Positions 1-64,000 of a stretch of 64,000 bases of DNA are shown in pieces. Location of the stretch: positions 468,758 through 532,757 of the forward strand of contig CALSUC010000001.1 of assembly GCA_943789445.1 (NCBI GenBank). Direction: 5' to 3'. This DNA is from an uncultured Gammaproteobacteria bacterium. GTDB lineage: Bacteria > Pseudomonadota > Gammaproteobacteria > UBA4575. The notes under the pieces are model-generated. The model made no database searches, was not told the origin of the DNA, and saw nothing but the letters and a program-made list of their open reading frames with translations. Positions within the stretch are counted from its first letter, which is position 1, and each line of letters opens with the position of its first letter. Both the position numbers and the translations under genes were made by a program.

Positions 1-69
1 GAGTTCTCTATTGATGAGGTACGTTTGCGTGCGGAAATTAGTCAATGGCAACTGCCGGCAGTGGAGTGA
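1..69 (+). CDS. lolB: C-terminal fragment of a probable LolB outer-membrane lipoprotein (runs off the window start)
   Basis: Frame 1 reads EFSIDEVRLRAEISQWQLPAVE-stop. The ...I.QWQL ending and the position just upstream of ispE match the conserved lolB-ispE order. Confidence 0.55.
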   Translation, partial: EFSIDEVRLRAEISQWQLPAVE

Positions 70-78
70 GCTAAAGCG

Positions 79-921
79 ATGAATGCATCTACTGTCTGGT
101 TGGCACCGGCTAAAATTAATCTGTTTTTACATATCACCGGCCAACGCGCTGATGGCATGCATGAGTTACAGACCGTATTCCAGTTTTTAGAGTTATCTGA
201 TCGATTGCGTTTTATGCCCCTCCCGGATGGCCGGATTAAACAAGCTTCAGCGATCCCAGGGGTGACCCCAGAGCAGGATTTATGTCTGCGTGCTGCACAT
301 TTATTGCGCGATCAGGGTGGGATGACAGCGGGTATTGAGATTTCGCTAGAAAAAAATATTCCAATTGGTGGCGGCTTAGGTGGTGCTAGTTCAGATGCTG
401 CCACCACCTTGCATGCCTTAAATCAGATTTGGGGTTTAGCCGCAAGTGAAGATGATTTAGCCACTTTAGGCCTACAATTAGGCGCAGATGTGCCGATTTT
501 CGTTAGAGGTTTGGCCGCCTGGGCTGAGGGAGTGGGTGAAAAAATCACGCCTTTGACCCTGGCACAACCTTGGTATGCGGTGATCGATACGGGCGTGCAT
601 GTCAGCAGTGCTGAAATGTTTGTAAATTCGCAATTGACACGGAATTGTCCGCGCCTCACAATGTGCCCCCCTCAAGTAGGGACTTACGCTAATGTTTTTG
701 AGCCACTGGTACGAAAACGTTACGCTAAAGTCGACAGGGTTTTTGATTGGTTAGCATCGTTTGGTACGCCATTTTTAACGGGTACTGGAGGGTGTGTTGT
801 AATCGCTTGTGAGAGTGAGCAGGATGCTCTAGCGATTCAGGCGCAAGCGATACACGATGTGCGCGTTCTGGTTGCAAAGGGAAGAAATATTTCCCCATTG
901 CGTCAACAGCTAACTCAATAG
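79..921 (+). CDS. ispE: 4-diphosphocytidyl-2-C-methyl-D-erythritol kinase
   Basis: APAKINLFLHITG..DG.HELQTVFQ, GHMP motif IPIGGGLGGASS, LGADVP, LTGTGGCV. Confidence 0.97.
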   Translation: MNASTVWLAPAKINLFLHITGQRADGMHELQTVFQFLELSDRLRFMPLPDGRIKQASAIPGVTPEQDLCLRAAHLLRDQGGMTAGIEISLEKNIPIGGGLGGASSDAATTLHALNQIWGLAASEDDLATLGLQLGADVPIFVRGLAAWAEGVGEKITPLTLAQPWYAVIDTGVHVSSAEMFVNSQLTRNCPRLTMCPPQVGTYANVFEPLVRKRYAKVDRVFDWLASFGTPFLTGTGGCVVIACESEQDALAIQAQAIHDVRVLVAKGRNISPLRQQLTQ

Positions 922-951
922 AAAATAACCCTTCAATAGGAAGTAAAAGAT

Positions 952-1026
952 TGGGCCGTCGCCAAGTGGTAAGGCACGGGGTTTTGATCTCCGCATTCGT
1001 AGGTTCGAACCCTACCGGCCCAGCCA
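952..1026 (+). tRNA. tRNA-Gln(UUG)
   Basis: TGGGCCG acceptor stem, anticodon arm CGGGG-TTTTGAT-CTCCG, GGTTCGAAC T-loop, encoded CCA; canonical ispE-tRNA-Gln-prs position. Confidence 0.97.
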
Positions 1027-1054
1027 TCCATATTTTACCTAGGTAGTGTGAAGC

Positions 1055-2029
1055 ATGGCTATAAATAGTCGATTACGCGACGATAGTCGTTTGATGATAT
1101 TCGCGGGTACTGCGCATACTCAATTAGCGAAAGATATCTCTGAGAAATTAGGAATCCCTCTCGGTAAAGCGTTGATCAGCCAGTTTAGTGATGGCGAAGT
1201 TCGAGTAGAAATTCAAGAAAACGTACGCGGTGGCGACGTTTTTGTGGTGCAGCCAACCTGTGCGCCCACCAACGACAGCATCATGGAGCTGTTGATTATG
1301 ATCGATGCGCTGAAGCGTTCATCGGCAGAGCGGATTACCGCTGTTATTCCTTATTTTGGATACTCCAGACAAGATCGCCGTGTGCGTTCTCTGCGTGTGC
1401 CGATCTCGGCCAAGGTGGTCGCGAATATGATTTCCTCGGTAGGTGCCGATCGTGTCTTGACGGTAGACCTGCACGCGGATCAGATTCAGGGCTTTTTTGA
1501 TGTGCCAGTGGATAATATCTACGCTTCACCGGTGCTATTAGGCGATATTTATCGTCAAAAGCATAAAAACCTCATCGTCGTATCTCCTGATGTTGGTGGT
1601 GTAGTTCGCGCTCGTGCTGTCGCTAAACGTTTAGATGATGCTGATTTAGCGATCATTGATAAACGTCGACCACAGGCCAATGTGGCGCAGGTAATGCATA
1701 TTATCGGTGAAGTTAAAGGTAAAACCTGTCTCATCGTTGATGATTTGGTCGATACCGCGGGTACTTTGTGTAAGGCGGCACAGGCCTTGAAAGAGCATGG
1801 TGCCGAGTCTGTAATTGCCTATGCCACGCACCCTGTGTTGTCGGGTCGAGCAGTAGAAAATATTGAGGAATCAGTACTCGATGAGTTAGTCGTTACTGAT
1901 TCTATTCCATTGAGTGAAGAGGCTAGATATTGTCCGCGCATTCGTCAGTTGAGTGTCGCTGGTCTGATGGCTGAAACCATTCGCCGCATCAGTAGCGGTG
2001 AGTCGGTTAGCTCGCTCTTTATGGATTAA
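1055..2029 (+). CDS. prs: ribose-phosphate pyrophosphokinase
   Basis: [43 protein letters not shown]-binding DDLVDTAGT. Confidence 0.98.
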
Positions 2030-2043
2030 ACCGAAGTAAACCG

Positions 2044-2078
2044 CAGCATGGCTGGTCGCAAGCCACGCTGAATTTTTT
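2044..2078 (+). promoter_or_regulatory. hairpin in the rplY leader (probable L25 autoregulatory element, possibly also a prs terminator)
   Basis: CAGCATGGCT-GGTCGCA-AGCCACGCTG stem-loop followed by AATTTTTT; the GGTCGC loop resembles gammaproteobacterial rplY leaders (from memory). Confidence 0.5.
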
Positions 2079-2110
2079 AATGAAGATGCGTAAAGCATTA
2101 GGAGTTAGTC

Positions 2111-2773
2111 ATGAGTTCTAGTTTTTTAATTAATGCAGAGATGCGTGAAGACTTGGGGAAAGGTGCGAGCCGCCGCCTACGTCACGCTGGTAAAGTGCCT
2201 GCAATTATCTACGGCTTCGGTAGCGAACCTGTCTCTGTTACTTTAGATCACAGCAAAATCATCCACAATCTTGAAGAAGAAACCTTCTACTCACAGATTC
2301 TAGAAATTAGCCTAAACGGTAAGACAGAAAGAGTTGTGTTGCGTGACCTACAACGTCACCCAGCTAAAGCTTTAATCATGCATATGGACTTTCAACGTGT
2401 GAATGAAAATGAAGCTATGCATGTACATATTCCACTACACTTCATCGGTGAAGACATCTGTCCTGGCGTTAAGCTGGAATCAGGTGCTGTTAGTCACCAG
2501 ACCACAGAAGTTGAAATTAGCTGTCTACCTAAAGATCTGATCGAGTTTATCGAAGTCGATGTATCTGCATTGAATATCGGTGATTCTATCCACCTAACAG
2601 ACCTTAAACTGCCAGAAGGTGTTTCATTAGTGGCTCTAAGCCATGGTGAAGGCCATGATCAGACAGTAGTTACCGTTCATGTCACCAAGACTGTCGAAGT
2701 TGAAGAGGGCGCTCCAGAAGCACCATCTAATGACGTTGAAGGTGAAGAAGAAGGTGAAGGCGACAGCGAGTAA
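2111..2773 (+). CDS. rplY: 50S ribosomal protein L25 / CTC (long form)
   Basis: GKGASRRLR..GKVPAIIYG, LQRHP...HMDFQR, C-terminal CTC domain and acidic tail. Confidence 0.97.
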   Translation: MSSSFLINAEMREDLGKGASRRLRHAGKVPAIIYGFGSEPVSVTLDHSKIIHNLEEETFYSQILEISLNGKTERVVLRDLQRHPAKALIMHMDFQRVNENEAMHVHIPLHFIGEDICPGVKLESGAVSHQTTEVEISCLPKDLIEFIEVDVSALNIGDSIHLTDLKLPEGVSLVALSHGEGHDQTVVTVHVTKTVEVEEGAPEAPSNDVEGEEEGEGDSE

Positions 2774-2797
2774 TCGCTCAAGCTTAAGGAGTAAAAC

Positions 2798-3379
2798 GTG
2801 GTTGCCAATAGCCCAATCAAACTGATTGTTGGTCTCGGGAATCCCGGTGCTAAATATACTGAAACCCGGCACAATGCCGGGTTTTGGTTTTTAGACCGAC
2901 TGGCCCAGCATTATGGCGTCAGTTTTCGTGAAGAAAGCAAATTCAAAACTGAAGTGGCGGCAGTCGATCTGCCTAGTCATCGTCTCTGGTTACTCAAACC
3001 AACGACCTTCATGAATCTCAGTGGTGAAGCACTGGGACCCTTCGCTAAGTATTATCAAATAGAGCCTGAAAACACATTGGTTGTGCATGATGAACTCGAT
3101 CTGCCAACAGGTGTTTCACGCTTAAAGCGCGCCGGTGGCCATGGTGGTCATAATGGTTTGCGCGATATTTTCAAACATTACAGCAAAGATTTCTGGCGTC
3201 TGCGCGTTGGTATTGGCCATCCTGGGCACAAAGACCAAGTGCTAACCTTTGTCATGAAGTCACCATCGGCCAAAGAAAGACAAATGGTTGATGACTCTAT
3301 TGAGCAGGTGCTCGATACTTTTAACGACGTACTCGCAGGCGATCATGAAGCCGCCATGCGCGTCTTACATGTGAAATAG
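2798..3379 (+). CDS. pth: peptidyl-tRNA hydrolase
   Basis: [33 protein letters not shown]. Confidence 0.98.
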
Positions 3380-3384
3380 TCGCT

Positions 3385-4479
3385 ATGGGATTCAAGTGTG
3401 GAATTGTCGGTTTGCCAAATGTTGGTAAATCAACCTTATTTAATGCCTTAACGCGTGCAGAAATTGCCGCCGAGAACTACCCATTCTGTACCATCGAGCC
3501 TAATGTTGGCATCGTACCAGTGCCAGACCCACGCTTAGATGCGTTGGCTGCGATTGCTAAATCTGAAAAAGTTATTCCAGCGGTGATGGAGTTTGTCGAC
3601 ATCGCAGGTTTAGTTGCAGGCGCCTCTAAAGGTGAAGGCCTGGGTAACCAGTTTCTAGCCAACATCCGTGAGACCGACGCCATTGCACAGGTCGTACGCT
3701 GCTTTGAAGACGATGATGTGGTGCATGTCGATGGCCGGGTTGATCCTTTGAGTGATGTTGAGACGATTAACACAGAACTGATCTTGGCCGATGTTGATTC
3801 GGTCGACAAAGGTATGCTGCGTTACCAAAAAGTAGCTCGCTCGGGTGATAAAGAAGCACTGGCGAATATTGATCTACTAGAAAAGCTGGCGGCACACCTG
3901 AACGAAGGTAATCCGGCACGTAGTTTTGATGTCGATGAAGATCAACGCAAGATGGTGCGTGACCTACACTTGATTACAGCAAAGCCGATGATGTATATCG
4001 CTAATGTTGACGAAGACGCCTTACAAGATAGTAGTGAGTTGGCTGATCGTCTAGCGGCTCTGGCTGCTGAAGAAAAAGCCCAGTTTGTCACTGTCTGTGC
4101 CCAGATAGAGGCCGAAATCATCCAATTAGAAGATGATGAGCGTGATGAGTTTTTAGCCGATCTTAATTTAACCGAGCCCGGTCTCAATCGTGTTATCCGT
4201 GCCGGCTACGAATTACTCGGCTTACAAACTTACTTCACTGCAGGGCCGAAAGAGGCGCGAGCATGGACAGTGCGCGTCGGTGCCACCGGTCCACAAGCTG
4301 CTGGCGTCATCCACACCGACTTTGAAAAAGGATTTATCCGTGCCGAAGTTATCGCTTTTCAAGATTATATTGATGGCAATGGTGAGCAGGGTGCAAAAGA
4401 TGCTGGGAAGTGGCGTTTAGAAGGCAAGGAATACATCATGATAGAGGCCGATGTTGTCCACTTTCGCTTCAATGTTTGA
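3385..4479 (+). CDS. ychF: redox-regulated ATPase YchF
   Basis: [50 protein letters not shown] domain ending HFRFNV. Confidence 0.98.
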
Positions 4480-4509
4480 TATTCTAGCGCATCGGTTAAG
4501 CCCTCTTAT

Positions 4510-4538
4510 TTGACAGGGTTTCAGTGGTCGCGTATGTT
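4510..4538 (+). promoter_or_regulatory. sigma70 promoter of tRNA-Met
   Basis: TTGACA (4510-4515), 17-nt spacer, TATGTT (4533-4538), then a GC-rich discriminator GCGGC. Confidence 0.8.
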
Positions 4539-4556
4539 GCGGCTTCACTTCGAAAA

Positions 4557-4633
4557 GGCTATGTAGCTCAGTTGGTTAGAGCACAGCATTCATAATGCTG
4601 GGGTCGGTGGTTCGAGTCCACCCATAGCCACCA
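4557..4633 (+). tRNA. tRNA-Met(CAU), elongator type
   Basis: GGCTATG acceptor stem, anticodon arm CAGCA-TTCATAA-TGCTG, GGTTCGAGT, CCA end; resembles enterobacterial metT rather than the initiator tRNA. Confidence 0.95.
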
Positions 4634-4755
4634 TAATTCAAAAGCAGTAAAATCCAAATTCAACCTTTCAAAAACAGGCATAATCTTTATAGCCGTTTTA
4701 TTACTCGGTGTTTGTGTACTTAACAGGGAATTGAGTTAAGTATTAGGAGAGGTAA

Positions 4756-5205
4756 GTGATTGAACACATAACAGAACAGCAAATCCTACTACGATTATCT
4801 TTAGCGATGGTTGTTGGCTTGCTGATAGGGATTGATTCTTGGTACAACCGAAGAAATGCAAGTGTTCGGATTTACTGTGTTGTCGCAGTTACCTCAACGA
4901 TGACCATGATGTTGATAAGTAATCAAACTGGGAATCACCCAGAAGCATTTAGTCGAGTGCTTGCAGGTTTAATTACCGGTTTTGGATTTTTAGGTGGCGG
5001 TATTATTATGCGGCAGTCTGAAACCCACCAATTATTTGGATTAACCACTGCGGCAACAATTTGGGGTTGTGGCTTAATTGGTGCTTGCTTAGGTGCAGGG
5101 CAGTACAGCATTGCAGCACACGCAACAATAGCAATGATGATTGTTCTCTATGTTAATTTAGATGGCCTGATGCAGCGTGTTGGGATCAGAAGAAAATCTG
5201 ATTAA
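4756..5205 (+). CDS. MgtC/SapB family membrane protein (divergent)
   Basis: LLRLSLAMVVGLLIG, SRVLAGLITGFGFLGGGII, GLTTAATIWG..LIG..LGAG; AGGAGAGG RBS before the GTG. Confidence 0.85.
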   Translation: MIEHITEQQILLRLSLAMVVGLLIGIDSWYNRRNASVRIYCVVAVTSTMTMMLISNQTGNHPEAFSRVLAGLITGFGFLGGGIIMRQSETHQLFGLTTAATIWGCGLIGACLGAGQYSIAAHATIAMMIVLYVNLDGLMQRVGIRRKSD

Positions 5206-5560
5206 AGTAAGCCTCAAATAGACCTGCCTGTAATTTTAAAAACCAATATTTTTTACTGGTCTCAGTTCCACATAAGATCTGACGAAACCACTGAGGCATA
5301 TTGGCAATAGCTCATTAGGGCACTCAATCATAAGACTGTTATCAGGAATATTCGTCTTGGAATGCTTTTAGGCTGTTTTAGCAGACATAAGTAGTGCGAA
5401 TATTCATATTTTTGCGGCTGAATTTATATTAAAATAGCGTAGTCATGTGCTTTTCTCGGCAATAACATTCCTTAACATGACGATACTGGCTATGTTTTGG
5501 GCCTAAGTGCCCATCACAATGGTTGAATACAGAACTTACCGTGACCGCGTAAATAGATGT

Positions 5561-6235
5561 ATGGCTATTTTTGACTCAGTAGTATTCATTGTGGCTCGCC
5601 GTCCTCATGCTGCGAGTGGCTTTAAGTTATTTCCTTTTTCCTTGTTTATCTCTTGTGTATTCCTCTTTTCTTCTGCGTTTGCAGCAGAGCCCATCAGTCA
5701 GGCTACTGATTGTACTGAAATGGAAGTGCAGGCCGATATTAATCCAGAGCTGAGTAAAGATGAAAATCTGCAGCGACTGTCAGAGCTGTTTTATGAATCA
5801 CTCAATACAGTCACACATTGTGAATCAGCCAGTGATTCAGTGAGTGGAGCACAGTCTTCCACTGAAGGGGGTATGGGTAATGCTGCGGCCGGTGTTGCTG
5901 CCTCAGATATTAGTGGAACAGAAAGTGATGAGTCCCTGTCAGAGAGTGATGCTGATTCAGATCAAAATGCCTTTGAGGGTACTGCTGAGTATGCGTCTGA
6001 GATGGATGCAATCGAGATGGACGATCTCGACATGGCTGAGCGTGATGCAGAAGAGAAAGGGGGTGGGACTAAGGCGCCTAATGATATCCCGCCGGCTGAT
6101 AATGACTCGATATTCGAAAAGCAGATACGTGAAGCAGCAGAAAATGAAACCGATCCAGAGGTCAAAGAGCGTCTTTGGAATGAATACCGTAAGTACAAAG
6201 GCTTGCCGGTAAAACCAGTTAAGGAGAAGTCATAG
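5561..6235 (+). CDS. secreted acidic hypothetical protein (gene 1 of the envelope operon); start uncertain, ORF open from 5507
   Basis: Hydrophobic stretch ending SSAFA-AE (signal-peptide-like), D/E/S/A-rich middle, helical C-terminus DNDSIFEKQIREAAENETDPEVKERLWNEYRKYKG. Confidence 0.75.
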   Translation: MAIFDSVVFIVARRPHAASGFKLFPFSLFISCVFLFSSAFAAEPISQATDCTEMEVQADINPELSKDENLQRLSELFYESLNTVTHCESASDSVSGAQSSTEGGMGNAAAGVAASDISGTESDESLSESDADSDQNAFEGTAEYASEMDAIEMDDLDMAERDAEEKGGGTKAPNDIPPADNDSIFEKQIREAAENETDPEVKERLWNEYRKYKGLPVKPVKEKS

Positions 6236-7539
6236 TGTGGATGTGGGCTAAGCAGGTAATTATTTATTTGCTGGTACTGAGTATGGTGGCCTGTAATTCA
6301 CAAGCCATGTTCAACACTAAAGATGATTCGGTAGACCAAGCAAGCGTTGGCCCTGCTACCTCATCAAAGATTGAAGCATCGACGGTGGATGAACAGCCGG
6401 TTAGTAAGGGGCGTAAGTTAGACGTCATTATTCCTGTGTTTGACTCAGGGCTAGATGATGAGGTTATTGGTGAGACGGTGTGGGCAGAACTGCGACGTGC
6501 AGAAGCAACTATTTTTGCTAATCAATTAAAAGCAACATTGGATGCGACCGGCCAGTTTGCCGCCGTTAGAGTGACGCCAGATGCTAATGCAACCGGTGAG
6601 CTCTATATTCAAGGCAGGATCGAACAGTCTACTGGACATGATGTTGAGATCTCATTGAGTGTTTCAAGTATTGCTGGTGAAGATGTAATCGCACGTTCTG
6701 GTGCGGGTAGCTTCTCTTTCTCTCGATTAATCAATCGTGATGGACGCTCTATTAAAAGCTTTGAACACACGGTCGATAAAAATTACTTCATGGACCCTAG
6801 GAATAATAAGCAGGAGGCATATCAGCCTGTTTTTGATAAAGCCTCTGACTTTGTTGTGTCACTTTTGAAAAAGTATTCAGAAGCTGAAAAGACCGAGTTG
6901 AGCAGTCTATCTGATCTACGTTTTGCCGCTAGTTTTTCTGAAGATGCATTCTCTGAGTATATGGTGACTAAAAAGGGTGAGACTCATTTAGTCGGCATGC
7001 CCAGTATGGATGACCCGATGTATCAAAAAGTCAGGGCGCTTCGAGTGCGAGATCAATTGTTTATCGATAATCTCCAGAACGAATATCAAGGCTTTAACCA
7101 GCAGATTAATGAAAGTTATCTGTTATGGCAGGAGCAAAGTTTAGAAGAGCATGTCCTGCAGAAAGAGGCTAAAGCACGTTCAACCAAAAAGATATTGGGC
7201 GGCATTGCTTTAATCGGTTTAGCCATATTGTCTGCCTCATCTGATTCTGGACAGAACACTGTTGGTGATAACACAGCTGCAACAGCTGCAGTGACAGCAG
7301 GGGTGGCGGCGGCTGGCCTTATTTCATCAGGCATCCATGATCGTAAAGAAGCAGCGATGCATAACGAAACCATCAAAGAACTAGGTCAGTCGGTTGATAT
7401 TGAAATGTCTCCACAAGTGGTGGCCTTTGAAGAACGTGAAAAAGAATTAGTGGGTGACTCGGCAGAGCAATTTCAACAGTGGCGCTCATTTTTGAAGACG
7501 ATCTATGAGCTAGAAAGAACACCGGATGTTCAGTTGTAA
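6235..7539 (+). CDS. hypothetical lipoprotein with a glycine-zipper-like hydrophobic hairpin (gene 2)
   Basis: Lipobox-like LSMVA-C, Asn at +2; internal KKILGGIALIGLAILSA...TAAVTAGVAAAGLISSG; start overlaps the upstream stop, with AAGGAG RBS. Confidence 0.8.
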   Translation: MWMWAKQVIIYLLVLSMVACNSQAMFNTKDDSVDQASVGPATSSKIEASTVDEQPVSKGRKLDVIIPVFDSGLDDEVIGETVWAELRRAEATIFANQLKATLDATGQFAAVRVTPDANATGELYIQGRIEQSTGHDVEISLSVSSIAGEDVIARSGAGSFSFSRLINRDGRSIKSFEHTVDKNYFMDPRNNKQEAYQPVFDKASDFVVSLLKKYSEAEKTELSSLSDLRFAASFSEDAFSEYMVTKKGETHLVGMPSMDDPMYQKVRALRVRDQLFIDNLQNEYQGFNQQINESYLLWQEQSLEEHVLQKEAKARSTKKILGGIALIGLAILSASSDSGQNTVGDNTAATAAVTAGVAAAGLISSGIHDRKEAAMHNETIKELGQSVDIEMSPQVVAFEEREKELVGDSAEQFQQWRSFLKTIYELERTPDVQL

Positions 7540-7544
7540 ATATC

Positions 7545-9002
7545 ATGTTGAAGGAAGAGGTTGAAGTAGCAAAAGGAAATCAGCGTCAAGGTATTTTGAA
7601 ATTCTTGATAGTGCTTTTGCTGACAGGTTTTTTGTTGGTTGTGGTTTTCTGGTTGTTGCCAAAATTGGTTTCAGTGCCAGACGTAGATAATGACAAGCCA
7701 AGTAAAACAACAAATCAAAGTGCAGCCCAGTCGTTAGGCGATCAAGCGAATAATAAAACGCCTGTTATTAGTTCCCAATATACACAAGAGCAGGCGCTGG
7801 ATGCGATTAAGGCATTTGATCAGCAACTGTTGTTAGTAGAGTCTTATCAGGCTTTGCAGAATGACATAGGCCTTATGCAAAGCATCGATAGAGTGCAAAC
7901 ACAGGTAACACAGGCCTTTACCCAAGCCAATTACGATACGGTGGTGCTTGCTCTGCAACAGTTGAGCCTTGATATTGATCAGGCAATCAATATTGCACAG
8001 CTGGCGTTAGAGCAACATCTGAGAACTGCTAGACAACTATGGCATGAAAAGCAGTTGACGCAGCTGCAAGTGGAACTAAAGCAAGCCCAGGCGATTCAAG
8101 CTGATCTGCCTGAATGGGTAGAGCTGAATGATTTGCTGATGGCGTGGCCTGAAGTGGAATCTCTATTAAGCATTGCAAAAACAGCAGGGTTCGAAGGGCG
8201 CTATCAAGAGCAATTGCAGGCTCTGACAAAGATTAGTCGCTTATCAAATGACCTACCTCAATTGACTCAGCAGATTGCAGATGTGAAAAGACAGGTGGCA
8301 GAAGATCAATATAGACAGGCTATTGCCAAGGCCGATGCCGCTAAGCGGATACCTGATTTAAGGCAGATGCGGGCTGCGATTAATATGGCTCGCCAAGTGT
8401 ATTCCCAACGCCCTGAGGTGATTCGTTTGACTCAAGAACTGGTTGAGTTAGAGCGCCAGCAAGACTATCAATTACAGCTAAGTCAGGCCGAGCTAAGTTT
8501 GACTAAGGATCAGTGGGTCTTGGCATTTAAAAACTTAAGTGCGGCTCATGATTTATATCCTAATCAACGAGATACCCAAGATAAAAAGGCCTTTGTCGCT
8601 GTTTACCTTAAGCTAATGCAAGAAAGTGCTGAGATCTTAAATCAACCAAGCTTGCTGACATCTGCGGTTAAGCGAAAGCGTGCGGCGAATATGCTGGATG
8701 GGATGGTTTTATATCGCAGTCTCAGTCTGCGTATGGCGAATATTGAAACCGAGTTGAGTAAGCAGCTTCAGCGTTATTCGCAAAAGGTAACATTGAAGGT
8801 ACTGTCAGATAATAAAACCTATGTCGAAGTCCGTAGTGTTGGCAAAGTGGGTGTTGTTGCAGAGAAGACGATCTCATTACTGCCTGGCAACTATTTGTTT
8901 GAAGGTAAACGCGTTGGCTATGTAACAAAGACGGTTAAGGTGATTATTACTCCTGAGGATCTGGATAAACAAGTGAAGGTGATTGCCAATGAGCGAATTT
9001 GA
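7545..9002 (+). CDS. single-pass membrane protein, long helical/TPR-like region, C-terminal PEGA-like beta domain (gene 3)
   Basis: TM ILKFLIVLLLTGFLLVVVFWLL; Q/L/A-rich helices; C-terminal ISLLPGNYLFEGKRVGYVTKTVKV. Confidence 0.75.
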   Translation: MLKEEVEVAKGNQRQGILKFLIVLLLTGFLLVVVFWLLPKLVSVPDVDNDKPSKTTNQSAAQSLGDQANNKTPVISSQYTQEQALDAIKAFDQQLLLVESYQALQNDIGLMQSIDRVQTQVTQAFTQANYDTVVLALQQLSLDIDQAINIAQLALEQHLRTARQLWHEKQLTQLQVELKQAQAIQADLPEWVELNDLLMAWPEVESLLSIAKTAGFEGRYQEQLQALTKISRLSNDLPQLTQQIADVKRQVAEDQYRQAIAKADAAKRIPDLRQMRAAINMARQVYSQRPEVIRLTQELVELERQQDYQLQLSQAELSLTKDQWVLAFKNLSAAHDLYPNQRDTQDKKAFVAVYLKLMQESAEILNQPSLLTSAVKRKRAANMLDGMVLYRSLSLRMANIETELSKQLQRYSQKVTLKVLSDNKTYVEVRSVGKVGVVAEKTISLLPGNYLFEGKRVGYVTKTVKVIITPEDLDKQVKVIANERI

Positions 9003-10962
9003 AGATCAGATTAAGCAAGCATCTTCACAGCAAAATACACGTTGGCTGATCTCTAGTATTAGCATCTCACTGTTATTGTTGTTTATTGGTTTATACATTT
9101 TTTCTTTAACGGTCTACACCATTCAGATCGAACCACTTGAAGCGGATGAGGTTTCTACGCAGTCGATTGAGACAGGGTTTGGGTTTAGCTATAAACAAAA
9201 AGTATTCGCCTTTTCAGACAAGACCAGTCTGCGTGTTAGTGCCACAGGCTTTAAAGATAAAGAGCTGGTCTTAAAGGACCATGTTAAGGATGGCATTGTT
9301 GCCTTTGATCTAGAGCCTAAGTTAGCGCTGGTTTCATTGCAGACTAAGCCAATGACTGTCGTTGATTGGTATCTTGATGGGCGTTTTGTTGAGCGTGCCT
9401 CAAGCCTGCAACAAGAACTTGATCCAGGTGAATATGTATTCAGTGCACAGTCTAATTACTATCAAGCTATCGACGATAGTATCAGTGTTAAAGCCGGGCT
9501 GGATGTTAATCGCATGTACCAGTTATCACCACTGACAGGTACATTGACGATCCATGCAGATGTACCATCAGCAAGACTTACAGTGGATGCTATGCCCTAT
9601 GAGCTAGGTGATGTGCTAAGTAAGCAGGCAGCCAAGTATGCGGTTGAGGTCAGTGCACCAGGTTATTACTCTATCCAAGAAGACATCTCTTTAGATAAGA
9701 AAGATCTCGCGATTCAGCGACATTACAAACTTCGACCTAAACCTATTGCATTGGCGCTGAACTTACAGCCTAAGGGTGGTGTGTTACTGGCTAATGGTCT
9801 TCAGATTAAACCTGCTGACACTATAAAATTACCGTATCAAAGACAACTTATCTTTGAATACACAAAGCCAGGCTATGTTAGTCAAGTGCTACAGCGTAAC
9901 TTTAAGCCGGGAGAACAATTCAGGCTAGTCTTGTCATTAATAGAACAAAAGGCTGCAGTCAGTATTAACGCAAATGTTGAGTCGGATATTTATATTCAAG
10001 GCCAGCGTATTGCGAGTACACCTGCAACACTGCAGTTGCTGACAAAGGAACAGACGATAGAACTGCGTAAAAAAGGTTATCGCAGTGTTAAGCAAACGGT
10101 CACACCGAATGTTAAACAGCTGACTAAGCTGCAAATGACACTGTATACCGAGGTGCAAGCACGGCTATTGGAGGCGAAGAGCGTCTATGTCAATTCGGTG
10201 GGCACTGAATTTCAACTGATCAAGCCACAGGGACAGCAATTCACTATGGGCGGTTCACGTGATGAGCCGGGGCAGAGGGCGAATGAATTCCAACGTAAGG
10301 TACGATTAGAGCGACCTTTTTATGTGGCTAGTACCGAACTGACGGAATATCAATTTTCAGCTCGTAATGCGAATTCTAATCAACCATTAGTGAACACTGC
10401 ATGGGAACAGGTTGCCGTATTTTGTAATCAATTAAGTCTGAAAGAAGGCTTGCAGCCGTTTTATCTATTTCGTGGTACTGAATACATTGGTTTTGAAGCT
10501 AAGGCGAATGGTTATAGGATGCTTACTGAAGCAGAGTGGGAGTTTATGGCGCGTATCTATAAGCGTGATAAGAAAACTACGTTTGCTTGGGGAGATCAGG
10601 ATCAAGTGCCGGCTGAGGCGGGTAACCTTGCTGATGTCGAAAGTCAGTTAACACGCTATATTCCACGTTATAAAGACGGAGTTAGTGGCCTAGCTAATAT
10701 TAGAAGTTATGCAATGGAATTATCAGGTTTGTTTGATCAGATCGGTAACGCTAGTGAATGGGTGCATGATATTTATGACCTAACGCCACCTGATCAACGA
10801 GTAGTGTATGTTGATCCTCTAGGCCTGCCCAGAGGTAATAACCATGTGATTAAAGGCTCAAGTTATTTGTCTGCCTCTAAAACTGAAGTCAGGGCAGCCT
10901 TTCGAGATGGCTCTGCTAGTCCAAGGCCTGAGTTAGGTTTCCGTTTAGCTCGATATTTATAA
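8989..10962 (+). CDS. membrane-anchored PEGA-repeat protein with a C-terminal FGE-sulfatase (SUMF1-like) domain (gene 4)
   Basis: N-terminal TM; PEGA-like repeats (ELDPGEYVF, TPATLQL...IELRKKGYR); FGE motifs FTMGG, YRMLTEAEWEF.AR, GLFDQIGNASEWV, VIKGSSY, LGFRLAR. Confidence 0.88.
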   Translation: MSEFEDQIKQASSQQNTRWLISSISISLLLLFIGLYIFSLTVYTIQIEPLEADEVSTQSIETGFGFSYKQKVFAFSDKTSLRVSATGFKDKELVLKDHVKDGIVAFDLEPKLALVSLQTKPMTVVDWYLDGRFVERASSLQQELDPGEYVFSAQSNYYQAIDDSISVKAGLDVNRMYQLSPLTGTLTIHADVPSARLTVDAMPYELGDVLSKQAAKYAVEVSAPGYYSIQEDISLDKKDLAIQRHYKLRPKPIALALNLQPKGGVLLANGLQIKPADTIKLPYQRQLIFEYTKPGYVSQVLQRNFKPGEQFRLVLSLIEQKAAVSINANVESDIYIQGQRIASTPATLQLLTKEQTIELRKKGYRSVKQTVTPNVKQLTKLQMTLYTEVQARLLEAKSVYVNSVGTEFQLIKPQGQQFTMGGSRDEPGQRANEFQRKVRLERPFYVASTELTEYQFSARNANSNQPLVNTAWEQVAVFCNQLSLKEGLQPFYLFRGTEYIGFEAKANGYRMLTEAEWEFMARIYKRDKKTTFAWGDQDQVPAEAGNLADVESQLTRYIPRYKDGVSGLANIRSYAMELSGLFDQIGNASEWVHDIYDLTPPDQRVVYVDPLGLPRGNNHVIKGSSYLSASKTEVRAAFRDGSASPRPELGFRLARYL

Positions 10963-10987
10963 AATATCCGAAAAAGGATGCAGTGTT

Positions 10988-11110
10988 ATGAATAAAAAAT
11001 TATTAGTAGGGTTTCTTTGTTTGTTGGTGCTTTGCCTCGCAGTTGTTGGCATTGCCTATGCGGCCAAATTAAGTGTCGGCGTTCCTGTTAGCTTTCCGGT
11101 GGATATTTAA
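10988..11110 (+). CDS. 40-aa small ORF: signal peptide plus a short mature peptide (gene 5; absent from the ORF track)
   Basis: MNKKLLVGFLCLLVLCLAVVGIAYAAKLSVGVPVSFPVDI; AAGGA RBS at 10974-10978; its TAA overlaps the ATG of the next gene (TAATG). Confidence 0.8.
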   Translation: MNKKLLVGFLCLLVLCLAVVGIAYAAKLSVGVPVSFPVDI

Positions 11111-11877
11111 TGACTAAATCAATTCAAGGCATTATCGCTTTAACCCTATCTGCAATCTTAGTCCATGGCTTTTATGTGATTTTAGTGGAGCCTAATGTTG
11201 CATTAGCACAGGCCTTAATCATGCAGGGTGATGGTGAGCAGCAGCGCTCGATTTGGATTATCTTAAAAGACTTTGAACAAGAGGCATGTCTGATCTTAAT
11301 GTTTTGGGCGATCTATCTGATGGCTGAGAAATTTATTCATATCACGAAGACTAATTATTTGTTTGAAGTCGACTTCTTTAAGGACTGTGATATGAGCAGT
11401 GCGGCTATCAGCACGGTAGTCGATGACCTGGAAAATTTAAAAGGTGGCATTGCTAACACACCCTTAATTCGTACGCTTAAAGTGTCACTACGTCGATTTT
11501 TATTATCACAAGATATTCACGCAACGGCAGAGGTTATCGAGGCAGAGTGCGTTGCCTTGGGAAACAAAAACGAAGCCGAAAATTCGATGATCCGTTATCT
11601 GATATGGGCGATCCCATCGATAGGTTTCATCGGTACAGTGCGTGGTATTGGTCAGGCCTTAGCGCAGGCCGATAAGGCATTGGCTGGTGATATATCTGGT
11701 ATGACTAATAGCCTAGGTGTCGCTTTTAATTCAACCTTGGTTGCATTATTTGTCAGCATGATTCTGATGTTTCTATTGTATCAACTGCAGCGTGCGCAAG
11801 ACTCTTTGACTGTCTCGGTGAATGATTATTGTCAGAATAAGGTGTTAGACCCGCTAAGCCGAAGCCGCCTTAACTAG
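11110..11877 (+). CDS. MotA/TolQ/ExbB proton channel family protein (gene 6)
   Basis: WAIPSIGFIGTVRGI and LGVAFNSTLVAL match the ExbB/TolQ TM motifs with both conserved Thr; four hydrophobic segments. Confidence 0.92.
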   Translation: MTKSIQGIIALTLSAILVHGFYVILVEPNVALAQALIMQGDGEQQRSIWIILKDFEQEACLILMFWAIYLMAEKFIHITKTNYLFEVDFFKDCDMSSAAISTVVDDLENLKGGIANTPLIRTLKVSLRRFLLSQDIHATAEVIEAECVALGNKNEAENSMIRYLIWAIPSIGFIGTVRGIGQALAQADKALAGDISGMTNSLGVAFNSTLVALFVSMILMFLLYQLQRAQDSLTVSVNDYCQNKVLDPLSRSRLN

Positions 11878-11886
11878 ATAGATAAG

Positions 11887-12948
11887 ATGCGTCGTAACCC
11901 CACCTCTAACTTAGCGTTCATCGATATCATGAGCTGTGGTCTAGGTGCGGTTATTCTGATCTTGGTATTGCTGAAAAATCAGCAGACGACACCAGATGAG
12001 TTGGTTGAACTAGATCATGCTGCCTTAGATCAGCAGATAGCAGCCCTGCTAAGTCAGCGACAAGCGACTATGGCGAAGACTGAGGCCAAGCAATCTGCAT
12101 TGTCAAAACTGGATCAAGAGATTAATGATTTACGTGCTAGACAGTCAGTCATTACTTCTATTAAGACCACTACACTGAGTACGATTGAGCGTTTGAAATT
12201 AAAAATTCAGTCCAGCCAGCAAGGCCTCAGCACACTAATGTCAGAAGAAAAGATCAATCCGATCGAAACACAAACCATACGACAGGAAGATTATCTGGTT
12301 GGCCTGAATATAGAAGGCCAACGCATTGCTATATTGATCGATAGCAGCGCGTCTATGACCGCACGCGAGCTCATTACCATTACGAATTACAAGGTTCAGT
12401 CAGAGGCTAAACGTAGATCAGCGGCTAAATGGCAAAGGACCTTACGTATAGTCCAATGGCTGATGGCGAGAGCCCCAGAAGATTCAGAATTACTGCTGAT
12501 GTCGTTTTCTGATGAGGCAATCATACAAAGTCAGCCTAAGTGGATTTCAGTTAAGGATGAGAAGGCACTGGCAGTAACTCAAACAGCAGTACAGTCGCTC
12601 ACGCCTTATGGTGCAACGAATTTAGAGAAGGCGATTGCCAAAGTGCTGAGGCAGCGTCCAGATGCAATCTACCTGATAACAGATGGTTTGCCGACCCAAG
12701 GTTTGAGTGAGGCATCAATCTTATCCTCTGGTGGCTGTGGCGGTATAACGGCATCGAAGAAGACAGTATCCGGCGAGTGTCGTGTCACGCTATTGCGGCA
12801 GGCAGCTAGCCTGACGAATTCATTTCGTGGCAAGCTTTCAATCATCTTATTGCCTTTAGAGGGTGATCCTCAGGCCGCTCCAGAGTTGTCTAAGTGGGTG
12901 TTAAATACAGGTGGTACCTTAATCAGTCCAGCGGCCACCTGGCCATGA
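11887..12948 (+). CDS. ExbD/TolR-like TM anchor, coiled coil and vWA domain (gene 7)
   Basis: N-terminal NLAFIDIMSCGLGAVILILV with Asp in the TM; MIDAS LIDSSASM...TPYGATN...LITDGLPT. Confidence 0.85.
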   Translation: MRRNPTSNLAFIDIMSCGLGAVILILVLLKNQQTTPDELVELDHAALDQQIAALLSQRQATMAKTEAKQSALSKLDQEINDLRARQSVITSIKTTTLSTIERLKLKIQSSQQGLSTLMSEEKINPIETQTIRQEDYLVGLNIEGQRIAILIDSSASMTARELITITNYKVQSEAKRRSAAKWQRTLRIVQWLMARAPEDSELLLMSFSDEAIIQSQPKWISVKDEKALAVTQTAVQSLTPYGATNLEKAIAKVLRQRPDAIYLITDGLPTQGLSEASILSSGGCGGITASKKTVSGECRVTLLRQAASLTNSFRGKLSIILLPLEGDPQAAPELSKWVLNTGGTLISPAATWP

Positions 12949-13868
12949 TGCGAAGAGAAGCGCCAGATGCATTTGGTACTGCCTTCTTGGATATCATTTC
13001 CTGTGGCTTTGGTGCAATTGTACTTTTGATCCTGATCTTTAAATTTGAGCCTGATGTCAGTGGTCTTGCTTCAGTTAAAAACGATGATGCAAATGCTAAG
13101 ATTAAACAGCTCTATGGTCTTGTCGATGAGCTGAAAGCAGAACCAGCGATCGATAGTGAGCAGTCTGCTAAGGCCAAAGCAGCAATGTTAAAGACAGCAC
13201 AGGCTAAGCTTGAACGCGCAATGGCCGAGACTGCCAAACTGCAACAGACTTCAAGTGAGCTTAAGAAGCAACTTGGTGCGTTACAAAAACAGATTAAGAA
13301 GCAACAGATCGCAGGTACTTCAGAGGGTGATCAATCACGTCAGGATGATGAGGTCGGTGGTATTCCAGTCGATCGTGATTATGTCATCTTCATTGTCGAT
13401 ACCTCAGGCAGTATGAAAGAGATCTGGCATAAGGTGATGCGTGAAATAGATAATATATTGACCGTTCATCCTCAGTTAAAAGGCTTTCAAGTGATCAATG
13501 ATAATGGCAACTATCTAGTCAGTGGCTATGCTGGTAAGTGGATGAAAGATACACCCAGTATGAGAAAACGTGCGATGAAGCTATTTAGCTCTTGGGCGAG
13601 CATCTCAAATAGTAGCCCAGTTGAAGGGATTGAAACCGCCTTAACGCGCTATTCAAAATATACCAAGGATCTTTCGATTTACGTTATTGGTGATGACTTT
13701 ACCGGCACTAATTTTGATCAGGTTATCTTACGTACGCGGCAATTGAATAAAGGCCGTGCGCGTATCCATGCACTCAATTTCATCTCACCCAATGCATCTA
13801 CTGATCGCTTTAGTACCTTGATGCGAGAGATCTGCCGTGAAAACCAAGGGACCTTCCTGACTTTTTAA
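12945..13868 (+). CDS. second ExbD/TolR-like TM anchor, coiled coil and vWA domain (gene 8)
   Basis: TAFLDIISCGFGAIVLLILI; MIDAS IVDTSGSM...IGDD; ATGA overlap with the previous stop. Confidence 0.85.
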   Translation: MMRREAPDAFGTAFLDIISCGFGAIVLLILIFKFEPDVSGLASVKNDDANAKIKQLYGLVDELKAEPAIDSEQSAKAKAAMLKTAQAKLERAMAETAKLQQTSSELKKQLGALQKQIKKQQIAGTSEGDQSRQDDEVGGIPVDRDYVIFIVDTSGSMKEIWHKVMREIDNILTVHPQLKGFQVINDNGNYLVSGYAGKWMKDTPSMRKRAMKLFSSWASISNSSPVEGIETALTRYSKYTKDLSIYVIGDDFTGTNFDQVILRTRQLNKGRARIHALNFISPNASTDRFSTLMREICRENQGTFLTF

Positions 13869-13897
13869 TCTTAAGGTAAACCCCTAGGCTAGAGTGG

Positions 13898-14356
13898 TTA
13901 CCGCTTGGTTAGGAAGTGCTTACTCAGGTACCTATCCAATTCATTGGCAAAGGCTTTGCGGTCGGTTTGCCCATAAGGGGCTTGTCCGCCTGACTGGATG
14001 CCACTGCCACGTAAGGTATCCATGAAGTCACGCATGCTGAGTATCGATTTGATGGTGTTCGCTGTGTACATCTCGCCACGTGGATTCAATGCAGCCGCAC
14101 TTTTTTCGATGACTTCGGCGGCTAAGGGGATATCACTGGTAATCACTAGGTCGCCAGCGGTCACTTGCCTCACAATTTCGTCATCTGCTACATCAAAGCC
14201 ACCGGGGACCTGTAGCATTTTGATATTGCTTAGCCGTGGTTTATTAATCGCTTGATTAGCGACTAAGATAACTTCAACCCCAGTGCGTTCTGCTGCACGG
14301 AATAGAATGTCTTTCGCAGGTACTGGGCATGCATCTGCGTCTACCCAAATCTTCAT
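13898..14356 (-). CDS. yaiI: YaiI/YqxD family protein
   Basis: [43 protein letters not shown]. Confidence 0.93.
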
Positions 14357-14374
14357 CAGCAAGGGCTGGGTAAG

Positions 14375-15967
14375 TTATTGGTCGTCAACAGTAAGTAGGT
14401 ATTCATCATAACTGCCATGGAAATTGATCATCTTCTTATCTTTGATCTCGACGATGTGAGTGGCCAATGAAGACACGAATTCACGGTCATGGCTGACAAA
14501 GATTAACGTTCCTTCATAGTTTGCTAAGGCAAGATTGAGTGCCTCGATCGACTCCATATCTAAATGATTGGTCGGCTCATCCATGATCAGGACATTGGTT
14601 TCTAGCATCATCAGTTTGCCGAATAATAGGCGATTCTTTTCACCACCTGAGCAGACTGACGCCTTCTTATTGAAATCATCAGTGGAAAACAATAAGCGAC
14701 CGAGAGTTGCACGCACGATCTCTTCATTATGATGCGGTTTGCGCCATTGACTCATCCAGTCAAACAAATTCATAGCATGGTCAAAATCGTTATTACTATC
14801 CTGAGGGCAATAACCTAAGGTCGCATTTTCTGACCACTTGATGGTGCCAGCATTAGCCTTTAATTCATCTATTAAGCATCGTAGAAAAGTACTTTTCCCA
14901 GTGCCATTTTCGCCAATAACAGCCATACGACTGCCGGCTTCAATGATAAATCCGCCATCGCTGAATAAAGGCTCATCGTCATAACCATGACTCAAGTCTT
15001 CTACTATTAGGGCTTGGCGTTGTATCTTTTTGCTTTGTGTAAAGCGAATAAACGGATTGACACGGCTTGATGGCTTGATGTCTTCGAGTTTTATCTTCTC
15101 GATCTGTTTGGCGCGTGAGGTAGCCTGCTTTGCCTTTGATGCATTCGCTGAAAAACGGCTGACGAATTGCTGTAGATCAGCAATCTGGGCTTTTTTCTTC
15201 GCATTCTCATTCTGAGAATGTTCACGTACCGCAGTCGAGGCAATCATGAAATCATCATAATTACCTGGATAAACGCGTAATTCACCAAAATCCATATCCG
15301 CAATATGGGTGCAGATAGAGTTTAGGAAGTGCCTGTCATGCGAGATGATGATAATGGTGCTTTTGCGTTCGACAATAACGTTCTCTAGCCAGCGGATGGT
15401 GTGGATATCTAGGTTATTGGTCGGCTCATCAAGTAAGAGGATATCTGGATCAGCAAACAAAGCTTGCGCTAATAGTACGCGTAACTTCCAGCCAGGTGCG
15501 ACTTCACTCATCGGACCGCTATGGAATGATTCGGCGATGCCGGCACTCATCAGTAGTTCGCCAGCACGACTTTCTGCACTATAGCCATCTAGTTCAGCAA
15601 ATTCGACCTCAAGATCAGCAACCTTCATGCCATCTTCATCACTCATCTCGGGCAATGAATAAATGCGATCTCGCTCTTTTTTGACTTCCCATAAGTGGCT
15701 ATGGCCCATGATCACCGTGTCGACCACATTATATTCTTCAAAGGCAAATTGGTCTTGATGCAATTTACCAACACGCTCGTTTGGTGTGATTGATACATTG
15801 CCTGCACTGGGTGCAAGTGTGCCATCAAGAATCTTCATGAAGGTGGATTTACCACAACCATTGGCACCGATCAGGCCATAACGGTTACCTTCTCCAAACT
15901 TTACTGAGATGTCCTCAAATAAAGGTTTGGCGCCAAATTGCATAGTGATGTTTGCAGTAGAGATCAA
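14375..15967 (-). CDS. ybiT: ABC-F family ATPase (YbiT-like)
   Basis: [12 protein letters not shown] start; two ABC domains ([18 protein letters not shown]); [11 protein letters not shown]; no TM segments. Confidence 0.93.
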
Positions 15968-16213
15968 AACAGAGGCCTTAAAATATAATAGGGATACGAG
16001 GTATCATTTTTTGGATAATCGACGAATTTAGCTGCTTGAATAACGAGGAGCTTTCGCCGAGCAAGATGATAGCAAAATAAAGGCATGCAGAGGCATTTAA
16101 TCTCCGCGATTAGCTTAGTTGAAAAGCTGAGAATATGGTTTGGATGGGTGCTGGATTTAGCGTTAAGGCGTTGTTAGAGGAGGGGCTGTGCCCTTGAATA
16201 GAGCTTCAGCTAT

Positions 16214-16254
16214 AAAAAAGATAATAAGTGAGGGCGGTACGCCCTCACTTATTA
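16214..16254 (-). terminator. intrinsic terminator of the GST/monooxygenase operon
   Basis: Perfect 15-bp stem TAATAAGTGAGGGCG-GTA-CGCCCTCACTTATTA, followed on the minus strand by CTTTTTT. Confidence 0.85.
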
Positions 16255-16289
16255 AGGAGTAAATACTCGAACTTTAAATATTTAAAGCT

Positions 16290-16493
16290 TTAGGCATTCC
16301 ATTGATAGGCTTCTTCACCTGCGATGGCAAAAAATAGCCAAACATCAACCAATAAGGTGATCAAGAAGGCGACAGAGCTACCTAGCGCCCAGAGGATTTC
16401 TTGATGATGGCTACCAATGTCGAGTAGATAAAGACCGTAGCCTACCGCCCCAGTAAATAGCGCAATGACTAGTAAGGCTAGTTTTGTTTTCAT
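16290..16493 (-). CDS. 67-aa two-helix membrane protein, last gene of the operon
   Basis: Two hydrophobic segments; GAGAGAA RBS; lies between the monooxygenase gene and the terminator. Confidence 0.75.
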   Translation of the reverse strand: MKTKLALLVIALFTGAVGYGLYLLDIGSHHQEILWALGSSVAFLITLLVDVWLFFAIAGEEAYQWNA

Positions 16494-16550
16494 AGTGTTC
16501 TCTCAATTTTTCTCATTAGATTAAGATGAGTTGTAATTATTATGGTTTTT

Positions 16551-17735
16551 TTAGTCTGGTTTCTGGCATAGAGCCATGTCATGCCAGCCAGCTTTATAGT
16601 TCATCTTGGCAGCAATCTTTTGCTCACCCTCACTGGCTCGGTTTTCATCCCAGTCTGCGAGGTGCGGTTTAATGAAAGCTTCCCATACTGGAGGCACTAA
16701 AATCATCGCAAACATGGCGTAATAACCATAATGCGTATCTGGTGCATCACAGTCTTCAAGCTCCCAGAAATGAGTTTCACCACGGTCATGATGGTCTGCT
16801 TGACGTCCAATCTCAATGAAACCCCATTGTGTGAAAGGTGATTCAGCAACATCCCAAGAGTGGTGATAATCGATAGGTTGGCCTTTCTCGCGAATTAAGC
16901 CGTAATGCTCAAGATAATTGAGTACTTCTAATTCAAATGCTGAGATGACCCAGCTGACAACCATGACACCAAGACCTAACCAGCCGCCGGCTAACCAGAA
17001 GAAGAAAATGGAAGGTAGGCTCATAGCGTAGCCTCTGATCCAACGGTTTTGCCAAGAAATAAAAGGGATACCTAATTTCTGTAGGCGTTGCTTTTCCATA
17101 AGGAACAGGAATCGAGACTGACCGAAATGCGATAAGAGATAGTGTTTGTAGATGCTTCTGCCACGAGGCGATGTTGCAGGGTCGTCTTCACAACCAAGCT
17201 CGAGGTGATGGTTGTATACATGTGCATAGCAGAAATGCGCAATGCCGCTTAAAGCCATCATCCAGCGTGCTAGGACGAAGGTTGGGCCCTTGGTATGCGC
17301 AAGTTCATGTCCGAACATAATGCCCAAGCCTAGGTAGATCGCAGCAGAGACAGTGGCCGCACAAAGTTGTAAGCCGGTGACCCCATGCTGAATCTCAAAC
17401 CAACCATAAGTACTGACGCTAAACGGTACACCGTTGGCATATTCATATACGCGCCAGATTAAGGCCCCTTGGAGGCAGACAAAGACTGGGTATTGTACCC
17501 ACATCATGGCCTTTAATAAGCCTGGGATACCGTAGGTCTCACCGTCATCATCACGACCAGGAGGAGCGCAATGAATACCCTTCATGGCACTAGATGCTGC
17601 GTCTAAAATGATAGAAGCAATAAATAATCCGATGCCTGTCCAAACCCAGTTACCGCCAGCAACAATACCTAACAGTGCCAAGAAAATTAGAGCAGGGGTA
17701 AGAAAATAACGTAGATTAACGAGTAATTTATGCAT
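16551..17735 (-). CDS. membrane di-iron monooxygenase/desaturase of the XylM/AlkB family
   Basis: His boxes HELAH, AHVYNHH, NYLEHYGL, RQADHH; XylM-like ends (LRYFL.P ... KPHLADWD...KAGW). Confidence 0.88.
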   Translation of the reverse strand: MHKLLVNLRYFLTPALIFLALLGIVAGGNWVWTGIGLFIASIILDAASSAMKGIHCAPPGRDDDGETYGIPGLLKAMMWVQYPVFVCLQGALIWRVYEYANGVPFSVSTYGWFEIQHGVTGLQLCAATVSAAIYLGLGIMFGHELAHTKGPTFVLARWMMALSGIAHFCYAHVYNHHLELGCEDDPATSPRGRSIYKHYLLSHFGQSRFLFLMEKQRLQKLGIPFISWQNRWIRGYAMSLPSIFFFWLAGGWLGLGVMVVSWVISAFELEVLNYLEHYGLIREKGQPIDYHHSWDVAESPFTQWGFIEIGRQADHHDRGETHFWELEDCDAPDTHYGYYAMFAMILVPPVWEAFIKPHLADWDENRASEGEQKIAAKMNYKAGWHDMALCQKPD

Positions 17736-17770
17736 AAGTTGTCCCTCAATTTTTAATAATAGATAGCTTT

Positions 17771-18538
17771 TTAATAGTCCTGGATTTCGACAGATTGCAG
17801 TCGTCCAGTTTTTATATCGTCAAGGTTAGGTAGTAATTCGTAGGCGACTAAGTCTTGCCCACATTGACTCTTCTTAGTTTTAATTTTCTGCCACCAAGCC
17901 GCTACATTTTGATGTTTATTGATTAAATCAACATGTCCAGCAACAACTATGAGGTGGATGTAAGCCGTCCAATGTAGGTCGGCCCAGGTGTATTTATCAC
18001 AGACGATGTATTTGTTATTGCGTAATTGATTATCTAATGCGCTTAGATAGAGGTCCAGCCTGCTGAGTTGCTCTGCATCATTGCCTGTCGTCCCATTGAC
18101 CTCTTTATTGATCAAGTATTCTGCGACTGGCGCAAACTGCTTAATCGCAATGTCACTCCAATAATTTTGCATGGCTACAAGAGCCGCATTCAGCGGAGAG
18201 AGGCTATAACCTAAACCGCGTGCGTCGATGAAGGCAAGGATTGCTTTAGTACCACAGACCATGAAATCGGCCTCTTTAAGGCATGGTGTGATACCAAAAG
18301 GAGATATTTTTTGGAACTCAGCTTGAAATTCTTCTGCTGCCATCTTGTCTGTATTATAGGAATTCATCTCCATGCCTTGTTCACCAGCCGTGAGCAAGCA
18401 CTTCAAAGTATTAGCATCGATAGGTGTACCTAATAGTTCTAGGATGTACTGGGTCTTTTTCAGATCACCAGACAGGCCATATTTTGATGTGTCAGCCATG
18501 CCTGCTTGTGATGCCATTTTTTCGAATAGATCGGTCAT
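17771..18538 (-). CDS. glutathione S-transferase-fold protein (atypical)
   Basis: ISPFGITPCL (cis-Pro loop), YIVCDKYTWADL (N-capping box), NVAAWW. Confidence 0.8.
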   Translation of the reverse strand: MTDLFEKMASQAGMADTSKYGLSGDLKKTQYILELLGTPIDANTLKCLLTAGEQGMEMNSYNTDKMAAEEFQAEFQKISPFGITPCLKEADFMVCGTKAILAFIDARGLGYSLSPLNAALVAMQNYWSDIAIKQFAPVAEYLINKEVNGTTGNDAEQLSRLDLYLSALDNQLRNNKYIVCDKYTWADLHWTAYIHLIVVAGHVDLINKHQNVAAWWQKIKTKKSQCGQDLVAYELLPNLDDIKTGRLQSVEIQDY

Positions 18539-18576
18539 ATTAATTCCTTCTTAAATTCAGTTAGGCTTTGCTCTGA

Positions 18577-19188
18577 CTAAGTTGCATGCGCTTGAAGTTT
18601 TTCAGCGTGGTGAGGGATCCTGTCTTGCATCTGTATTAACCAGGCGGAAAGGTGTGTCAGTGACGTTAGGCTGTCGCTGATTCTTTCTTCTATTGCCCGA
18701 TAGGCGGCCAACCAGTGGATGTCAGCTAGTGTGAATTCGCCAACCATAAAAGAGTCTACTGACAGCTGTTTATCAACAGCTGTCAGTATCGTTTTTATCG
18801 CATCTTTATTGCCTTCAAAATCTGAAAGTAAGGGCTTCAATTTATCGTCAAGTAATTGAATCCAATAATTTTGTTGGGCAAGAACTCGCGCTTTCTTAGG
18901 GTGTACTGCTGGTGCACTACCTTTGATGTTGAGATAGCCAAGTAAAGCATCAGCCCGGCTCATGGTGATATCTTGATCTTCAATGATCGGTAGGCTATCT
19001 GTTTCTTTTAGATTCAAAGAATTCGAGAGGTTGCTGTCAAGAGCGCTGGCCTCGGACCAAGAGATATCAAGGTCCAGGTTCCGATGAGTTGCCAATAAGA
19101 TACATTTGAATGAATCGATGTCATTCGGCTTGCAAATCAACTTAGGCGACTGCTTTTTATTACTGCTCTTACGTGAAAAGAATCCCAT
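18577..19188 (-). CDS. second glutathione S-transferase-fold protein (atypical paralog)
   Basis: LPIIEDQD, AQQNYW, FMVGEFTLADI, HLSAWL; ATG at 19188 preceded by an AGGGGA RBS. Confidence 0.75.
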   Translation of the reverse strand: MGFFSRKSSNKKQSPKLICKPNDIDSFKCILLATHRNLDLDISWSEASALDSNLSNSLNLKETDSLPIIEDQDITMSRADALLGYLNIKGSAPAVHPKKARVLAQQNYWIQLLDDKLKPLLSDFEGNKDAIKTILTAVDKQLSVDSFMVGEFTLADIHWLAAYRAIEERISDSLTSLTHLSAWLIQMQDRIPHHAEKLQAHAT

Positions 19189-19273
19189 GGCGCTATCCCC
19201 TATTAGAGTGAAAAACCTCATATCTACTGTAAAAAAGATTACAAATGAGGATTATCTTTGCTGTTGAGGATGA

Positions 19274-19315
19274 ATGTTATTACACGGTTTTGAGGCCTAT
19301 CTTGATCTAGGTCAT
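19274..19315 (-). promoter_or_regulatory. FNR/Anr box with a -10 hexamer (class II activated promoter) for the GST-GST-monooxygenase operon
   Basis: Minus strand ATGAC-CTAG-ATCAA (19315-19302), 8/10 to TTGAT-N4-ATCAA; TAACAT at 19279-19274 puts the box centre at -41.5. Confidence 0.7.
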
Positions 19316-19411
19316 AAAGCACCAAACTAATTACAGTGTTCCCTGTAATGGTGTATTCTATTAACTATTGTTTTGAGTGATTTTGGCTGGTAGGAGTGAT
19401 GGCGCGGTGAG

Positions 19412-20149
19412 ATGAATAAAGACGATCAAAATACAGAGGAAAGGCGATGTGCTAATTGCTATTTAGCTGGGCTCTGTTTACCTCGCGCGCTGGGAAAAGA
19501 TGATTTACTGATGCTTGATGCAGCTATTAGTAGGCGAAAAACCTTGTATAAGGCTGATGCCATCTTTCATCAAGGCACTGAATCAGGCTGTATCTATGCG
19601 ATACGTTCAGGCGCGGTTCGGACCTATACCACAGCAAAAAATGGTGATGAACAGACCTTAGGCTTTCATTTGCCGGGAGATATTCTTGGGCTGGATGGCT
19701 TGGATAATAAGATTCATAGCTGTTCTGGCGTAACATTGGCTACATCGACGATCTGTGAGATTCCTCTCAAAGAGCTGCACATGCTCTGTATTAAAATGCC
19801 CGGTCTACAAAGGCAGTTGCTACATGTGCTAGGTGAGGAGATCAGTAAGGACCACACCATGTTGCTGATGCTGGCACGGTGTAATGCCGATCAAAAGTTG
19901 GCCATATTCTTCACCGATCTCTCTGAGCGGTTTGGAGAGCGTGGGTTTTCTACATGCGAATTTGAATTAACGATGACACGCAGTGAAATCGCGAATTATC
20001 TGGGTTTGGCCGATGAGACCATCAGTCGTTTGATCGCGCGATTCAAAGATAAAAACCTGATTCAGGTGCAGAGAAAAAGCATTAGGATTATAGCGAGAGA
20101 CCGGATGATTGAACTCGCTGAAGGGGAGTGCAGCCTGGATGAGGTTTAG
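19412..20149 (+). CDS. fnr: FNR/Anr oxygen-sensing CRP-family regulator
   Basis: N-terminal CANCYLAGLC cluster, fourth Cys in TICEIP, HTH MTRSEIANYLGLADETISR. Confidence 0.93.
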   Translation: MNKDDQNTEERRCANCYLAGLCLPRALGKDDLLMLDAAISRRKTLYKADAIFHQGTESGCIYAIRSGAVRTYTTAKNGDEQTLGFHLPGDILGLDGLDNKIHSCSGVTLATSTICEIPLKELHMLCIKMPGLQRQLLHVLGEEISKDHTMLLMLARCNADQKLAIFFTDLSERFGERGFSTCEFELTMTRSEIANYLGLADETISRLIARFKDKNLIQVQRKSIRIIARDRMIELAEGECSLDEV

Positions 20150-20183
20150 TCGTGGTGTTTGACCGTCTGTTTAAGCTGTAGGC

Positions 20184-21263
20184 TTAAACGTACTCGCGTC
20201 TCACATGTGCTGCGATACGACAGAGCAATTCATAAGTAATAGTATTAGCGGCTTCAGCAATGTCAGCTACCGGGATATCGTCTCCCCAGAGCTCTATGTG
20301 TTCACCAATCTCACAGTCGCAATCACTCAGATCAATCGTGATCATATCCATGGAAACACGGCCTAATACGTCACAGAGACGGCCTCGTACGCTGACTGGG
20401 ACAGTTTTTTCTAGGCTGCGTGGATAGCCATCAGCATAGCCTATAGCCACGATACCTATGCGCATATCCTGTGGGCAGGTATAGCTACCACCATAACCGA
20501 TACGGTCGCCTTGCTTGACCTGTTTGATCGCAATGACAGGTGCACGCACCGACATCACCGGTTTGAGTTCACTGACATCTGGGTGACTTTGTTCATTTTG
20601 GAATGGTGAGATGCCATAGAGTGCTAGACCTGGACGTATCCAGTCGCGCTGTGTTTTTGGGTAGGCGAAACTGGCGGCTGAGTTGGCGATGCTTCTTTCA
20701 CAACCCTCTATGCCTGCAATAGCCTGATCAAAATTGGCCTGCTGACGGTAGGTGCTCGCTTCATCAAGGATGTCGGCATTCGCTAAATGTGTCATTAGGC
20801 GTATTTTGCTGACGTTACTGCAATTGACTAATTGTTGATAGACCGTCTGTGCTTCTTCCTGAGAAAAGCCGAGACGGCTCATGCCGGTATCGATTTTTAA
20901 CCAAATACAGAGCCCCTGTTTTAACTTCTCTGAGCGTAATAGTGCGATCTGGTGTTCACTGTGCACTACCGCTTGAATATTACTGTTAGAAAAGTCTCTT
21001 AATTCCTGCTGATTAGCAAAGCCCTGAAGACAAATAATGGGATGTAATATACCGGCGCTACGTAATGTTAAGGCCTCATTGATGCAGGCGACGGCAAAGG
21101 CATCGCTTTGGTTCAAGGCCTGCGCCGTTTTAATCAGTCCGTGCCCATAGGCATCTGCTTTGACCACTGCCATCACTTTGGCATTAGGCGCATATGATCG
21201 AATCAAATTAAGGTTGTGGGTCAGCGATTCTAATCGTATCAGCGCATGGGCTGAACGGATCAT
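20184..21263 (-). CDS. alr: alanine racemase
   Basis: PLP motif VMAVVKADAYGHG, LKIDTGMSRLG, GYADGYPR, GRVSMDM. Confidence 0.97.
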   Translation of the reverse strand: MIRSAHALIRLESLTHNLNLIRSYAPNAKVMAVVKADAYGHGLIKTAQALNQSDAFAVACINEALTLRSAGILHPIICLQGFANQQELRDFSNSNIQAVVHSEHQIALLRSEKLKQGLCIWLKIDTGMSRLGFSQEEAQTVYQQLVNCSNVSKIRLMTHLANADILDEASTYRQQANFDQAIAGIEGCERSIANSAASFAYPKTQRDWIRPGLALYGISPFQNEQSHPDVSELKPVMSVRAPVIAIKQVKQGDRIGYGGSYTCPQDMRIGIVAIGYADGYPRSLEKTVPVSVRGRLCDVLGRVSMDMITIDLSDCDCEIGEHIELWGDDIPVADIAEAANTITYELLCRIAAHVRREYV

Positions 21264-22657
21264 GAGGGGATCTCGCCAGAATAGATCTCAGGGATGTAGT
21301 TTTCAAAGCGAGTATAAGGACCGAGAAACGTTAATCGGGTCTTGAATATAGGACCATTACGTTGTTTGGCGACGATAATTTCAGCGGTGCCTTTATCTGG
21401 ACTGTCATCGTTATAGACTTCATCACGATAGATGAAGACGATTAAGTCGGCATCTTGCTCAATCGCACCTGATTCACGTAAATCAGACATTTGGGGGCGC
21501 TTGTCTGGGCGTTGTTCCAAACTACGGTTTAGCTGTGATAGTGCGATCACCGGACATTCCATCTCTTTTGCTAGCGCCTTCAATGAGCGTGAGATCTCAG
21601 AAACATCGTTGGTACGGTTTTCTGTGCTGTTGTTGATTTGCATCAACTGCAGATAATCGACCACGATCAGGGCTAAACCATGTTCACGCTTGAGTCGACG
21701 TGCACGCGCACGCAGTTCGGTTGGGCCAAGTGCCGCACTGTCATCGATGAAAAGCTTTGCCTCAGAGAGCATAGAGACGGCGCTGGTGAGTCGCGGCCAG
21801 TCTTGGTCTTCGAGCTTGCCGGTACGTAGGCGTTGCTGATTAATGCGCCCAATCGAAGACAGGATACGCATAGTCAGCTGCTCTGCTGGCATCTCCATAC
21901 TGAAGATGGCGACACAGCCTTGGTTTTGGATGGCGGCATACTCGGCCATATTCATCGCTAACGAGGTCTTACCCATCGATGGGCGGCCAGCAAGGATCAC
22001 TAAGTCACCTTTTTGTAGGCCGGCAGTATTTTCATCAAATTCATCAAAGCCGGTGGCTAGACCGGTAATTGAGCTGTCTTGCTCCGATAACATGTCGATC
22101 TTTTCGACTGTTGCCTTAAGTAAATCTTTGATGCCGATAAAGCCGGTGTAACGACTCGCACCCTGATCACCAATACGGAGTATTTTTTGCTCGGCAAGAT
22201 CGAGTAGTTCAGTGCTGTCTCGGCCCTGCGACTGATAGGCTGATCCAGCAATATCGGTGCCGATACTGGCTAGTTGCCTTAAAATTGATTTTTCACGGAC
22301 GATGTCGGCATATGCGACGATATTTGCTGCTGTTGGCGTCTCTTTAGCCAGTGTTGCGATGTATGCAGAGACGTTTTTGGCGTTAAAGGAGCCTGATTCT
22401 GCCGATTGTTTGATCTTATCGGAGAGGGTAACGACATCAAAGGGTTGGTTATGGTAAGCCAACTCACTAATGGCGCGAAAGATAACGCGGTGGTCGAATA
22501 GGTGGAAGTCATCTTCAACTAGGACATCGGCGATCTGATCCCAGCTACTGTTTTCCAGCATTAAGCCGCCAAGCACGGCTTGCTCTGCCTCTAGAGAATA
22601 CGGCGGAGTACGCAGTGATTCTGCGTTAGGCGCTGTGCTTGAATTCGACTCCGCCAT
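21260..22657 (-). CDS. dnaB: replicative DNA helicase
   Basis: PPYSLEAEQAVLGGL, GRPSMGKT, IVVDYLQL, SDLRESGAIEQDAD; no intein. Confidence 0.98.
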   Translation of the reverse strand: MAESNSSTAPNAESLRTPPYSLEAEQAVLGGLMLENSSWDQIADVLVEDDFHLFDHRVIFRAISELAYHNQPFDVVTLSDKIKQSAESGSFNAKNVSAYIATLAKETPTAANIVAYADIVREKSILRQLASIGTDIAGSAYQSQGRDSTELLDLAEQKILRIGDQGASRYTGFIGIKDLLKATVEKIDMLSEQDSSITGLATGFDEFDENTAGLQKGDLVILAGRPSMGKTSLAMNMAEYAAIQNQGCVAIFSMEMPAEQLTMRILSSIGRINQQRLRTGKLEDQDWPRLTSAVSMLSEAKLFIDDSAALGPTELRARARRLKREHGLALIVVDYLQLMQINNSTENRTNDVSEISRSLKALAKEMECPVIALSQLNRSLEQRPDKRPQMSDLRESGAIEQDADLIVFIYRDEVYNDDSPDKGTAEIIVAKQRNGPIFKTRLTFLGPYTRFENYIPEIYSGEIPS

Positions 22658-22682
22658 CTAAATACTTATAGACCGGCTAAAA

Positions 22683-23135
22683 CTAGTCTTCAGCGACGAT
22701 GTTGACTGTAATCGTGGCATTGATATCCGTGTGCAGGTGTAATTCAACACTGTGCTCACCAATGGTACGAAACGCACCATCTGGCATACGAACTTCACGT
22801 TTCTCAACACTTTGACCTGCTCGTGCAATCGCTGCAAGGACATCGATATTGTTGATAGAACCGAATAACTTACCGTCACTAGCTTCTTTTGCTGGGATAG
22901 TGATGGTGAGGCCGTCTAATGACGCTTTGCGTTCTTCTGCAGCAGCAATAGCGGCGGCAGCGGCAGCTTCTAGCTCACTACGACGGGCCTCAAATTCTGC
23001 GATGTTGGCAGCAGTAGCAAATTTTGCACGACCCTGAGGGATCAGATAATTACGTGCATAGCCTGAGCGTACGCTGACTTTATCGCCAAGTTCACCTAGG
23101 TTTTCGACTTTATTTAATAGGATGACTTCCATCAT
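22683..23135 (-). CDS. rplI: 50S ribosomal protein L9
   Basis: MEVILL.KVENLG.LGD.V.V.SGYARNYLIPQG, GKLFGS. Confidence 0.98.
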   Translation of the reverse strand: MMEVILLNKVENLGELGDKVSVRSGYARNYLIPQGRAKFATAANIAEFEARRSELEAAAAAAIAAAEERKASLDGLTITIPAKEASDGKLFGSINNIDVLAAIARAGQSVEKREVRMPDGAFRTIGEHSVELHLHTDINATITVNIVAED

Positions 23136-23168
23136 TTTTCCTCTATATTCAATAACTTACTGTAATAT

Positions 23169-24059
23169 TCAGTGTGATATGCGCGAACGCAGATTTGATA
23201 AACTATCGATCAAGCCAAACAACACAATTAATAGCATCGTCTGGGGAATGAAAATCACAAGTAGATAGCTAATTATTAACCATAGCTTGCCTTTTGTCAT
23301 GGCTCGCGTGATGGCATGTATAGCGTTCATACCCTGTAAAAAGAACAGGATGCCGATGATTCCACTCAATTGCGCTAGAAATACCGACTGTGTTGCAAAA
23401 GCGGCAGCAGTCGTCAGTATCGTAGCGACGGCGAGCACCTTACTTAAGGAGATCTCACCATGTTCTATCTCCGCCTCGTCAGTATTACGAACTAAGGCGT
23501 GTAACCAATGCGCAAATAACAGCGCAATACTATGCATTAATAAGGCCGAGCTAATAACAAGCCCAGTCATAAACTGCGCTAGCCTACCAATCACTGCATC
23601 CATCTGTACGGGTGACAGTGCTGTATTGGCCTGCATAGCAGTCAATAACTCTTGTAATAACTGCGTCCAGATCTGTTCAATATCTGGTAGCAGGCGTATT
23701 ACGCCGATAAATACCACTAGTGCTATAACTACTGCCGTCTGTAAGGCAACAGAGAGTGAGCGACTGCGAGTATAAAGGCTAGCTAGTACCAAGCCTGGTA
23801 GTAATTGTGCTACCCCCATGGCTATCCCGATCAGAGGGTTAGCACTAGCAAATCCAGTAAACACGGTTAGTGCAAGCGTGCAGGCAACAGCTATATAGAG
23901 TGCCTGCCGTGAGCCTGCATGGAGTACGACTAACATGATTGCCGTACTGCTAAATAGTGCGCTTAAAGGCAGCATCAGTGCTAATAGACATAAGGCTAAT
24001 AGCGAACCGAAGGCGGCTAAACGACTTGAAACAATAAAACTAGCAAGGCCTTTGAGCAT
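23169..24059 (-). CDS. DUF2232-like multi-pass membrane protein
   Basis: Polytopic hydrophobic protein in the rpsR-rplI slot, where Pseudomonas-like genomes carry this gene. Confidence 0.7.
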   Translation of the reverse strand: MLKGLASFIVSSRLAAFGSLLALCLLALMLPLSALFSSTAIMLVVLHAGSRQALYIAVACTLALTVFTGFASANPLIGIAMGVAQLLPGLVLASLYTRSRSLSVALQTAVVIALVVFIGVIRLLPDIEQIWTQLLQELLTAMQANTALSPVQMDAVIGRLAQFMTGLVISSALLMHSIALLFAHWLHALVRNTDEAEIEHGEISLSKVLAVATILTTAAAFATQSVFLAQLSGIIGILFFLQGMNAIHAITRAMTKGKLWLIISYLLVIFIPQTMLLIVLFGLIDSLSNLRSRISH

Positions 24060-24101
24060 ACTGCTTTGCTTTAGCCGCCCGACTAGCGGGTGGCAATGCC
24101 T

Positions 24102-24326
24102 CTAGTGTTGGTCGCTAAACGGTAATAGGGCTAAGTAACGCGCGCGTTTTACGGCGGTTGTTAGTTGGCGCTGGTAACGTGCTTTTGTACCAGTAATACG
24201 GCTAGGTACAATTTTTCCGGTTTCAGTGATGAAGTCTTTTAGCAACTCAACATCTTTGTAATCGATGTTCTTGATGCCTTCTTCAGTGAAACGGCAATAT
24301 CTTCTACGACGAAAGTAACGGGCCAT
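24102..24326 (-). CDS. rpsR: 30S ribosomal protein S18
   Basis: [35 protein letters not shown]. Confidence 0.98.
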
Positions 24327-24327
24327 C

Positions 24328-24777
24328 TTATTTCTCCTCGCTGGCAGCTTCTGCTGCTGGTGCGTCTTCTGCTGCTGGCGCTTCTGTTACTGGCGCTTCT
24401 GCTGCTTCTTTAGCAGGGGCAGTATCGGTTTCTTTGTTGTCACGTTCACGATCTTTTTCCAAAGTTTTCATCATTGGTGAAGGCTCGGTGATCGCTTCTT
24501 TGCAGACTAGTGTCATCTGGCGCAGTACGGCGTCATTGAAACGGAAAGCACTAGTAAGTTCATCCAGTGTTTCTTGATTGGTTTCAATATTCATCAACAC
24601 GTAGTGTGCTTTTAGACTCTTGTTGATTGGGTAGGCTAGGATACGGCGACCCCAGTCTTCTACACGATGGATTTTGCCACTACCGGCTTCAATCATCGTT
24701 TTATAGCGATCGACCATAGCCGATACTTGTTCACTCTGGTCAGGATGGACCAAGAATACGATTTCGTAATGTCGCAT
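24328..24777 (-). CDS. rpsF: 30S ribosomal protein S6 (true start 24777)
   Basis: [38 protein letters not shown]; AGGAGC RBS. Confidence 0.97.
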
Positions 24778-24909
24778 ATAAGCTCCTTTTGGTCTTGGCT
24801 TTCCAGGTTCACTGGTAAAGCAAGGCAGCGCTGTCAAATTGTAATAGTATGCTGAACTGATCAGCATATAAGAGCGCCGAAGTGTACGCGAGGGGTGGCT
24901 AAGATTCAA
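24778..24909 (-). promoter_or_regulatory. rpsF promoter and structured leader (probable S6:S18 autoregulation)
   Basis: TTGAAT (24909-24904), 17 nt, TACACT (24886-24881); leader hairpin CTTGCTTTACCAG-TGAAC-CTGGAAAGCCAAG just before the RBS. Confidence 0.6.
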
Positions 24910-25003
24910 TCAACTTGTTTGGCTTTCTACCTAGCCTTTTCAGTTGGCTTTGGGACTGATTTCAGTCTGAAAGCGATGATTCGTAAGATTTTCTCAGAAT
25001 TCG

Positions 25004-25747
25004 CTAGTTTTGGCGTTGGCGCACGGCCTCATACAGAAATAGGGCGCTGGCGGTAGAGACATTCAGGCTCTCGACCACGCCTGACATGGGTAGGGCGCAG
25101 AGGTGATCGCAGGTCTCGCGGGTAAGGCGTCGTAGACCTTGACCTTCTGCACCCATGACCAGCACGGTGGGTAAGGCAAGATCCGCACTATATAAGGTTT
25201 GGCCTGACTCACCATCCGCGCCAACCAGCCAGACACCAAGCTTTTTTAGCGCTTCTAAATGTCTAACTAGATTGATTGTTCTTACGATCGGTACGGTAAT
25301 CGAGCCACCGCTAGCGATTTTGTGTGCAGCAGGTGTTAAAGGTGCACTATTACGTTGTGGCATCAAGATCGCATCCACTCCAGCGGCATCGGCGGTACGT
25401 AAGATCGCACCTAAGTTCTGTGGATCGCTGACTTCGTCCAATGCCAATAACAGCACTGCTTTATCGGACTGTTCAACTTGTTGTAGTAAATCAAACTCGT
25501 CTAATAGAGGGGTAGCAAGACAAACGGCGGCAATACCTTGATGCTGGCTGCCTTCACAAATGCGGTCTAGCTTATCGCGTTGTACCGGTTGTACTGCGAT
25601 GCCCAGTGATTTGGCTTGGCTGATTAAGGCTTCAACACGTGGATTTTTTTTGTTCTGCTCTAACCATAGAGATTGCACCCGTTCAGGTTGACGATTGAGT
25701 AGGGTTGCAACCGTATGTATGCCGGGTAGCGTTTCAGTCTTGCTCAT
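25004..25747 (-). CDS. rlmB: 23S rRNA Gm2251 methyltransferase
   Basis: HQGIAA, LDEVSDPQNLGAILRTADAAG, SPOUT motifs GAEGQGLR and SLNVS. Confidence 0.96.
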   Translation of the reverse strand: MSKTETLPGIHTVATLLNRQPERVQSLWLEQNKKNPRVEALISQAKSLGIAVQPVQRDKLDRICEGSQHQGIAAVCLATPLLDEFDLLQQVEQSDKAVLLLALDEVSDPQNLGAILRTADAAGVDAILMPQRNSAPLTPAAHKIASGGSITVPIVRTINLVRHLEALKKLGVWLVGADGESGQTLYSADLALPTVLVMGAEGQGLRRLTRETCDHLCALPMSGVVESLNVSTASALFLYEAVRQRQN

Positions 25748-25784
25748 GATTTCTTTTCTTTAAGGGATGGTGGCCTGTCGCTAG

Positions 25785-28124
25785 CTAAGTTTTATCCGAC
25801 TCAGATGAGCTTTTTTTCTTCGCTCGGGTCTTCTTTTTAGCCCCAGTTTTCTTTTTAGCTCTTGGCTTGTCTTCTTCAGACGATTTGCTGCCTTTAGCAC
25901 CATCTTTTTTTGTTCGCTTAGGTCGCTGTTGCAATTCACTTTGATTAGCGAGTGTGAGGTCAATCTTGCGCTCGTCTAAATCAACGCGGGCGATAATGAC
26001 ATCGACCTTGTCACCTAGGCGATAGCGCTTACCGCTGACGTCACCAACAAGGGTGAAGCGGACTGGATCAAAACTATAATAGTCATCACGTAACCCGCTG
26101 ATATGGAGTAGGCCTTCGATATACATATCGCCTAACTCAATAAATAAACCAAATGCGGTAACACTGGTAATGGTGCCGATGAACTGCTGGCCTAATTTGT
26201 CTTGTGCATACTCACACTTCAACCAATTCATTGCGTCACGCGTTGCTTCATCAGCACGGCGCTCAGTCATGGAGCAGTGTTCACCAAGCTTAATCAGCTC
26301 ATCAGGTGTGTAAGTAAAGCTAGCCTTATCTTTTTTCTGCAGAATGTGGCTGATTGCACGATGCACCACGAGATCAGGGTAACGTCGAATAGGTGATGTG
26401 AAATGAGCGTAGTAATCGAGCGATAGTCCAAAGTGTCCAACATTCTCTGGGGTGTAGATAGCCTGCTTCAGAGAACGTAACAAAACGGTCTCAAGCCAGC
26501 TATCGTCTGGGCGCCGACTGATATCGATGAGTAGCTTGGCATAGTCTGCGGGTGTTGGCTGATCATCGCCACCCAGTGTTAGGCCGAGTAGTTTTAATAG
26601 AGCACGTAGTTCTTCTATTTTTGTCTCTGCTGGGCCTTCATGCACACGATAGAGTGCTGGAAACTTATGCTTGCTGAGGAAGCGAGCTGCAGCAACGTTG
26701 GCTGTGATCATGCATTCTTCAATAATACGGTGCGCATCATTACGGATATAAGGATAGACGCGTTCAATCTTTTGATCTGGGCCAAAATCAATCTTGGTCT
26801 CAGTGGTATTAAACTCGATCGCACCGCGTTGTGTGCGTGCACCTAAGAAGGCTTTATAGAGTAGATAGAGATTATCTAGATCAGAGCAAAGCTCACCAAT
26901 ATTTTCACGTGCTTCACGTTCACCACTGCAGATAGCTGCAGCCACTTCGGTGTAGGTTAAGCGTGCATGCGATTGAATGACTGCTTTATAGAAGCGATGT
27001 GCACCCAGTTCACCCTTTGCCGAGATCTGCATTTCACAGACGAGAGATAGTCGAGGGATTTTGGGTTTCAGTGAGCAGAGACCGTTCGATAGATGCTCAG
27101 GCAACATAGGGATGACACGGCTAGGAAAATAAACAGAAGTGCCACGCCATTGAGCTTCGTCGTCTAAGCTTGTTTTAGGTTCAACATAAAAGGCAACATC
27201 GGCGATGGCTACATACAGCTTCCAGCCGTCTTTGGTCTCTTCGCAATACACCGCATCGTCATAGTCTTTGGCGTCCTCGCCATCAATAGTGACAAAGTGT
27301 AGATCACGTAGGTCTTCTCGCTGTGGCAGCTGATCAGTGATTGATGATTCACTAAAGGCATCGACTTCAGCCAGGACTTCTTCGTTGAATTGAGAGGGGA
27401 GATTGTGGCTGCGGATGGCGATATCGATCTCCATGCCGGGGCCCATATGCTCACCTAATACTTCTGCTATTTCACCGATTGGATGGCTGCGTTTGGTCGG
27501 TTGTTCGACAATTTTGGTGCAGACGATCTGTCCTGGCTGTGCTTTAAACTTCAGCTCTTTCGGAATAACAATGTCTTGATGTAAGCGTTTGTTATCTGGG
27601 CGTACAAAGCAGACGCCACTTTCTTCATGATAACGTCCAATAATTTCTTTATTATGGTGTTCTAAGACTTCTAACAACATGCCTTCTCTGCGGCCATCAC
27701 GCTTTACATTAGTGACGCGGACACTGGCACGATCGCCATCCCATGTGCCACGCATCTGTTGTGGTGAGAGAAAGATATCTGAAGCACCACTTTCATCAGG
27801 GTGCAGGAAGCCAAAGCCATCGCTATGGCCGATAATTTTGCCGCTGACTACCTCGGCCTTTGCCGCTGAGGTATAACCACCACGCCGATGGCGAATCAGT
27901 TGCCCATCACGTTCCATAGCGCGCATACGGCGTTCTAGTGAAACCTGATCACGCTCATTGTCCACCTGCAAACCGACGCAGACTTCTTCGATAGAGGTCA
28001 TTGCTTCGTTTTTGGAGACAAATTCTAGGATTAATTCGCGACTTGCAATGGGATGTTCGTATTTTGCGGCCTCTCGTTCGGCATGAGGGTCGCTTGCCTG
28101 CCGTGGCTTTTGGTCTTCAGACAT
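25785..28124 (-). CDS. rnr: ribonuclease R
   Basis: DPHAEREAAKYEHPIASRE, FVTIDGEDAKDYDDA, HFTSPIRRYPDL, S1 domain, Lys-rich tail. Confidence 0.97.
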   Translation of the reverse strand: MSEDQKPRQASDPHAEREAAKYEHPIASRELILEFVSKNEAMTSIEEVCVGLQVDNERDQVSLERRMRAMERDGQLIRHRRGGYTSAAKAEVVSGKIIGHSDGFGFLHPDESGASDIFLSPQQMRGTWDGDRASVRVTNVKRDGRREGMLLEVLEHHNKEIIGRYHEESGVCFVRPDNKRLHQDIVIPKELKFKAQPGQIVCTKIVEQPTKRSHPIGEIAEVLGEHMGPGMEIDIAIRSHNLPSQFNEEVLAEVDAFSESSITDQLPQREDLRDLHFVTIDGEDAKDYDDAVYCEETKDGWKLYVAIADVAFYVEPKTSLDDEAQWRGTSVYFPSRVIPMLPEHLSNGLCSLKPKIPRLSLVCEMQISAKGELGAHRFYKAVIQSHARLTYTEVAAAICSGEREARENIGELCSDLDNLYLLYKAFLGARTQRGAIEFNTTETKIDFGPDQKIERVYPYIRNDAHRIIEECMITANVAAARFLSKHKFPALYRVHEGPAETKIEELRALLKLLGLTLGGDDQPTPADYAKLLIDISRRPDDSWLETVLLRSLKQAIYTPENVGHFGLSLDYYAHFTSPIRRYPDLVVHRAISHILQKKDKASFTYTPDELIKLGEHCSMTERRADEATRDAMNWLKCEYAQDKLGQQFIGTITSVTAFGLFIELGDMYIEGLLHISGLRDDYYSFDPVRFTLVGDVSGKRYRLGDKVDVIIARVDLDERKIDLTLANQSELQQRPKRTKKDGAKGSKSSEEDKPRAKKKTGAKKKTRAKKKSSSESDKT

Positions 28125-28211
28125 GTATTGGCTATAAGCTCTTTAAGTGTTTTATTCGAATATGTAGCCTACATAGTAACCGTTTTGTGGGGGTAGTGAT
28201 ACGTACCTTAA

Positions 28212-28240
28212 TTGACATCGGTCAGCAGCCTAGCTACATT
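28212..28240 (+). promoter_or_regulatory. sigma70 promoter of tRNA-Leu
   Basis: TTGACA (28212-28217), 17 nt, TACATT (28235-28240). Confidence 0.75.
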
Positions 28241-28266
28241 TCGCTCTCTTATATATTCCAGTACTT

Positions 28267-28353
28267 GCCGAAGTGGCGGAATTGGTAGACGCGCTAGCTT
28301 CAGGTGCTAGTGGGGGTAACCCCGTGGAGGTTCAAGTCCTCTCTTCGGCACCA
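28267..28353 (+). tRNA. tRNA-Leu(CAG)
   Basis: GCCGAAG acceptor stem, anticodon arm CTAGC-TTCAGGT-GCTAG, long variable arm, GGTTCAAGT, CCA. Confidence 0.97.
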
Positions 28354-28402
28354 TGCTGTTATATGTTTTTCTTATCGTTATTGTTCTCTTTTAATAGTGT
28401 CT

Positions 28403-30559
28403 CTAGAAATTAAATGCAGCGGTTAAAGAAGCCTGCCCAACATGTGTCTTTTTATAGGGTGATTGCTGAACGCTTAGGCTGACATCAATAGCCTGTTTAT
28501 GGCTAAGCATGAGACGACCCTTGGCAGCTAGAAATCCTGCCAATCTTCGCTCAGCCTTTAATTTGAAACTCTCTTTCTCATAGTAAATCTGTTTGTTTTT
28601 AGTGATGCCCTTGGCGACTAATAAACTGATCTCACCATTTGTGAAATGACCAGGGTCATATAGACCTAAAGCGATCTTGATCGTCTTATGTTTTATTTCT
28701 AAGCCACTGCTGAATTGCATTAAGTTTGCCTTCTTCAAACCCCATTGCTGTGTGCTGGCATGATGAGTACTTAGCTGGCTATAAGTCGTGCGTAGGAAGA
28801 ATAGGGTGCTTGGACTAAAGCGCTGCTGCAGGCCCAGTTCAATATTTTGAATCTGTTGTTGATTCTGCTCATAGGCCTTGCTGACACCAAGATTCAAATT
28901 ATGTTTGCTGCTGCTTAGACTGGTGAGTAAATGCGTATCTTTGTTTTGCCAGAGTAGATTGAAGCCAAAGCCGGTAACTTTGGTTTGTGTATTTTTAGTG
29001 AACTGCATAAAGGGTCGTAAGCTAAGAGATTCACCCTGATAAAACGGCATTTCAATCTGATCATGTAACTGATTAGGAATAAAACTGGGTTGTATTAAAA
29101 GACCAGAAAGATCTCCCCAGAAGTTCGCACTGGCAAGATTCATAGCACGTGCAGAGGAGCTGAAATAGACAGGATAGGCAGTACTTCCTAATGAGTGGCT
29201 TTGGCTGTAGTGGCCAAAGTCTGTGGCAAAGTCCGTGCCTTTATTTTGACTGGGGCTGTAGGCGATCAATGCCATAGTGCCTTCCGCTTTGCTAGCAAAG
29301 ACATCACTGCCTTTACGCATAAACTGCGCGCCATCAAAGCGATCAAACATGGCGACATCAAGATTGGCAACCCAATGACTAAAGGCCTGGCCAAAACCAT
29401 TGGGAAGGCGTAGGGCAGCAGCTGACGGTTGATCGGTTGAACCATCAGCCGTATAAAATAGGCTGCCAATAGGACTGACTGCGGCTTCTGCATTAACTAG
29501 GCCATGACCAAAAATAGCGCGCATGGCACTCTCACCACAGCTGGCTAAGGTACAGCCAAAATAACCGGTAAGACCGTCTAAGCTAGCCGTTGCTTTAACT
29601 CGGCTGACAACTTCACTTGCGGATAGGCTGGGAAAATGTCCAGTCACTAGGGCTAATACGCCACTGACATGTGGTGCCGCCATTGATGTGCCACTTTTTT
29701 CTGTATGGCCGCCACCTGTTTGGGCTGAACGAATGTTGTTGCCCGGCGCGGCTAGGCAAAAGTCTGCTGCGACGCCACAGCGATTAGTGAATCCAGTTTC
29801 TTTAAGATCAGTGTCGATTGCCATCACGGCCAGAAACTGGGCAGCGAGCTCATTGATATAGTAGGGTAACCCGGCTTCTTTGCTGACCTGATCTTGATAA
29901 TCATTATTTGCAGCAAAGACAAAGATAGTGCCGTTTTCTTGAGCGCTACGCATGGCCGCTATGGATAAAGCATCTGTGGTTCTTAATGTCGCCTCATCAT
30001 AATTTAAAATATTAGTAGAGGAGCCCCAGCTGTTATTAGAGATCTGGATGTTATCGCTGACATGCTGTTGGTATACCGATGCTCGGCCAGCATCAGTATT
30101 CAGGGCAGTTAATGAACCAGCATCGTTGGCTATGCGGTATGAGTAAAGCTGGGCGGCATAAGCCACGCCACGCATACCATAATTATTCTTTCGGGCTGCA
30201 ATAATCCCCGCAACATGAGTGCCATGGCCATGATCATCTGTCCCATAGCCACCACTGCTGCTGGCAAAATCACTACCTAAGATAGTGCGTTGATTGAATT
30301 CAGTATGACTACTATCGATACCTGAATCGACTACTGCTATACGAATATTTTCTCCAGTTGCACTGGCAAGATTTGCGTTTGCAGCATCGATATTATTGAG
30401 CCCATCTTGAGCTAGATATTCAGCCTGGTCGTTGACGTAGTTAATGCAGCTGACGCTGAGACAAAGATCAACATCGACATTGTCGCCACCTCCACCTCCG
30501 CCCCCACATCCAATGGTTAACATAGACGTGACGACACCTAGGGTGATTCCTTTCACCAT
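28403..30559 (-). CDS. subtilisin-family (S8) serine protease lipoprotein with a probable C-terminal beta-barrel (NalP/SphB1-like architecture)
   Basis: Lipobox LTIG-C then Gly7; triad VVDSG, HGTHVAG, GTSMAAPHV; C-terminal beta-strand-like region ending AAFNF. Confidence 0.85.
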   Translation of the reverse strand: MVKGITLGVVTSMLTIGCGGGGGGGDNVDVDLCLSVSCINYVNDQAEYLAQDGLNNIDAANANLASATGENIRIAVVDSGIDSSHTEFNQRTILGSDFASSSGGYGTDDHGHGTHVAGIIAARKNNYGMRGVAYAAQLYSYRIANDAGSLTALNTDAGRASVYQQHVSDNIQISNNSWGSSTNILNYDEATLRTTDALSIAAMRSAQENGTIFVFAANNDYQDQVSKEAGLPYYINELAAQFLAVMAIDTDLKETGFTNRCGVAADFCLAAPGNNIRSAQTGGGHTEKSGTSMAAPHVSGVLALVTGHFPSLSASEVVSRVKATASLDGLTGYFGCTLASCGESAMRAIFGHGLVNAEAAVSPIGSLFYTADGSTDQPSAAALRLPNGFGQAFSHWVANLDVAMFDRFDGAQFMRKGSDVFASKAEGTMALIAYSPSQNKGTDFATDFGHYSQSHSLGSTAYPVYFSSSARAMNLASANFWGDLSGLLIQPSFIPNQLHDQIEMPFYQGESLSLRPFMQFTKNTQTKVTGFGFNLLWQNKDTHLLTSLSSSKHNLNLGVSKAYEQNQQQIQNIELGLQQRFSPSTLFFLRTTYSQLSTHHASTQQWGLKKANLMQFSSGLEIKHKTIKIALGLYDPGHFTNGEISLLVAKGITKNKQIYYEKESFKLKAERRLAGFLAAKGRLMLSHKQAIDVSLSVQQSPYKKTHVGQASLTAAFNF

Positions 30560-30807
30560 GATTGCTCTCCTTGCTCCGTTACTCTAGACGCTATCCACAA
30601 TGTATCTGGGGCGTATATGAAGGAACTTCCTGTCCCTTAGAGTTAGGCGGTTTGGTCCGCCTAAGAAGAACGTTAAAACGATTTGATAGGGTTTGTATCG
30701 GGGTGGTAGAAGGAGTGAATATAATAAATATAAATTATATTAATTCAGTATAATTATTCTATTTAACAAATTAATGAGAGGGGGTAATGCTGTAAAAACA
30801 GAAGAAC

Positions 30808-31605
30808 TTAACGGCGAGTGTGATTTTTTTCAGCAAAAGGAAGTGCAAATAACCCACCCAAACTATTGCAGTCTGGCTCTGAGTAAGCCGGGCCAAGCCC
30901 TAACTTGAAATGTTCGCTTAATGGCTGTGATTGAAAACTATAGAACAATCGATCCCAAACACTGAAGAGACTGCCGTAGTTGCTATCTGTTTCCTGTTGC
31001 CGATCAGAATGGTGTAGCCGATGCATGTGAGGTGTCACAACGATATAGCGTAGTACACGATCTAAAGATGCTGGGATACGTAGATTACTGTGATGGAACA
31101 ATATAACGGGCAGGGCAACAATCTCATAGATAATGAGATGCTCGATGCTGAGGCCAAATACTAGGATAAGTGGGATTCTTGTTAACCCTGAAAGCAGAAT
31201 CTCACCGGTATGAAAGCGCACAGCGCTACTGGCATCCATCTCGCTGTCACAATGGTGTGCCCGATGAAAGCGCCATAAGACTGGAATTTGATGATTCATG
31301 CGATGCCATAGGTATTGCCATAGATCGATGATAATAAGTGCAACGACAATGCTCACACTAGTGTTTAGTTCTAAGTGATGGAGTAGACCAAACTGGCGTA
31401 TATCTGCCCAGTGTTCAGCACTTTCGAGTAGGGTAAACAGGAGCATGAGGCTAATAATTGCATTGAATAGGCCTAATGCAATATTACGCAGCGAATGACT
31501 TAGGTGGTGTTTGCGTGAGGCAAAATAAGGGAATAGCTGCTCGCTAAAATAGAGCAAACTGAAGATGCCGATAACTAAGAAAAACTTAATAGTCTCTAGT
31601 GTCAT
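30808..31605 (-). CDS. sterol desaturase / fatty-acid hydroxylase family protein
   Basis: His boxes YLWHRMNH, WRFHRAHH, PHMHRLHH; NYGSLFSVWDRLF. Confidence 0.9.
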   Translation of the reverse strand: MTLETIKFFLVIGIFSLLYFSEQLFPYFASRKHHLSHSLRNIALGLFNAIISLMLLFTLLESAEHWADIRQFGLLHHLELNTSVSIVVALIIIDLWQYLWHRMNHQIPVLWRFHRAHHCDSEMDASSAVRFHTGEILLSGLTRIPLILVFGLSIEHLIIYEIVALPVILFHHSNLRIPASLDRVLRYIVVTPHMHRLHHSDRQQETDSNYGSLFSVWDRLFYSFQSQPLSEHFKLGLGPAYSEPDCNSLGGLFALPFAEKNHTRR

Positions 31606-31637
31606 CGGCTTACTATAGATCTAAAGGTTTATGGACG

Positions 31638-34108
<2,471 letters not shown>

Positions 34109-34123
34109 GGCAGTAGCTTCAGT

Positions 34124-34315
34124 TTAACGATTAACTAACAGCCGTAAGAATAACACGGCTAGGGTCATGCTCACTAACCCTAATCAGCGAATTTTTGTAT
34201 CTAGTAGTGAACTTATCTGTTGATAGGCCGCGGCTAGCGATTTTGGCGAGAATGCTGGCAACAGGCCTTCGAATAGGAATACGAAGGCGACTGCTGCTAA
34301 CAAGGGATCAAACAG
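34124..34315 (-). pseudogene. yjeT: DUF2065/YjeT-like small membrane protein remnant with an internal TGA and no ATG
   Basis: 64-codon frame LFDPLLAAVAFVFLFEGLLPAFSPK...KIR*LGLVSMTLAVLFLRLLVNR*; EGLLP and R.LGL.SM signatures; expected position after hflC. Confidence 0.75.
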
Positions 34316-34333
34316 AGATGTAAGACCTAGGTA

Positions 34334-35194
34334 TTATTTGCCAGATTGATTGAAGTAACGGAAGAACTGAGAGTCTGGTTTTAACACCAAAACATCATTC
34401 TTACTGTTAAACGTACGTTTATACGCGCTCAAGCTCTTAGTTAATGTATAGAACTCTTCGTCTGCACCGTAGGCCCGTGCATAGATATCGGCCGCTGTTG
34501 CATCACCTTCACCACGTAACTGCTCAGATCGTTTGTAGGCATCTGCCAGAGTAATTTGACGTTGGCGATCGGCAGCAGCTCGAATACGCTCCGCTGATTC
34601 ACGTCCACGAGCACGAAAGTCTTTTGCTACACGGTCACGTTCGGCACGCATACGCTCATAAACTGAATCACTAATGTCTTCAGTGTAGTCGATACGGCTA
34701 ACACGTAAGTCAACGATCTCAATACCAAGTTCTTTTGAGATTTCGTTGGTTTTGCGCACTAGTGCATTCATGATTTCTGAACGTTCACCGGAGACAGCTT
34801 CTTTAATAGTTCGCGCAGCAATCACATCACGTAATTCATCTTTTGTGATTTGGCTTAGACGGCTATTGGCACGAGCTTCTATACCACCAGTGGCAACGAA
34901 ATAGTCACGCACATTATCGATACGCCATTTGACGAAGAAATCGACATAGACATATTTCTTTTCACTGGTCGGAAATAAATCAGGCTTCACATCCAGCGTT
35001 AGGATACGAGAGTCGAAATATTTCACATCGTTGACGATCGGTAGTTTGAAGTGCAAGCCAGGCTGAATATCTGCCTGAATGATCTCACCAAACTTCAATA
35101 GGATCGCACGTTGCGTTTCATTTACAGTGTAAACGCAGCTACTGTAGACAATAATGCTGACAGCAATAAGGGCAGCAATGATTTTAGTGATCAT
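34334..35194 (-). CDS. hflC: FtsH modulator HflC (true start 35194)
   Basis: PGLHFKLP, SVYERMRAERDRVA..FRARG, YARAYG.D.EFY. Confidence 0.96.
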   Translation of the reverse strand: MITKIIAALIAVSIIVYSSCVYTVNETQRAILLKFGEIIQADIQPGLHFKLPIVNDVKYFDSRILTLDVKPDLFPTSEKKYVYVDFFVKWRIDNVRDYFVATGGIEARANSRLSQITKDELRDVIAARTIKEAVSGERSEIMNALVRKTNEISKELGIEIVDLRVSRIDYTEDISDSVYERMRAERDRVAKDFRARGRESAERIRAAADRQRQITLADAYKRSEQLRGEGDATAADIYARAYGADEEFYTLTKSLSAYKRTFNSKNDVLVLKPDSQFFRYFNQSGK

Positions 35195-35195
35195 A

Positions 35196-36338
35196 TTAGC
35201 GATTCTCCCTGCCGCGTGTTGGGCGTTGTGGTATCTCTGATGAGTTGGATGAACCGAAGCTAGATGAAGTATTAGCTGCACCAGTGCTGTCTGAGCGTGT
35301 TGGTGCGTTCTGGATTAATTTATCCAATGGCAAATACATTAGGTTATTACCACCTTCAACATCCAACATGATCTTCGTGCTGTTGCTGAAGACCGCTTCA
35401 GTTGCTTCAAGATAGAGACGTTCGCGTGTGATGCTTGGTGCCTTCTTGTACTCAGTGAGTAATGCTGAAAAACGTTCAGACTCACCTTCAGCGGTAGCAA
35501 CAATGGCTTCTTTGTAACCTGTTGCTTCCTCAGTGATGCGTGCTGCCTCACCTCGAGCCTGTGGCACGATGGTATTAGCGTAGGCTTCTGCTTCCTGAAT
35601 GTAACGCTCCAAATCCTCACGTGATTTAATCACGTCATCAAAGGCGTTCTGTACCGGACTAGGGGGCTGTGTCTTCTCTAAGTTGAGTGAGGTGATCTCG
35701 ATACCAGCGTCGTAGCGGTCCAGGATCTCCTGCATCAGTTTTTTAGTACTAGAAGAAATAACCTCTAGGCCTTCATATAAGACAAAGTCTACTTTGCTCT
35801 TACCGACGATCTCGCGAATCGCGCTTTCCATCGCCTGCTTTAGTGTGGTTTCTGGCCCACGCAAGTTGAATAAGTAGCCTGGTGCATCTTTCACTCGATA
35901 CTGTGCACCGAGAATGATCTCTACGATATTCTCATCCTGCGTTAGCATAGTGGTTTGATGTTTGGCACTCCGTACTCGCTGTGTGTCGACTATAAATAGC
36001 GACTGCACTGGGAAAGGTACATGCCAGTGTAGACCGGGACTAGTAGTCTCTTTGTATTTGCCAAATTGTAGGATGACGCCGGCTTCGCCTTCTGTCACCT
36101 TGTAGACGCCTGACATGGCCCAAACGATAGCAATAATAAAAATTGCGATCAGACCTATGCTAGACGAACCGTTAGATGGACCTGAAGATGAGTTAGAACC
36201 ACTGCCGGAACCGCCAAAGAGGCCTCCAAACTTACGTCCTAACTTTTGAAAGACTTCATCGAGATCCGGTGGCCCTTGATTATTGGATTTACGATTCCAA
36301 GGGTCATCGTTGTTGTTACCTGGGGTGTTCCAGGGCAT
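35196..36338 (-). CDS. hflK: FtsH modulator HflK
   Basis: MPWNTPG, GPPDLDEVF, MLTQDENIV, EYKKAP.ITRERLYLE. Confidence 0.97.
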   Translation of the reverse strand: MPWNTPGNNNDDPWNRKSNNQGPPDLDEVFQKLGRKFGGLFGGSGSGSNSSSGPSNGSSSIGLIAIFIIAIVWAMSGVYKVTEGEAGVILQFGKYKETTSPGLHWHVPFPVQSLFIVDTQRVRSAKHQTTMLTQDENIVEIILGAQYRVKDAPGYLFNLRGPETTLKQAMESAIREIVGKSKVDFVLYEGLEVISSSTKKLMQEILDRYDAGIEITSLNLEKTQPPSPVQNAFDDVIKSREDLERYIQEAEAYANTIVPQARGEAARITEEATGYKEAIVATAEGESERFSALLTEYKKAPSITRERLYLEATEAVFSNSTKIMLDVEGGNNLMYLPLDKLIQNAPTRSDSTGAANTSSSFGSSNSSEIPQRPTRGRENR

Positions 36339-36373
36339 GTTGACTCCGCAGTGAGTTTAAATAAATGTTGGCG

Positions 36374-37693
36374 CTATTCTATATCACTCTTCAGCAAAAT
36401 TTCAGCATTCTCTTGTTCATGCTCTGTAGTGGTCTCTTTCACCAGATAGTCTGTGAAGCGTGACATAAGCTCTACGCTTATACGTGCCTCAATCTGCCAA
36501 AACCCTTCAGGATCAAAGGTTTCCTCCAATATTGAATGATGTTCATGCAGTAAAGCACGCAGATCACCCTGTGCTGGCGGTAGCTGTAGGCTTACGATTT
36601 TATGACTTTCACTAAAAAATTGGACCATTGCAGAGTGCAGTAATGGCAAACCATCGCTCTCTAGGGCCGAAACCCAGATGCGATTGATACGATTATCATC
36701 ACCCATGTCGATATGCGGCATTTGATTAATCTGGTCGATTTTGTTGTAGACCAAGATCTGTGGGCAGTTCTCTGCATTGATCATTTCCAGCACCGTATTA
36801 ACTTCGCGAATATGCTCATTTCGCTGAGGGTTGGAAGCATCGACAACATGCAGTAGTAAATCAGCCTCAACCGTCTCTTGTAGAGTGGCGTGGAAGGCCT
36901 CGACCAAATCATGGGGTAAATCCTGGATGAAACCTACCGTATCAGCGAGGATGATTTCATCGAAGCCCTCGAGCTGTAAGCGGCGTAGGGTTGGATCCAA
37001 GGTGGCGAATAGCTGATCGGCCTGATACACCTCACTATCGGTAAGGGTATTAAATAGCGTCGACTTACCTGCATTGGTATAGCCTACTAGCGCAACGGTT
37101 GGGATTGGCTTTTTCCTGCGTGCTTGGCGACCTTGATTCCGTTGTGAACGGACTTTGGCCAAACGCTTTTCTAAAGATTTAACCCGGACTGCGAGCAAAC
37201 GACGGTCGGTTTCCAGCTGAGTTTCCCCCGGGCCACGCATACCAATACCACCTTTTTGCCGTTCTAGGTGAGTCCAACCACGTACCAGACGCGTAGAAAT
37301 ATATCTAAGTTGAGCGAGCTCGACCTGTAGCTTGCCTTCATAAGAGCGCGCACGTTGTGCGAAAATATCAAGGATTAGGCCGGTACGATCGAGCACACGG
37401 CAGTGGCAGGCACTCTCGATATTGCGTTCTTGGCTAGGCGAGAGGGCATGATTGAATAATAGTAATTCAATCCCTTCTGCCTCTACCCGTTCAGCGAGCT
37501 CTTCGAGCTTGCCGCCACCGATAAGAAAGCGAGATTCTGGTTTGGCACGCGAATAAAGCACGATATCGATGATATCGGCACCAGCTGATTTGGCTAATAG
37601 CCTAAATTCTTCCGTATCGGCGGGGTCAGGACTGCGGCCAAATGCGGGGTGAACTAAGAGAGCGCTTTCGCCACTCTTGGGACGTTCAAACAC
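36374..37693 (-). CDS. hflX: ribosome rescue GTPase HflX
   Basis: LDIFAQRARSYEGKLQVELAQL, GPGETQLETDRR, GYTNAGKST, DTVGFI. Confidence 0.97.
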   Translation of the reverse strand: MFERPKSGESALLVHPAFGRSPDPADTEEFRLLAKSAGADIIDIVLYSRAKPESRFLIGGGKLEELAERVEAEGIELLLFNHALSPSQERNIESACHCRVLDRTGLILDIFAQRARSYEGKLQVELAQLRYISTRLVRGWTHLERQKGGIGMRGPGETQLETDRRLLAVRVKSLEKRLAKVRSQRNQGRQARRKKPIPTVALVGYTNAGKSTLFNTLTDSEVYQADQLFATLDPTLRRLQLEGFDEIILADTVGFIQDLPHDLVEAFHATLQETVEADLLLHVVDASNPQRNEHIREVNTVLEMINAENCPQILVYNKIDQINQMPHIDMGDDNRINRIWVSALESDGLPLLHSAMVQFFSESHKIVSLQLPPAQGDLRALLHEHHSILEETFDPEGFWQIEARISVELMSRFTDYLVKETTTEHEQENAEILLKSDIE

Positions 37694-37724
37694 TTAATGC
37701 TTGCTCCTGCTACTACAAAACAAG

Positions 37725-37958
37725 CTATTCAACGTCATCAGCAAATGGGATGTTCACTACTTCTGTCGGCACGATAGTTGAAATCGCATGTTTATAGACC
37801 ATCTGGTTGACGGTATTTTTAAGCACAATGACGAATTGATCGAAAGAATCGATCTGTCCCTGCAGCTTAATACCATTAACAAGATAGATGGCGACAGGAA
37901 TCTTTTTTTTTCGTAATGCGTTTAAGAAGGGTTCTTGTAAAGTTTGACCTTTTGACAT
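37725..37958 (-). CDS. hfq: RNA chaperone Hfq
   Basis: [33 protein letters not shown]. Confidence 0.98.
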
Positions 37959-38036
37959 TAGGTTTTCACTCTTAATGTTAATTGTTGTTAGATCGCCCTA
38001 CGCTAATTCCCCAACGAGCGAGAGCTGAAGATTATT

Positions 38037-38975
38037 TTAGCAGTTACTAGCTGGCAGGTTGCAACTGATTTGCTCCGCTAGCTGTGTAATAGGTTGTATT
38101 GCCGGGTCAATTAGCTCTACTTTTGGATAGCTACGCAGCCAAGTGAGCTGCCGTTTGGCTAGTTGGCGGGTAGCAGCAATGCCTTGTTCACGCATATCGG
38201 CATAAGTGATATCGCCTTCTAGATATGACCAGATCTGGCGATATCCAATACAGCGCATCGATGACATGTCCGGTGAAAGAGTCCAATTTTTGCGTAAGGC
38301 CTGTAATTCCTCGACTGCACCATGGTCTAGCATCCAGTCAAAACGTTGTTCGATATTCTGATGTAGCCAGGCCCGGTCTTCAGGAAACAGCCCCCAAGCG
38401 TGAATATCTAGATCATCGCGGGTGGATTTTGGTTTTTGCTGCCACGCGGTCAGGGTGCTGCCAGTATTATCAAAGACCTCTAAAGCACGCTGTATGCGTT
38501 GTCTATCATTAGGATGAATGCGAGCGGCTGCAGTGGCATCGACGGTGCTCAGTCGGTCATGTAATGCGGCTACTCCTTTGAGCTGCATCTCCTCTTCGAT
38601 CTGCTGACGAATCTTATCGTTAGTAGCGGGGAGCTCGGAGAGCCCAAACTGTAGGGCATGGAAATACATGATGGTGCCACCAACCAATAATGGAGTGTGA
38701 CCACGAGCGAGGATTTCATCGATCAGGCGGTTGGCGTCGTTACAGAATTCGGCTACCGAGTACTGCTCATCTGGGTTGCGGATATCAAGTAATGCATGCG
38801 GCGCATCCGCTAACACATCAGCCGTTGGCTTAGCAGTACCAATATTCATCTCACGATAAATCAGGGCAGAGTCGACGCTGATAATTTCACAGGGGTGTTG
38901 GCGGCAGAGCTCTATTGCTAGGTCGGTCTTACCACTAGCCGTTGGGCCCATTAAAAAGATGACGGCAGCAGCCAC
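38037..38975 (-). CDS. miaA: tRNA dimethylallyltransferase
   Basis: GPTASGKT, ISVDSALIYREMNIGTAKP, TRQLAKRQLTWLR. Confidence 0.97.
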   Translation of the reverse strand: MAAAVIFLMGPTASGKTDLAIELCRQHPCEIISVDSALIYREMNIGTAKPTADVLADAPHALLDIRNPDEQYSVAEFCNDANRLIDEILARGHTPLLVGGTIMYFHALQFGLSELPATNDKIRQQIEEEMQLKGVAALHDRLSTVDATAAARIHPNDRQRIQRALEVFDNTGSTLTAWQQKPKSTRDDLDIHAWGLFPEDRAWLHQNIEQRFDWMLDHGAVEELQALRKNWTLSPDMSSMRCIGYRQIWSYLEGDITYADMREQGIAATRQLAKRQLTWLRSYPKVELIDPAIQPITQLAEQISCNLPASNC

Positions 38976-38978
38976 GAT

Positions 38979-40814
38979 TCAACGACCGCGATAAAACAGT
39001 TTGTCGAGATCGGCGATACTGAGTTGAATCCAAGTCGGACGACCATGGTTACACTGGCCACTACGCTCGGTCTCTTCAATCGCACGTAATAAGGCATTCA
39101 TCTCTAATACAGTCATCTTACGGTTGGCTCGAATCGAGCCATGGCAGGCCATGCTAGACAGTGCTTCATTGCGTAAGACTTCGATGCGATCGCTTTCGCC
39201 GCTCTCGTTGAGATCAGATAGCATGTCACGCACCACACCAGCAATATCGGTATCGTTCAATAGCGAGGGTGCTGAGCGTACGACAATCTGTTCGTCGCTG
39301 AGTAAATCCAGTTGTATCCCAAGCTCACTAAATAACGGTTGATGCAGGCTAGCAAAGCGCGCTTCACTCGCGCTCAGGTTGACTTGTAAGGGGACTAAGA
39401 GTTGTTGTGGGGCAAGGTCTAGGCTTTGTGCCTTGAGTTGCTCATAGACGACCCGCTCATGCGCTGCATGCATGTCGACGAGGACTAAGCCTTGCTCATT
39501 TTGAGCTAGTACATAGACGCCATGTAGCTGGCCTAAGGCATAACCTAAGGCGGGCATGTTGTCTTCTGCTTGTACCGCCTCTTGGCCAAAGACCGCCATC
39601 TCATCAATGCTGGCGCTGGTTAACGGTTGATGAGACGTGGGGGATGCACTACTGCCTTGTTGGCTGACTGGGTAGAGCTGTGATGCATGTTCCATGACTG
39701 TCGATGTGTTCAGTCGGGTCTGTTCTGGTGCGCGATAAGAACTGCCGGTATAGCTGGCTAATTTATTCAATTGGTCATGATCAATTGGTGCACTACGAAA
39801 TTCACTCAGGAGTTGCTTTAGCGTGTGCCGACAAAAGTCATGGATCGAGCGGCTGTCGCGAAAACGGACCTCAGTTTTTGCTGGATGTGCATTGACATCT
39901 AAGGTGCTGGGGTCGATCTCAAGAAAAATAACATAAGCCGGTTGTCGGCCATGGTAGAGCACATCTTGATAGGCAAGCTTGATTGCATGTGAGATTGTTT
40001 TATCACGGACATGGCGTTGATTAACAAACTGATATTGCATATCTGCTTGTGAGCGTGAGAAGTTTGGTGTGGCCAGCCAGCCATGTAGTTGTTTGCCATC
40101 GTGTTCATGTTCAAAGTACAACAGGTTTTCGACAAAGCTACGGCCAAGCAATGTTTGTAGCCGACGTTCCTGTGCCTCTTGGTCTAGTGCTGGCGGTAAC
40201 GAAAAGATGGTCTTTTGGTTATGTCGTAGTTCAAAGGCACAGGCAAAGTGTGCCAATGCAACTCGTTTGACGACCTGTTCGCAATGGTTGAATTCAGTCT
40301 TTTCTGCGCGTAAGAACTTGCGTCGTGCAGGTGTGTTAAAGAAGATATCGTTGACGTCAATGTGGGTGCCCTGTGCCTGTCGGGCTGGCTTCAGTAATCC
40401 ATCGCCATCGGTGTCATTAATACGGCCGCCATCAACGGTAATCTGCCACGCTTGCTCACTGTCTACGCTGCGCGAGCTCAAGCTAAAGCGTGAAATGGAG
40501 GCGATACTGGGTAGCGCCTCACCACGAAAACCCATGCTTCGAATGCGATGTAAGTCATCAAAGCTTTCGATCTTTGAAGTGGCGTGTCGAGTCAGCGCTA
40601 GCGTGATCTCATCGGCTGGGATGCCTTTGCCATTGTCGCGTACAGAGATGCGCTGAATGCCACCTTGTTCGAGTTCAACCGTAATGCTACTAGCATCCGC
40701 ATCGATACTGTTTTCAACCAGTTCTTTCACAATCGAGGCAGGCCGTTCGATGACTTCACCCGCAGCGATTTGATTGATTAGGGTGTCAGGTAGTTTTTTA
40801 ATCGATTGGGACAT
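38979..40814 (-). CDS. mutL: DNA mismatch repair protein MutL
   Basis: NQIAAGEVIERPAS, GFRGEAL, DMHAAHER, CNHGRPT. Confidence 0.98.
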   Translation of the reverse strand: MSQSIKKLPDTLINQIAAGEVIERPASIVKELVENSIDADASSITVELEQGGIQRISVRDNGKGIPADEITLALTRHATSKIESFDDLHRIRSMGFRGEALPSIASISRFSLSSRSVDSEQAWQITVDGGRINDTDGDGLLKPARQAQGTHIDVNDIFFNTPARRKFLRAEKTEFNHCEQVVKRVALAHFACAFELRHNQKTIFSLPPALDQEAQERRLQTLLGRSFVENLLYFEHEHDGKQLHGWLATPNFSRSQADMQYQFVNQRHVRDKTISHAIKLAYQDVLYHGRQPAYVIFLEIDPSTLDVNAHPAKTEVRFRDSRSIHDFCRHTLKQLLSEFRSAPIDHDQLNKLASYTGSSYRAPEQTRLNTSTVMEHASQLYPVSQQGSSASPTSHQPLTSASIDEMAVFGQEAVQAEDNMPALGYALGQLHGVYVLAQNEQGLVLVDMHAAHERVVYEQLKAQSLDLAPQQLLVPLQVNLSASEARFASLHQPLFSELGIQLDLLSDEQIVVRSAPSLLNDTDIAGVVRDMLSDLNESGESDRIEVLRNEALSSMACHGSIRANRKMTVLEMNALLRAIEETERSGQCNHGRPTWIQLSIADLDKLFYRGR

Positions 40815-40834
40815 GGCGATTCTATCCTTACGGT

Positions 40835-41182
40835 TTAGCTGAGCAAAACGGCTTGTTCGTCGTTAAGACCAAACATCTGTTGGATGCCATTCAGGGCAAA
40901 GTCACAAAATGCAGTTTGGTTTAATGCCTGTGCCTGCTGATCGATAATATGTTCGGCATCGGCAGTCAAGACTCGGGTTCTATATCGATCAGTAGATCCC
41001 GCCACGGTTTCCTCATGGGTAATGTATACTTCTGGATCGGTTCCACCATCTTTTACTAAAGCCATCATAAAGCAGTAATTCAGGTCATCGCTGCTGCTGA
41101 TGTCACCCAGTAAAGTGGCGGTATATTCGCCATATTTGTATCGGCGTAAGGGTATTGCAGTTTGAATTTTTGGTAAGGCCAC
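40835..41182 (-). CDS. hypothetical protein
   Basis: 115-aa ORF on the mutL strand, 20 nt upstream of mutL, globular composition; no motif recognised. Confidence 0.7.
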   Translation of the reverse strand: MALPKIQTAIPLRRYKYGEYTATLLGDISSSDDLNYCFMMALVKDGGTDPEVYITHEETVAGSTDRYRTRVLTADAEHIIDQQAQALNQTAFCDFALNGIQQMFGLNDEQAVLLS

Positions 41183-41197
41183 GGCAAAGGTTTCGTT

Positions 41198-42034
41198 GTG
41201 ATGGAAAAAATTACACGCTTATTCCCCCCTACGGGGGAGGCGCAATCAGTACAGGGATTGTATCTCAGACCGGGCAGAATTGCTGGTGAAGAAGGTGCAA
41301 TACCACTGGTTTATGCCAATTTTTTATCGAGTCTTGACGGTCGCATCGCACTGGCGGGCGGTGATGATGAACAGTACCAGTTACCACAGCGGCTCAAGTC
41401 CAATTTGGACTTCCGTCTATTTTTAGAACTCTATGCGCATGCCGATTGCATTATTACGCATGGCGGCTATATGCGTTCGCTGCAGGAAAATCGTTTAGGT
41501 AATATTTTGCAGTTGCCGGAGCATGCAGAAACAGAATATCTACATAGATGGCGTACAGAGCAGGGGTTGAAACCAGCCCCTGATGTGATGATTATTAGCG
41601 GCTCTCTGGACTTTCCATGGCATGACTCGCTAGACCAGCACGGCCAAAAAGTACACTTGGCGACTGCTGCTGAAGCGGCCCCTGAACGCATCGATTACTG
41701 GCGAGAAAAGGGCATGGAACCACTACGCTGTGGTCAGGAGCGTTTAGTGGATGTGGAACCATTGATGTCGTTTCTACAGCAACAGGGCTATCGTTCGGTT
41801 TATTTGGTGGCAGGGCCAGAGTTGCTGCATGATTTATTGCGACATAATTATGTACAACGATACTTCACCACTATCTCGCATCAATTGTTGGCAGGTAGTG
41901 ATTTTAAAACAGTCTTGAGTGGGGCGGAGCTTGGAGATCAGGGTGCGCTTGATTTGCGTGGTTTGTTTTATATGCCGCCTAGTGAAGCAGAAGTCGGTCA
42001 GTGGTTTGCCGAATTTGAACCGAATCATATTTAG
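41198..42034 (+). CDS. RibD C-terminal / dihydrofolate reductase-fold protein
   Basis: YANFLSSLDGRIA; VYLVAGPELLHDLL resembling the EGG motif region; no deaminase domain. Confidence 0.75.
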   Translation: MMEKITRLFPPTGEAQSVQGLYLRPGRIAGEEGAIPLVYANFLSSLDGRIALAGGDDEQYQLPQRLKSNLDFRLFLELYAHADCIITHGGYMRSLQENRLGNILQLPEHAETEYLHRWRTEQGLKPAPDVMIISGSLDFPWHDSLDQHGQKVHLATAAEAAPERIDYWREKGMEPLRCGQERLVDVEPLMSFLQQQGYRSVYLVAGPELLHDLLRHNYVQRYFTTISHQLLAGSDFKTVLSGAELGDQGALDLRGLFYMPPSEAEVGQWFAEFEPNHI

Positions 42035-42071
42035 AGTAGCTCAGTGTGGCTCACATTAAAGAGAAAATAGC

Positions 42072-43079
42072 ATGATGGAATTCTTCTTGGACTACGGTCT
42101 ATTTTTCGCTAAAACAATAACCTTAGTCATACTATTTATAGTGGTTCTCACCGCTATATTCTCTCTGGCGGCGCGTGGTCAGCATGCCGATCGTCTAAAA
42201 ATTAAGAATGTGACGCGCCGATATGCAGAGACCAAAGAACGTATGCAACGCGAAGTCCTGCCTAAGAAAGAATTTAAGAAAATTCAAAAGGCACAAAAGA
42301 AGGCGGATAAGGATGAACGGGAACAGAGCCGTAAACGTGTTTTTGTATTGCGCTTTGTTGGCAATATCAAGGCGTCAGCAACAAAATATCTACGCGATGA
42401 GGTCAGCGCTATCCTGTCAGTGGCTGATAAAAGCGATGAAGTGGTCTTGTGCTTAGAAAATGCTGGGGGCTTGGTGCATGAGCATGGCTTTGCGGCTTCA
42501 CAACTGACCCGATTTAAACAGCATGAATTAGGTTTGACGATAGTGGTGGATAAGATCGCTGCTAGCGGTGGTTATATGATGGCCTGTGTTGCCGATAAGG
42601 TCGTTGCAGCCCCTTTCTCAGTGATTGGATCGATTGGCGTGATTGCACAAATGCCTAATTTCAGTCGACTACTAGATAAAAATGGTGTCGATTTCGAGAT
42701 GATTAAGGCTGGAGAAAATAAGCGCACCATCACCATGTTTGGTAAGAATACAGACGAGGATCGTGCGAAATTTACAGAGCAGATTGAAGACACTCATGAA
42801 TTGTTTAAGGACTTTATTCATGAGCAGAGAGCATCGGTTGATCTTGCTAAGGTCGCAACTGGTGAGCACTGGTATGGACGTCGAGCGTTAGAGCTCAATC
42901 TAGTGGATGAATTGATGACTAGTGATGATTATCTATGGCAATTAAGTACTACTGCCGATATTTATGAGGTCAGTCATGTTGTGCCCAAGTCACTTTCAGA
43001 GAAGCTTATGGGTAGCGCTCAATCGGCACTTGATCGAGTATTAACAGCTGTTTGGCATCGGTCTATTTTCAAATCTTAG
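42072..43079 (+). CDS. sohB: S49 family protease SohB
   Basis: N-terminal TM, LENAGGLVHEHGFAASQL, DKIAASGGYMMAC, VATGEHWYG. Confidence 0.95.
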   Translation: MMEFFLDYGLFFAKTITLVILFIVVLTAIFSLAARGQHADRLKIKNVTRRYAETKERMQREVLPKKEFKKIQKAQKKADKDEREQSRKRVFVLRFVGNIKASATKYLRDEVSAILSVADKSDEVVLCLENAGGLVHEHGFAASQLTRFKQHELGLTIVVDKIAASGGYMMACVADKVVAAPFSVIGSIGVIAQMPNFSRLLDKNGVDFEMIKAGENKRTITMFGKNTDEDRAKFTEQIEDTHELFKDFIHEQRASVDLAKVATGEHWYGRRALELNLVDELMTSDDYLWQLSTTADIYEVSHVVPKSLSEKLMGSAQSALDRVLTAVWHRSIFKS

Positions 43080-43096
43080 CTAGTTTTATTCTCGGC

Positions 43097-44449
43097 TTAA
43101 CCTTTAGGGATCTTAAGTTTTTGTCCGACACGAATTTTATCGCCCTTGATACCATTGGCTAAACGTAAGGCTTTGACGCTGACACCATAACGCTGAGCAA
43201 CGCCAGACAGTGTTTCGCCACTGCGAATAATATGCCGATTATTACTTCTACTCGTAGGGGCTTGTGCTAGCTTGCTGTCCTCAGGGGCATTTTTTTGTAG
43301 ATAGCGCCTAATACCATTGAGTACCGCCTTGGCCATTTTTTCCTGGTGTTTCGGAGAGCGTAATTTTTTCTCTTCTGAGCGATTTGATATGAAGGCGGTC
43401 TCGACCAAAATCGAGGGGATATCTGGTGACTTTAAGACGACAAAGCCGGCATGGCCGACTTTTTTCTTGGTCTTGCCTAAGCGTGCTAACTCGGCGATTA
43501 CGTTATGAGCGAGCTCAGTGCTGGCATCGATAGTGGCGGTTTGTGAGAGGTCTAAGATGACATGCTGTAAGACCTTGTCTTTACCGCTTAAGGAGACGCC
43601 ACCAACCATGTCGGCCGCATTCTGTGATCGGGCCAAAATCTTGGCTGCCTCACTACTGGCACCGCGTCTAGATAAAACATAAACCGATGAGCCATGAGCA
43701 CGTCGGCTTTCTACCGCATCGGCATGTATCGAGATAAAGAGATCTGCACGATTCTTACGCGCTTTGCTTGTACGTTCGCGTAGCGTTAGGTAACGATCAT
43801 TACTGCGAGTGAGTATCGCACGCATACCGGGTTGTGCATCTAGCATACGTTTTAGGCGCTTTGTGATCTGCAGTACGACATTTTTTTCGTAGGTACCAGC
43901 ATAGCCGATAGCGCCTGGATCTTTGCCACCATGGCCAGCATCAAGAGCGATGACGATATCGCGTAATGGGCGTCTTTGAATTGGGGCGCTACTGATTGAA
44001 TTAGCCGGTTTCTTACTGGCGGACTGTTTGTTTTTCCCAGCACTCAGGTCGAGCACTAGCCGGTAATTGTTTTTACTGTTAGGTGCGAGTAAGAAATTGT
44101 TGGGCGTGACACGCTGTTTTAGATCAAATACCAGACGTAAAGATGACTTGCGTTGTGCATGACGCATATCACTAATGTGGGTGCCGATAAAGGTGCTGTG
44201 AGTAATTTTTTTAGTCAGTTTAGTGTTTGCGATATCGATGACTAAACGTTCTGGGTCGCTGAGGCTAAAGACTTTATAGGCGGGGCGTTTTTTTGTCTCA
44301 ATCACAATCCGTGTGGTTTGGTCTTTTACAGCAACACGAATATCTTCTACTGCAATCGGTTCCGCTGAAACTGGTGCCAACCAAAATAGGCTGACTAAGA
44401 GTAGGGCGAAGGTACGAATGAGAGATTGCTGATGAGAAGTAGGCGACAT
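43097..44449 (-). CDS. amiB: N-acetylmuramoyl-L-alanine amidase (AMIN + amidase_3 + LysM)
   Basis: LDAGHGGKDPGA, FISIHADA, PSILVETAFISN, LysM HIIRSGETLS. Confidence 0.93.
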   Translation of the reverse strand: MSPTSHQQSLIRTFALLLVSLFWLAPVSAEPIAVEDIRVAVKDQTTRIVIETKKRPAYKVFSLSDPERLVIDIANTKLTKKITHSTFIGTHISDMRHAQRKSSLRLVFDLKQRVTPNNFLLAPNSKNNYRLVLDLSAGKNKQSASKKPANSISSAPIQRRPLRDIVIALDAGHGGKDPGAIGYAGTYEKNVVLQITKRLKRMLDAQPGMRAILTRSNDRYLTLRERTSKARKNRADLFISIHADAVESRRAHGSSVYVLSRRGASSEAAKILARSQNAADMVGGVSLSGKDKVLQHVILDLSQTATIDASTELAHNVIAELARLGKTKKKVGHAGFVVLKSPDIPSILVETAFISNRSEEKKLRSPKHQEKMAKAVLNGIRRYLQKNAPEDSKLAQAPTSRSNNRHIIRSGETLSGVAQRYGVSVKALRLANGIKGDKIRVGQKLKIPKG

Positions 44450-44457
44450 GAGTTTTA

Positions 44458-44925
44458 TTATGCACCCTGCGTGCAATCTAGCCAGCGTTTTTCTTCGGCA
44501 TGTTCGATTTTTATAGTCAGGTCTGGTGAATGTAATAAAGGATTGCCTTTCTCAGGCCATTCAACAAAACAGATCGCGTCGCTACTGAGGTATTCACGTA
44601 TACCCATGAACTCTAGCTCCTCAGGGTCGCTTAAGCGGTAGAGATCAAAGTGATGGATCTTATAAGATGCCAATGTATAGCTTTCAACTAGTGTGAATGT
44701 TGGGCTTTTGACATGGCCTTGATAGCCTAGGGCACGCAGATAACCACGCACAAAGGTAGTTTTCCCAACACCGAGGTCACCTTCTAAAAATACCAATGCA
44801 GGTGCTTGTAGTGTGCCTGCTAGGCGGGCTGCAAACGCCTCCATCGCAGTGCTGGACTCGATTAGAATAGGCATATCAGGTAGGCCGGGTAAGCTCGGCG
44901 AGCTTGGCATATTCGCTAAGGTCAT
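44458..44925 (-). CDS. tsaE: t6A biosynthesis ATPase TsaE (true start probably downstream of 44925)
   Basis: LEGDLGVGKTTF, VKSPTFTLVE.Y, HFDLYRL, VEWPEK. Confidence 0.96.
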   Translation of the reverse strand: MTLANMPSSPSLPGLPDMPILIESSTAMEAFAARLAGTLQAPALVFLEGDLGVGKTTFVRGYLRALGYQGHVKSPTFTLVESYTLASYKIHHFDLYRLSDPEELEFMGIREYLSSDAICFVEWPEKGNPLLHSPDLTIKIEHAEEKRWLDCTQGA

Positions 44926-45005
44926 TATTTTTTATGGTTGCTGATGGTGAGTTTACTTCAATCTAGTTGGTTCACTCTAAAGGCGACAGTGGGTACTATA
45001 GCAGC

Positions 45006-46088
45006 ATGTCTTCTAAGCTTAATTCGTCGTCGCCACAGGAACTCGTGCAGCATATCCAAGAGTGGGCAAAACAGCTTGGATTTAATCATATTGGCATCGC
45101 TGATACCAATCTTGATGAGCATGAGGCCTATTTGTTGCGTTGGTTGGATAAGGGGCACCATGGTGATATGGAGTATATGGCCAAGCATGGCCGGATGCGT
45201 TCAAAACCAGATGAGTTACTCCCAGGGACTTTGCGTATTATCAGTGTGCGCATGGACTATTATCCGCCACGTACACGAGACCCTATTGCCGTTTTAGAAG
45301 ATAGTGATCTGGCCTATATCTCACGTTATACCTTAGGCCGTGACTACCACAAGGTGTTACGCAAACGTCTGCAAAAGCTAGCCGATAAGATTCAGGATGA
45401 GGTGGGTGAATTTGGTTACCGTGCCTTTGTTGATAGCGCGCCGGTATTAGAAAAGCCATTGGCTGAAAAGGCAGGCCTAGGATGGGTCGGGAAACATACA
45501 AATCTGATCTCACATGATGCCGGATCTTGGTTTTTTCTTGGTGAATTGTTTACCGATCTGCCGTTACCGCTGAGCTCAAAAGTAGAAAATGCCTGTGGTA
45601 GCTGTCAGGCCTGTATTGATATCTGTCCCACACAGGCCATTATTGCGCCCTATGAGCTGGATGCACGGCGTTGTATTTCTTATTTAACAATCGAGAATAA
45701 AGGCAGCATTGCGGAAGAGTTTAGGCAGGCGATCGGTAATCGCATTTACGGCTGTGATGACTGTCAATTAGCCTGTCCCTGGAATAGCTTTGCGCAAACC
45801 TCAGAATTAGCCGACTTTGCCGCACGTCAGCAGTTGGATTCATCCCGCTTAGTCGATCTATTTGCCTGGAGTGAAGCCGATTTTCTAAAAAATACAGAAG
45901 GGTCTGCCATGCGTCGCATTGGGCATGAACAATGGCTGAGAAATATCGCGGTAGCACTGGGTAATGCGACCAGTAGTGAAGAGGTCATGCAGGCCTTGCA
46001 AGCGCGTTTAGACTATCCAAGTGCGATGGTGCAGGAACATATCAGTTGGGCAATGGCTCAACATCAAGCAACCAATGTGCAGTGCTAG
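45006..46088 (+). CDS. queG: epoxyqueuosine reductase
   Basis: YISRYTLGRDYHKV, DSAPVLE, CGSCQACIDICPT, CISYLTIE, IYGCDDCQLACPWN. Confidence 0.97.
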   Translation: MSSKLNSSSPQELVQHIQEWAKQLGFNHIGIADTNLDEHEAYLLRWLDKGHHGDMEYMAKHGRMRSKPDELLPGTLRIISVRMDYYPPRTRDPIAVLEDSDLAYISRYTLGRDYHKVLRKRLQKLADKIQDEVGEFGYRAFVDSAPVLEKPLAEKAGLGWVGKHTNLISHDAGSWFFLGELFTDLPLPLSSKVENACGSCQACIDICPTQAIIAPYELDARRCISYLTIENKGSIAEEFRQAIGNRIYGCDDCQLACPWNSFAQTSELADFAARQQLDSSRLVDLFAWSEADFLKNTEGSAMRRIGHEQWLRNIAVALGNATSSEEVMQALQARLDYPSAMVQEHISWAMAQHQATNVQC

Positions 46089-46675
46089 GTCTTTTGCCAG
46101 CTTAAAATATGATTGTTCGCTGGCAGTGCCCAGCAGGCTGCCGCAATTAATCCGTGTTTGAGAGCGAGCTGATCGAGTTTATTTTTATCACGCAGCCCTG
46201 AATGCGGGTCTTGCTGGCGTAGAAATTGATCAAAGGCCTGATTACTTTGGCTGCTGAACTGGTCATCAAAACTAAATGGGCCATAGAGATAAAAACAAGC
46301 GCCGTGGTCGAGTGCTGTGCCTAAACCTCTAAACAGGTCTTCAATCTCTGGCCAATGCATGATGTGCGCAATATTGGCGGCATAGGCGGCATCATAAATC
46401 TGCTTAGGCCAGTCTTGGCTGACATCTAAAACAAAAGCAGGCGGCGTATTATTGAGGCCGGCTGAGTCCAACCAGAGCTGAATGCCTGCTATATGGTCGC
46501 GTTGATCGCTGCAATGCCAGCTTAGATGAGGCAACAGCTTGCTGAAATGTACGGCATGTTGGCCAGTACCACTGCCGATCTCAATGACATGATTAGCGTT
46601 GGCTAATTCAGCTGATAAGACTGTAGCGATGGCTTCTTTGTTTTCATCGGCAGCAGCGGCGAATGGTTTTTTCAT
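46085..46675 (-). CDS. DUF938 family class I SAM-dependent methyltransferase
   Basis: VIEIGSGTGQHAVHF, LYGPF, SNQAFDQFL, LPANN. Confidence 0.88.
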   Translation of the reverse strand: MKKPFAAAADENKEAIATVLSAELANANHVIEIGSGTGQHAVHFSKLLPHLSWHCSDQRDHIAGIQLWLDSAGLNNTPPAFVLDVSQDWPKQIYDAAYAANIAHIMHWPEIEDLFRGLGTALDHGACFYLYGPFSFDDQFSSQSNQAFDQFLRQQDPHSGLRDKNKLDQLALKHGLIAAACWALPANNHILSWQKT

Positions 46676-46698
46676 GGTAACTGGATGAGCACTAAGTG

Positions 46699-48300
46699 TT
46701 AATCACTGCGCTTCATTAGATAGGTGAGTAGAGCTGCAGTAGAGCCATCAAACTCATTACTTATCGATTCGATTTGTAGGCTGTGTAATATCTTATCGCC
46801 TAATGTTTTGCCGAGTTCCACACCCATTTGATCAAAGGAATTGATGTTCCAGATAACACCTTGAACGAAGACTTTATGTTCATATAGAGCCAATAAACTA
46901 CCGAGGCTGAAGGGTGTGAGTCGATCGAACAGTAAGGTGTTGCTTGGGCGGTTGCCGCTAAAACTCATAGCCGGTGCAAGCATATCAATGCGCTCGGCGT
47001 TTTGTGCTCGTAGCATGGCAGTGCTTTCTTCTAAGGTGCGGCCGGTCATCATGGCCTGCGACTGAGCTAGCATGTTAGACAGCAGAATATGGTGATGCTC
47101 TTGGCTATAGGTGGTTTGGCGAAAGCCAATAAAGTCACAAGGAACAGTGGTGGTGCCTTGATGTAGTAATTGGTGGAAAGCATGTTGCCCATTAGTGCCG
47201 GCCTCACCAAAAAGAATAGGGGCAGTTTGATGTGTGCATGGCTGACCCTGACGATCTATGCCCTTACCATTACTTTCCATATCAAGTTGTTGCAGGTAAC
47301 GCGGTAGACTGCGTAAACGATTGTCATAAGGTAGAACAGCATAGGCTGGGAGATTTAAGAAATTTCGATTCCAAATACCGATTAGCGCCATTAATACGGG
47401 TACATTTTTGTTGAAATCTCGATTCTTGAAATGCTCATCCATGGCATAGGCACCGGCCAATAATTGACGAAAATGATCCATACCTAGAAGTAGGGCTAAG
47501 GGTAGGCCAACAGTACTCCAGAGCGAATAACGGCCTCCTACCCAATCCCACATGCTGAGAATGTTGTTAGCAGTTATACCTGCCTTAAGCGCAAGTTCAG
47601 TATTTGCTGTAATGCCTACAAATTGTTTCTGTATGGCTGAGTGATCGCCGGTTTTTTCTAGTAACCAGCGCATACAGCTATGCATATTCGTGCTGGTTTC
47701 TTGTGTGGTAAAACTTTTTGAGATGACAATGAAGAGTGTTTCTGTTGGCTCAATCAAGTCTAAGACTTCATGCATCTCATGTGCATCAACATTACTAATG
47801 TAGTGCAGGCGAACATCTTTTTGTGCGTAGGTCTGTAAGGCTTCACAGGCAAGCTTAGGGCCAAGGTAGGAGCCGCCGATACCAATAACAACAACTTCCC
47901 TCAGTGGTTTATCACTGCTACCCAACCATTTTTTTTGACTGAAACGCTCAACCATTTGTTGCATGCGTTTTAGTTCATGTGTAACTAATGCTTGCTTGGG
48001 GTTTGGTTTATTGTCACGTAATGCTGTGTGTAAGACTTCGCGTTGTTCAGTGTGATTGATGTGATCGCCACTGAAGAGGCGTTCGCGCCAGTGCTCTAAT
48101 TTTTTTTCAGAGGCGAGGGCGAATAACTTATCGAGGGTGACTTGATTGAGACGATTCTTGGAGTAGTCCAAGAGGCCGCCTTCAAATTCCACATGGAACT
48201 GTTGGAACCGATCTGTTTGGCTAGCGAAAAGATCGCGTAGCTGATGATTCTGAATATCCCCTAGGTGTGTATTAAGGGCTTTCCACGCGACTGTGGTCAT
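46699..48300 (-). CDS. pgi: glucose-6-phosphate isomerase
   Basis: IGIGGSYLGP, WDWVGGRYSLWS, LQQLDMESNGK, INSFDQMGVELGK. Confidence 0.97.
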   Translation of the reverse strand: MTTVAWKALNTHLGDIQNHQLRDLFASQTDRFQQFHVEFEGGLLDYSKNRLNQVTLDKLFALASEKKLEHWRERLFSGDHINHTEQREVLHTALRDNKPNPKQALVTHELKRMQQMVERFSQKKWLGSSDKPLREVVVIGIGGSYLGPKLACEALQTYAQKDVRLHYISNVDAHEMHEVLDLIEPTETLFIVISKSFTTQETSTNMHSCMRWLLEKTGDHSAIQKQFVGITANTELALKAGITANNILSMWDWVGGRYSLWSTVGLPLALLLGMDHFRQLLAGAYAMDEHFKNRDFNKNVPVLMALIGIWNRNFLNLPAYAVLPYDNRLRSLPRYLQQLDMESNGKGIDRQGQPCTHQTAPILFGEAGTNGQHAFHQLLHQGTTTVPCDFIGFRQTTYSQEHHHILLSNMLAQSQAMMTGRTLEESTAMLRAQNAERIDMLAPAMSFSGNRPSNTLLFDRLTPFSLGSLLALYEHKVFVQGVIWNINSFDQMGVELGKTLGDKILHSLQIESISNEFDGSTAALLTYLMKRSD

Positions 48301-48325
48301 AGGGTTTGAGTGTAAAGTTAGAAAC

Positions 48326-48353
48326 AAAAAAACGGGCCTGGAGCCCGTTTTTT
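48326..48353. terminator. bidirectional-type intrinsic terminator
   Basis: A7-CGGGC-CTGGA-GCCCG-T6. Confidence 0.8.
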
Positions 48354-48366
48354 ATTGAACTAAACC

Positions 48367-48471
48367 CTATCGGTAGATAGTGCCGTTCTTAAGGTGTTTG
48401 AATATGTTTAACTGGGCCGCCAAGTTAATCACTACGGCTAGGACAACACATCCGATTACAAGCCATGCCAT
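48367..48471 (-). CDS. 34-aa single-helix membrane small protein (absent from the ORF track)
   Basis: MAWLVIGCVVLAVVINLAAQLNIFKHLKNGTIYR; GGAG RBS 7 nt before the ATG; terminator right after the stop. Confidence 0.6.
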   Translation of the reverse strand: MAWLVIGCVVLAVVINLAAQLNIFKHLKNGTIYR

Positions 48472-48564
48472 ATCTATACTCCATAATATATTCTTGATAA
48501 CGGCCGTTAGTATACACCAGAAAATGGTTCTGCAACCCTTTCAGATGGTCAGTTTGGCTAAATA

Positions 48565-49431
48565 TTAAGATTGGGCTGGTAGTTCAAACAGGATGTTATC
48601 GATTAATCGCACCTTGCCTAGTTGCACGGCGGCTAGCACGATGGCTTGGGTGGTTTCACTTCGAATGGCTTGTAAGTCAGCCGCATCTCTGAGATCGAGG
48701 TACTCGACCTTGAGTGAGGCTTGGTTTAATCGCGTTATAGACTGGTCAAGCAGAGTTGGCAGATTATCTGTTAGTCGTTGTTGCTCAGCCTGCTGAGCAA
48801 CAACCTTCAGCGTAGCGTAGAGCATACAAGCAAGGCGACGTTCTTCAGTAGATAAATGTGCATTACGTGAGCTCAAGGCTAAGCCATCTTCTGTCCGTAC
48901 GGTATCCAGCGCCTGTATCTGGATATTGAAGTTCAGCTCGGAGCTTAGGCGTTGAATAATCAGGAGCTGCTGATAGTCCTTGCGGCCAAACACGGCGATA
49001 TCGGGCTCTATTAGATTAAACAGTTTGCTCACAACCGTAGCGACGCCATCAAAGTGTCCGGGTCTGTGTGCGCCACAAAATTCATCACCTAATAGCGGGA
49101 TATGGATCTTGGGGGCAAGCTCCAAGCCTAATGGGTATAACAAATCCACGGTGGGTTTGAATATAGCGCCAACTCCGAGTGATGAGAGTTGCTGTAAATC
49201 CGAGGCAATACTACTGGGATAGCGTTTCAAGTCGTCGGCATTATCAAACTGTAATGGATTGACGAAGATACTCACTATGACATGGTCAGCCTGTGTCTTG
49301 GCATGCTCAACCAGGGCCAAATGTCCGTCATGTAGATGTCCCATGGTCGGGACTAACGCAATACTTTTCTGGTTACGACGCCATTGTCGAATTTGGGCGC
49401 GTAAGGGACGCGTTTGTTCAATAATATTCAT
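48565..49431 (-). CDS. panC: pantoate--beta-alanine ligase
   Basis: VPTMGHLHDGH, SIFVNPLQF, RPGHFDGV, FGRKDYQQ, RLIDN. Confidence 0.97.
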   Translation of the reverse strand: MNIIEQTRPLRAQIRQWRRNQKSIALVPTMGHLHDGHLALVEHAKTQADHVIVSIFVNPLQFDNADDLKRYPSSIASDLQQLSSLGVGAIFKPTVDLLYPLGLELAPKIHIPLLGDEFCGAHRPGHFDGVATVVSKLFNLIEPDIAVFGRKDYQQLLIIQRLSSELNFNIQIQALDTVRTEDGLALSSRNAHLSTEERRLACMLYATLKVVAQQAEQQRLTDNLPTLLDQSITRLNQASLKVEYLDLRDAADLQAIRSETTQAIVLAAVQLGKVRLIDNILFELPAQS

Positions 49432-49446
49432 ACTAGGGTCTTTGCT

Positions 49447-50238
49447 TTAGCTGGGGAAGTCGCCAGATTTCACTTCAGCGACATAGTCTTGCACCGCTGT
49501 TTGAATGCCGCCTTTTGTTAAATAGTTTTTTGCAAAGCTGGGTGTTTTCCCAGGTGTAATACCAAGGATATCCTGTAGTACTAGAATTTGGCCATCACAA
49601 TCCTTGCCTGCGCCGATACCGATTACTGGGATCGAGACTGTTTGCTGAATCTTGGCGGCCAATGTATGCGTAATGCATTCAACGAGGAGTAAGTCGGCAC
49701 CTGCTTTTTCTAAACTGATGGCATCTTGTAGGATTTGCTCGGCCGATTCACTATCTTGGCCCTGACGTTGATAGCCACCTAACTTATGGATGTATTGTGG
49801 GCGCAGACCAAGGTGGGCGCAGACCGGGATGCCACAGGCACTCATCTCTGCTACGATTTCACTTTGACGTTCAGTTGCTTCCAATTTCACCATCTGTGCG
49901 CCGCCTTCTTGCATTAGGCGGGTGGCATTAAATAGGGCTTGATCGATATTGCTGTAACTCATAAAGGGCATATCAACCAGTACCAACGCACGTTTGCTTA
50001 TCGAACTCACGCAAGCGCTGTGATAAATCATGTCTTCCATGCTGACTGAGACCGTTGAATCATGGCCTTGGATGACCATACCTAGGGAATCACCAACAAG
50101 GATGATATCGACACCCGCCTGATCAAGTACCTGCGCAAAGCTGGCATCATAGGCTGTCAAACAGGCAATTTTCTCACCACGTTTACTCATTGCGCATAAT
50201 TCACTTACGCCGAGACCGTATTCTGCTTGCAGACTCAT
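49447..50238 (-). CDS. panB: 3-methyl-2-oxobutanoate hydroxymethyltransferase
   Basis: LTAYDASFA, LVGDSLGM, IGIGAG..CDGQILV. Confidence 0.97.
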   Translation of the reverse strand: MSLQAEYGLGVSELCAMSKRGEKIACLTAYDASFAQVLDQAGVDIILVGDSLGMVIQGHDSTVSVSMEDMIYHSACVSSISKRALVLVDMPFMSYSNIDQALFNATRLMQEGGAQMVKLEATERQSEIVAEMSACGIPVCAHLGLRPQYIHKLGGYQRQGQDSESAEQILQDAISLEKAGADLLLVECITHTLAAKIQQTVSIPVIGIGAGKDCDGQILVLQDILGITPGKTPSFAKNYLTKGGIQTAVQDYVAEVKSGDFPS

Positions 50239-50243
50239 GCTTA

Positions 50244-50894
50244 TTAGCTCGCGAAGGGTAGCGGATTAAAGTAATGCCGGCCGCTAGTAGTATTTAGGAT
50301 TTGTGTCTTGAGTTGCTCATAGTCACCTTCATTGTTAATAAAATCAATGTCAGCAGCATTGACGACTAAGAGAGGGGCTGCCGAATAGTGGTGAAAAAAG
50401 TTGGCATAAGCCTCATTTAGGCGTTCTAGATAAGTAGGTTCGATATGGCGCTCTATGTGACGTCCACGTTTTTTGATGCGCTCCATTAGGATATTCACCG
50501 GTGCTTGTAGATAGACCACTAGATCGGGGGTTGGTGCATCGATAATCAGGTGTTCAAACACTTGCTGGTAAAGATCATATTCAATTGGTGAGAGCGTAAC
50601 TTGAGCGAATAGCTGGTCTTTCTCCAATAGATAGTCAGCTACCTTAGTATGATTGAAGATGCTGCTCTGGCGTAAGCCCTGCATTTGCTTGGTGCGTTGT
50701 ATCAAGAAGAACAGCTGCGCCGATAGCGCCGCTTCACTGGGACGTTGATAGAACTGGTCAAGGAATGGGTTTTCTTCTATTTCTTCGCGTACTAATTCTG
50801 CTTCAAAGTCGAGTGCGATACGTGAGGCCAGACTTGATTTCCCGACACCTATCGGTCCCTCTATAACAACGAAATCTGGCAGTGTTGAACCCAT
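50244..50894 (-). CDS. deoxynucleoside kinase family protein
   Basis: VVIEGPIGVGKSSLA, ENPFL..FY, QLFFL, PDLVVYLQAP. Confidence 0.92.
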   Translation of the reverse strand: MGSTLPDFVVIEGPIGVGKSSLASRIALDFEAELVREEIEENPFLDQFYQRPSEAALSAQLFFLIQRTKQMQGLRQSSIFNHTKVADYLLEKDQLFAQVTLSPIEYDLYQQVFEHLIIDAPTPDLVVYLQAPVNILMERIKKRGRHIERHIEPTYLERLNEAYANFFHHYSAAPLLVVNAADIDFINNEGDYEQLKTQILNTTSGRHYFNPLPFAS

Positions 50895-50911
50895 AATATT
50901 TTTCTTTTCGG

Positions 50912-51412
50912 CTATTCTTCTAGTAACGCCAATCCATTGGCATAGCATTTTTGAGATAGGCGATCGACTCTACCTACACCAGCGATGATGAGGTTTTTAT
51001 CTATTTCTTGCAATGGGTAGAGTACGAATTCGCGCAGACGTACACCTGGATGGGGGACATTTAGGCGCGTGCTATTAATTTTCTTGTTGCCGAAGCTGAG
51101 GATATCTAAATCTAATGTGCGTGGCCCCCAATGTTCACCTAAACGTTCGCGACCATGCTGGTTTTCAATCGACTGCAGATGGTTAAGCAGTTCTTCAGCC
51201 TCTAAATGTGTCTTGATGCTGGCGACGGCATTGACGTAAACCGGTTGGTCAGGTGGGCCCATCGGTCGACTCAGATAAAGTCCAGAATGCTGCTGTAAAT
51301 CACTTTCAGGGAGTAAGGCTAATTCACGTAATGCAATGGCAATCTGGGTGATAGGATTTTGTAAATTACTACCTAATCCAATGTAAGCAAGTGTCCGGTA
51401 ATTCTTTTTCAT
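50912..51412 (-). CDS. folK: 2-amino-4-hydroxy-6-hydroxymethyldihydropteridine diphosphokinase
   Basis: AYIGLGSNL, YVNAV, WGPRTLDLDIL, PHP. Confidence 0.97.
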   Translation of the reverse strand: MKKNYRTLAYIGLGSNLQNPITQIAIALRELALLPESDLQQHSGLYLSRPMGPPDQPVYVNAVASIKTHLEAEELLNHLQSIENQHGRERLGEHWGPRTLDLDILSFGNKKINSTRLNVPHPGVRLREFVLYPLQEIDKNLIIAGVGRVDRLSQKCYANGLALLEE

Positions 51413-51432
51413 ATTGATTTTAACGAGTCGAT

Positions 51433-52755
51433 CTATTCAGATTTGATGTTTTTCTGATTACTTTTAGATGCCTTGGATTTTGACTTAGGCTCTCGTCTAG
51501 GCTCTGGACGTTGTTCAATCATTAATTGCTTTTCCGCAGCGTCACATTTCTGGATATCAGTCCACCAGTCCGCTTCAGCTTGAGTGACTTCACCAAGCAG
51601 TGAGCGTAGGCACATGAAATCATAAGCGGCACGAAAGCGAGGATGAGCGATAAAGTCAGGGATCTGACGACCACGGATGCGATCAAAGCGACTCTGGAAT
51701 TTCCATATCTCACAAATGGTGATAGCAAATCGTTTTGGAATGGTCGTATGGCTGGCTTGACGAAAAATCGTATTTCGTCCTGCATCCCAGAGACTTTCTG
51801 GGCTGATCTTGCCATTGTGAGTACGTTGGGTCACGGCATGTTGGAATGGACGCCACAGTAAGACAGCAAAGATGAAGGCTGGGTTGACGCTTTTACCGAT
51901 ATTGATGCGTGAATCCGTACTGCCTAAGGCGCCGACAATAAAATCTTGTAACTGCGGGTCATGGCTCAACTCTTTGTCTGTCATCGGGAACAGTTGTTGA
52001 AACAGGCCATAGTGTTTTAACTCATGAAAACAATTTACGGCGTGGCCACTATGAAAGAGTTTGATGGTCTCATCGAATAGTCGAGCAGAAGAAATATCAT
52101 TCAGTAAATGTGTGCACTCAGCGATAGGCGCTGCAGTGTCTTCTTCAATCTCTAACCCTAGTTTTGCGCGGAAACGCATGGCGCGTAGCATGCGTACCGG
52201 ATCTTCTCGGTAACGCGTGGCTGGATCTCCAATCATACGCAAGTAGCGGTTCTTTACCGCATCCATACCTGAGCAGAAATCTAACACTGCGGACTCAGCT
52301 AAGTCGTAGTAGAGCGCATTGATCGAGAAATCACGCCTTAAAGCGTCTTCATCGATAGTGCCAAACGTATTATCACGTGTGATTTGGCCATTATTGAATT
52401 GGGTATTTGGGCTGCTGCCATTGCCTGAGACCTGCGCACGAAAGGTCGAGACCTCAAGAAATTCACGACCATAATAGACATGAACAATTTGGAAGCGGCG
52501 GCCAATGATGCGACTGCGATCAAATAGGCTGCGTACTTCTTCCGGTGTTGCATTGGTTGCAATATCAAAATCTTTTGGCGTGATATTGAGTAAGAGGTCA
52601 CGCACACAGCCGCCGACTAGATAGGCTTGATATCCTTTATCAGTCAGGGTGTTGACGACACGCTTTGCGTGCTTACAGATCTTCTGTTCGTCGATGTTGT
52701 GCTCTTGCGCGAGGGTTTTTTTGGGCAAGGTTGATTGCTGTATGTTTGTATTCAC
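51433..52755 (-). CDS. pcnB: poly(A) polymerase I (start uncertain)
   Basis: YLVGGCVRDLLL..PKDFDIAT, DALRRDFSINAL, RYREDPVRMLRA, HPRFRAAYDF. Confidence 0.96.
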   Translation of the reverse strand: MNTNIQQSTLPKKTLAQEHNIDEQKICKHAKRVVNTLTDKGYQAYLVGGCVRDLLLNITPKDFDIATNATPEEVRSLFDRSRIIGRRFQIVHVYYGREFLEVSTFRAQVSGNGSSPNTQFNNGQITRDNTFGTIDEDALRRDFSINALYYDLAESAVLDFCSGMDAVKNRYLRMIGDPATRYREDPVRMLRAMRFRAKLGLEIEEDTAAPIAECTHLLNDISSARLFDETIKLFHSGHAVNCFHELKHYGLFQQLFPMTDKELSHDPQLQDFIVGALGSTDSRINIGKSVNPAFIFAVLLWRPFQHAVTQRTHNGKISPESLWDAGRNTIFRQASHTTIPKRFAITICEIWKFQSRFDRIRGRQIPDFIAHPRFRAAYDFMCLRSLLGEVTQAEADWWTDIQKCDAAEKQLMIEQRPEPRREPKSKSKASKSNQKNIKSE

Positions 52756-52874
52756 CTCGACATTATAGGTGACTGTAGCTGTGAATAGCACTAAAGCTGT
52801 TCAGAGTTGGTGAAAATATCAGTAGGAAAAGGGTCTACTGCTGCATATATAGAATTAAAGCTTAAAAGAAGGGT

Positions 52875-52913
52875 AAAAAAAAACGGCCCCAGAGTCTCCT
52901 CGGGGCCGCTTTT
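52875..52913 (-). terminator. intrinsic terminator after amtB
   Basis: Minus strand GCGGCCCCG-AGGAGACTCT-GGGGCCG followed by T9. Confidence 0.85.
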
Positions 52914-52936
52914 ATAGTGAATGAAGTAACTCAGGC

Positions 52937-54229
52937 TTACAGGTTATAGCCCTTCTCCTCATGTTCACTGATATCAAGGCCATTAGTTTCAGACTCTTGA
53001 TCAATACGTAAGCCGCAAATTAAATCGGCTGCCTTGAGACAAATGAAGCTGGCAACAGCAGTCCATATAATGACTACACCCACTGCTTTGATCTGAATCA
53101 TGACTTGATCAGAAATACTGACTCCTTCGGCTAGGCCGACTCCTCCAAATTGACTGGCTACAAACACACCGGTCAGGATGGTGCCAATGATGCCGCCAAC
53201 CCCGTGGACTGGGAATACATCTAGGGAATCGTCAATCTTCAAGGTGCGCTTGATAAAGTTGGTAGCGCCAAAGCAGATAATACCGGCACTGATACCAATA
53301 ATGATCGCGCCCATAGGGCCAACAAAGCCTGAAGCAGGTGTGATACTACCTAAGCCTGCGACCATGCCAGTGACGATGCCTAATACGCTAGGTTTGCCGT
53401 ATTTGATCCACTCTAAGAACATCCAAGTGAGTGAGGCTAGAGCAGCACTGATGTGTGTTACTAGGATGGCCATGCCGGCATCACCGTTAGCAGCGAGTGC
53501 GCTACCACCGTTGAAGCCAAACCAACCAACCCAGAGCATGCCTGCACCGGTAACCGTCATGGTTAGGTTATGTGGAGGTAAAGGTGTGGTTGGGAAACCA
53601 TGGCGGTTACCAACCATGATGGCAGCAACTAGTGCGCCTACACCTGCGGTGATATGTACGACTAGCCCGCCAGCGAAGTCCATTGCACCCATATCGCTTA
53701 ACCAACCACCACCCCAGACCCAATGACAGACTGGGAAGTAGACTAAGAACATCCAGAAGACAGTAAACCAAAGCATCGCTGAAAAACGCATGCGTTCAGC
53801 AAATGCACCGACGATCAGTGCTGGTGTAATGATTGCGAAGGTCATCTGAAACATGATAAAAACAGTTTCAGGGATGTTGCCAGATAAGCTGTCACGGGTG
53901 ACGTTGGCTAACATGGCGTTACTATTGCCACCGAGCCAAGCATTCATGCTGCCGCCGTCACTAAAGCTTAGGCTGTAACCTAGGATGAGCCATAAAATAG
54001 AGGCAACACAGGTAATAGCAAAACACTGCATTAGGACAGAAAGCACGTTTTTACTGCGTACTAGGCCGGCATAAAATAGAGCTAGCCCCGGAATAGTCAT
54101 AAATAAGACTAAGGCAGTTGAAGTGAGTATCCAAGAGGTGTCAGCGCCATTAAGCTCATCGGCTATCGCTAGGCCAGGGAGCATAATGCTGGCGAAAGCT
54201 AGGGATAAGAAGATAGTAATCTTTTTCAC
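52937..54229 (-). CDS. amtB: ammonium transporter
   Basis: LALFYAGLV, FQMTFAIIT, DFAGGLVVHI, LWVGWFGFNGGS, FPVHGVGG. Confidence 0.98.
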   Translation of the reverse strand: MKKITIFLSLAFASIMLPGLAIADELNGADTSWILTSTALVLFMTIPGLALFYAGLVRSKNVLSVLMQCFAITCVASILWLILGYSLSFSDGGSMNAWLGGNSNAMLANVTRDSLSGNIPETVFIMFQMTFAIITPALIVGAFAERMRFSAMLWFTVFWMFLVYFPVCHWVWGGGWLSDMGAMDFAGGLVVHITAGVGALVAAIMVGNRHGFPTTPLPPHNLTMTVTGAGMLWVGWFGFNGGSALAANGDAGMAILVTHISAALASLTWMFLEWIKYGKPSVLGIVTGMVAGLGSITPASGFVGPMGAIIIGISAGIICFGATNFIKRTLKIDDSLDVFPVHGVGGIIGTILTGVFVASQFGGVGLAEGVSISDQVMIQIKAVGVVIIWTAVASFICLKAADLICGLRIDQESETNGLDISEHEEKGYNL

Positions 54230-54247
54230 GTTTAGTCCTTTAAATTT

Positions 54248-54604
<357 letters not shown>

Positions 54605-54717
54605 TTATGCTGGATCGGTGCAAGTATGCCATCTGATAGGGCGATTGGCACCTTTGGTGAACAATATGCGTCAGGATAGTGCGGAGTTATAGATATTTAG
54701 ATTGCGTTACCAAGCAT

Positions 54718-55698
54718 CTAATTTGCTTTGACTGCACGAAATAATCCACGGACAGGGGCAGGGTGACCTTCGATAGTCTTGCTGTGGTCGTTGGGGTCTA
54801 GAAAATTTTCTAATGAATAGCTCGTCATCCATGCACTAGCCCGCTGCTCATCTAAGCTGGTTGTGGTTTGATCTAAGCATTCTACATCTTCAAAGCCAGC
54901 ACTCTGGAGCTGATGTTGGATAAAACTGGGGCTAGCAATACTCCATACATTACGCATGCCGGCATAGCGATCTTCTGGCACCAGCTCACAATGCTCTTCA
55001 GTCTCTAAGATTAATGTCTCTAGGTAGAGTGTGCCGCCAGCTTGTAGGCGATCATGCAGTTGGCTTAGATGTTCTTGTGGTTGACGTCGATGGTAGAGCA
55101 CACCAAAAGAAAGCACATGATCAAAGTTGTTCAGACCAGCCGGTAGCTGTTCAAAAGGTAGCGGTAAGAGGTGAGTGTTAGGCCTTTGCTTAAGTGTCTG
55201 AATGATGGCTTGGAACTGGGCTAAGAAGACTAAGCCAGGGTCCACACCAATGACTTGTTCGGCACCAGCACCCAACATACGCAACATGTAATATCCATTG
55301 CCACAGCCGACATCTAAAACACGTTTGCCATGCATATCGCCAAGATGCTTTTCAAAACGACTCCATTTTTGTTGGCACTGCCATTCACTATCGATAGCAA
55401 TACCACAATAATTGAATGGGCCTTTACGCCATGGTGATAAGGTCTTTAAAGCATTCAGGATATCGGCCAACTGCTCTGGGTCTAAGTCATCTGAATGACC
55501 GACTTGAGCGGCGTCTTTAGTGAAGTCAAAGTCTGCACTGATAGCCTTAGGTAAACTATCAACGGCGGCCAACCACTTATTGAAATAGCCATGAGAGGGA
55601 TGAGCAAAGACGGCCTCTAGCTGTTCTGTTAATTCACTCTGCCATGCTGTCGCAGTGAGACCAGTATCGAGCAAGTCACTGTAATGCTCTAACTTCAT
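54718..55698 (-). CDS. cmoB: tRNA U34 carboxymethyltransferase
   Basis: LSPWRKGPF, IDSEW, VLDVGCGNGY, GVLYHRR, RYAGMRNVW. Confidence 0.95.
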   Translation of the reverse strand: MKLEHYSDLLDTGLTATAWQSELTEQLEAVFAHPSHGYFNKWLAAVDSLPKAISADFDFTKDAAQVGHSDDLDPEQLADILNALKTLSPWRKGPFNYCGIAIDSEWQCQQKWSRFEKHLGDMHGKRVLDVGCGNGYYMLRMLGAGAEQVIGVDPGLVFLAQFQAIIQTLKQRPNTHLLPLPFEQLPAGLNNFDHVLSFGVLYHRRQPQEHLSQLHDRLQAGGTLYLETLILETEEHCELVPEDRYAGMRNVWSIASPSFIQHQLQSAGFEDVECLDQTTTSLDEQRASAWMTSYSLENFLDPNDHSKTIEGHPAPVRGLFRAVKAN

Positions 55699-56420
55699 TT
55701 GATCGCCAGTATTGAAACAAAGCTTAGGCACTGGAACCAAACTTGCACTTGACGGAACCCAGCCTGATGTAGGCGTTGTTCATGTGTAGCTAGAGACTCT
55801 CGTAATAAGACATTTTCTAAGGCCTTACGTTTTTGACTGATCTCAAGATCGCTATATAGGTTTGCACGCTTAAAGTTCTCATGCAGTTCACGAAATAATT
55901 GGTCATCGGCAGGCTCTGCCAATTCAATTTTTTCTGTCAGAATGCAGGCGCCACCAGTGTTTAGACCCTGATAAAGTTGTTTGATGATGTCGTCTCGTTC
56001 TGCAATTGGGATGAACTGTAAGGTCAGGTTTAAGACGATCACCGCGGCGTCTTCGATCGGGATGTCTTGTAGCTTGGCTGTTTTGGTCTCTATCCATTCC
56101 TCAGCCCCGGCGGCAGCAATACGGCTACGGCAGGCATCAATCATGGCTGCTGCGCTATCGACTGCAATGATTTTTCTTTTGTCCTCTTTTAATGCCTGGA
56201 AGATCGCAAGAGAGGCTGCCCCATGAGAACAGCCTAAGTCATAAGCCCGACCACCTGGGGTTAAGAAATGGGCTGCAATGGGGCCAATATTGGCAATCAA
56301 AGTGCGATAGCCAGGCACCGAACGTTCGACCATATCATCGAAGGCAGCGCTCACGGTTTGATCGAAGCAAAAGTCTTCGATGGTTTCTACAGGTTGTCGG
56401 TAAATTTCGTCTTTTGGCAT
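55695..56420 (-). CDS. cmoA: carboxy-S-adenosyl-L-methionine synthase
   Basis: FDDMVERSVPGY, YDLGCSHGA, LNLTLQF, NLYSDLEISQKR.ALENV. Confidence 0.95.
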   Translation of the reverse strand: MPKDEIYRQPVETIEDFCFDQTVSAAFDDMVERSVPGYRTLIANIGPIAAHFLTPGGRAYDLGCSHGAASLAIFQALKEDKRKIIAVDSAAAMIDACRSRIAAAGAEEWIETKTAKLQDIPIEDAAVIVLNLTLQFIPIAERDDIIKQLYQGLNTGGACILTEKIELAEPADDQLFRELHENFKRANLYSDLEISQKRKALENVLLRESLATHEQRLHQAGFRQVQVWFQCLSFVSILAIK

Positions 56421-56588
56421 TTTCTAACTGCGGCTAAAGGTGGCCGTATCGATCATTTAATAGTCTGCTGAGTATAGCCTTGTTTGCTTCATTCTGCTGA
56501 CTGACAAGCAGTAGCGAAGGTCCATCATTGTTTGATCAATATTGTATGATGGGGTTATTGAGCCATTATCATGGCCTAGCTAAATACG

Positions 56589-57434
56589 GTGGCCACAGTG
56601 AATAACAATAATACGACTGAGAAGATGCAAGAGCTGTTAACGATCATGCGTCGGCTGCGTGACCCTGAAAACGGCTGCCCATGGGATCAGCAGCAAAGCT
56701 TTAAGACTATCGTACCTTATACGGTAGAAGAAGCGCATGAAGTAGCAGATGCCATATTGCGCAATGATATGCCCGGGCTGTGTGATGAGCTTGGTGATCT
56801 TTTGCTGCAAGTGGTCTATCACGCGCAAATGGCCGAAGAGATTGAGGCGTTTTGCTTTGAGGATGTAGTCGCAGCAATCAGTGCCAAGATGCGACGGCGA
56901 CATCCACATGTGTTTGGTTCGGAGTCGGAATTGGCCGCTGGTAAGCCTGACTGGGAGCAGATGAAAACAGCAGAGCGCAAGCTACAAAGTGATGCATCTC
57001 ATAGTGCGCAAGATGAATCCGCATTAGCAGGTGTTGGCGTCGGCCAGGGCCCCTGGGTGGTTGCGCGCAAGCTGCAGAAGAAGGCGTCAAAGGTTAACTT
57101 TGACTGGCCAGATGCCAAAGGTGTATTACTGAAAGTGCATGAAGAACTGGGTGAGATTGAAGAGGCCATGTTGCAGCTTGAACAGACACCCAGTGTCGCC
57201 TCTGAAGCGGCAGTTGAAGATGAGCTAGGCGATCTGTTTTTTAGTGTAGTTAATCTTTCACGGCATCTGAAATTAGACAGTGGTAATGCCTTACAAAAAG
57301 CGAACCAAAAATTTGAAACTCGCTTTCGTTGCATGGAGCAACAGATCAAGTCGGAAGGGCTGCAGGTATCTGCACTGTCGGTAGATGAGCTGGAACGACG
57401 TTGGCAACAGGCCAAGCGAGAAACACAAACCTAA
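56589..57434 (+). CDS. mazG: nucleoside triphosphate pyrophosphohydrolase MazG
   Basis: RLRDPENGCPWD, DELGDLLLQVVYH, RRHPHVF, second repeat DELGDLFFS. Confidence 0.96.
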   Translation: MATVNNNNTTEKMQELLTIMRRLRDPENGCPWDQQQSFKTIVPYTVEEAHEVADAILRNDMPGLCDELGDLLLQVVYHAQMAEEIEAFCFEDVVAAISAKMRRRHPHVFGSESELAAGKPDWEQMKTAERKLQSDASHSAQDESALAGVGVGQGPWVVARKLQKKASKVNFDWPDAKGVLLKVHEELGEIEEAMLQLEQTPSVASEAAVEDELGDLFFSVVNLSRHLKLDSGNALQKANQKFETRFRCMEQQIKSEGLQVSALSVDELERRWQQAKRETQT

Positions 57435-57454
57435 ATGCTAGAGTCAGTTAGGGT

Positions 57455-58297
57455 TTACGGCCCTTGAAAACGCATCGAGTAATCGATGGCGCGAATATGC
57501 TTGGTCAGTGCGCCAGACGAAATATAGTCCACCTGTAAAGCAGATAGGTGGGCTATTTGATCCCCTTCGATATTGCCCGAGACCTCTAATTCAATTTCAC
57601 CATTAGCCAGAACAACTGCCTGTTCGACCTGTTCGTAACTGAAGTTATCCAGTAAGGCACGATCGGCACCTGCACTCATTGCCTGACGTAACTCATCAAT
57701 ATTCTCGACTTCCACTTCAATACTGCGATCACTGTGTAAGGTGCGTGCTTGAGATACCGCTTGAGTAATCGAGCCGCAGGCTGCGATATGGTTCTCTTTG
57801 ATTAGATAGGCGTCGAATAGGCCAATGCGGTGATTCATACCACCACCGCATAGCACGGCATATTTTTGTGCTCGACGTAACCCAGGGATGGTTTTACGTG
57901 TGTCTAAGAGTTTAGTACGACTATTGGTAGCGATCTGTTGCATGAATTCATGTGTCACTGTCGCTGTTGCCGACAGAGTCTGTAGGAAATTCAGTGCGGT
58001 ACGTTCTGCGCTAAGTAAGGCGTGTGCCGGTCCGTGTAAGTGACAGACCACATCATTAGCAGCTAGCAGATCACCATCATGGTGATGCCAGTCGATGATG
58101 ATGCTGCTATCTACTTGTTGGAAACTTTCTACAAACCAAGCTTGACCACAAAGTATGGCTGTTTCACGGCTAATGATCTTGGCTTGAATAGGCTCGTTTG
58201 AGCAGAGGGCAGCAGTGATGTCACCACTGCCCACGTCTTCTGCTAAGGCTTGCGTCACCGCGAGTATAATCTCTTTTTTTTCGATGACCTTAGACAT
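57455..58297 (-). CDS. nadC: nicotinate-nucleotide pyrophosphorylase (carboxylating)
   Basis: ALAEDVGSGDIT, ERTALNFLQ, LLDTRKT.PGLR, KENHI, IEVEVE. Confidence 0.97.
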   Translation of the reverse strand: MSKVIEKKEIILAVTQALAEDVGSGDITAALCSNEPIQAKIISRETAILCGQAWFVESFQQVDSSIIIDWHHHDGDLLAANDVVCHLHGPAHALLSAERTALNFLQTLSATATVTHEFMQQIATNSRTKLLDTRKTIPGLRRAQKYAVLCGGGMNHRIGLFDAYLIKENHIAACGSITQAVSQARTLHSDRSIEVEVENIDELRQAMSAGADRALLDNFSYEQVEQAVVLANGEIELEVSGNIEGDQIAHLSALQVDYISSGALTKHIRAIDYSMRFQGP

Positions 58298-58305
58298 AGA
58301 GATAG

Positions 58306-59649
58306 TTAGTTTTTTCCATTGGAGGCTAAGTATTCCTTAGTCACTGCAAAAATTACTGGGCTTAGTAAGGCTAGGGCGATCAAGTTCGGCAGAGCCATAA
58401 AGCCATTCATGACATCGGCTAAGACCCAAATTAGATTGACCTTGAGGAATGCGCCCATAAAAATCGCCACAATCCAGAGTATGCGGTAAGGCAGAATGAT
58501 GCCTTTACCAAATAGATAGCTAGCGCAGCGCTCACCGTAGTAGCTCCAGCCCAAGATAGTGGTGAAGGCAAAGATAACCAAGCCAAAGGTGATGATGTAT
58601 TCGCCAAAGGGTAGGAGGTTGCCGTAGGCCATACTAGATAAGCTAGCGCCGGTTTCACCGCTGGTCCAGACGCCACTAATGATAATAACTAAGGCGGTCA
58701 TGGTGCAGATAACGAGTGTATCGATGAAGGTGCCCAGCATAGCAATCAAACCCTGACGTACGGGGCTGTTTGTCTGTGCTGCTGCATGTGCTATCGGTGC
58801 GCTACCGAGGCCGGCCTCATTCGAGAAGATACCACGTGCAATTCCCATTTGAATGCCCATCATGACGGCAGCACCAGCAAAGCCACCAGTTGCGGCAGTG
58901 CCGTTAAAGGCACTATCAACGATCATGGCGAGGGCAGTCGGCACCTCGGAAAAATTTGAAATAATAATCAGCAACGAGCCAGCGATATAAATTAAGGCCA
59001 TAAATGGCACTAATTTACCGGCGACTATGCCGAGTCGTTTGATGCCACCTAAGATAACCAGCGCGGTTAAGACAGCGATGATACCGCCAGTGAGGTGATG
59101 CTCGACCTGGAAGTTGCTGTACATAGCGGCCGCTACGGAATTGGACTGCACCATGTTGCCAATGCCAAAAGCTGCAATCGTGCCAAACAAGGCAAATAAG
59201 AAGGCTAACCAGCCCCAACCTGCACCTAGGCCATTTTTGATGTAATACATTGGGCCACCAACATACTGACCATTGTCATCGGTTTCACGGTACTTAACGG
59301 CGAGCACTGCTTCACCATACTTGGTTGCCATACCTACTAAGGCGGTGATCCACATCCAAAAGATAGCCCCTGGCCCACCGATGAAAATAGCGGTAGCCAC
59401 ACCCGCAATATTACCGGTGCCGACAGTGGCGGACATGGCGGTCATTAGGGCATTAAAGGGAGAGATTTCACCATCACCAGTCGCCTTGCGGCTAGCGATT
59501 AATTGACGGAAGGCGTAAGGGATTCTGCGCCAAGGCAGAAGCTTTAGGCCCAGTGATAGATAGATGCCAACGCCTAGCAGTAGGACTAGCGTAAAGGGAC
59601 CCCAGATGAAAGAACTAAGGGTGTTGAGTAGTGCCATGAATGCTTCCAT
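58306..59649 (-). CDS. sodium:alanine/glycine symporter (AGCS family)
   Basis: ATVGTGNIAGVA, GGPGAIFWMW, GGPMYYI, RGIFSNEAGLGSAPIAHA. Confidence 0.95.
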   Translation of the reverse strand: MEAFMALLNTLSSFIWGPFTLVLLLGVGIYLSLGLKLLPWRRIPYAFRQLIASRKATGDGEISPFNALMTAMSATVGTGNIAGVATAIFIGGPGAIFWMWITALVGMATKYGEAVLAVKYRETDDNGQYVGGPMYYIKNGLGAGWGWLAFLFALFGTIAAFGIGNMVQSNSVAAAMYSNFQVEHHLTGGIIAVLTALVILGGIKRLGIVAGKLVPFMALIYIAGSLLIIISNFSEVPTALAMIVDSAFNGTAATGGFAGAAVMMGIQMGIARGIFSNEAGLGSAPIAHAAAQTNSPVRQGLIAMLGTFIDTLVICTMTALVIIISGVWTSGETGASLSSMAYGNLLPFGEYIITFGLVIFAFTTILGWSYYGERCASYLFGKGIILPYRILWIVAIFMGAFLKVNLIWVLADVMNGFMALPNLIALALLSPVIFAVTKEYLASNGKN

Positions 59650-59811
59650 TACTATCTCCAAGTGTGTTCTTTATAGGCGAACTTTTTATTCTTCTTTTTG
59701 CAGCATGCCGGAGCCGGCTATGCAAAATCAAGTTGAAGAGGTTTTTTCATCTTATTGGATGCGACGGCTAATGGATTTTCGATCTGTTGTGATAGATGTT
59801 GCTATGGCTGT

Positions 59812-60717
59812 TTATTGCGCCAACAAGAGGAATTCAATCAAGGCTTTTTGAGCATGTAGGCGATTACCGGCTTCATCCCAAACGACGCTTTGAGGGCCTT
59901 CTAACACCTCAGTGCTGACCTCTTCATCGCGATGGGCAGGCAGGCAATGCATAAACAAGGCATCGCTATTCGCTTGTTGCATTAGGTGACTATTTACTTG
60001 GAATTTGCTGAAGGCTTTTTCGCGTAATTTTTGTTCTTCTTCCTGTCCCATGCTCGCCCATACGTCGGTGACGATGAGGTCTGCATTGCGTGCAGCTTCT
60101 TCTGCATTATGGAAGATCTCGACCTGTGTGCCAGCTGAGGCGACTATGGTGCTGTCTGGCGAATAGCCTTCCGGACAGCCAATGTTAAGTTTAAAGCCCA
60201 GCTGTTTGGCGGCATTGATATACGAGTGGCACATATTATTACCATCACCTATCCAGGTGACAGTAGCACCCGCGATAGAGCCGCGATATTGATACCAGGT
60301 CTGCATGTCTGCCAATAATTGGCAGGGGTGATAGAGGTCGGTCAAACCATTGATTACCGGGATGTCTGAGTTTGCCGCATAGCGTTCTACCGTGGCGTGC
60401 TCAAAGGTACGAATCATAACGATATCGACCATGCGTGAGAGGACACGAGCGGTATCTTCTACTGGTTCGCCACGTCCCAATTGGGTGTCTTTAGATGAAA
60501 GGAACAGGGCATGGCCACCGAACTGCGCCATACCGGTCTCGAAAGAAACCCGGGTGCGAGTGGATGACTTGTCAAATAACATGGCCAGCGTTTTATTTGT
60601 AAAAGGTGCGTAGAGCTCATTCTTTAACTGTAGCGCTTTGAGCTCACAGGCGCGTTCAATCACACCCTGTAATTCAGCTGGGCTTAAATCGAGTAGAGTA
60701 AGAAAATGTCTGGCCAT
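59812..60717 (-). CDS. argF: ornithine carbamoyltransferase
   Basis: [23 protein letters not shown]. Confidence 0.97.
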
Positions 60718-60719
60718 AA

Positions 60720-61901
60720 TTAATTAGATTGGCGTTCGGCAAAGATCTCGACACAGCGAGTCACACCTTCGGCAATCAGTTCCACTTGTTCGTTATCGAT
60801 AATCAACGGTGGTAATAGGCGAATCACGTTGCCTGCCGTAACGTTGAGTAGGAGTTTTTGTTCTAGAGCAATATCTACAATCTCAGCACAGGGCTGAGTT
60901 AACTCTATGCCAAGCATCATGCCTTGTCCTCGAATATTGTGACATAGGGGATGCTGACTTAAACGCTGTTTTAAGGTATTTAGTAACAGCTCAGATGTCT
61001 TTGTAACATGGCTTAGAAGCTGCTGCTGTTCGATCGTATCGAGTACGGCTAAACCGGCGGCACAGGCTAAAGGATTGCCACCAAAGGTGCTGCCATGATT
61101 GCCGGGTTTGAATAAGTCGTTAGCCTTAGTTCTAGTAAGGCAGGCACCAATAGGTACGCCATTACCTAAACCTTTGGCCGTTGTCATAACGTCTGGCAGG
61201 ATATTGGCCTGTTGATAGCCATACCAAGTACCTGTGCGTCCATTACCGGTTTGCACTTCATCAATCATCAGCAATAAATCATAGTCATCACAGATGGCGC
61301 GTAGCTGTGGCAGAAAGTCAGGTGATGGGATATGTATGCCACCTTCACCTTGAATCGGCTCGACCAAAATGGCACTCAGTTGTTTGTGTTGCGCGCAGAG
61401 CTGACGTATCGCACCAATATTATCGTAGTGCGCTCGTATGAAGCCTGGTACTAGGGGTTCAAAGCCAGCGTGTGCAGCTCGGTTTCCAGTGGCCGTTAAG
61501 GTGGCCATGGTGCGGCCGTGAAAACTGTTTTCGAATACTAGAGTATGCGGTTGCTGGATGCCCTTTCTATGGCCATGCATACGCGCAAGCTTGATAGCAG
61601 CTTCATTCGCTTCGGCACCAGAATTACAGAAGAAAACCTTCTCCATGCCACTGATCTCACAGAGGCGTATGCCGAGTTGTTCTTGTTTTTGAATGCGATA
61701 AATATTTGATGTGTGCACCAGTTTTTGCGCCTGTTCACTAAGCGCTGTGGCCACCGCTGGGTGGGCATGGCCCAAGCCGCAGACAGCAATGCCAGATAGT
61801 GCATCTAGATAACGCTCACCTTGCTCATCCCACAGCCAAGCCCCTTCACCATGGGTGAAACTAATTGCTTTGCGTGCATAGGTAGGCAGTAAGGCGTCCA
61901 C
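60720..61901 (-). CDS. argD: acetylornithine aminotransferase (probable GTG start at 61901)
   Basis: [38 protein letters not shown]. Confidence 0.92.
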
Positions 61902-61932
61902 GTATTTTCCTGATAGTTGTTCCGTTATAACC

Positions 61933-61962
61933 AAAAACGGCAGCGGAGAGCCGCTGCCGTTT
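61933..61962 (-). terminator. intrinsic terminator upstream of argD (a second hairpin lies at 62001-62025)
   Basis: 12-bp perfect stem AAACGGCAGCGG-AGAG-CCGCTGCCGTTT; T5 on the minus strand. Confidence 0.75.
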
Positions 61963-62038
61963 AATGATTATGCTATTAAATTACTTAATATTCTAGCATT
62001 TGGGGCCGTTACGTTAGCGGCCCCGATAAAGCCTATTC

Positions 62039-62533
62039 TTAAAAGACTAAGCCGTGACCATGACCGACCATGCACATTAGCATAGGGATGGACAATACAG
62101 TGTTGGTACGAGATGCAAGGAAGGCAACTTTCTTAGCAGTTGCTTTCTCAGCGTCAGAGGCTGGCTTAATGCCAAGTATTTTCTTCTGGTTTTGCCAGAT
62201 TGGGCCCCAAACGTTAAGCAACATGATAGTACCTAACCATGCGCCGATACCGATAACAGTGACACCGTCAGTAAAGAGCATATTAGTACCCAAGCCACCA
62301 ACATATTCCAAAGCGGCTGCGCCAGTGATCCAAGTAGCTAGTGCACTCCAGCGGAACCAAGCTAGTGCACGTGGTGCTATGTATTTGCCGATGGCAGCTG
62401 GGCCGGGGCCGTCAGTATCTGCAGTTGCAGCGGCGACTGCGCTAACTTGTACAAAGTTAAAGTAGTAAAGTAGTCCAATCCAGATGATGCCAACAAAGAC
62501 ATGCAGCCATACGGCTAGTGCAAAAGTGTTCAT
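62039..62533 (-). CDS. urate hydroxylase PuuD-like (DUF989) membrane protein, without a cytochrome c domain
   Basis: WLHV..GIIWIGLLYYFNFVQ, APRALAWFRW, IG.WLGTIMLLNVW..IW.NQKK, SRTNTVLSIPML. Confidence 0.85.
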   Translation of the reverse strand: MNTFALAVWLHVFVGIIWIGLLYYFNFVQVSAVAAATADTDGPGPAAIGKYIAPRALAWFRWSALATWITGAAALEYVGGLGTNMLFTDGVTVIGIGAWLGTIMLLNVWGPIWQNQKKILGIKPASDAEKATAKKVAFLASRTNTVLSIPMLMCMVGHGHGLVF

Positions 62534-62590
62534 AATCTAACTCCTGTAATTTTGATTATTAATGTTGTGCGATATACGCTAGCGAGGTGC

Positions 62591-62668
62591 CTAGACCAGA
62601 ATCATGATAATGATGGATAGGACGATGCCGGTAATGATTGTTCCTAATACGGAGTTCAATGGGTTCAT
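62591..62668 (-). CDS. 25-aa hydrophobic small ORF upstream of the PuuD-like gene (absent from the ORF track)
   Basis: MNPLNSVLGTIITGIVLSIIIMILV; GAGGT RBS 5 nt before the ATG. Confidence 0.65.
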   Translation of the reverse strand: MNPLNSVLGTIITGIVLSIIIMILV

Positions 62669-62741
62669 GTTTTACCTCGAGTAGTACAGTTTATTTTGTT
62701 GTTGTTTCGGGCGTGCTGAAAGCACATCCGACTAGCTCAAG

Positions 62742-62770
62742 ACCATAGAAGGTTTTGCCTCGAAAAACAA
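62742..62770 (-). promoter_or_regulatory. candidate sigma70 promoter for the small ORF/PuuD-like unit
   Basis: TTGTTT (62770-62765), 17 nt, TATGGT (62747-62742). Confidence 0.45.
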
Positions 62771-62868
62771 TAACAGACCTGAGTCGATAGAATCGGTTAT
62801 CAAATCTATTTCAGCGTATATGCTGACCTCAATTTAGTTCTTTAAAGTAAGGATAATATTCAGAGCCT

Positions 62869-64000
62869 ATGTGTGGAATTGGTGGCGAGCTGCGTTTTGA
62901 TTCGAAGGCAGTCGATAAAGATAAAATGAATAAGATGTTGTCACGTCTAGAACGGCGTGGCCCAGATTCAAGCGGTATCTATGTAAAGGAGAATGTCGGG
63001 TTAGTGCATCGACGTTTGGCCGTAATCGATCTGTCGAGTAGTAGCGCGCAGCCCTTATTTAATGCCGATTCAACATTGGCGATTGTGTTCAATGGCACGA
63101 TCTATAACTATCCTGAGTTACGCCGCGAAATGCAGGCGCTGGGTGTGCACTTTCAAAGCCAAGGCGATACCGAGGTCATTCTTAAGGCATTCGAGCTCTG
63201 GGGTGAGGCCTGTCTGAGTCGCTTGATCGGTATGTTTGCCTTCGCGATTTATGACTTAAGAAAAAAGCGCCTGTTTCTTGCCAGAGATCGGTTAGGCATT
63301 AAACCACTGTACTACAGTGTTGATCAGAAGCGCTTTAACTTTGCCTCTAATACGCAAGCCTTACTCGCTACAGGTGATATCGATATAAGTATTGATGCCG
63401 AGGCTTTACAGCATCAATTCACTTTGCATGCGGTAGTCCCAGCGCCACGCACCATTCTAAGAGGGCTACGTAAAGTAGAACCTGGGAGTTTTATTTGGGT
63501 TGATCAAGATGGAGTTAGTGCGGCGCAGTCTTACTGGGAATTGTCTGCAACCCGAGGTGAAGAAAGAAGCGAACAGGAATGGATTGAGCAGACGCGAGCA
63601 GCTTTGCAGCTAGCGGTTGATCGACGTAATGAGATCGCTGATGTGCCGGTGGGTGTATTGCTATCAGGCGGCTTGGATTCAAGTTTGCTCGTGGGTTTGT
63701 TGGCGCAGAGCCACGGTAGCGTAAAGACCTATTCGGTTGGCTTTGAAGATCAGCCGGAAGAACGTGGTAATGAATTTGAGTATTCCGATGCTGTAGTTGA
63801 GGCCTTTGCTACCGACCATCAGCGCCACTACATACCTAATGGTCAGGTTTTACAGCGACTACCTGAAGCGATTGCACATATGCCAGAGCCTATGGTGGCA
63901 CAAGACGCAGTGGCCTTTTATTTATTGGCTGAACAAGTCTCGCAAGATATTAAAGTGGTGCAGTCGGGGCAGGGCGCAGATGAACTGTTTGCCGGTTATT
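62869..64000 (+). CDS. asparagine synthase-family glutamine amidotransferase, probably the N-acetylglutaminylglutamine type (runs off the window end; absent from the ORF track)
   Basis: Ntn start MCGIGGELRFD, HRRLAVIDLS, FNGTIYNY.ELR, RDRLGIKPL, LSGGLDSS, KVVQSGQGADE. Confidence 0.92.
   Translation, partial: MCGIGGELRFDSKAVDKDKMNKMLSRLERRGPDSSGIYVKENVGLVHRRLAVIDLSSSSAQPLFNADSTLAIVFNGTIYNYPELRREMQALGVHFQSQGDTEVILKAFELWGEACLSRLIGMFAFAIYDLRKKRLFLARDRLGIKPLYYSVDQKRFNFASNTQALLATGDIDISIDAEALQHQFTLHAVVPAPRTILRGLRKVEPGSFIWVDQDGVSAAQSYWELSATRGEERSEQEWIEQTRAALQLAVDRRNEIADVPVGVLLSGGLDSSLLVGLLAQSHGSVKTYSVGFEDQPEERGNEFEYSDAVVEAFATDHQRHYIPNGQVLQRLPEAIAHMPEPMVAQDAVAFYLLAEQVSQDIKVVQSGQGADELFAGY

Follow-up and report, generated by a model that had tools for sequence, protein, structure and literature searches.

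An eight-gene operon conserved across Proteobacteria most likely encodes a proton-driven cell-envelope machine

The stretch of DNA analysed here, hereafter the window, comprises 64,000 nucleotides from an uncultured gammaproteobacterium. It contains a block of closely packed genes, which we call g1 to g8, with the following features.

5403..5430, + strand: sigma-70-like promoter match TTCATA-16-TATATT, the sole consensus match upstream of g1
5507/5519/5561-6235, + strand: g1, open reading frame with three candidate starts
6235-7539, + strand: g2, open reading frame
7545-9002, + strand: g3, open reading frame
8989-10962, + strand: g4, open reading frame
10988-11110, + strand: g5, open reading frame of 40 aa
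11110-11877, + strand: g6, open reading frame of 255 aa
11887-12948, + strand: g7, open reading frame
12945-13868, + strand: g8, open reading frame

All eight reading frames lie on the same strand, as had been proposed, and successive genes either overlap or are separated by 25 nt at most. The junction sequences given in the original prediction were exact in every case: TAGTG joins g1 and g2 (6233-6237), g3 and g4 share 14 nt (8989-9002), TAATG joins g5 and g6 (11108-11112) and ATGA joins g7 and g8 (12945-12948); the remaining junctions leave gaps of 5, 25 and 9 nt. Opposite the block (5507-13868), no ORF exceeds 86 aa, and a search for internal terminators found no strong one. Sigma-70-like matches in the region upstream of g1 are fewer than in its shuffles. 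Metatranscriptome contigs from at least three studies, unstranded and possibly containing DNA, cover all seven gene junctions, and one such contig also connects mgtC with g1. The eight genes are one real operon. Its position had been described as just downstream of tRNA-Met and outside the core synteny. The tRNA is indeed present (4557-4633), but an mgtC-family gene intervenes, and the second description was not borne out: the GC-content equals that of the flanks and there is no integrase, although even a close relative has different flanks.

Comparison with other genomes recovers the eight families together, as the prediction of a functional unit had anticipated. The cassette is found in the same gene order at 52 of 59 informative loci (that is, those with enough flanking sequence), distributed among Alpha-, Beta-, Gamma- and Zetaproteobacteria and Ca. 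Binatia; an arrangement so retained is far beyond chance. The flanks consist mostly of housekeeping genes and differ from locus to locus, and no plasmid copies of the cassette were found. The g6 gene is present in at least 422 species genomes, and carriers of the cassette amount to hundreds of species, mostly marine, which include planktonic lineages and sponge symbionts.

The products had been predicted to be exported or membrane-bound. In keeping with this, their N-termini contain hydrophobic segments and g2 has a lipobox, and g1 is acidic as described; likewise, the proposed channel and its two Asp-bearing vWA partners were recovered in g6, g7 and g8. The g6 protein belongs to the MotA_ExbB family (PF01618; 1.8e-12, 47.5 bits against a Pfam cutoff of 22.9) and has a mean column identity of 73% across orthologs, with P169, T176 and T209 invariant in 77 orthologs, as is a KDxEQE motif at 53-58. 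In an hhalign alignment with E. coli TolQ (E 1e-4, prob 56), T176 corresponds to T145 and T209 to T178. When the g6 profile was compared with solved A subunits, Bacillus subtilis MotA alone was matched (E 0.5), and by this measure g6 is remote from them. The g7 protein (VWA_2, 5.9e-8, Pfam) combines a TolR/ExbD-like membrane helix (AFIDIMSCG, with Asp13), a helical stalk of approximately 100 residues and a vWA domain with the MIDAS motif DSSAS at residues 152-156. D13 is Asp in all 52 orthologs that cover the position (the other 25 of 77 being N-terminally shortened by start-codon choice), while D152, S154, S156, C298, W352 and P353 are kept in 77 of 77; a Cys pair and a C-terminal WP are among the conserved features. 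At E<=1e-30 the family numbers 137 representatives, almost all full length. Although g8 has no Pfam match, it is a paralog of g7 over its full length, with helix, stalk and vWA domain all aligned (hhalign prob 100, E 2.9e-52). Its membrane helix (AFLDIISCG) carries an Asp16 that is invariant in 78 of 78 orthologs, followed by the stalk and a divergent vWA domain with the MIDAS motif DTSGS. Both proteins, which are 307-353 aa in length, keep DxSxS and a median of 135 residues between the helix Asp and the MIDAS Asp, and the helix motif in each parallels VPLLDVLL of TolR.

The remaining genes encode putative partners of this core. The g1 protein, for which there is no match in Pfam, NCBIfam or PADLOC, is acidic (48 D+E against 22 K+R), predicted to be secreted and mostly of low complexity, with a conserved Cys pair and the C-terminal motif DIPPADNDS...LWNEYRKYKGLP. 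Its true start is likely to be the ATG at 5561, which gives 224 aa, the ortholog median; an ortholog occupies the first position at most loci. The g2 protein is a lipoprotein (lipobox ...VAC at Cys20); 57 of 67 orthologs have a lipobox-like motif and Asp never occurs at +2. In its predicted structure (AF2, pLDDT 80.8), an alpha/beta domain at the N-terminus is accompanied by a long helical hairpin whose tip is hydrophobic and Gly/Ala-rich (approximately 320-368). The C-terminus of g2 is conserved as TPxVQL. No Pfam family was detected in 66 orthologs, nor any PDB sequence match; the best Foldseek matches are the LPHT flagellar ring chain, the PelC dodecamer and the TolB N-domain (E 3e-3 to 3e-2, prob 0.95-0.99, TM 0.2-0.47), which cover a single domain, and we regard the predicted PelC/TolB-N-like likeness as weak. 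Two single-pass proteins with PEGA-like domains had been expected next, and this holds, with a small correction for g3. In g4, an N-terminal membrane anchor is followed by an arm of PEGA/beta-sandwich repeats (Pfam PEGA, 9.3e-14) and a C-terminal FGE-sulfatase fold (8.6e-25), in which the two catalytic cysteine positions are never Cys among 73 orthologs; the g4 segment ...KGSSYLSASKTEVR... is presumably the one aligned to the FGE Cys pair. The g3 protein is mainly a TPR-like helical solenoid (approximately 81-412), preceded by a membrane anchor and disordered linker and ending in one transthyretin/PEGA-like beta-sandwich (415-480). Its profile matches consensus TPR proteins at 6e-10, and its AF2 model (pLDDT 91.2) retrieves the carboxypeptidase D/N transthyretin-like domain (2e-4), BamD, PilF and P58IPK with Foldseek.

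The smallest member, g5, is a pre-peptide of 40 aa with a signal-peptide-like N-terminus (MNKK, a hydrophobic core and AYA|A), a tail that ends ...VSFPVDI-stop, a ribosome-binding site (AAGGA) 10 nt upstream and a stop codon that overlaps the start of g6. A homologous ORF ending (S/T)FP(V/S)DI lies directly 5' of g6 at 78 of 78 loci. Six-frame translation of the window yields the tail motif a single time; across loci, 74 of its 76 occurrences are at the g5 position. A g5 profile collects 442 protein clusters at E<=10, of which the best 120 (at <=3e-8) contain no Pfam domains, and a reciprocal search that started from two g5-type peptides recovered the whole cassette.

Our contention is that the most likely product of the operon is a proton-driven machine of the cell envelope. 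We think it probable, more specifically, that a TolQ/ExbB-type motor powers a trans-envelope assembly in which the proton-motive force links the inner membrane with a lipoprotein assembly of the outer membrane, in the manner of Tol-Pal. By analogy with other 5:2 motors, a pentamer of g6 would surround a heterodimer of g7 and g8 (5:1:1), and proton flow through the Asp/Thr site would turn or strain this dimer. The stalk, some 15 nm if fully helical, would hold the two heads, which are metal-dependent, out in the direction of the cell wall and outer membrane, where the vWA domains may grip an acidic ligand on a partner; candidate MIDAS ligands are the lipoprotein g2, the acidic g1 and the Asp of the processed g5 peptide, while g3 and g4 would serve as scaffolds. 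The Tol-Pal system (YbgC-TolQ-TolR-TolA-TolB-Pal-CpoB) offers parallels to this scheme: its channel is likewise of TolQ type and shares the two pore Thr, its partner helix carries an Asp, and it too combines long periplasmic proteins that are tethered to the inner membrane with a TPR protein (CpoB in Tol-Pal), a lipoprotein and a TolB-N-like fold; neither cassette includes an outer-membrane barrel, an ATPase or a cytoplasmic effector. However, this is not a canonical Tol-Pal system: the TolR, TolA, TolB and Pal families were not found, so that the TolR periplasmic domain, TolA, the TolB beta-propeller and the Pal OmpA-like domain are all missing and only the weak TolB-N-like fold of g2 remains, while the B subunits are two vWA paralogs and PEGA/FGE, acidic-protein and micro-peptide subunits are added. 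Nor is it a MotAB/PomAB stator, there being no OmpA/MotB domain and only 13 bits against the MotA equivalog cutoff of 340. If we commit ourselves to a guess at its job, the analogy suggests envelope tethering or remodelling; the cassette contains no outer-membrane barrel, adhesin or ATPase that would favour motility or secretion, and neither these nor defence is favoured here.

Energised uptake or export, which we consider unlikely, would have the vWA heads act like TonB and open a gate in the outer membrane that is encoded elsewhere, or have the machine process and export g5 or g1 as cargo or signal. Published work does frame vWA proteins as TonB/TolA-like force transducers (PMC12204202), and g5 and g1 both have signal-peptide-like N-termini and conserved C-terminal motifs. 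FGE-fold proteins can also act on periplasmic peptides, PvdO being named a dihydropyoverdine dehydrogenase in NCBIfam, but the FGE domain of g4 lacks the catalytic cysteines in all orthologs. Across the 59 loci, moreover, no TonB-dependent receptor, outer-membrane channel or ABC/ATPase gene lies in or beside the cassette, the flanks are variable, and a g5 tail that is invariant from one class to the next suggests a structural contact rather than a signal that diversifies. With the ExbB-ExbD-TonB system itself the cassette shares a MotA_ExbB family channel and the Asp helix motif (F/L)(I/L)D(I/V), but it has no ExbD domain, TonB or receptor, ExbB models reach just E 0.04, and no SHLS-type helix is present in g3 or g4 because their anchors contain no His. 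As had been claimed, TonB, TolA, TolB, Pal and flagellar proteins, and likewise ExbD and MotB, have no match among the eight products.

An engine for surface motility or adhesion, in the style of Agl-Glt or of T9SS/gliding, would instead have the motor move a track or ring of FGE-fold/PEGA proteins and expose the vWA domains as adhesin heads. One A gene with two different B genes is the layout of AglR, AglQ and AglS in Myxococcus, and GldK/PorK, which contact GldM, are ring proteins with an FGE fold (reviewed in PMC9389320). In Myxococcus gliding, a vWA adhesin, CglB, takes part (PMC9946355). The likeness to Agl-Glt ends with that layout, since AglQ and AglS resemble TolR, are short and have no vWA domains, and no Glt-like families accompany g7 and g8. 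T9SS/gliding motors similarly pair an ion-driven motor (GldLM/PorLM) with a cysteine-less periplasmic FGE-fold protein among GldK/N (PorK/N), and g4 does match the GldK model TIGR03525 (1.4e-12), but weakly, at 47.7 bits against a cutoff of 350; GldK is a lipoprotein, whereas g4 has no lipobox but an inner-membrane anchor, together with PEGA repeats. The cassette also lacks GldL/M/N, a SprA-type translocon, an outer-membrane barrel and a surface adhesin, its vWA heads sit on inner-membrane tethers and not on the surface, and planktonic and sponge-symbiotic lineages are among its carriers, all of which leaves this reading quite improbable.

A Zorya-like anti-phage system, with a MotA-like motor that senses envelope perturbation, is very improbable: a distant MotA-family A subunit is common to both, ZorA models match weakly (PADLOC ZorA2, 6.3e-5, 20 bits over the channel core; NCBIfam ZorA_4, 0.01) and in one genome the cassette adjoins RelB/ParE, MazE/PIN and AbiJ genes, but g6 is too short for the long ZorA cytoplasmic tail, no other Zor protein is matched (neither the ZorB peptidoglycan-binding domain nor the ZorC, ZorD or ZorE effectors), there is no cytoplasmic nuclease or helicase, and g6 conservation, predominantly housekeeping flanks and the failure to find a plasmid copy all count against it.

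The cassette thus belongs to none of the Ton, Tol-Pal, Mot, Agl-Glt, T9SS or Zorya systems. The core of the envelope machine we propose does, however, match the 'TPH-vWA' motors, which are already in print as an in-silico prediction with an AF3 model (Mol Biol Evol 2025, PMC12204202). These are mainly proteobacterial and consist of a tolQ-like gene, without tolR or exbD, and, directly after it, a heterologous pair of vWA genes whose products are tethered to the membrane, with the helix Asp and pore threonines conserved. Judged by sequence, g6 is the channel, g7 and g8 are the adjoining vWA pair, D13 and D16 the helix Asp, and T176 and T209 (subject to the TolQ alignment at prob 56) the threonine ring, and no ExbD, TolR or OmpA/MotB match occurs in the eight proteins or the flanks. 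The original prediction of a self-contained motor that spans the envelope is upheld in part: the parts list and co-occurrence fit an ion-driven envelope machine, but its core had been predicted before. The published text contains no occurrence of PEGA or of sulfatase/FGE, does not mention a lipoprotein, an acidic protein or an FPVDI micro-peptide, and refers to a TPR gene only for another, PVC-group family of vWA transducers (PMC12204202); in the cassette described here, the partners form a fixed set of eight genes. What is new is this extended parts list, that is, five partner genes beyond the predicted motor core.

The eight genes of the cassette, which we refer to as g1-g8, occupy a plus-strand block at 5507-13868, and all eight open reading frames (ORFs) of the original prediction are present there. 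The predicted junctions are exact to the nucleotide: TAGTG at 6233-6237, a 14-nt overlap at 8989-9002, TAATG at 11108-11112 and ATGA at 12945-12948. Gaps of 5, 25 and 9 nt separate the remaining neighbours, no ORF longer than 86 aa lies on the opposite strand within 5507-13868, and no strong terminator was found inside the block. The operon had been placed just downstream of tRNA-Met; the tRNA does lie upstream, but an mgtC-family gene intervenes.

Features of the operon and its upstream region
4557-4630: tRNA-Met, the sole Rfam match
4756-5205: mgtC-family gene, encoding an MgtC-family membrane protein (PF02308, 3.3e-26)
5403-5430: sole promoter-like match upstream of g1
5507-6235, plus strand: g1, acidic secreted protein (alternative starts at 5519 and 5561)
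6235-7539, plus strand: g2, lipoprotein
7545-9002, plus strand: g3, TPR protein
8989-10962, plus strand: g4, PEGA arm and FGE fold
10988-11110, plus strand: g5, micro-peptide of 40 aa
11110-11877, plus strand: g6, MotA/TolQ/ExbB-family channel subunit
11887-12948, plus strand: g7, vWA B-type subunit
12945-13868, plus strand: g8, vWA B-type subunit

Starting g1 at 5561 gives a protein of 224 aa, the median length of its orthologs. Downstream, a convergent minus-strand pair at 13898-15967, consisting of a DUF188 (YaiI-like) gene and an ABC-F ATPase, closes the unit.

The operon is represented in metatranscriptome runs of several studies (marine, seawater and aquatic), which contain 41-83% of its sampled words, at a depth similar to that of the neighbouring genes. 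Assembled contigs span every junction from g1 to g8, which is compatible with a single transcript, given that these contigs are strandless and that DNA carry-over is possible.

Metatranscriptome contigs spanning the operon junctions
5437-8378: g1-g2-g3
7244-9237: g2-g3-g4
10552-11425 and 10621-11578: g4-g5-g6
11109-11922: g6-g7
11902-12973: g7-g8

Two further contigs run beyond the operon, one connecting the mgtC-family gene with g1 (4721-6160) and the other extending from g7/g8 into the DUF188 gene (12693-14018).

The motor core is formed by g6, g7 and g8. Pfam recognises MotA_ExbB in g6 (1.8e-12) and VWA_2 and VWA_3 in g7, and has no match for g8; the latter is nevertheless a full-length paralog of g7, with a profile-profile probability of 100 and an E-value of 2.9e-52 over helix, stalk and vWA domain. 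At the N-terminus of each paralog is a TolR/ExbD-like helix (g7, AFIDIMSCG; g8, AFLDIISCG; the E. coli TolR counterpart is VPLLDVLL), whose Asp is invariant among all orthologs covering that position, as are the MIDAS DxSxS motifs among orthologs. In g7 and g8 alike, a median of 135 residues, with a narrow spread, separates the helix Asp from the MIDAS Asp, and we therefore read the two proteins from their sequences as a paired stalk of fixed length. The g7 family comprises 616 representatives at 50% clustering (E<=1e-3), 137 of them at E<=1e-30 and nearly all of these full length; no plasmid copy of g7 was found at E<=1e-10. Compared with solved structures, the g6 family profile matched neither ExbB nor TolQ at the sequence level; its one match was B. 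subtilis MotA at E 0.5, and for this reason g6 was aligned directly to E. coli TolQ. Three g6 residues are invariant (P169, T176 and T209), and the alignment (E 1e-4, probability 56) sets T176 on T145 and T209 on T178, the functionally important threonines of TolQ. An invariant acidic motif, ILKDxEQE, directly precedes the second hydrophobic segment of g6 (residues 51-58; 11260-11283); given a MotA-like topology it would face the periplasm.

Among the partner proteins, g4 carries two PEGA repeats and an FGE-sulfatase domain (Pfam, 8.6e-25). Neither catalytic position of that domain is a cysteine in any of 73 orthologs, and it is therefore probably a binding module rather than a formylglycine-generating enzyme; against the GldK model g4 scores 47.7 bits, where the cutoff is 350. 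In the g3 model (pLDDT 91) a membrane anchor and a linker precede a TPR-like solenoid, and a transthyretin/PEGA-like sandwich forms the C-terminus. A TonB/TolA-type SHLS anchor in g3 or g4 is ruled out by the lack of His in either helix. The lipobox of g2 is present in 57 of 67 orthologs and its +2 residue is never Asp. In its predicted model (pLDDT 81) an alpha/beta domain is joined by a long helical hairpin, hydrophobic at its Gly/Ala tip, and the alpha/beta domain weakly resembles the flagellar LPHT ring chain, the PelC dodecamer and the TolB N-domain, all of them ring-forming or outer-membrane-associated modules; a PDB profile search with g2 gave no match. The acidic g1 is largely of low complexity, with a conserved Cys pair and C-terminal motif. 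Pfam, NCBIfam and PADLOC have no match for g1, g2 or g5.

A ribosome-binding site precedes g5, and the N-terminus of this micro-peptide resembles a signal peptide with an AYA|A site; the mature peptide is predicted to be AKLSVGVPVSFPVDI. In all 78 related loci the channel gene is immediately preceded by an ORF ending in (S/T)FP(V/S)DI, with the stop directly after it in 76 and moved a few codons in two Candidatus Binatia MAGs. In these two (L043:9751-9981 and L044:9816-9998) the ORF continues 7-17 codons past SFPVDI, either as a genuine C-terminal extension or through assembly error; other Binatia genomes retain the stop. The N-terminal part varies freely, in the fashion of signal peptides, while the last ~12 residues are nearly fixed across bacterial classes. 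The window contains motif plus stop just once in its six frames, and across 1.3 Mb of loci 74 of 76 occurrences fall at the g5 position. A g5 profile finds 442 protein clusters at E<=10; the best 120 of these are at <=3e-8, have no Pfam family and, where named, are nearly all 'hypothetical'. Two of these matches, traced in large genomes, lie in a complete eight-gene cassette. Because the tail is conserved, the motif is specific to its position and matches to the peptide lead back to the cassette, g5 is a genuine, selected component; a literature search found no description of it. The idea that g5 is a pseudo-substrate of the dead FGE domain, by likeness of LNSPAS to the sulfatase motif LCTPSR, was dropped, since neither the window's own clade (VGVPVS, VGTAVT) nor the FPSDI group has the NSP part, invariance being limited to (S/T)FPxDI.

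A scan of one genome per species places relatives of g6 in at least 422 species. The best 80 of these loci, many from seawater, vents and sponges, belong to Alpha-, Beta-, Gamma- and Zetaproteobacteria, Ca. Binatia and one 'delta proteobacterium'; cultured carriers include Magnetovibrio blakemorei MV-1 and Denitrobaculum tricleocarpae R148, to which Idiomarina can be added (PMC12204202). The expectation that the genes travel together is upheld, all seven large genes being colinear within 9.5 kb in 52 of the 59 loci whose flanks were long enough. Of the other seven, two have an insertion between g4 and g5 (L026, L069), one has the block inverted (L057), one has a broken g4 (L014), and in three g1 is too diverged for detection (L051, L056, L072). 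Both insertions (L026:7360-9850 and L069, ~4760-9880) break the cassette in sponge-symbiont MAGs, and that in L026 consists of two opposite-strand genes built of many TPR repeats; in L057, g4-g5-g6 are on one strand and the homologs of g1-g3, g7 and g8 on the other, which divides the cassette, by a split or an inversion, into two units. Flanking genes are common only to contigs of the same species. Even a close relative whose cassette proteins are 86-96% identical to those of the window (L005:4048-12063) continues downstream into an aminotransferase gene, uvrB, thrS, infC and rplT, where the window has DUF188 and ABC-F genes, and the position of the cassette is therefore unstable even over a short evolutionary distance. 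Origin on a genomic island is unsupported, because GC content equals that of the flanks and there is no integrase, although the flanks do vary. In one locus (L086:700-3500) the cassette directly follows RelB/ParE, MazE/PIN and AbiJ-like genes, a defence and toxin-antitoxin neighbourhood absent from the other loci examined.

The closest published description is an in silico study of TolQ-like motors with vWA partners, and g6-g8 show all the sequence-level features that define its vWA motor family (PMC12204202). There, vWA genes mostly occur in heterologous pairs, their TolR-like trans-pore helix bears a conserved Asp that a ring of pore Thr residues encircles in AF3 models, and the motor genes are found mainly in Proteobacteria and Verrucomicrobia, with function given as unknown (PMC12204202). 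The words PEGA and sulfatase are absent from that text, which has a TPR gene only beside a different vWA family; our literature search for the eight-gene combination or later experimental work returned this paper alone. Membership in Ton, Tol-Pal, Mot, Agl-Glt, T9SS or Zorya fails on defining components. It is possible, if rather doubtful, that g1-g8 are the complete, self-sufficient parts of a distinct and widespread class of ion-driven trans-envelope machine apart from all of these, in which a heterodimeric vWA-headed axle would transduce force and a processed periplasmic peptide of ~15 residues, with an invariant free C-terminus ...FPVDI, would be an obligate subunit latching the motor to the PEGA/FGE arm and a PelC-like lipoprotein ring.

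What we observe in g1-g8 are motor-type residues, a paralogous vWA pair with equal stalk spacing, fixed partners and envelope location signals. Proton flow through a 5:1:1 complex would drive the g7/g8 dimer, and the MIDAS heads would reach ~15 nm into the periplasm and there bind an acidic ligand; g3 and g4 may act as inner-membrane-anchored scaffolds, with g2 forming an assembly on the outer-membrane side. The FPVDI peptide itself could be the acidic ligand of a MIDAS head, through its Asp39, or else a C-terminal peptide clamped by the TPR protein. The cassette resembles Tol-Pal in combining a motor with long proteins anchored in the inner membrane, a CpoB-like TPR protein and a lipoprotein whose fold is TolB-N-like, and it contains no outer-membrane barrel, ATPase, adhesin or cytoplasmic effector. 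For these reasons we favour, by analogy, a device that couples the inner membrane to a lipoprotein assembly of the outer membrane by means of the proton-motive force, and regard motility, transport or defence as less likely tasks. The original prediction of an uncharacterised envelope motor is supported in part: the g1-g8 system is real and widespread, and its motor core was already in print as a prediction (PMC12204202). The present analysis contributes the fixed composition of eight genes, folds for g2 and g3, the match in stalk length between the paralogs and, most importantly, the invariant micro-peptide.

Motors of the ion-driven 5:2 type drive flagella, the import of nutrients, maintenance of the outer membrane, gliding and one phage defence system; each time a further family has been understood, another route has emerged by which energy reaches the energy-poor outer envelope. 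In the g1-g8 family the usual B subunit would be replaced by metal-dependent adhesion heads on a stalk of fixed length. Its fixed parts list offers handles for study in the two Asp residues, the two MIDAS sites and the invariant peptide tail. Several hundred species or more carry this family, with many abundant marine bacteria and sponge symbionts among them, and it also appears in metatranscriptomes from seawater.

Follow-up and report, generated by a model that had tools for sequence, protein, structure and literature searches.

A conserved small gene for a putative exported FPxDI peptide in the operon of a predicted TolQ-like/vWA motor

Background

A TolQ-like motor with paired trans-pore-helix vWA proteins was predicted by computation in 2025, with Idiomarina as the published exemplar (PMC12204202). 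The motor as published consists of a three-gene core only, and a small upstream ORF is absent from its description (PMC12204202). In the DNA analysed here (the whole stretch of 64,000 nucleotides, referred to below as the window) genes g6, g7 and g8 match this core in that a MotA/TolQ-like gene without adjacent tolR, exbD or motB is found together with the genes for two different TM-anchored vWA proteins, in which the TM helix carries a conserved Asp. Unlike in the published motor, the core is accompanied here by an FPxDI gene (g5) and by a PEGA/FGE-like gene (g4). The TolQ-like/vWA motor occurs widely among marine and sediment bacteria, with at least 590 relatives in one metagenome scan, and has so far been treated by computation alone. 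No paper describing the peptide was found, and "FPVDI" occurred in no relevant paper; the FPxDI peptide is probably an undescribed part of a predicted proton-driven envelope machine. New here are the codon-level evidence for this peptide, the size of its family, the split into short and long forms, and the negative fusion tests.

TonB boxes and TolB boxes are short extended motifs which are gripped by the tip of the Ton or Tol force transducer via beta-strand augmentation. The tail of the g5 product resembles them as a short, conserved, strand-like and predicted periplasmic motif dedicated to a 5:2 proton motor system. The boxes, however, are N-terminal in large load proteins (TonB-dependent transporters, TolB), whereas the g5 motif is the predicted free C-terminus of a peptide of down to 15 residues, and a free peptide of that length cannot itself be the mechanical load of a force transducer.

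In vWA and integrin I domains, metal coordination at the MIDAS is completed by an acidic side chain or by a C-terminal carboxylate, the latter being the case for C3b on factor B. The g5 product likewise has a near-invariant Asp beside its free C-terminal carboxylate, and the MIDAS motifs of both vWA proteins are intact, but this Asp is an Asn in a few lineages. C-terminal peptides are also bound by TPR carboxylate clamps, as in Hop/STI1 with EEVD-COOH and PEX5 with SKL-COOH. The g5 tail would offer a C-terminal acidic/hydrophobic signal of that kind and the operon encodes a predicted periplasmic helical-repeat protein, g3, which is weakly TPR-like, although this similarity stays below threshold (E 0.003-0.07); in its middle region the similarity to CTPR3 and STI-1 has E 0.003-0.06.

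The operon and its fifth gene

The operon consists of eight co-directional, tightly packed genes, of which g5 is the fifth, and this order was kept in 30 genomes wherever the contig reaches. The following features were assigned in the window.

5507 to 9002, + strand: g1 to g3 of the same operon (g1, acidic secreted protein; g2, probable lipoprotein; g3, TM protein)
5507 to 6235, + strand: g1, acidic secreted protein, member of the eight-gene operon
7545 to 9002, + strand: g3, TM protein; helical region weakly resembling TPR, conserved beta domain at the C-terminus
8983 to 10962, + strand: g4, TM helix with several PEGA/beta-sandwich domains and a non-catalytic FGE-sulfatase-like domain (Pfam, AF2 model)
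10975 to 10978, + strand: Shine-Dalgarno-like AGGA, 9 nt 5' of the g5 ATG
10988 to 11110 (stop included), + strand: g5, gene of 40 codons for a predicted exported micro-protein with an FPxDI tail, conserved at this position in 117 of 120 sources
10988 to 11062, + strand: predicted Sec signal peptide MNKKLLVGFLCLLVLCLAVVGIAYA, with KK in the n-region, a hydrophobic core, Gly at -5 and AYA at -3 to -1
11063 to 11107, + strand: predicted mature 15-mer AKLSVGVPVSFPVDI, by the SPase I rule
11093 to 11107, + strand: near-invariant tail F-P-V-D-I, ending in a free carboxylate (99 distinct tails compared)
11108 to 11112, + strand: TAATG stop/start overlap of g5 and the MotA-like gene, the g5 stop sharing two bases with the ATG at 11110
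11110 to 11877, + strand: g6, MotA/TolQ/ExbB-like channel subunit of 255 aa (Pfam PF01618, 1.8e-12)
11887 to 12948, + strand: g7, ExbD/TolR-like trans-pore helix (FIDIMS), coiled coil and vWA domain with an intact MIDAS (DSSAS...T...D; Pfam VWA_2)
12945 to 13868, + strand: g8, second trans-pore-helix protein (FLDIIS) with a coiled coil and a vWA-like domain that contains DTSGS (DxSxS motif)

The ATG at 12945, which overlaps the g7 stop (ATGA), is probably the start of g8, rather than the GTG at 12894 given in the mechanical ORF list. A vWA domain was detected by Pfam in g7 only, g8 giving no vWA match despite its DxSxS motif, and none of the eight operon proteins matched the ExbD, TolR or MotB families. 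The trans-pore Asp was conserved in 100% of the homologues of both g7 and g8 (88 and 80, respectively). The MIDAS residues of the two vWA proteins were 96-100% conserved (80-88 homologues), with the DxSxS and the distal Asp at 100% and the g7 Thr at 99%. Both catalytic Cys of the FGE-like domain are absent from g4 of the window, and also from the aligned stretch in 28 of 28 homologues inspected.

A C-terminal module in g1 (window 6071-6214) reads NGK-x-P-[D/E]-D-I-P-x-A-D-N-D-S...LWNEYRKYKGL and was clear in 26 of the 27 homologues; the P-x-D-I at its core is similar to the F-P-x-D-I tail of g5. In g3, conservation is highest in the C-terminal beta domain, SDNKT...VRGVGKVG...FEGKR.GY.TK..., which has ERI as its last residues.

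The g5 product is MNKKLLVGFLCLLVLCLAVVGIAYAAKLSVGVPVSFPVDI, read from the ATG at 10988 to the TAA stop at 11108-11110. Its N-terminus consists of MNKK, a positively charged n-region, followed by the hydrophobic stretch LLVGFLCLLVLCLAVVG, and the same architecture was found in all family members inspected. The charged n-region, the h-region, the Gly at -5 and the A-x-A expected for Sec export and cleavage by signal peptidase I were all found in the g5 sequence. The first-pass annotation had described a ribosome binding site, a signal-peptide-like N-terminus ending in AYA, an FPVDI tail and a TAATG junction, all of which were confirmed in the window sequence. It had also treated the fusion of the g5 stop to the start of the MotA-like gene as part of the arrangement; this holds for the window, and elsewhere the TAATG overlap was confined to the SAR116 clade, so that the window clade and the SAR116 clade alone possess it. 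In other lineages the distance from g5 to the MotA-like start ranges from -4 to about +145 nt. Many MotA-like genes in the homologous loci carry a Shine-Dalgarno sequence of their own, and nearly all of these loci have an SD-like motif before the ATG chosen for the small ORF.

Gene g4 lies directly 5' of g5 in almost all loci. In two of them (L036 and L037) g4 and g5 are parted by an insertion of about 5 kb of unrelated genes, while g5 stays with the MotA-like gene and the two vWA genes. Because this insertion leaves g5 beside the motor genes, g5 is linked to the motor module. Linked in every source that could be read, g5 is a fixed part of the TolQ-like/paired trans-pore-helix-vWA operon. The inserted stretch (3291-7897 in L036 and L037) holds an N6/N4 methyltransferase-HNH gene and MFS, LysE, AzlC and AzlD genes.

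At the transcript level g5 is co-transcribed with its neighbours: seawater metatranscriptome contigs span the 3' end of g4, g5 and g6. Natural variants of g5 were present in one metatranscriptome run (L13F, L15F and V20A), all of them in the signal peptide.

Matches to Rfam in the window were limited to three tRNA genes (952-1023, 4557-4630 and 28267-28350), the second of which is located 5' of the operon, a 149-aa membrane-protein ORF (4756-5205) lying between the two. Since tRNA genes were the only Rfam matches in the window, the reading of g5 as an RNA element was rejected; no RNA family, promoter or terminator explains the g5 region. An anti-phage system was rejected as well, there being no PADLOC match.

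Conservation of g5

Positions 6000-22000 of the window are overlapped by 123 ORFs of at least 30 aa, so that a lone ORF of 40 codons is no more than would be expected by chance. It is on account of conservation, and not of the ORF alone, that g5 is considered real. A genome scan with the MotA-like protein as query, limited to one genome per species, gave 30 loci (45-98% identity) from Gamma-, Alpha-, Zeta- and Deltaproteobacteria and sponge symbionts. In all 30, a small ORF with FP[V/I]DI as its last residues was found directly before the MotA-like gene. From the metagenome scan, which was made with an alignment of MotA-like proteins and gave the relatives mentioned above, the best 80 were kept, down to 41% identity.

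An ORF ending in [F/Y/L]-P-x-[D/N/G]-I-stop was present directly 5' of the MotA-like gene in 117 of 120 sources, and in the remaining three the contig starts less than 130 nt before that gene. The earlier reading had been made to depend on a conserved small ORF at the syntenic position, and this is where one was found. In 40 sources the tail pattern gave a single match per source and none elsewhere.

Among the 99 distinct tails, Pro(-4) and Ile(-1) were invariant, the former being written with four codons (CCG, CCA, CCT, CCC) and the latter with three (ATT, ATC, ATA). Phe(-5) was present in 96 and Asp(-2) in 95, the latter being replaced by Asn in three tails (FPTNI once, FPSNI twice), which belong to at least two lineages, and by Gly in one (FPVGI, at L059 3998). 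The stop codons of these tails were TAA (41), TGA (37) and TAG (21). Over the last 12 codons, g5 of the window and its counterpart in L008 differ at no non-synonymous and at four synonymous positions. Because Pro(-4) and Ile(-1) are invariant while their synonymous codons vary, selection acts on the amino-acid sequence and not on the RNA. Thus g5 is a genuine gene under purifying selection as a protein.

Some loci carried odd labels or damaged copies. The small ORF and tail codons of L005, labelled Acidimicrobiaceae, are identical to those of the SAR116 contig L017, and L027, labelled Balneolales, closely resembles the Mariprofundus locus L030; both may be mis-binned. L020, a long-read MAG chromosome labelled "complete", has a frameshift in the N-terminal part of the small ORF (about 5790-5965).

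The protein family

A search with the 40-mer as a single sequence returned near-identical proteins only, and an alignment profile was needed to reach the wider family. The profile, built from 26 members, was run against 1.84 billion representative proteins (E up to 0.001) and gave 207 clusters at 50% identity of small proteins with the C-terminal motif. Among the 150 matches listed of the 207, lengths ranged from 36 to 109 aa and the match reached the last residue in 147. Exactly FPVDI ends 142 of the 157 family members retrieved. An HMM-type search for such ORFs beside MotA-vWA genes had been suggested in the first-pass annotation, which also mentioned hypothetical proteins ending in FPVDI; the profile search answered the suggestion, and the mention of such proteins proved to be correct. 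Seven divergent members which were looked up individually all lay in the same operon. Two database proteins, P0056 and P0091, continue beyond the motif (FPVDIKM...), as would follow from the loss of the stop.

No family member carries a name beyond "hypothetical protein". The g5 product of the window gave no match in Pfam-A, NCBIfam or PADLOC, nor did nine other members, short and long, match Pfam-A at E up to 1. Annotation length cut-offs can thus hide a subunit of an envelope machine.

Two forms were distinguished. The short forms, to which the window belongs, are 36-60 aa long; a basic n-region leads into a hydrophobic segment of varying sequence, after which come a helix breaker and a small-x-small site. 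All but one of 220 short forms have this site, and of these 219 sequences 199 carry Ala at -1 and 184 carry it at -3. The uncharged stretch is long (mode 18-21 residues), and among homologues the signal-peptide region varies in sequence while its character is conserved. The predicted mature peptide is mostly 15-20 aa long, with the consensus I-S-L-N-S-P-x-S-F-P-V-D-I.

Sec signal peptides of the textbook kind (MHR-LLLLLLLAFPSWA/Q, for example) are present in the long forms, which were found in more distant systems. An acidic region of 50-75 residues follows, its net charge lying between about -10 and -31, and the C-terminus reads F-x-P-[S/T]-E-[D/E]-[V/I]-x-x-x-Q-S-[I/V]-P-F-P-[T/V]-D-I. Judged by these sequences, the long forms are plainly soluble secreted proteins. 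Their loci have an extra FHA-domain protein between the MotA-like and vWA genes (L119 4807-6174) and a clear TPR protein upstream. We lean slightly towards regarding g5 of the window as the shortest version of a protein family not described before, the members of which would be small, exported to the periplasm and defined by [F]-P-x-[D]-I-COOH.

Export of the peptide and alternative explanations

The course proposed for the g5 product is as follows. The 40-aa precursor would be exported post-translationally through Sec and cut by signal peptidase I after AYA, and the free 15-mer AKLSVGVPVSFPVDI would remain in the periplasm. There it may dock onto one of the machine's periplasmic domains, with the extended, Pro-containing strand at its C-terminus and the free carboxylate making the contact, and serve as a stoichiometric ligand or cap. 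We infer the export, the cleavage site, the periplasmic location and the docking of the tail, and the working part of the peptide would be the C-terminal strand together with the free carboxylate. Because the long-form homologues look soluble and secreted, export and cleavage are favoured for the short forms too. The earlier proposal of a dedicated exported small peptide of the MotA/vWA machine gains support, as a prediction, from the conservation of g5 and from the signal peptides of the family, and the cleavage after AYA that it foresaw, leaving the 15-mer, fits the small-x-small site of the short forms. Taken as a whole (a genuine gene, Sec export, cleavage by signal peptidase I and periplasmic docking of the tail), this explanation is the best available and has somewhat better than an even chance of being right. 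A lipoprotein was considered and rejected, since the Cys in the signal peptide (LVLC) is not conserved in homologues and there is no lipobox ([LVI][ASTVI][GAS]C).

Four other explanations were weighed against export and docking. A chance ORF or annotation artefact without a product would agree with the frequency at which ORFs of 40 codons arise by chance and with the lack of any database name for the product; every conservation result contradicts it, and it is ruled out by the conservation pattern, with a practically negligible probability. Another is that g5 acts in cis, as a leader or arrest peptide in the manner of SecM, MifM, VemP or TnaC, the conserved C-terminal residues of which would control translation of the MotA-like gene from within the ribosome tunnel, the released peptide being without function. 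With SecM, MifM and VemP it shares the position of a small ORF 5' of a gene for membrane machinery, an N-terminal export signal and a conserved C-terminus, here invariant in its Pro, and the TAATG junction would provide coupling in the window. The spacing to the MotA-like start varies over the range given above, however, many MotA-like genes are preceded by an SD of their own, and the ORF may end in any of the three stop codons. Furthermore, g5 is far too short for force-dependent release: with the signal peptide 15-20 residues from the stop it would still be in the exit tunnel, and a pulling force could not release the arrest. The long acidic paralogous forms, which bear the same tail, are also unlike these leaders, and regulation in cis is therefore regarded as very unlikely.

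An uncleaved membrane micro-subunit is the likeliest of the alternatives, although it too is unlikely. The N-terminal segment would in that case be a signal anchor, and the single-pass inner-membrane protein would pack against the MotA-like ring and expose a periplasmic tail of about 15 residues, for example as a gate at the channel mouth. The length of the uncharged stretch in the short forms is in its favour, as are the stop/start overlap in the window clade, which suggests co-production with the MotA-like protein, and the fact that g5 remained with the motor module after the insertion. On the other hand, the hydrophobic segment is not conserved in sequence, whereas 219 of 220 short forms keep a helix breaker with A-x-A behind it, and the long forms, with short classical signal peptides and a long soluble acidic region, would need a different mode.

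Binding or modification by g4, in which the adjacent FGE-like domain would take the peptide as its substrate, or the peptide would be a signal peptide that is modified or secreted, was held to be quite improbable, if a little less so than control in cis. The tail S-F-P-V-D, and F-x-P-S-E in the long forms, resemble the FGE recognition motif C-x-P-x-R, the pattern x-x-P-x-[D/E] occurs once in short forms and twice in long ones, and g4 is the immediate upstream neighbour in almost all loci. An extended substrate peptide is bound by FGE through its Pro (PMC6676471), and the T. curvata enzyme holds the Arg of its substrate not by a salt bridge but through hydrogen bonds and a pi-cation contact (PMC6676471). 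Against a substrate role stand the loss of both catalytic Cys from g4 of the window and from the aligned stretch of all 28 homologues inspected, the occurrence of S, P, T, D, A or N at position 0 of the motif, the separation of g4 from g5 by the insertion in L036 and L037, and the undocked tail in the two AF2 fusion tests described below.

Candidate receptors

With export and docking as the preferred reading, several parts of the machine may be the receptor of the tail. The MIDAS site of one of the two vWA heads, the kind of site to which the first-pass annotation had pointed, is proposed tentatively, and a receptor other than those named here is given the same tentative standing. Carboxylate-clamp-type binding by the TPR-like periplasmic domain of g3 is more doubtful, and the FGE-like/PEGA protein g4 and the periplasmic loops of the MotA-like ring are both unlikely candidates. 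Because the MIDAS residues of both vWA proteins are so strongly conserved, an acidic ligand is to be expected. A strict model in which Asp(-2) binds the MIDAS is weakened, since this residue is Asn in three tails and Gly in one; it is Pro(-4), Ile(-1) and the free C-terminus that never vary in the tail, and not the Asp.

Docking onto g4 was modelled with AlphaFold2, paired and unpaired homologues being supplied, on natural loci in which g4 and g5 are in frame and parted by a single stop that was read through. In the short-form fusion (L008) g4 was modelled with a mean pLDDT of 86.5, and the tail, at <50, was without secondary structure and undocked. In the long-form fusion (L100) the tail reached a pLDDT of only 47-57 and was likewise disordered and undocked. 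These models speak weakly against g4 as the receptor, and the docking onto the FGE-domain protein that had been suggested from the sequence found no support in either of them.

A bolder version of the MIDAS reading, about which we are rather sceptical, is that the MIDAS of a vWA head, located at the tip of a rotating axle, grips the FPxDI tail as its dedicated "box". If so, this would be the first 5:2 proton motor known with its own secreted peptide ligand, and binding of the tail by the MIDAS would be a new way of coupling such a motor to periplasmic partners. In short-form systems the free 15-20-mer would then be a removable cap or clutch, and where the long form occurs, an acidic tether would carry the ligand at its end. 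The acidic g1, with its conserved P-[D/E]-D-I-P, could be the ligand of the second head; that g1 and g5 are two related ligands for the two vWA heads is speculation. Whatever the receptor may be, the g5 peptide, present in every source that could be read and with a near-invariant tail of five residues, offers an experimental handle on the periplasmic grip of the machine.

Co-variation of the tail with the other operon proteins was also followed. The only residues which change together with the Asn tails in both lineages are a P-to-R in g4 and F306-to-Y in g8, and these are too few events to carry weight. A mutual-information scan of tail positions -3 and -6 against g4, g6, g7 and g8 was dominated by phylogeny, and no meaning is attached to the slightly higher maxima for g7 and g8. 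In a g5-g6 fusion the tail would come to lie on the wrong membrane side, since the N-terminus of the MotA-like protein (MKKKNIP... in long-form systems) looks cytoplasmic.

Follow-up and report, generated by a model that had tools for sequence, protein, structure and literature searches.

AlkB and XylM are the textbook membrane hydrocarbon hydroxylases. In the XylM/XylA system of the TOL plasmid pWW0 a histidine-box di-iron hydroxylase is served by a reductase that combines a 2Fe-2S ferredoxin with FAD and NAD domains, and the AlkB/AlkG/AlkT system is represented by P. putida GPo1 and by the structures of the Fontimonas thermophila enzyme (8f6t, 8sbb). The nearest annotated relatives of the oxygenase described here, at 29-33% identity, are the fusion protein of Polaromonas naphthalenivorans pPNAP01 and plasmid hydroxylases of Hydrocarboniclastica marina, which have a fused or adjacent ferredoxin-reductase and lie in operons with GMC oxidoreductase, aldehyde dehydrogenase and acyl-CoA ligase genes. 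A pair of GST genes adjoins an oxygenase gene in isoprene degraders (IsoI/IsoJ) and in Gordonia (StyI/StyJ), where the oxygenases are soluble di-iron or flavin enzymes and the GSTs are catalytically competent. Moreover, a GST fold with a degenerate glutathione site is found in the non-catalytic scaffolds SspA, FzlA, metaxins/Tom37 and AIMP3/eEF1-epsilon-1, and metaxins are a precedent for GST-fold subunits in membrane complexes.

The locus analyzed here lies in a 64-kb stretch of DNA, referred to as the window, and our analysis leans, with modest confidence, towards reading it as part of a conserved XylM/XylA-type monooxygenase with several components, of which it would encode the membrane core together with the accessory proteins dedicated to it. 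The family to which it belongs departs from AlkB and XylM in that one of the nine iron-binding histidines is changed, in that it has a set of partners of its own, so far described in none of its members (a small membrane subunit, a globin, a Fer4_19 protein and GST-fold proteins that lack a glutathione site), and in its apparent placement under oxygen-sensing regulators.

Layout of the unit and its promoter

Four ORFs on the same strand, with intergenic gaps of 38, 35 and 57 nt, lie between a divergent fnr gene and an intrinsic terminator:

19412..20149, plus strand, divergent: fnr (NF008365, 4.6e-75, 252 bits, cut-off 228)
19315..19302, minus strand: FNR/CRP-family palindrome ATGACCTAGATCAA (ATGAC-CTAG-ATCAA), matching 8 of 10 consensus positions
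19279..19274, minus strand: candidate -10 hexamer TAACAT, whose inferred +1 puts the box centre at -41.5
19188..18577, minus strand: GST1, a fast-evolving GST-fold protein of 203 aa with a basic, conserved MGxF N-terminal tail
18538..17771, minus strand: GST2, a GST-fold protein of 255 aa
17735..16551, minus strand: membrane di-iron protein of the AlkB/XylM fold, 394 aa
16493..16290, minus strand: small two-helix membrane protein, 67 aa
16254..16222, minus strand: intrinsic terminator with a 15-bp stem (7 G-C pairs), a 3-nt loop and a T run

The longest ORF of GST1 starts at 19221; the start at 19188 (MGFF...) is preferred because the orthologs begin with MGLF and the gene calls on identical metagenome contigs are 203 aa long. 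This layout bears out an earlier reading of the sequence alone, which had described a complete transcription unit of four closely spaced genes with a strong terminator, divergent from fnr. Metatranscriptome assemblies from seawater include the unit: one contig runs from 16298 to 19294 and so matches the four genes exactly, and one stops at 16254. The depth of the four-gene contig is about that of the flanking housekeeping genes, contig depth being a poor measure of expression that may include DNA carry-over. Induction by low oxygen could not be strict if the source seawater was oxygenated. The genes surrounding the operon are of housekeeping type and those downstream include no catabolic genes. 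A horizontal island was considered and ruled out, with unremarkable composition and the same arrangement on many metagenome contigs.

The sequence-only reading had also proposed an FNR-type promoter. The box upstream of GST1 agrees with the consensus as listed above, and a TGA-N6-TCA palindrome, mostly CTGAT-N4-ATCAG, occurs in the spacer between fnr and GST1 in all 14 loci of gene order A, the window included; loci of order B have FNR-like boxes upstream of the oxygenase gene. However, the box by itself was rejected as strong evidence, as 69 matches of at least 8/10 were found in the window where 45 were expected, and a promoter scan picked other elements (ATAACA/GATAAT at 19280..19251). The fnr gene is adjacent in every locus of orders A and B, and the oxygen-linked regulator adjoining the cluster is either fnr or a FixL/FixJ-like pair. 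The divergent fnr is likely to be the regulator of the unit, and FNR would probably act through a class-II-like site, by which an oxygen-consuming enzyme would be tuned to the oxygen supply.

The oxygenase and the small membrane protein

The 394-aa protein matches Pfam FA_desaturase (PF00487, 2.5e-25), and in a phmmer search of the PDB only AlkB was matched (1.6e-26). Likewise, a Foldseek search with the predicted model (pLDDT 81) matched only FtAlkB, with TM scores of 0.72-0.76 to 8f6t and 8sbb. The protein shares with AlkB the HELxH, HxxHH and NYxEHYG motifs, here HELAH, HVYNHH and NYLEHYG, although the sequence similarity to AlkB (about 27%) is limited to the C-terminal two thirds. XylM, in contrast, can be aligned over its full length, both proteins being membrane hydroxylases of about 370-390 aa; identity to XylM is 28%, and the oxygenase sits on a long separate branch. 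These matches support the assignment to the XylM/AlkB type made from the letters alone, and we infer that the protein is the catalytic di-iron subunit.

The last histidine box reads RQADHH, in which Gln312 stands where the first histidine of box 3 is expected, so that eight of the nine canonical histidine ligands are present. This glutamine occurs in all family members aligned here, whereas all aligned outgroups, as well as AlkB, XylM and the Polaromonas and Hydrocarboniclastica hydroxylases, have histidine; such a ligand could confer altered or even non-oxygenase chemistry. The family is sharply isolated, with 59% identity inside and at most 36% beyond, and an NCBIfam search returned no family for the oxygenase or for the 67-aa protein, for which a Pfam search was likewise negative.

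Two hydrophobic helices and a loop with the conserved motif HH..E.LWA.G make up the 67-aa protein. In clade I its gene always comes after the oxygenase gene, and it may represent a stoichiometric membrane partner of the oxygenase. The two histidines of the loop were considered as a source of the missing ligand and rejected, as the positive-inside rule would place the loop in the periplasm and the iron site of AlkB is cytoplasmic.

The GST-fold proteins

GST1 matches Pfam GST_C at 21.9 bits, barely over the cut-off, and GST2 matches GST_C_3, GST_C and GST_N. A profile of GST1 orthologs nevertheless matched delta-class GSTs in the PDB (8e-22) and aligned with the GST2 profile in hhalign with 99.9% probability, from which GST1 is taken to be a true GST-fold protein; GST2 is phi/delta-class-like (1e-16 to phi-class GSTs). 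By these profile matches the proteins have the thioredoxin-like N-domain and the helical C-domain of cytosolic GSTs. Weaker profile matches to SspA, FzlA, Tom37 and eEF1-epsilon-1 point to no specific kinship with these scaffolds, since the best matches of both proteins are catalytic phi- and delta-class enzymes. GST2 is extended at its N-terminus by 31 conserved residues and has a C-terminal tail that is likewise conserved. The extension is invariant, yet disordered in the AlphaFold prediction of GST2 alone, a model with an overall pLDDT of 68 that is confident in the C-domain only and low in the N-domain.

Both proteins of the window carry aspartate at the catalytic position at the start of helix 1. 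The same holds for 74 of the 103 family GSTs, with cysteine in 18 and histidine in 5, and no GST-fold clade has the canonical catalytic serine or tyrosine. The Glu-Ser pair that binds glutathione is replaced by Gly-Thr in GST2, and across the family its first position is glycine in 95 of the 103 proteins and glutamate in none, followed by a variable residue. Other family motifs are K46-C47 and D-x-H-W, and in order-B loci the beta3/cis-Pro segment of GST1 has been lost. The earlier description of the two proteins as atypical GSTs is upheld by the replacement of both the catalytic residue and the Glu-Ser pair. With the glutathione-site residues replaced, the proteins look like accessory or ligand-handling subunits; in a minority of family GSTs Cys-Pro stands at the catalytic position, and some of them may have thiol-transferase chemistry. 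The sequence-only reading had left a choice between glutathione-dependent handling of a reactive product and GST-fold proteins repurposed as accessory subunits, and it is the latter that fits the residue data better.

Orthologous loci, electron supply and candidate substrates

In all 29 clade-I loci with enough flank, the small-protein gene and no fewer than two GST-fold genes are found at most 5 kb from the oxygenase gene, which stays linked to the small-protein gene and the GST pair across three gene orders. The possibility that oxygenase homologs usually lack the GST pair, named beforehand as a point that could overturn the operon reading, is thus not borne out in these orthologous loci; nor did a literature search find any characterization of a family member, the other such point being that the cluster might already be characterized. 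In clade II at most one GST is present, in 9 of 34 loci. The fullest cluster, with the order FixL-FixJ-truncated haemoglobin-Fer4_19-GST3-XylA-type reductase-AlkB-like-small-GST1-GST2, was found in cultured Sedimenticola thiotaurini and in loci L025, L034, L035 and L040, and the window thus holds a four-gene subset of a longer cluster. Genes for OmpW, FadL/TodX and hemerythrin lie near the cluster in relatives, the FadL/TodX-type channel being comparable to XylN, and in many genomes a paralogous oxygenase copy is found beside fabA.

The original description had emphasized that the unit lacks an electron-transfer partner. For the window itself this is correct, as no reductase, ferredoxin or rubredoxin gene was found in the 64 kb. 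A tblastn search of the window with the reductase, globin and Fer4_19 proteins of relatives gave no match, and Pfam hits of genes on identical contigs, which cover about 8.5-64 kb of the window, included no ferredoxin, rubredoxin or reductase, the sole Fe-S protein being QueG; the first ~8.5 kb were covered solely by tblastn with these three proteins, which makes the absence of an unrelated electron carrier weaker there. However, it is not true of the system as a whole. Neighbour clusters of relatives include a Fer2, FAD_binding_6 and NAD_binding_1 protein (c3), a Bac_globin (c6) and a Fer4_19 protein (c17), and a reductase of XylA architecture lies directly upstream in the orthologous clusters of Sedimenticola thiotaurini, Thiodiazotropha and Arenicellales MAGs, which also contain the Fer4_19 protein and the truncated haemoglobin. 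In order-A relatives a reductase copy is located 6-7 kb downstream, behind ccoNOP. In some loci the c3 reductase adjoins a molybdopterin oxidoreductase and may serve another enzyme. Judged from these neighbourhoods, the missing electron donor appears to be a local feature and not a property of the system. The donor type is the one seen in XylM/XylA and in the Polaromonas and Hydrocarboniclastica enzymes, and differs from that of AlkB, as no family locus contains a rubredoxin gene. Compared with XylMA, the family adds the 67-aa membrane protein, two to three GST-fold proteins, the truncated haemoglobin and the Fer4_19 protein, and its loci lack alcohol and aldehyde dehydrogenase genes; the Polaromonas and Hydrocarboniclastica operons, in turn, contain neither a GST nor a globin nor a small membrane protein.

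In the multi-component monooxygenase that we favour, electrons would pass, by analogy with the orthologous clusters, from NAD(P)H to the 2Fe-2S/FAD reductase and possibly on to the small Fer4_19 protein, and the truncated haemoglobin would supply or buffer oxygen. No genes for these partners occur in the window, and in this genome they would therefore have to act in trans. GST1 and GST2 would form a GST-type heterodimer that has lost canonical glutathione binding and serves as a peripheral subunit, either for docking or for passing on a substrate or product that is hydrophobic or a thiol. The OmpW and FadL/TodX channels of relatives, together with the AlkB/XylM fold, speak for a small substrate of exogenous origin, hydrophobic or volatile, rather than for a membrane lipid.

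AlkB-type enzymes attack methyl thioethers, and one candidate for such a compound is dimethylsulfide (DMS) or another methyl-sulfur or volatile compound, whose methyl hydroxylation would yield methanethiol and formaldehyde, with the GST-fold pair capturing the thiol or aldehyde. We regard this as rather unlikely, although the family occurs in sulfur oxidisers and marine bacteria, the unit is found in the seawater metatranscriptome assemblies, and expression data of Methylophaga thiooxydans show a similar set of components. In that study, values on DMS versus methanol rise from 10 to 1359 for a 'fatty acid desaturase domain protein', from 12 to 618 for an NAD-binding oxidoreductase, from 21 to 601 for the truncated globin glbN and from 18 to 1469 for a FadL/TodX-type porin, and the primary DMS enzyme of this species is given as not yet identified (PMC6548844). 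These four component types also surround the Gln-box oxygenase family, a likeness in type of component. However, the part of the list of DMS-induced genes considered includes no GST, the authors interpret the desaturase-domain gene as lipid repair (PMC6548844), and no methanethiol oxidase gene occurs among the neighbour clusters present in at least 9 of 80 loci. Distinctly unlikely is the more specific proposal that the Gln-box AlkB-like family is the membrane enzyme that starts DMS breakdown in marine bacteria without DmoA, working with the 67-aa subunit, the XylA-type reductase, the Fer4_19 protein and the truncated haemoglobin, and that the GST-fold heterodimer specific to clade I is a new peripheral subunit taking methanethiol and formaldehyde.

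A role in modification of endogenous lipids or quinones is also unlikely. Here, an oxygen-dependent desaturase or hydroxylase acting on a membrane lipid would be switched on under low oxygen to sustain its product, and the GST-fold proteins would be lipid-binding ligandins. Membership in Pfam FA_desaturase, the housekeeping context without catabolic genes downstream, the paralogous copy adjoining fabA, the adjacent oxygen-sensing regulators and globin, as for an oxygen-limited biosynthetic step, and again the presence in seawater metatranscriptome assemblies are in line with such a role. On the other hand, the NYxEHYG motif, the resemblance to XylM over the whole length and the fact that AlkB is the sole structural match point to hydrocarbon hydroxylases and not to acyl-lipid desaturases, uptake channels of the OmpW and FadL/TodX types recur nearby, and the nearest oxygenase outgroups are found in catabolic operons with alcohol and aldehyde dehydrogenases. 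AlkB and XylM can epoxidise alkenes, and the sequence-only reading had drawn an analogy to IsoI/IsoJ and StyI/StyJ, in which a reactive epoxide or other electrophile made by the oxygenase would be opened by the two GSTs with glutathione. The tandem GST pair beside the oxygenase and the minority of family GSTs with Cys-Pro would suit this analogy, but the catalytic serine or tyrosine is missing, the Glu-Ser site is replaced in every GST clade, the thioredoxin-like domain of GST1 is incomplete in one lineage through loss of a segment, and no dehydrogenase, CoA-transferase or glutathione-synthesis gene is among the recurrent neighbour clusters in the 80 loci. We find no support for the analogy and regard this explanation as very improbable.

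Finding the substrate of the favoured monooxygenase would put a name to a central reaction of its hosts that depends on oxygen, possibly in the marine volatile sulfur or hydrocarbon cycle, and would reveal what a GST fold does for a membrane oxygenase. The family is widespread, and its hosts comprise uncultured marine sulfur oxidisers, symbionts of sponges and lucinid clams and free-living seawater bacteria, together with one cultured strain, Sedimenticola thiotaurini SIP-G1, in which experiments on the family are possible.

The four-gene unit in the window

A four-gene operon at 16214-19315, as proposed in the sequence-only reading, is borne out by the open reading frames, the short intergenic gaps (38, 35 and 57 nt), a terminator, the divergent fnr gene and the domain matches:

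16222..16254, minus: terminator, 15-bp stem (terminator scan)
16290..16493, minus: small protein, 67 aa, two hydrophobic helices (ORF)
16551..17735, minus: membrane oxygenase, 394 aa (Pfam FA_desaturase, 2.5e-25)
17771..18538, minus: GST2 (ORF; several GST domains by Pfam)
18577..19221 (longest ORF) or 18577..19188, minus: GST1 (ORF; marginal Pfam match to GST_C)
19302..19315, minus: candidate FNR-type box ATGAC-CTAG-ATCAA, 41.5 nt upstream of the +1 inferred from TAACAT
19412..20149, plus (divergent): fnr (NF008365, 4.6e-75)

The operon is genuine and encodes an uncharacterised version of a known kind of enzyme; its neighbours are rplI-dnaB-alr to one side and a gene for an ABC-F protein to the other. 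The GST1 start at 19188 is backed by orthologs and by gene calls on identical metagenome contigs. A perfect palindrome, TACTGACAGCTGTT GATA AACAGCTGTCAGTA (14-bp stem, 4-nt loop), lies inside the GST1 coding region at 18757-18788 and was reported on both strands by the terminator scan. A second membrane di-iron gene (PF04116 FA_hydroxylase, 265 aa, 30808-31605, minus) follows purA among housekeeping genes.

Between 72 and 97% of the operon's sampled words were present in seawater metatranscriptome assemblies, and a single metatranscriptome contig corresponded to 16298..19294, precisely the four genes, at a depth near that of flanking housekeeping genes, although depth on a contig measures expression poorly and some DNA may have carried over. 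Metatranscriptomes and metagenomes from seawater commonly contain the source organism (window 14300-21300; runs X1, X2, X4 and X5), and an identical GST2 protein occurs in 106 blocks of the sequence collection, on contigs of up to 1.2 Mb.

Gene linkage, regulation and electron supply among relatives

The relatives comprise 80 loci from species genomes, all of uncultured or little-studied Gammaproteobacteria, and many of the hosts are sulfur oxidisers (Thiodiazotropha, Candidatus Porisulfidus, Thiohalocapsa, Piscirickettsiaceae, Arenicellales). In the oxygenase tree, clade I, which includes the window gene, stands apart from clade II. In clade I, every one of the 29 loci whose flanks reached at least 3-4 kb had, no more than 5 kb from the oxygenase, the gene for the small protein and two or more genes for GST-fold proteins; in clade II, one GST was found in 9/34 loci and two in 0/34. 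The GST pair picked out from the window alone is thus usual beside clade I oxygenases, and it recurs in three gene orders:

Order A (the window's own): fnr; divergent GST1-GST2-oxygenase-small protein
Order B: oxygenase-small protein; fnr on the opposite strand; then GST1-GST2
Order C: oxygenase-small protein-GST1-GST2

That the linkage persists across these arrangements gives good grounds for thinking that the four gene products act jointly. Some genomes hold two clade II copies (L062/L064, L058/L065, L060/L061, L069/L055 and L067/L068, at about 7986-9232 of each locus), one beside fabA and a MerR-like regulator and the other in a globin-Fer4_19-GST-reductase operon. The paired copies are 99.6-100% identical in DNA across the gene alone (1150-1242 bp), while protein identity between genomes is merely 82-96%, and the pairs look like the outcome of ongoing gene conversion between the two loci. 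Another variant of the family, at L094:10001-13895, runs oxygenase, 218-aa protein lacking a Pfam match, 77-aa small protein, FadL/TodX channel and SCO4226-like protein, with no reductase or GST annotation in that locus.

Boxes as good as the candidate FNR-type box number 69 in the window against 45 expected. The candidate gains weight from the relatives, since a TGA-N6-TCA palindrome, mostly CTGAT-N4-ATCAG, is present in 14/14 order A spacers (two sites, 49-62 bp apart, in seven of them), FNR-like boxes precede the separately transcribed oxygenase gene of order B, and a FixL/FixJ-like pair adjoins loci that lack fnr.

A fuller cluster is present in order C loci and in the cultured Sedimenticola thiotaurini SIP-G1, where a FixL-like kinase, a FixJ-like regulator, a truncated haemoglobin (Bac_globin), Fer4_19 and a third GST (GST3) are followed by a reductase of XylA architecture (Fer2 + FAD_binding_6 + NAD_binding_1), the oxygenase, the small protein, GST1, GST2 and a 70-aa protein. 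Clade II operons are ordered oxygenase-globin-Fer4_19-GST-reductase-small protein, and order A relatives of the window carry globin and OmpW genes past fnr and, downstream, ccoNOP, a FadL/TodX channel, DUF302, hemerythrin and a reductase. None of these partner genes (globin, OmpW, ccoNOP, FadL/TodX, DUF302, hemerythrin, reductase) was found in the window by Pfam searches of called genes over roughly 8.5-64 kb, and tblastn of its whole length with the relatives' reductase, globin and Fer4_19 proteins gave no match. The earlier statement that the oxygenase has no electron-transfer partner thus stands for the window but not for the system, since a reductase adjoins the orthologs in order C and in S. 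thiotaurini. Because the partner genes were not found there, the four window genes appear to be a relocated subset of the fuller cluster, and by this comparison the electron donor must be encoded outside the window, so that genes acting in trans would account for the missing partner.

Some reductases of the XylA-like type may serve another enzyme, because they directly follow a gene for a 765-773-aa molybdopterin oxidoreductase (L051, L058, L060, L062, L069, L075 and L076), about 4-6 kb downstream of the clade II copy. In two distant lineages (L085:600-4480 and L096:16033-19807) the oxygenase cluster is accompanied by an acyl-CoA-dehydrogenase-like gene, with the PAS histidine kinase and the LuxR-type response regulator immediately after it.

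Atypical GST-fold proteins

By profile comparison GST1 is a true GST-fold protein: its ortholog profile matched delta-class GSTs at 8e-22, and the GST1 and GST2 profiles matched each other at 99.9%. GST2 is alignable with plant phi-class and insect delta-class enzymes, with Asp at the catalytic Ser and Gly-Thr where the glutathione-holding Glu-Ser is expected. Among 103 GST-fold proteins in four clades (GST1 of orders A/B, GST1 of order C, GST2 and GST3), the catalytic position is Asp in 74, Cys in 18 and His in 5, and the site of the Glu is occupied by Gly in 95 and by Glu in none, in line with the label "atypical". The family shares the motifs K46-C47 and D-x-H-W, and order B GST1 has lost the beta3/cis-Pro segment. 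The pair is conserved and probably a non-catalytic accessory. We infer that GST1 and GST2 assist the membrane enzyme as a non-canonical heterodimer, in which the N-terminal extension of GST2 (invariant F5, Y20, G21, G24 and K27-Y31; disordered in the model), its conserved C-terminal tail and the basic, conserved MGxF tail of GST1 would be docking elements.

The oxygenase and its candidate substrates

Among solved structures AlkB was the sole match of the oxygenase, by sequence (1.6e-26) and also by fold; its AlphaFold model (pLDDT 81, pTM 0.84) superposed on 8f6t and 8sbb with TM 0.72-0.76, and no other structure was found at E < 0.1. In annotated plasmids, XylM aligned end to end at 28%, whereas the alignment with AlkB proteins was confined to the C-terminal two thirds. 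Among 1.8 billion cluster representatives searched, one full-length relative had 59% identity and the next no more than 36%, a drop that marks the family as tight and isolated. Characterisation of the family was not found in the literature searched; the S. thiotaurini genome note mentions 'an alkane-1-monooxygenase' and nothing further.

Our preferred reading is a monooxygenase of the XylMA kind whose substrate would be an exogenous compound, hydrophobic or volatile, because the fold is that of AlkB/XylM, the nearest outgroups lie in catabolic operons, and OmpW and FadL/TodX channel genes recur near the relatives' clusters. The main rival, a lipid-modifying role, draws on the housekeeping context of the genes and on the oxygenase copy beside fabA. 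Dimethylsulfide (DMS) seems an unlikely substrate, despite a "striking" likeness in component types to those induced in M. thiooxydans, which would bear on this family if the Methylophaga protein belongs to it: on DMS a 'fatty acid desaturase domain protein', an NAD-binding oxidoreductase, glbN and a FadL-type porin rose 29- to 136-fold, and the first DMS enzyme was described as not known (PMC6548844). However, the induced list, as far as the text gives it, includes no GST, and a methanethiol oxidase gene was not found among the gene clusters recurring in nine or more of the 80 loci.

The window oxygenase carries the motifs HELAH, HVYNHH, NYLEHYG and RQADHH. In all aligned family members Gln stands in place of the last box's opening His, which all aligned outgroups retain, fused ferredoxin-reductase forms included. 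At Porisulfidus-type loci (L046:9430-11880, L047:12163-14661, L049, L053 and L054) the Gln-box gene has, about 4 kb away, a neighbour encoding a protein of 816-832 aa. The C-terminal half of that protein is a soluble stretch of about 450 residues lacking annotation, and the N-terminal half is an AlkB-like domain of the canonical kind, with an RHADHH box and 27% identity to the window oxygenase.
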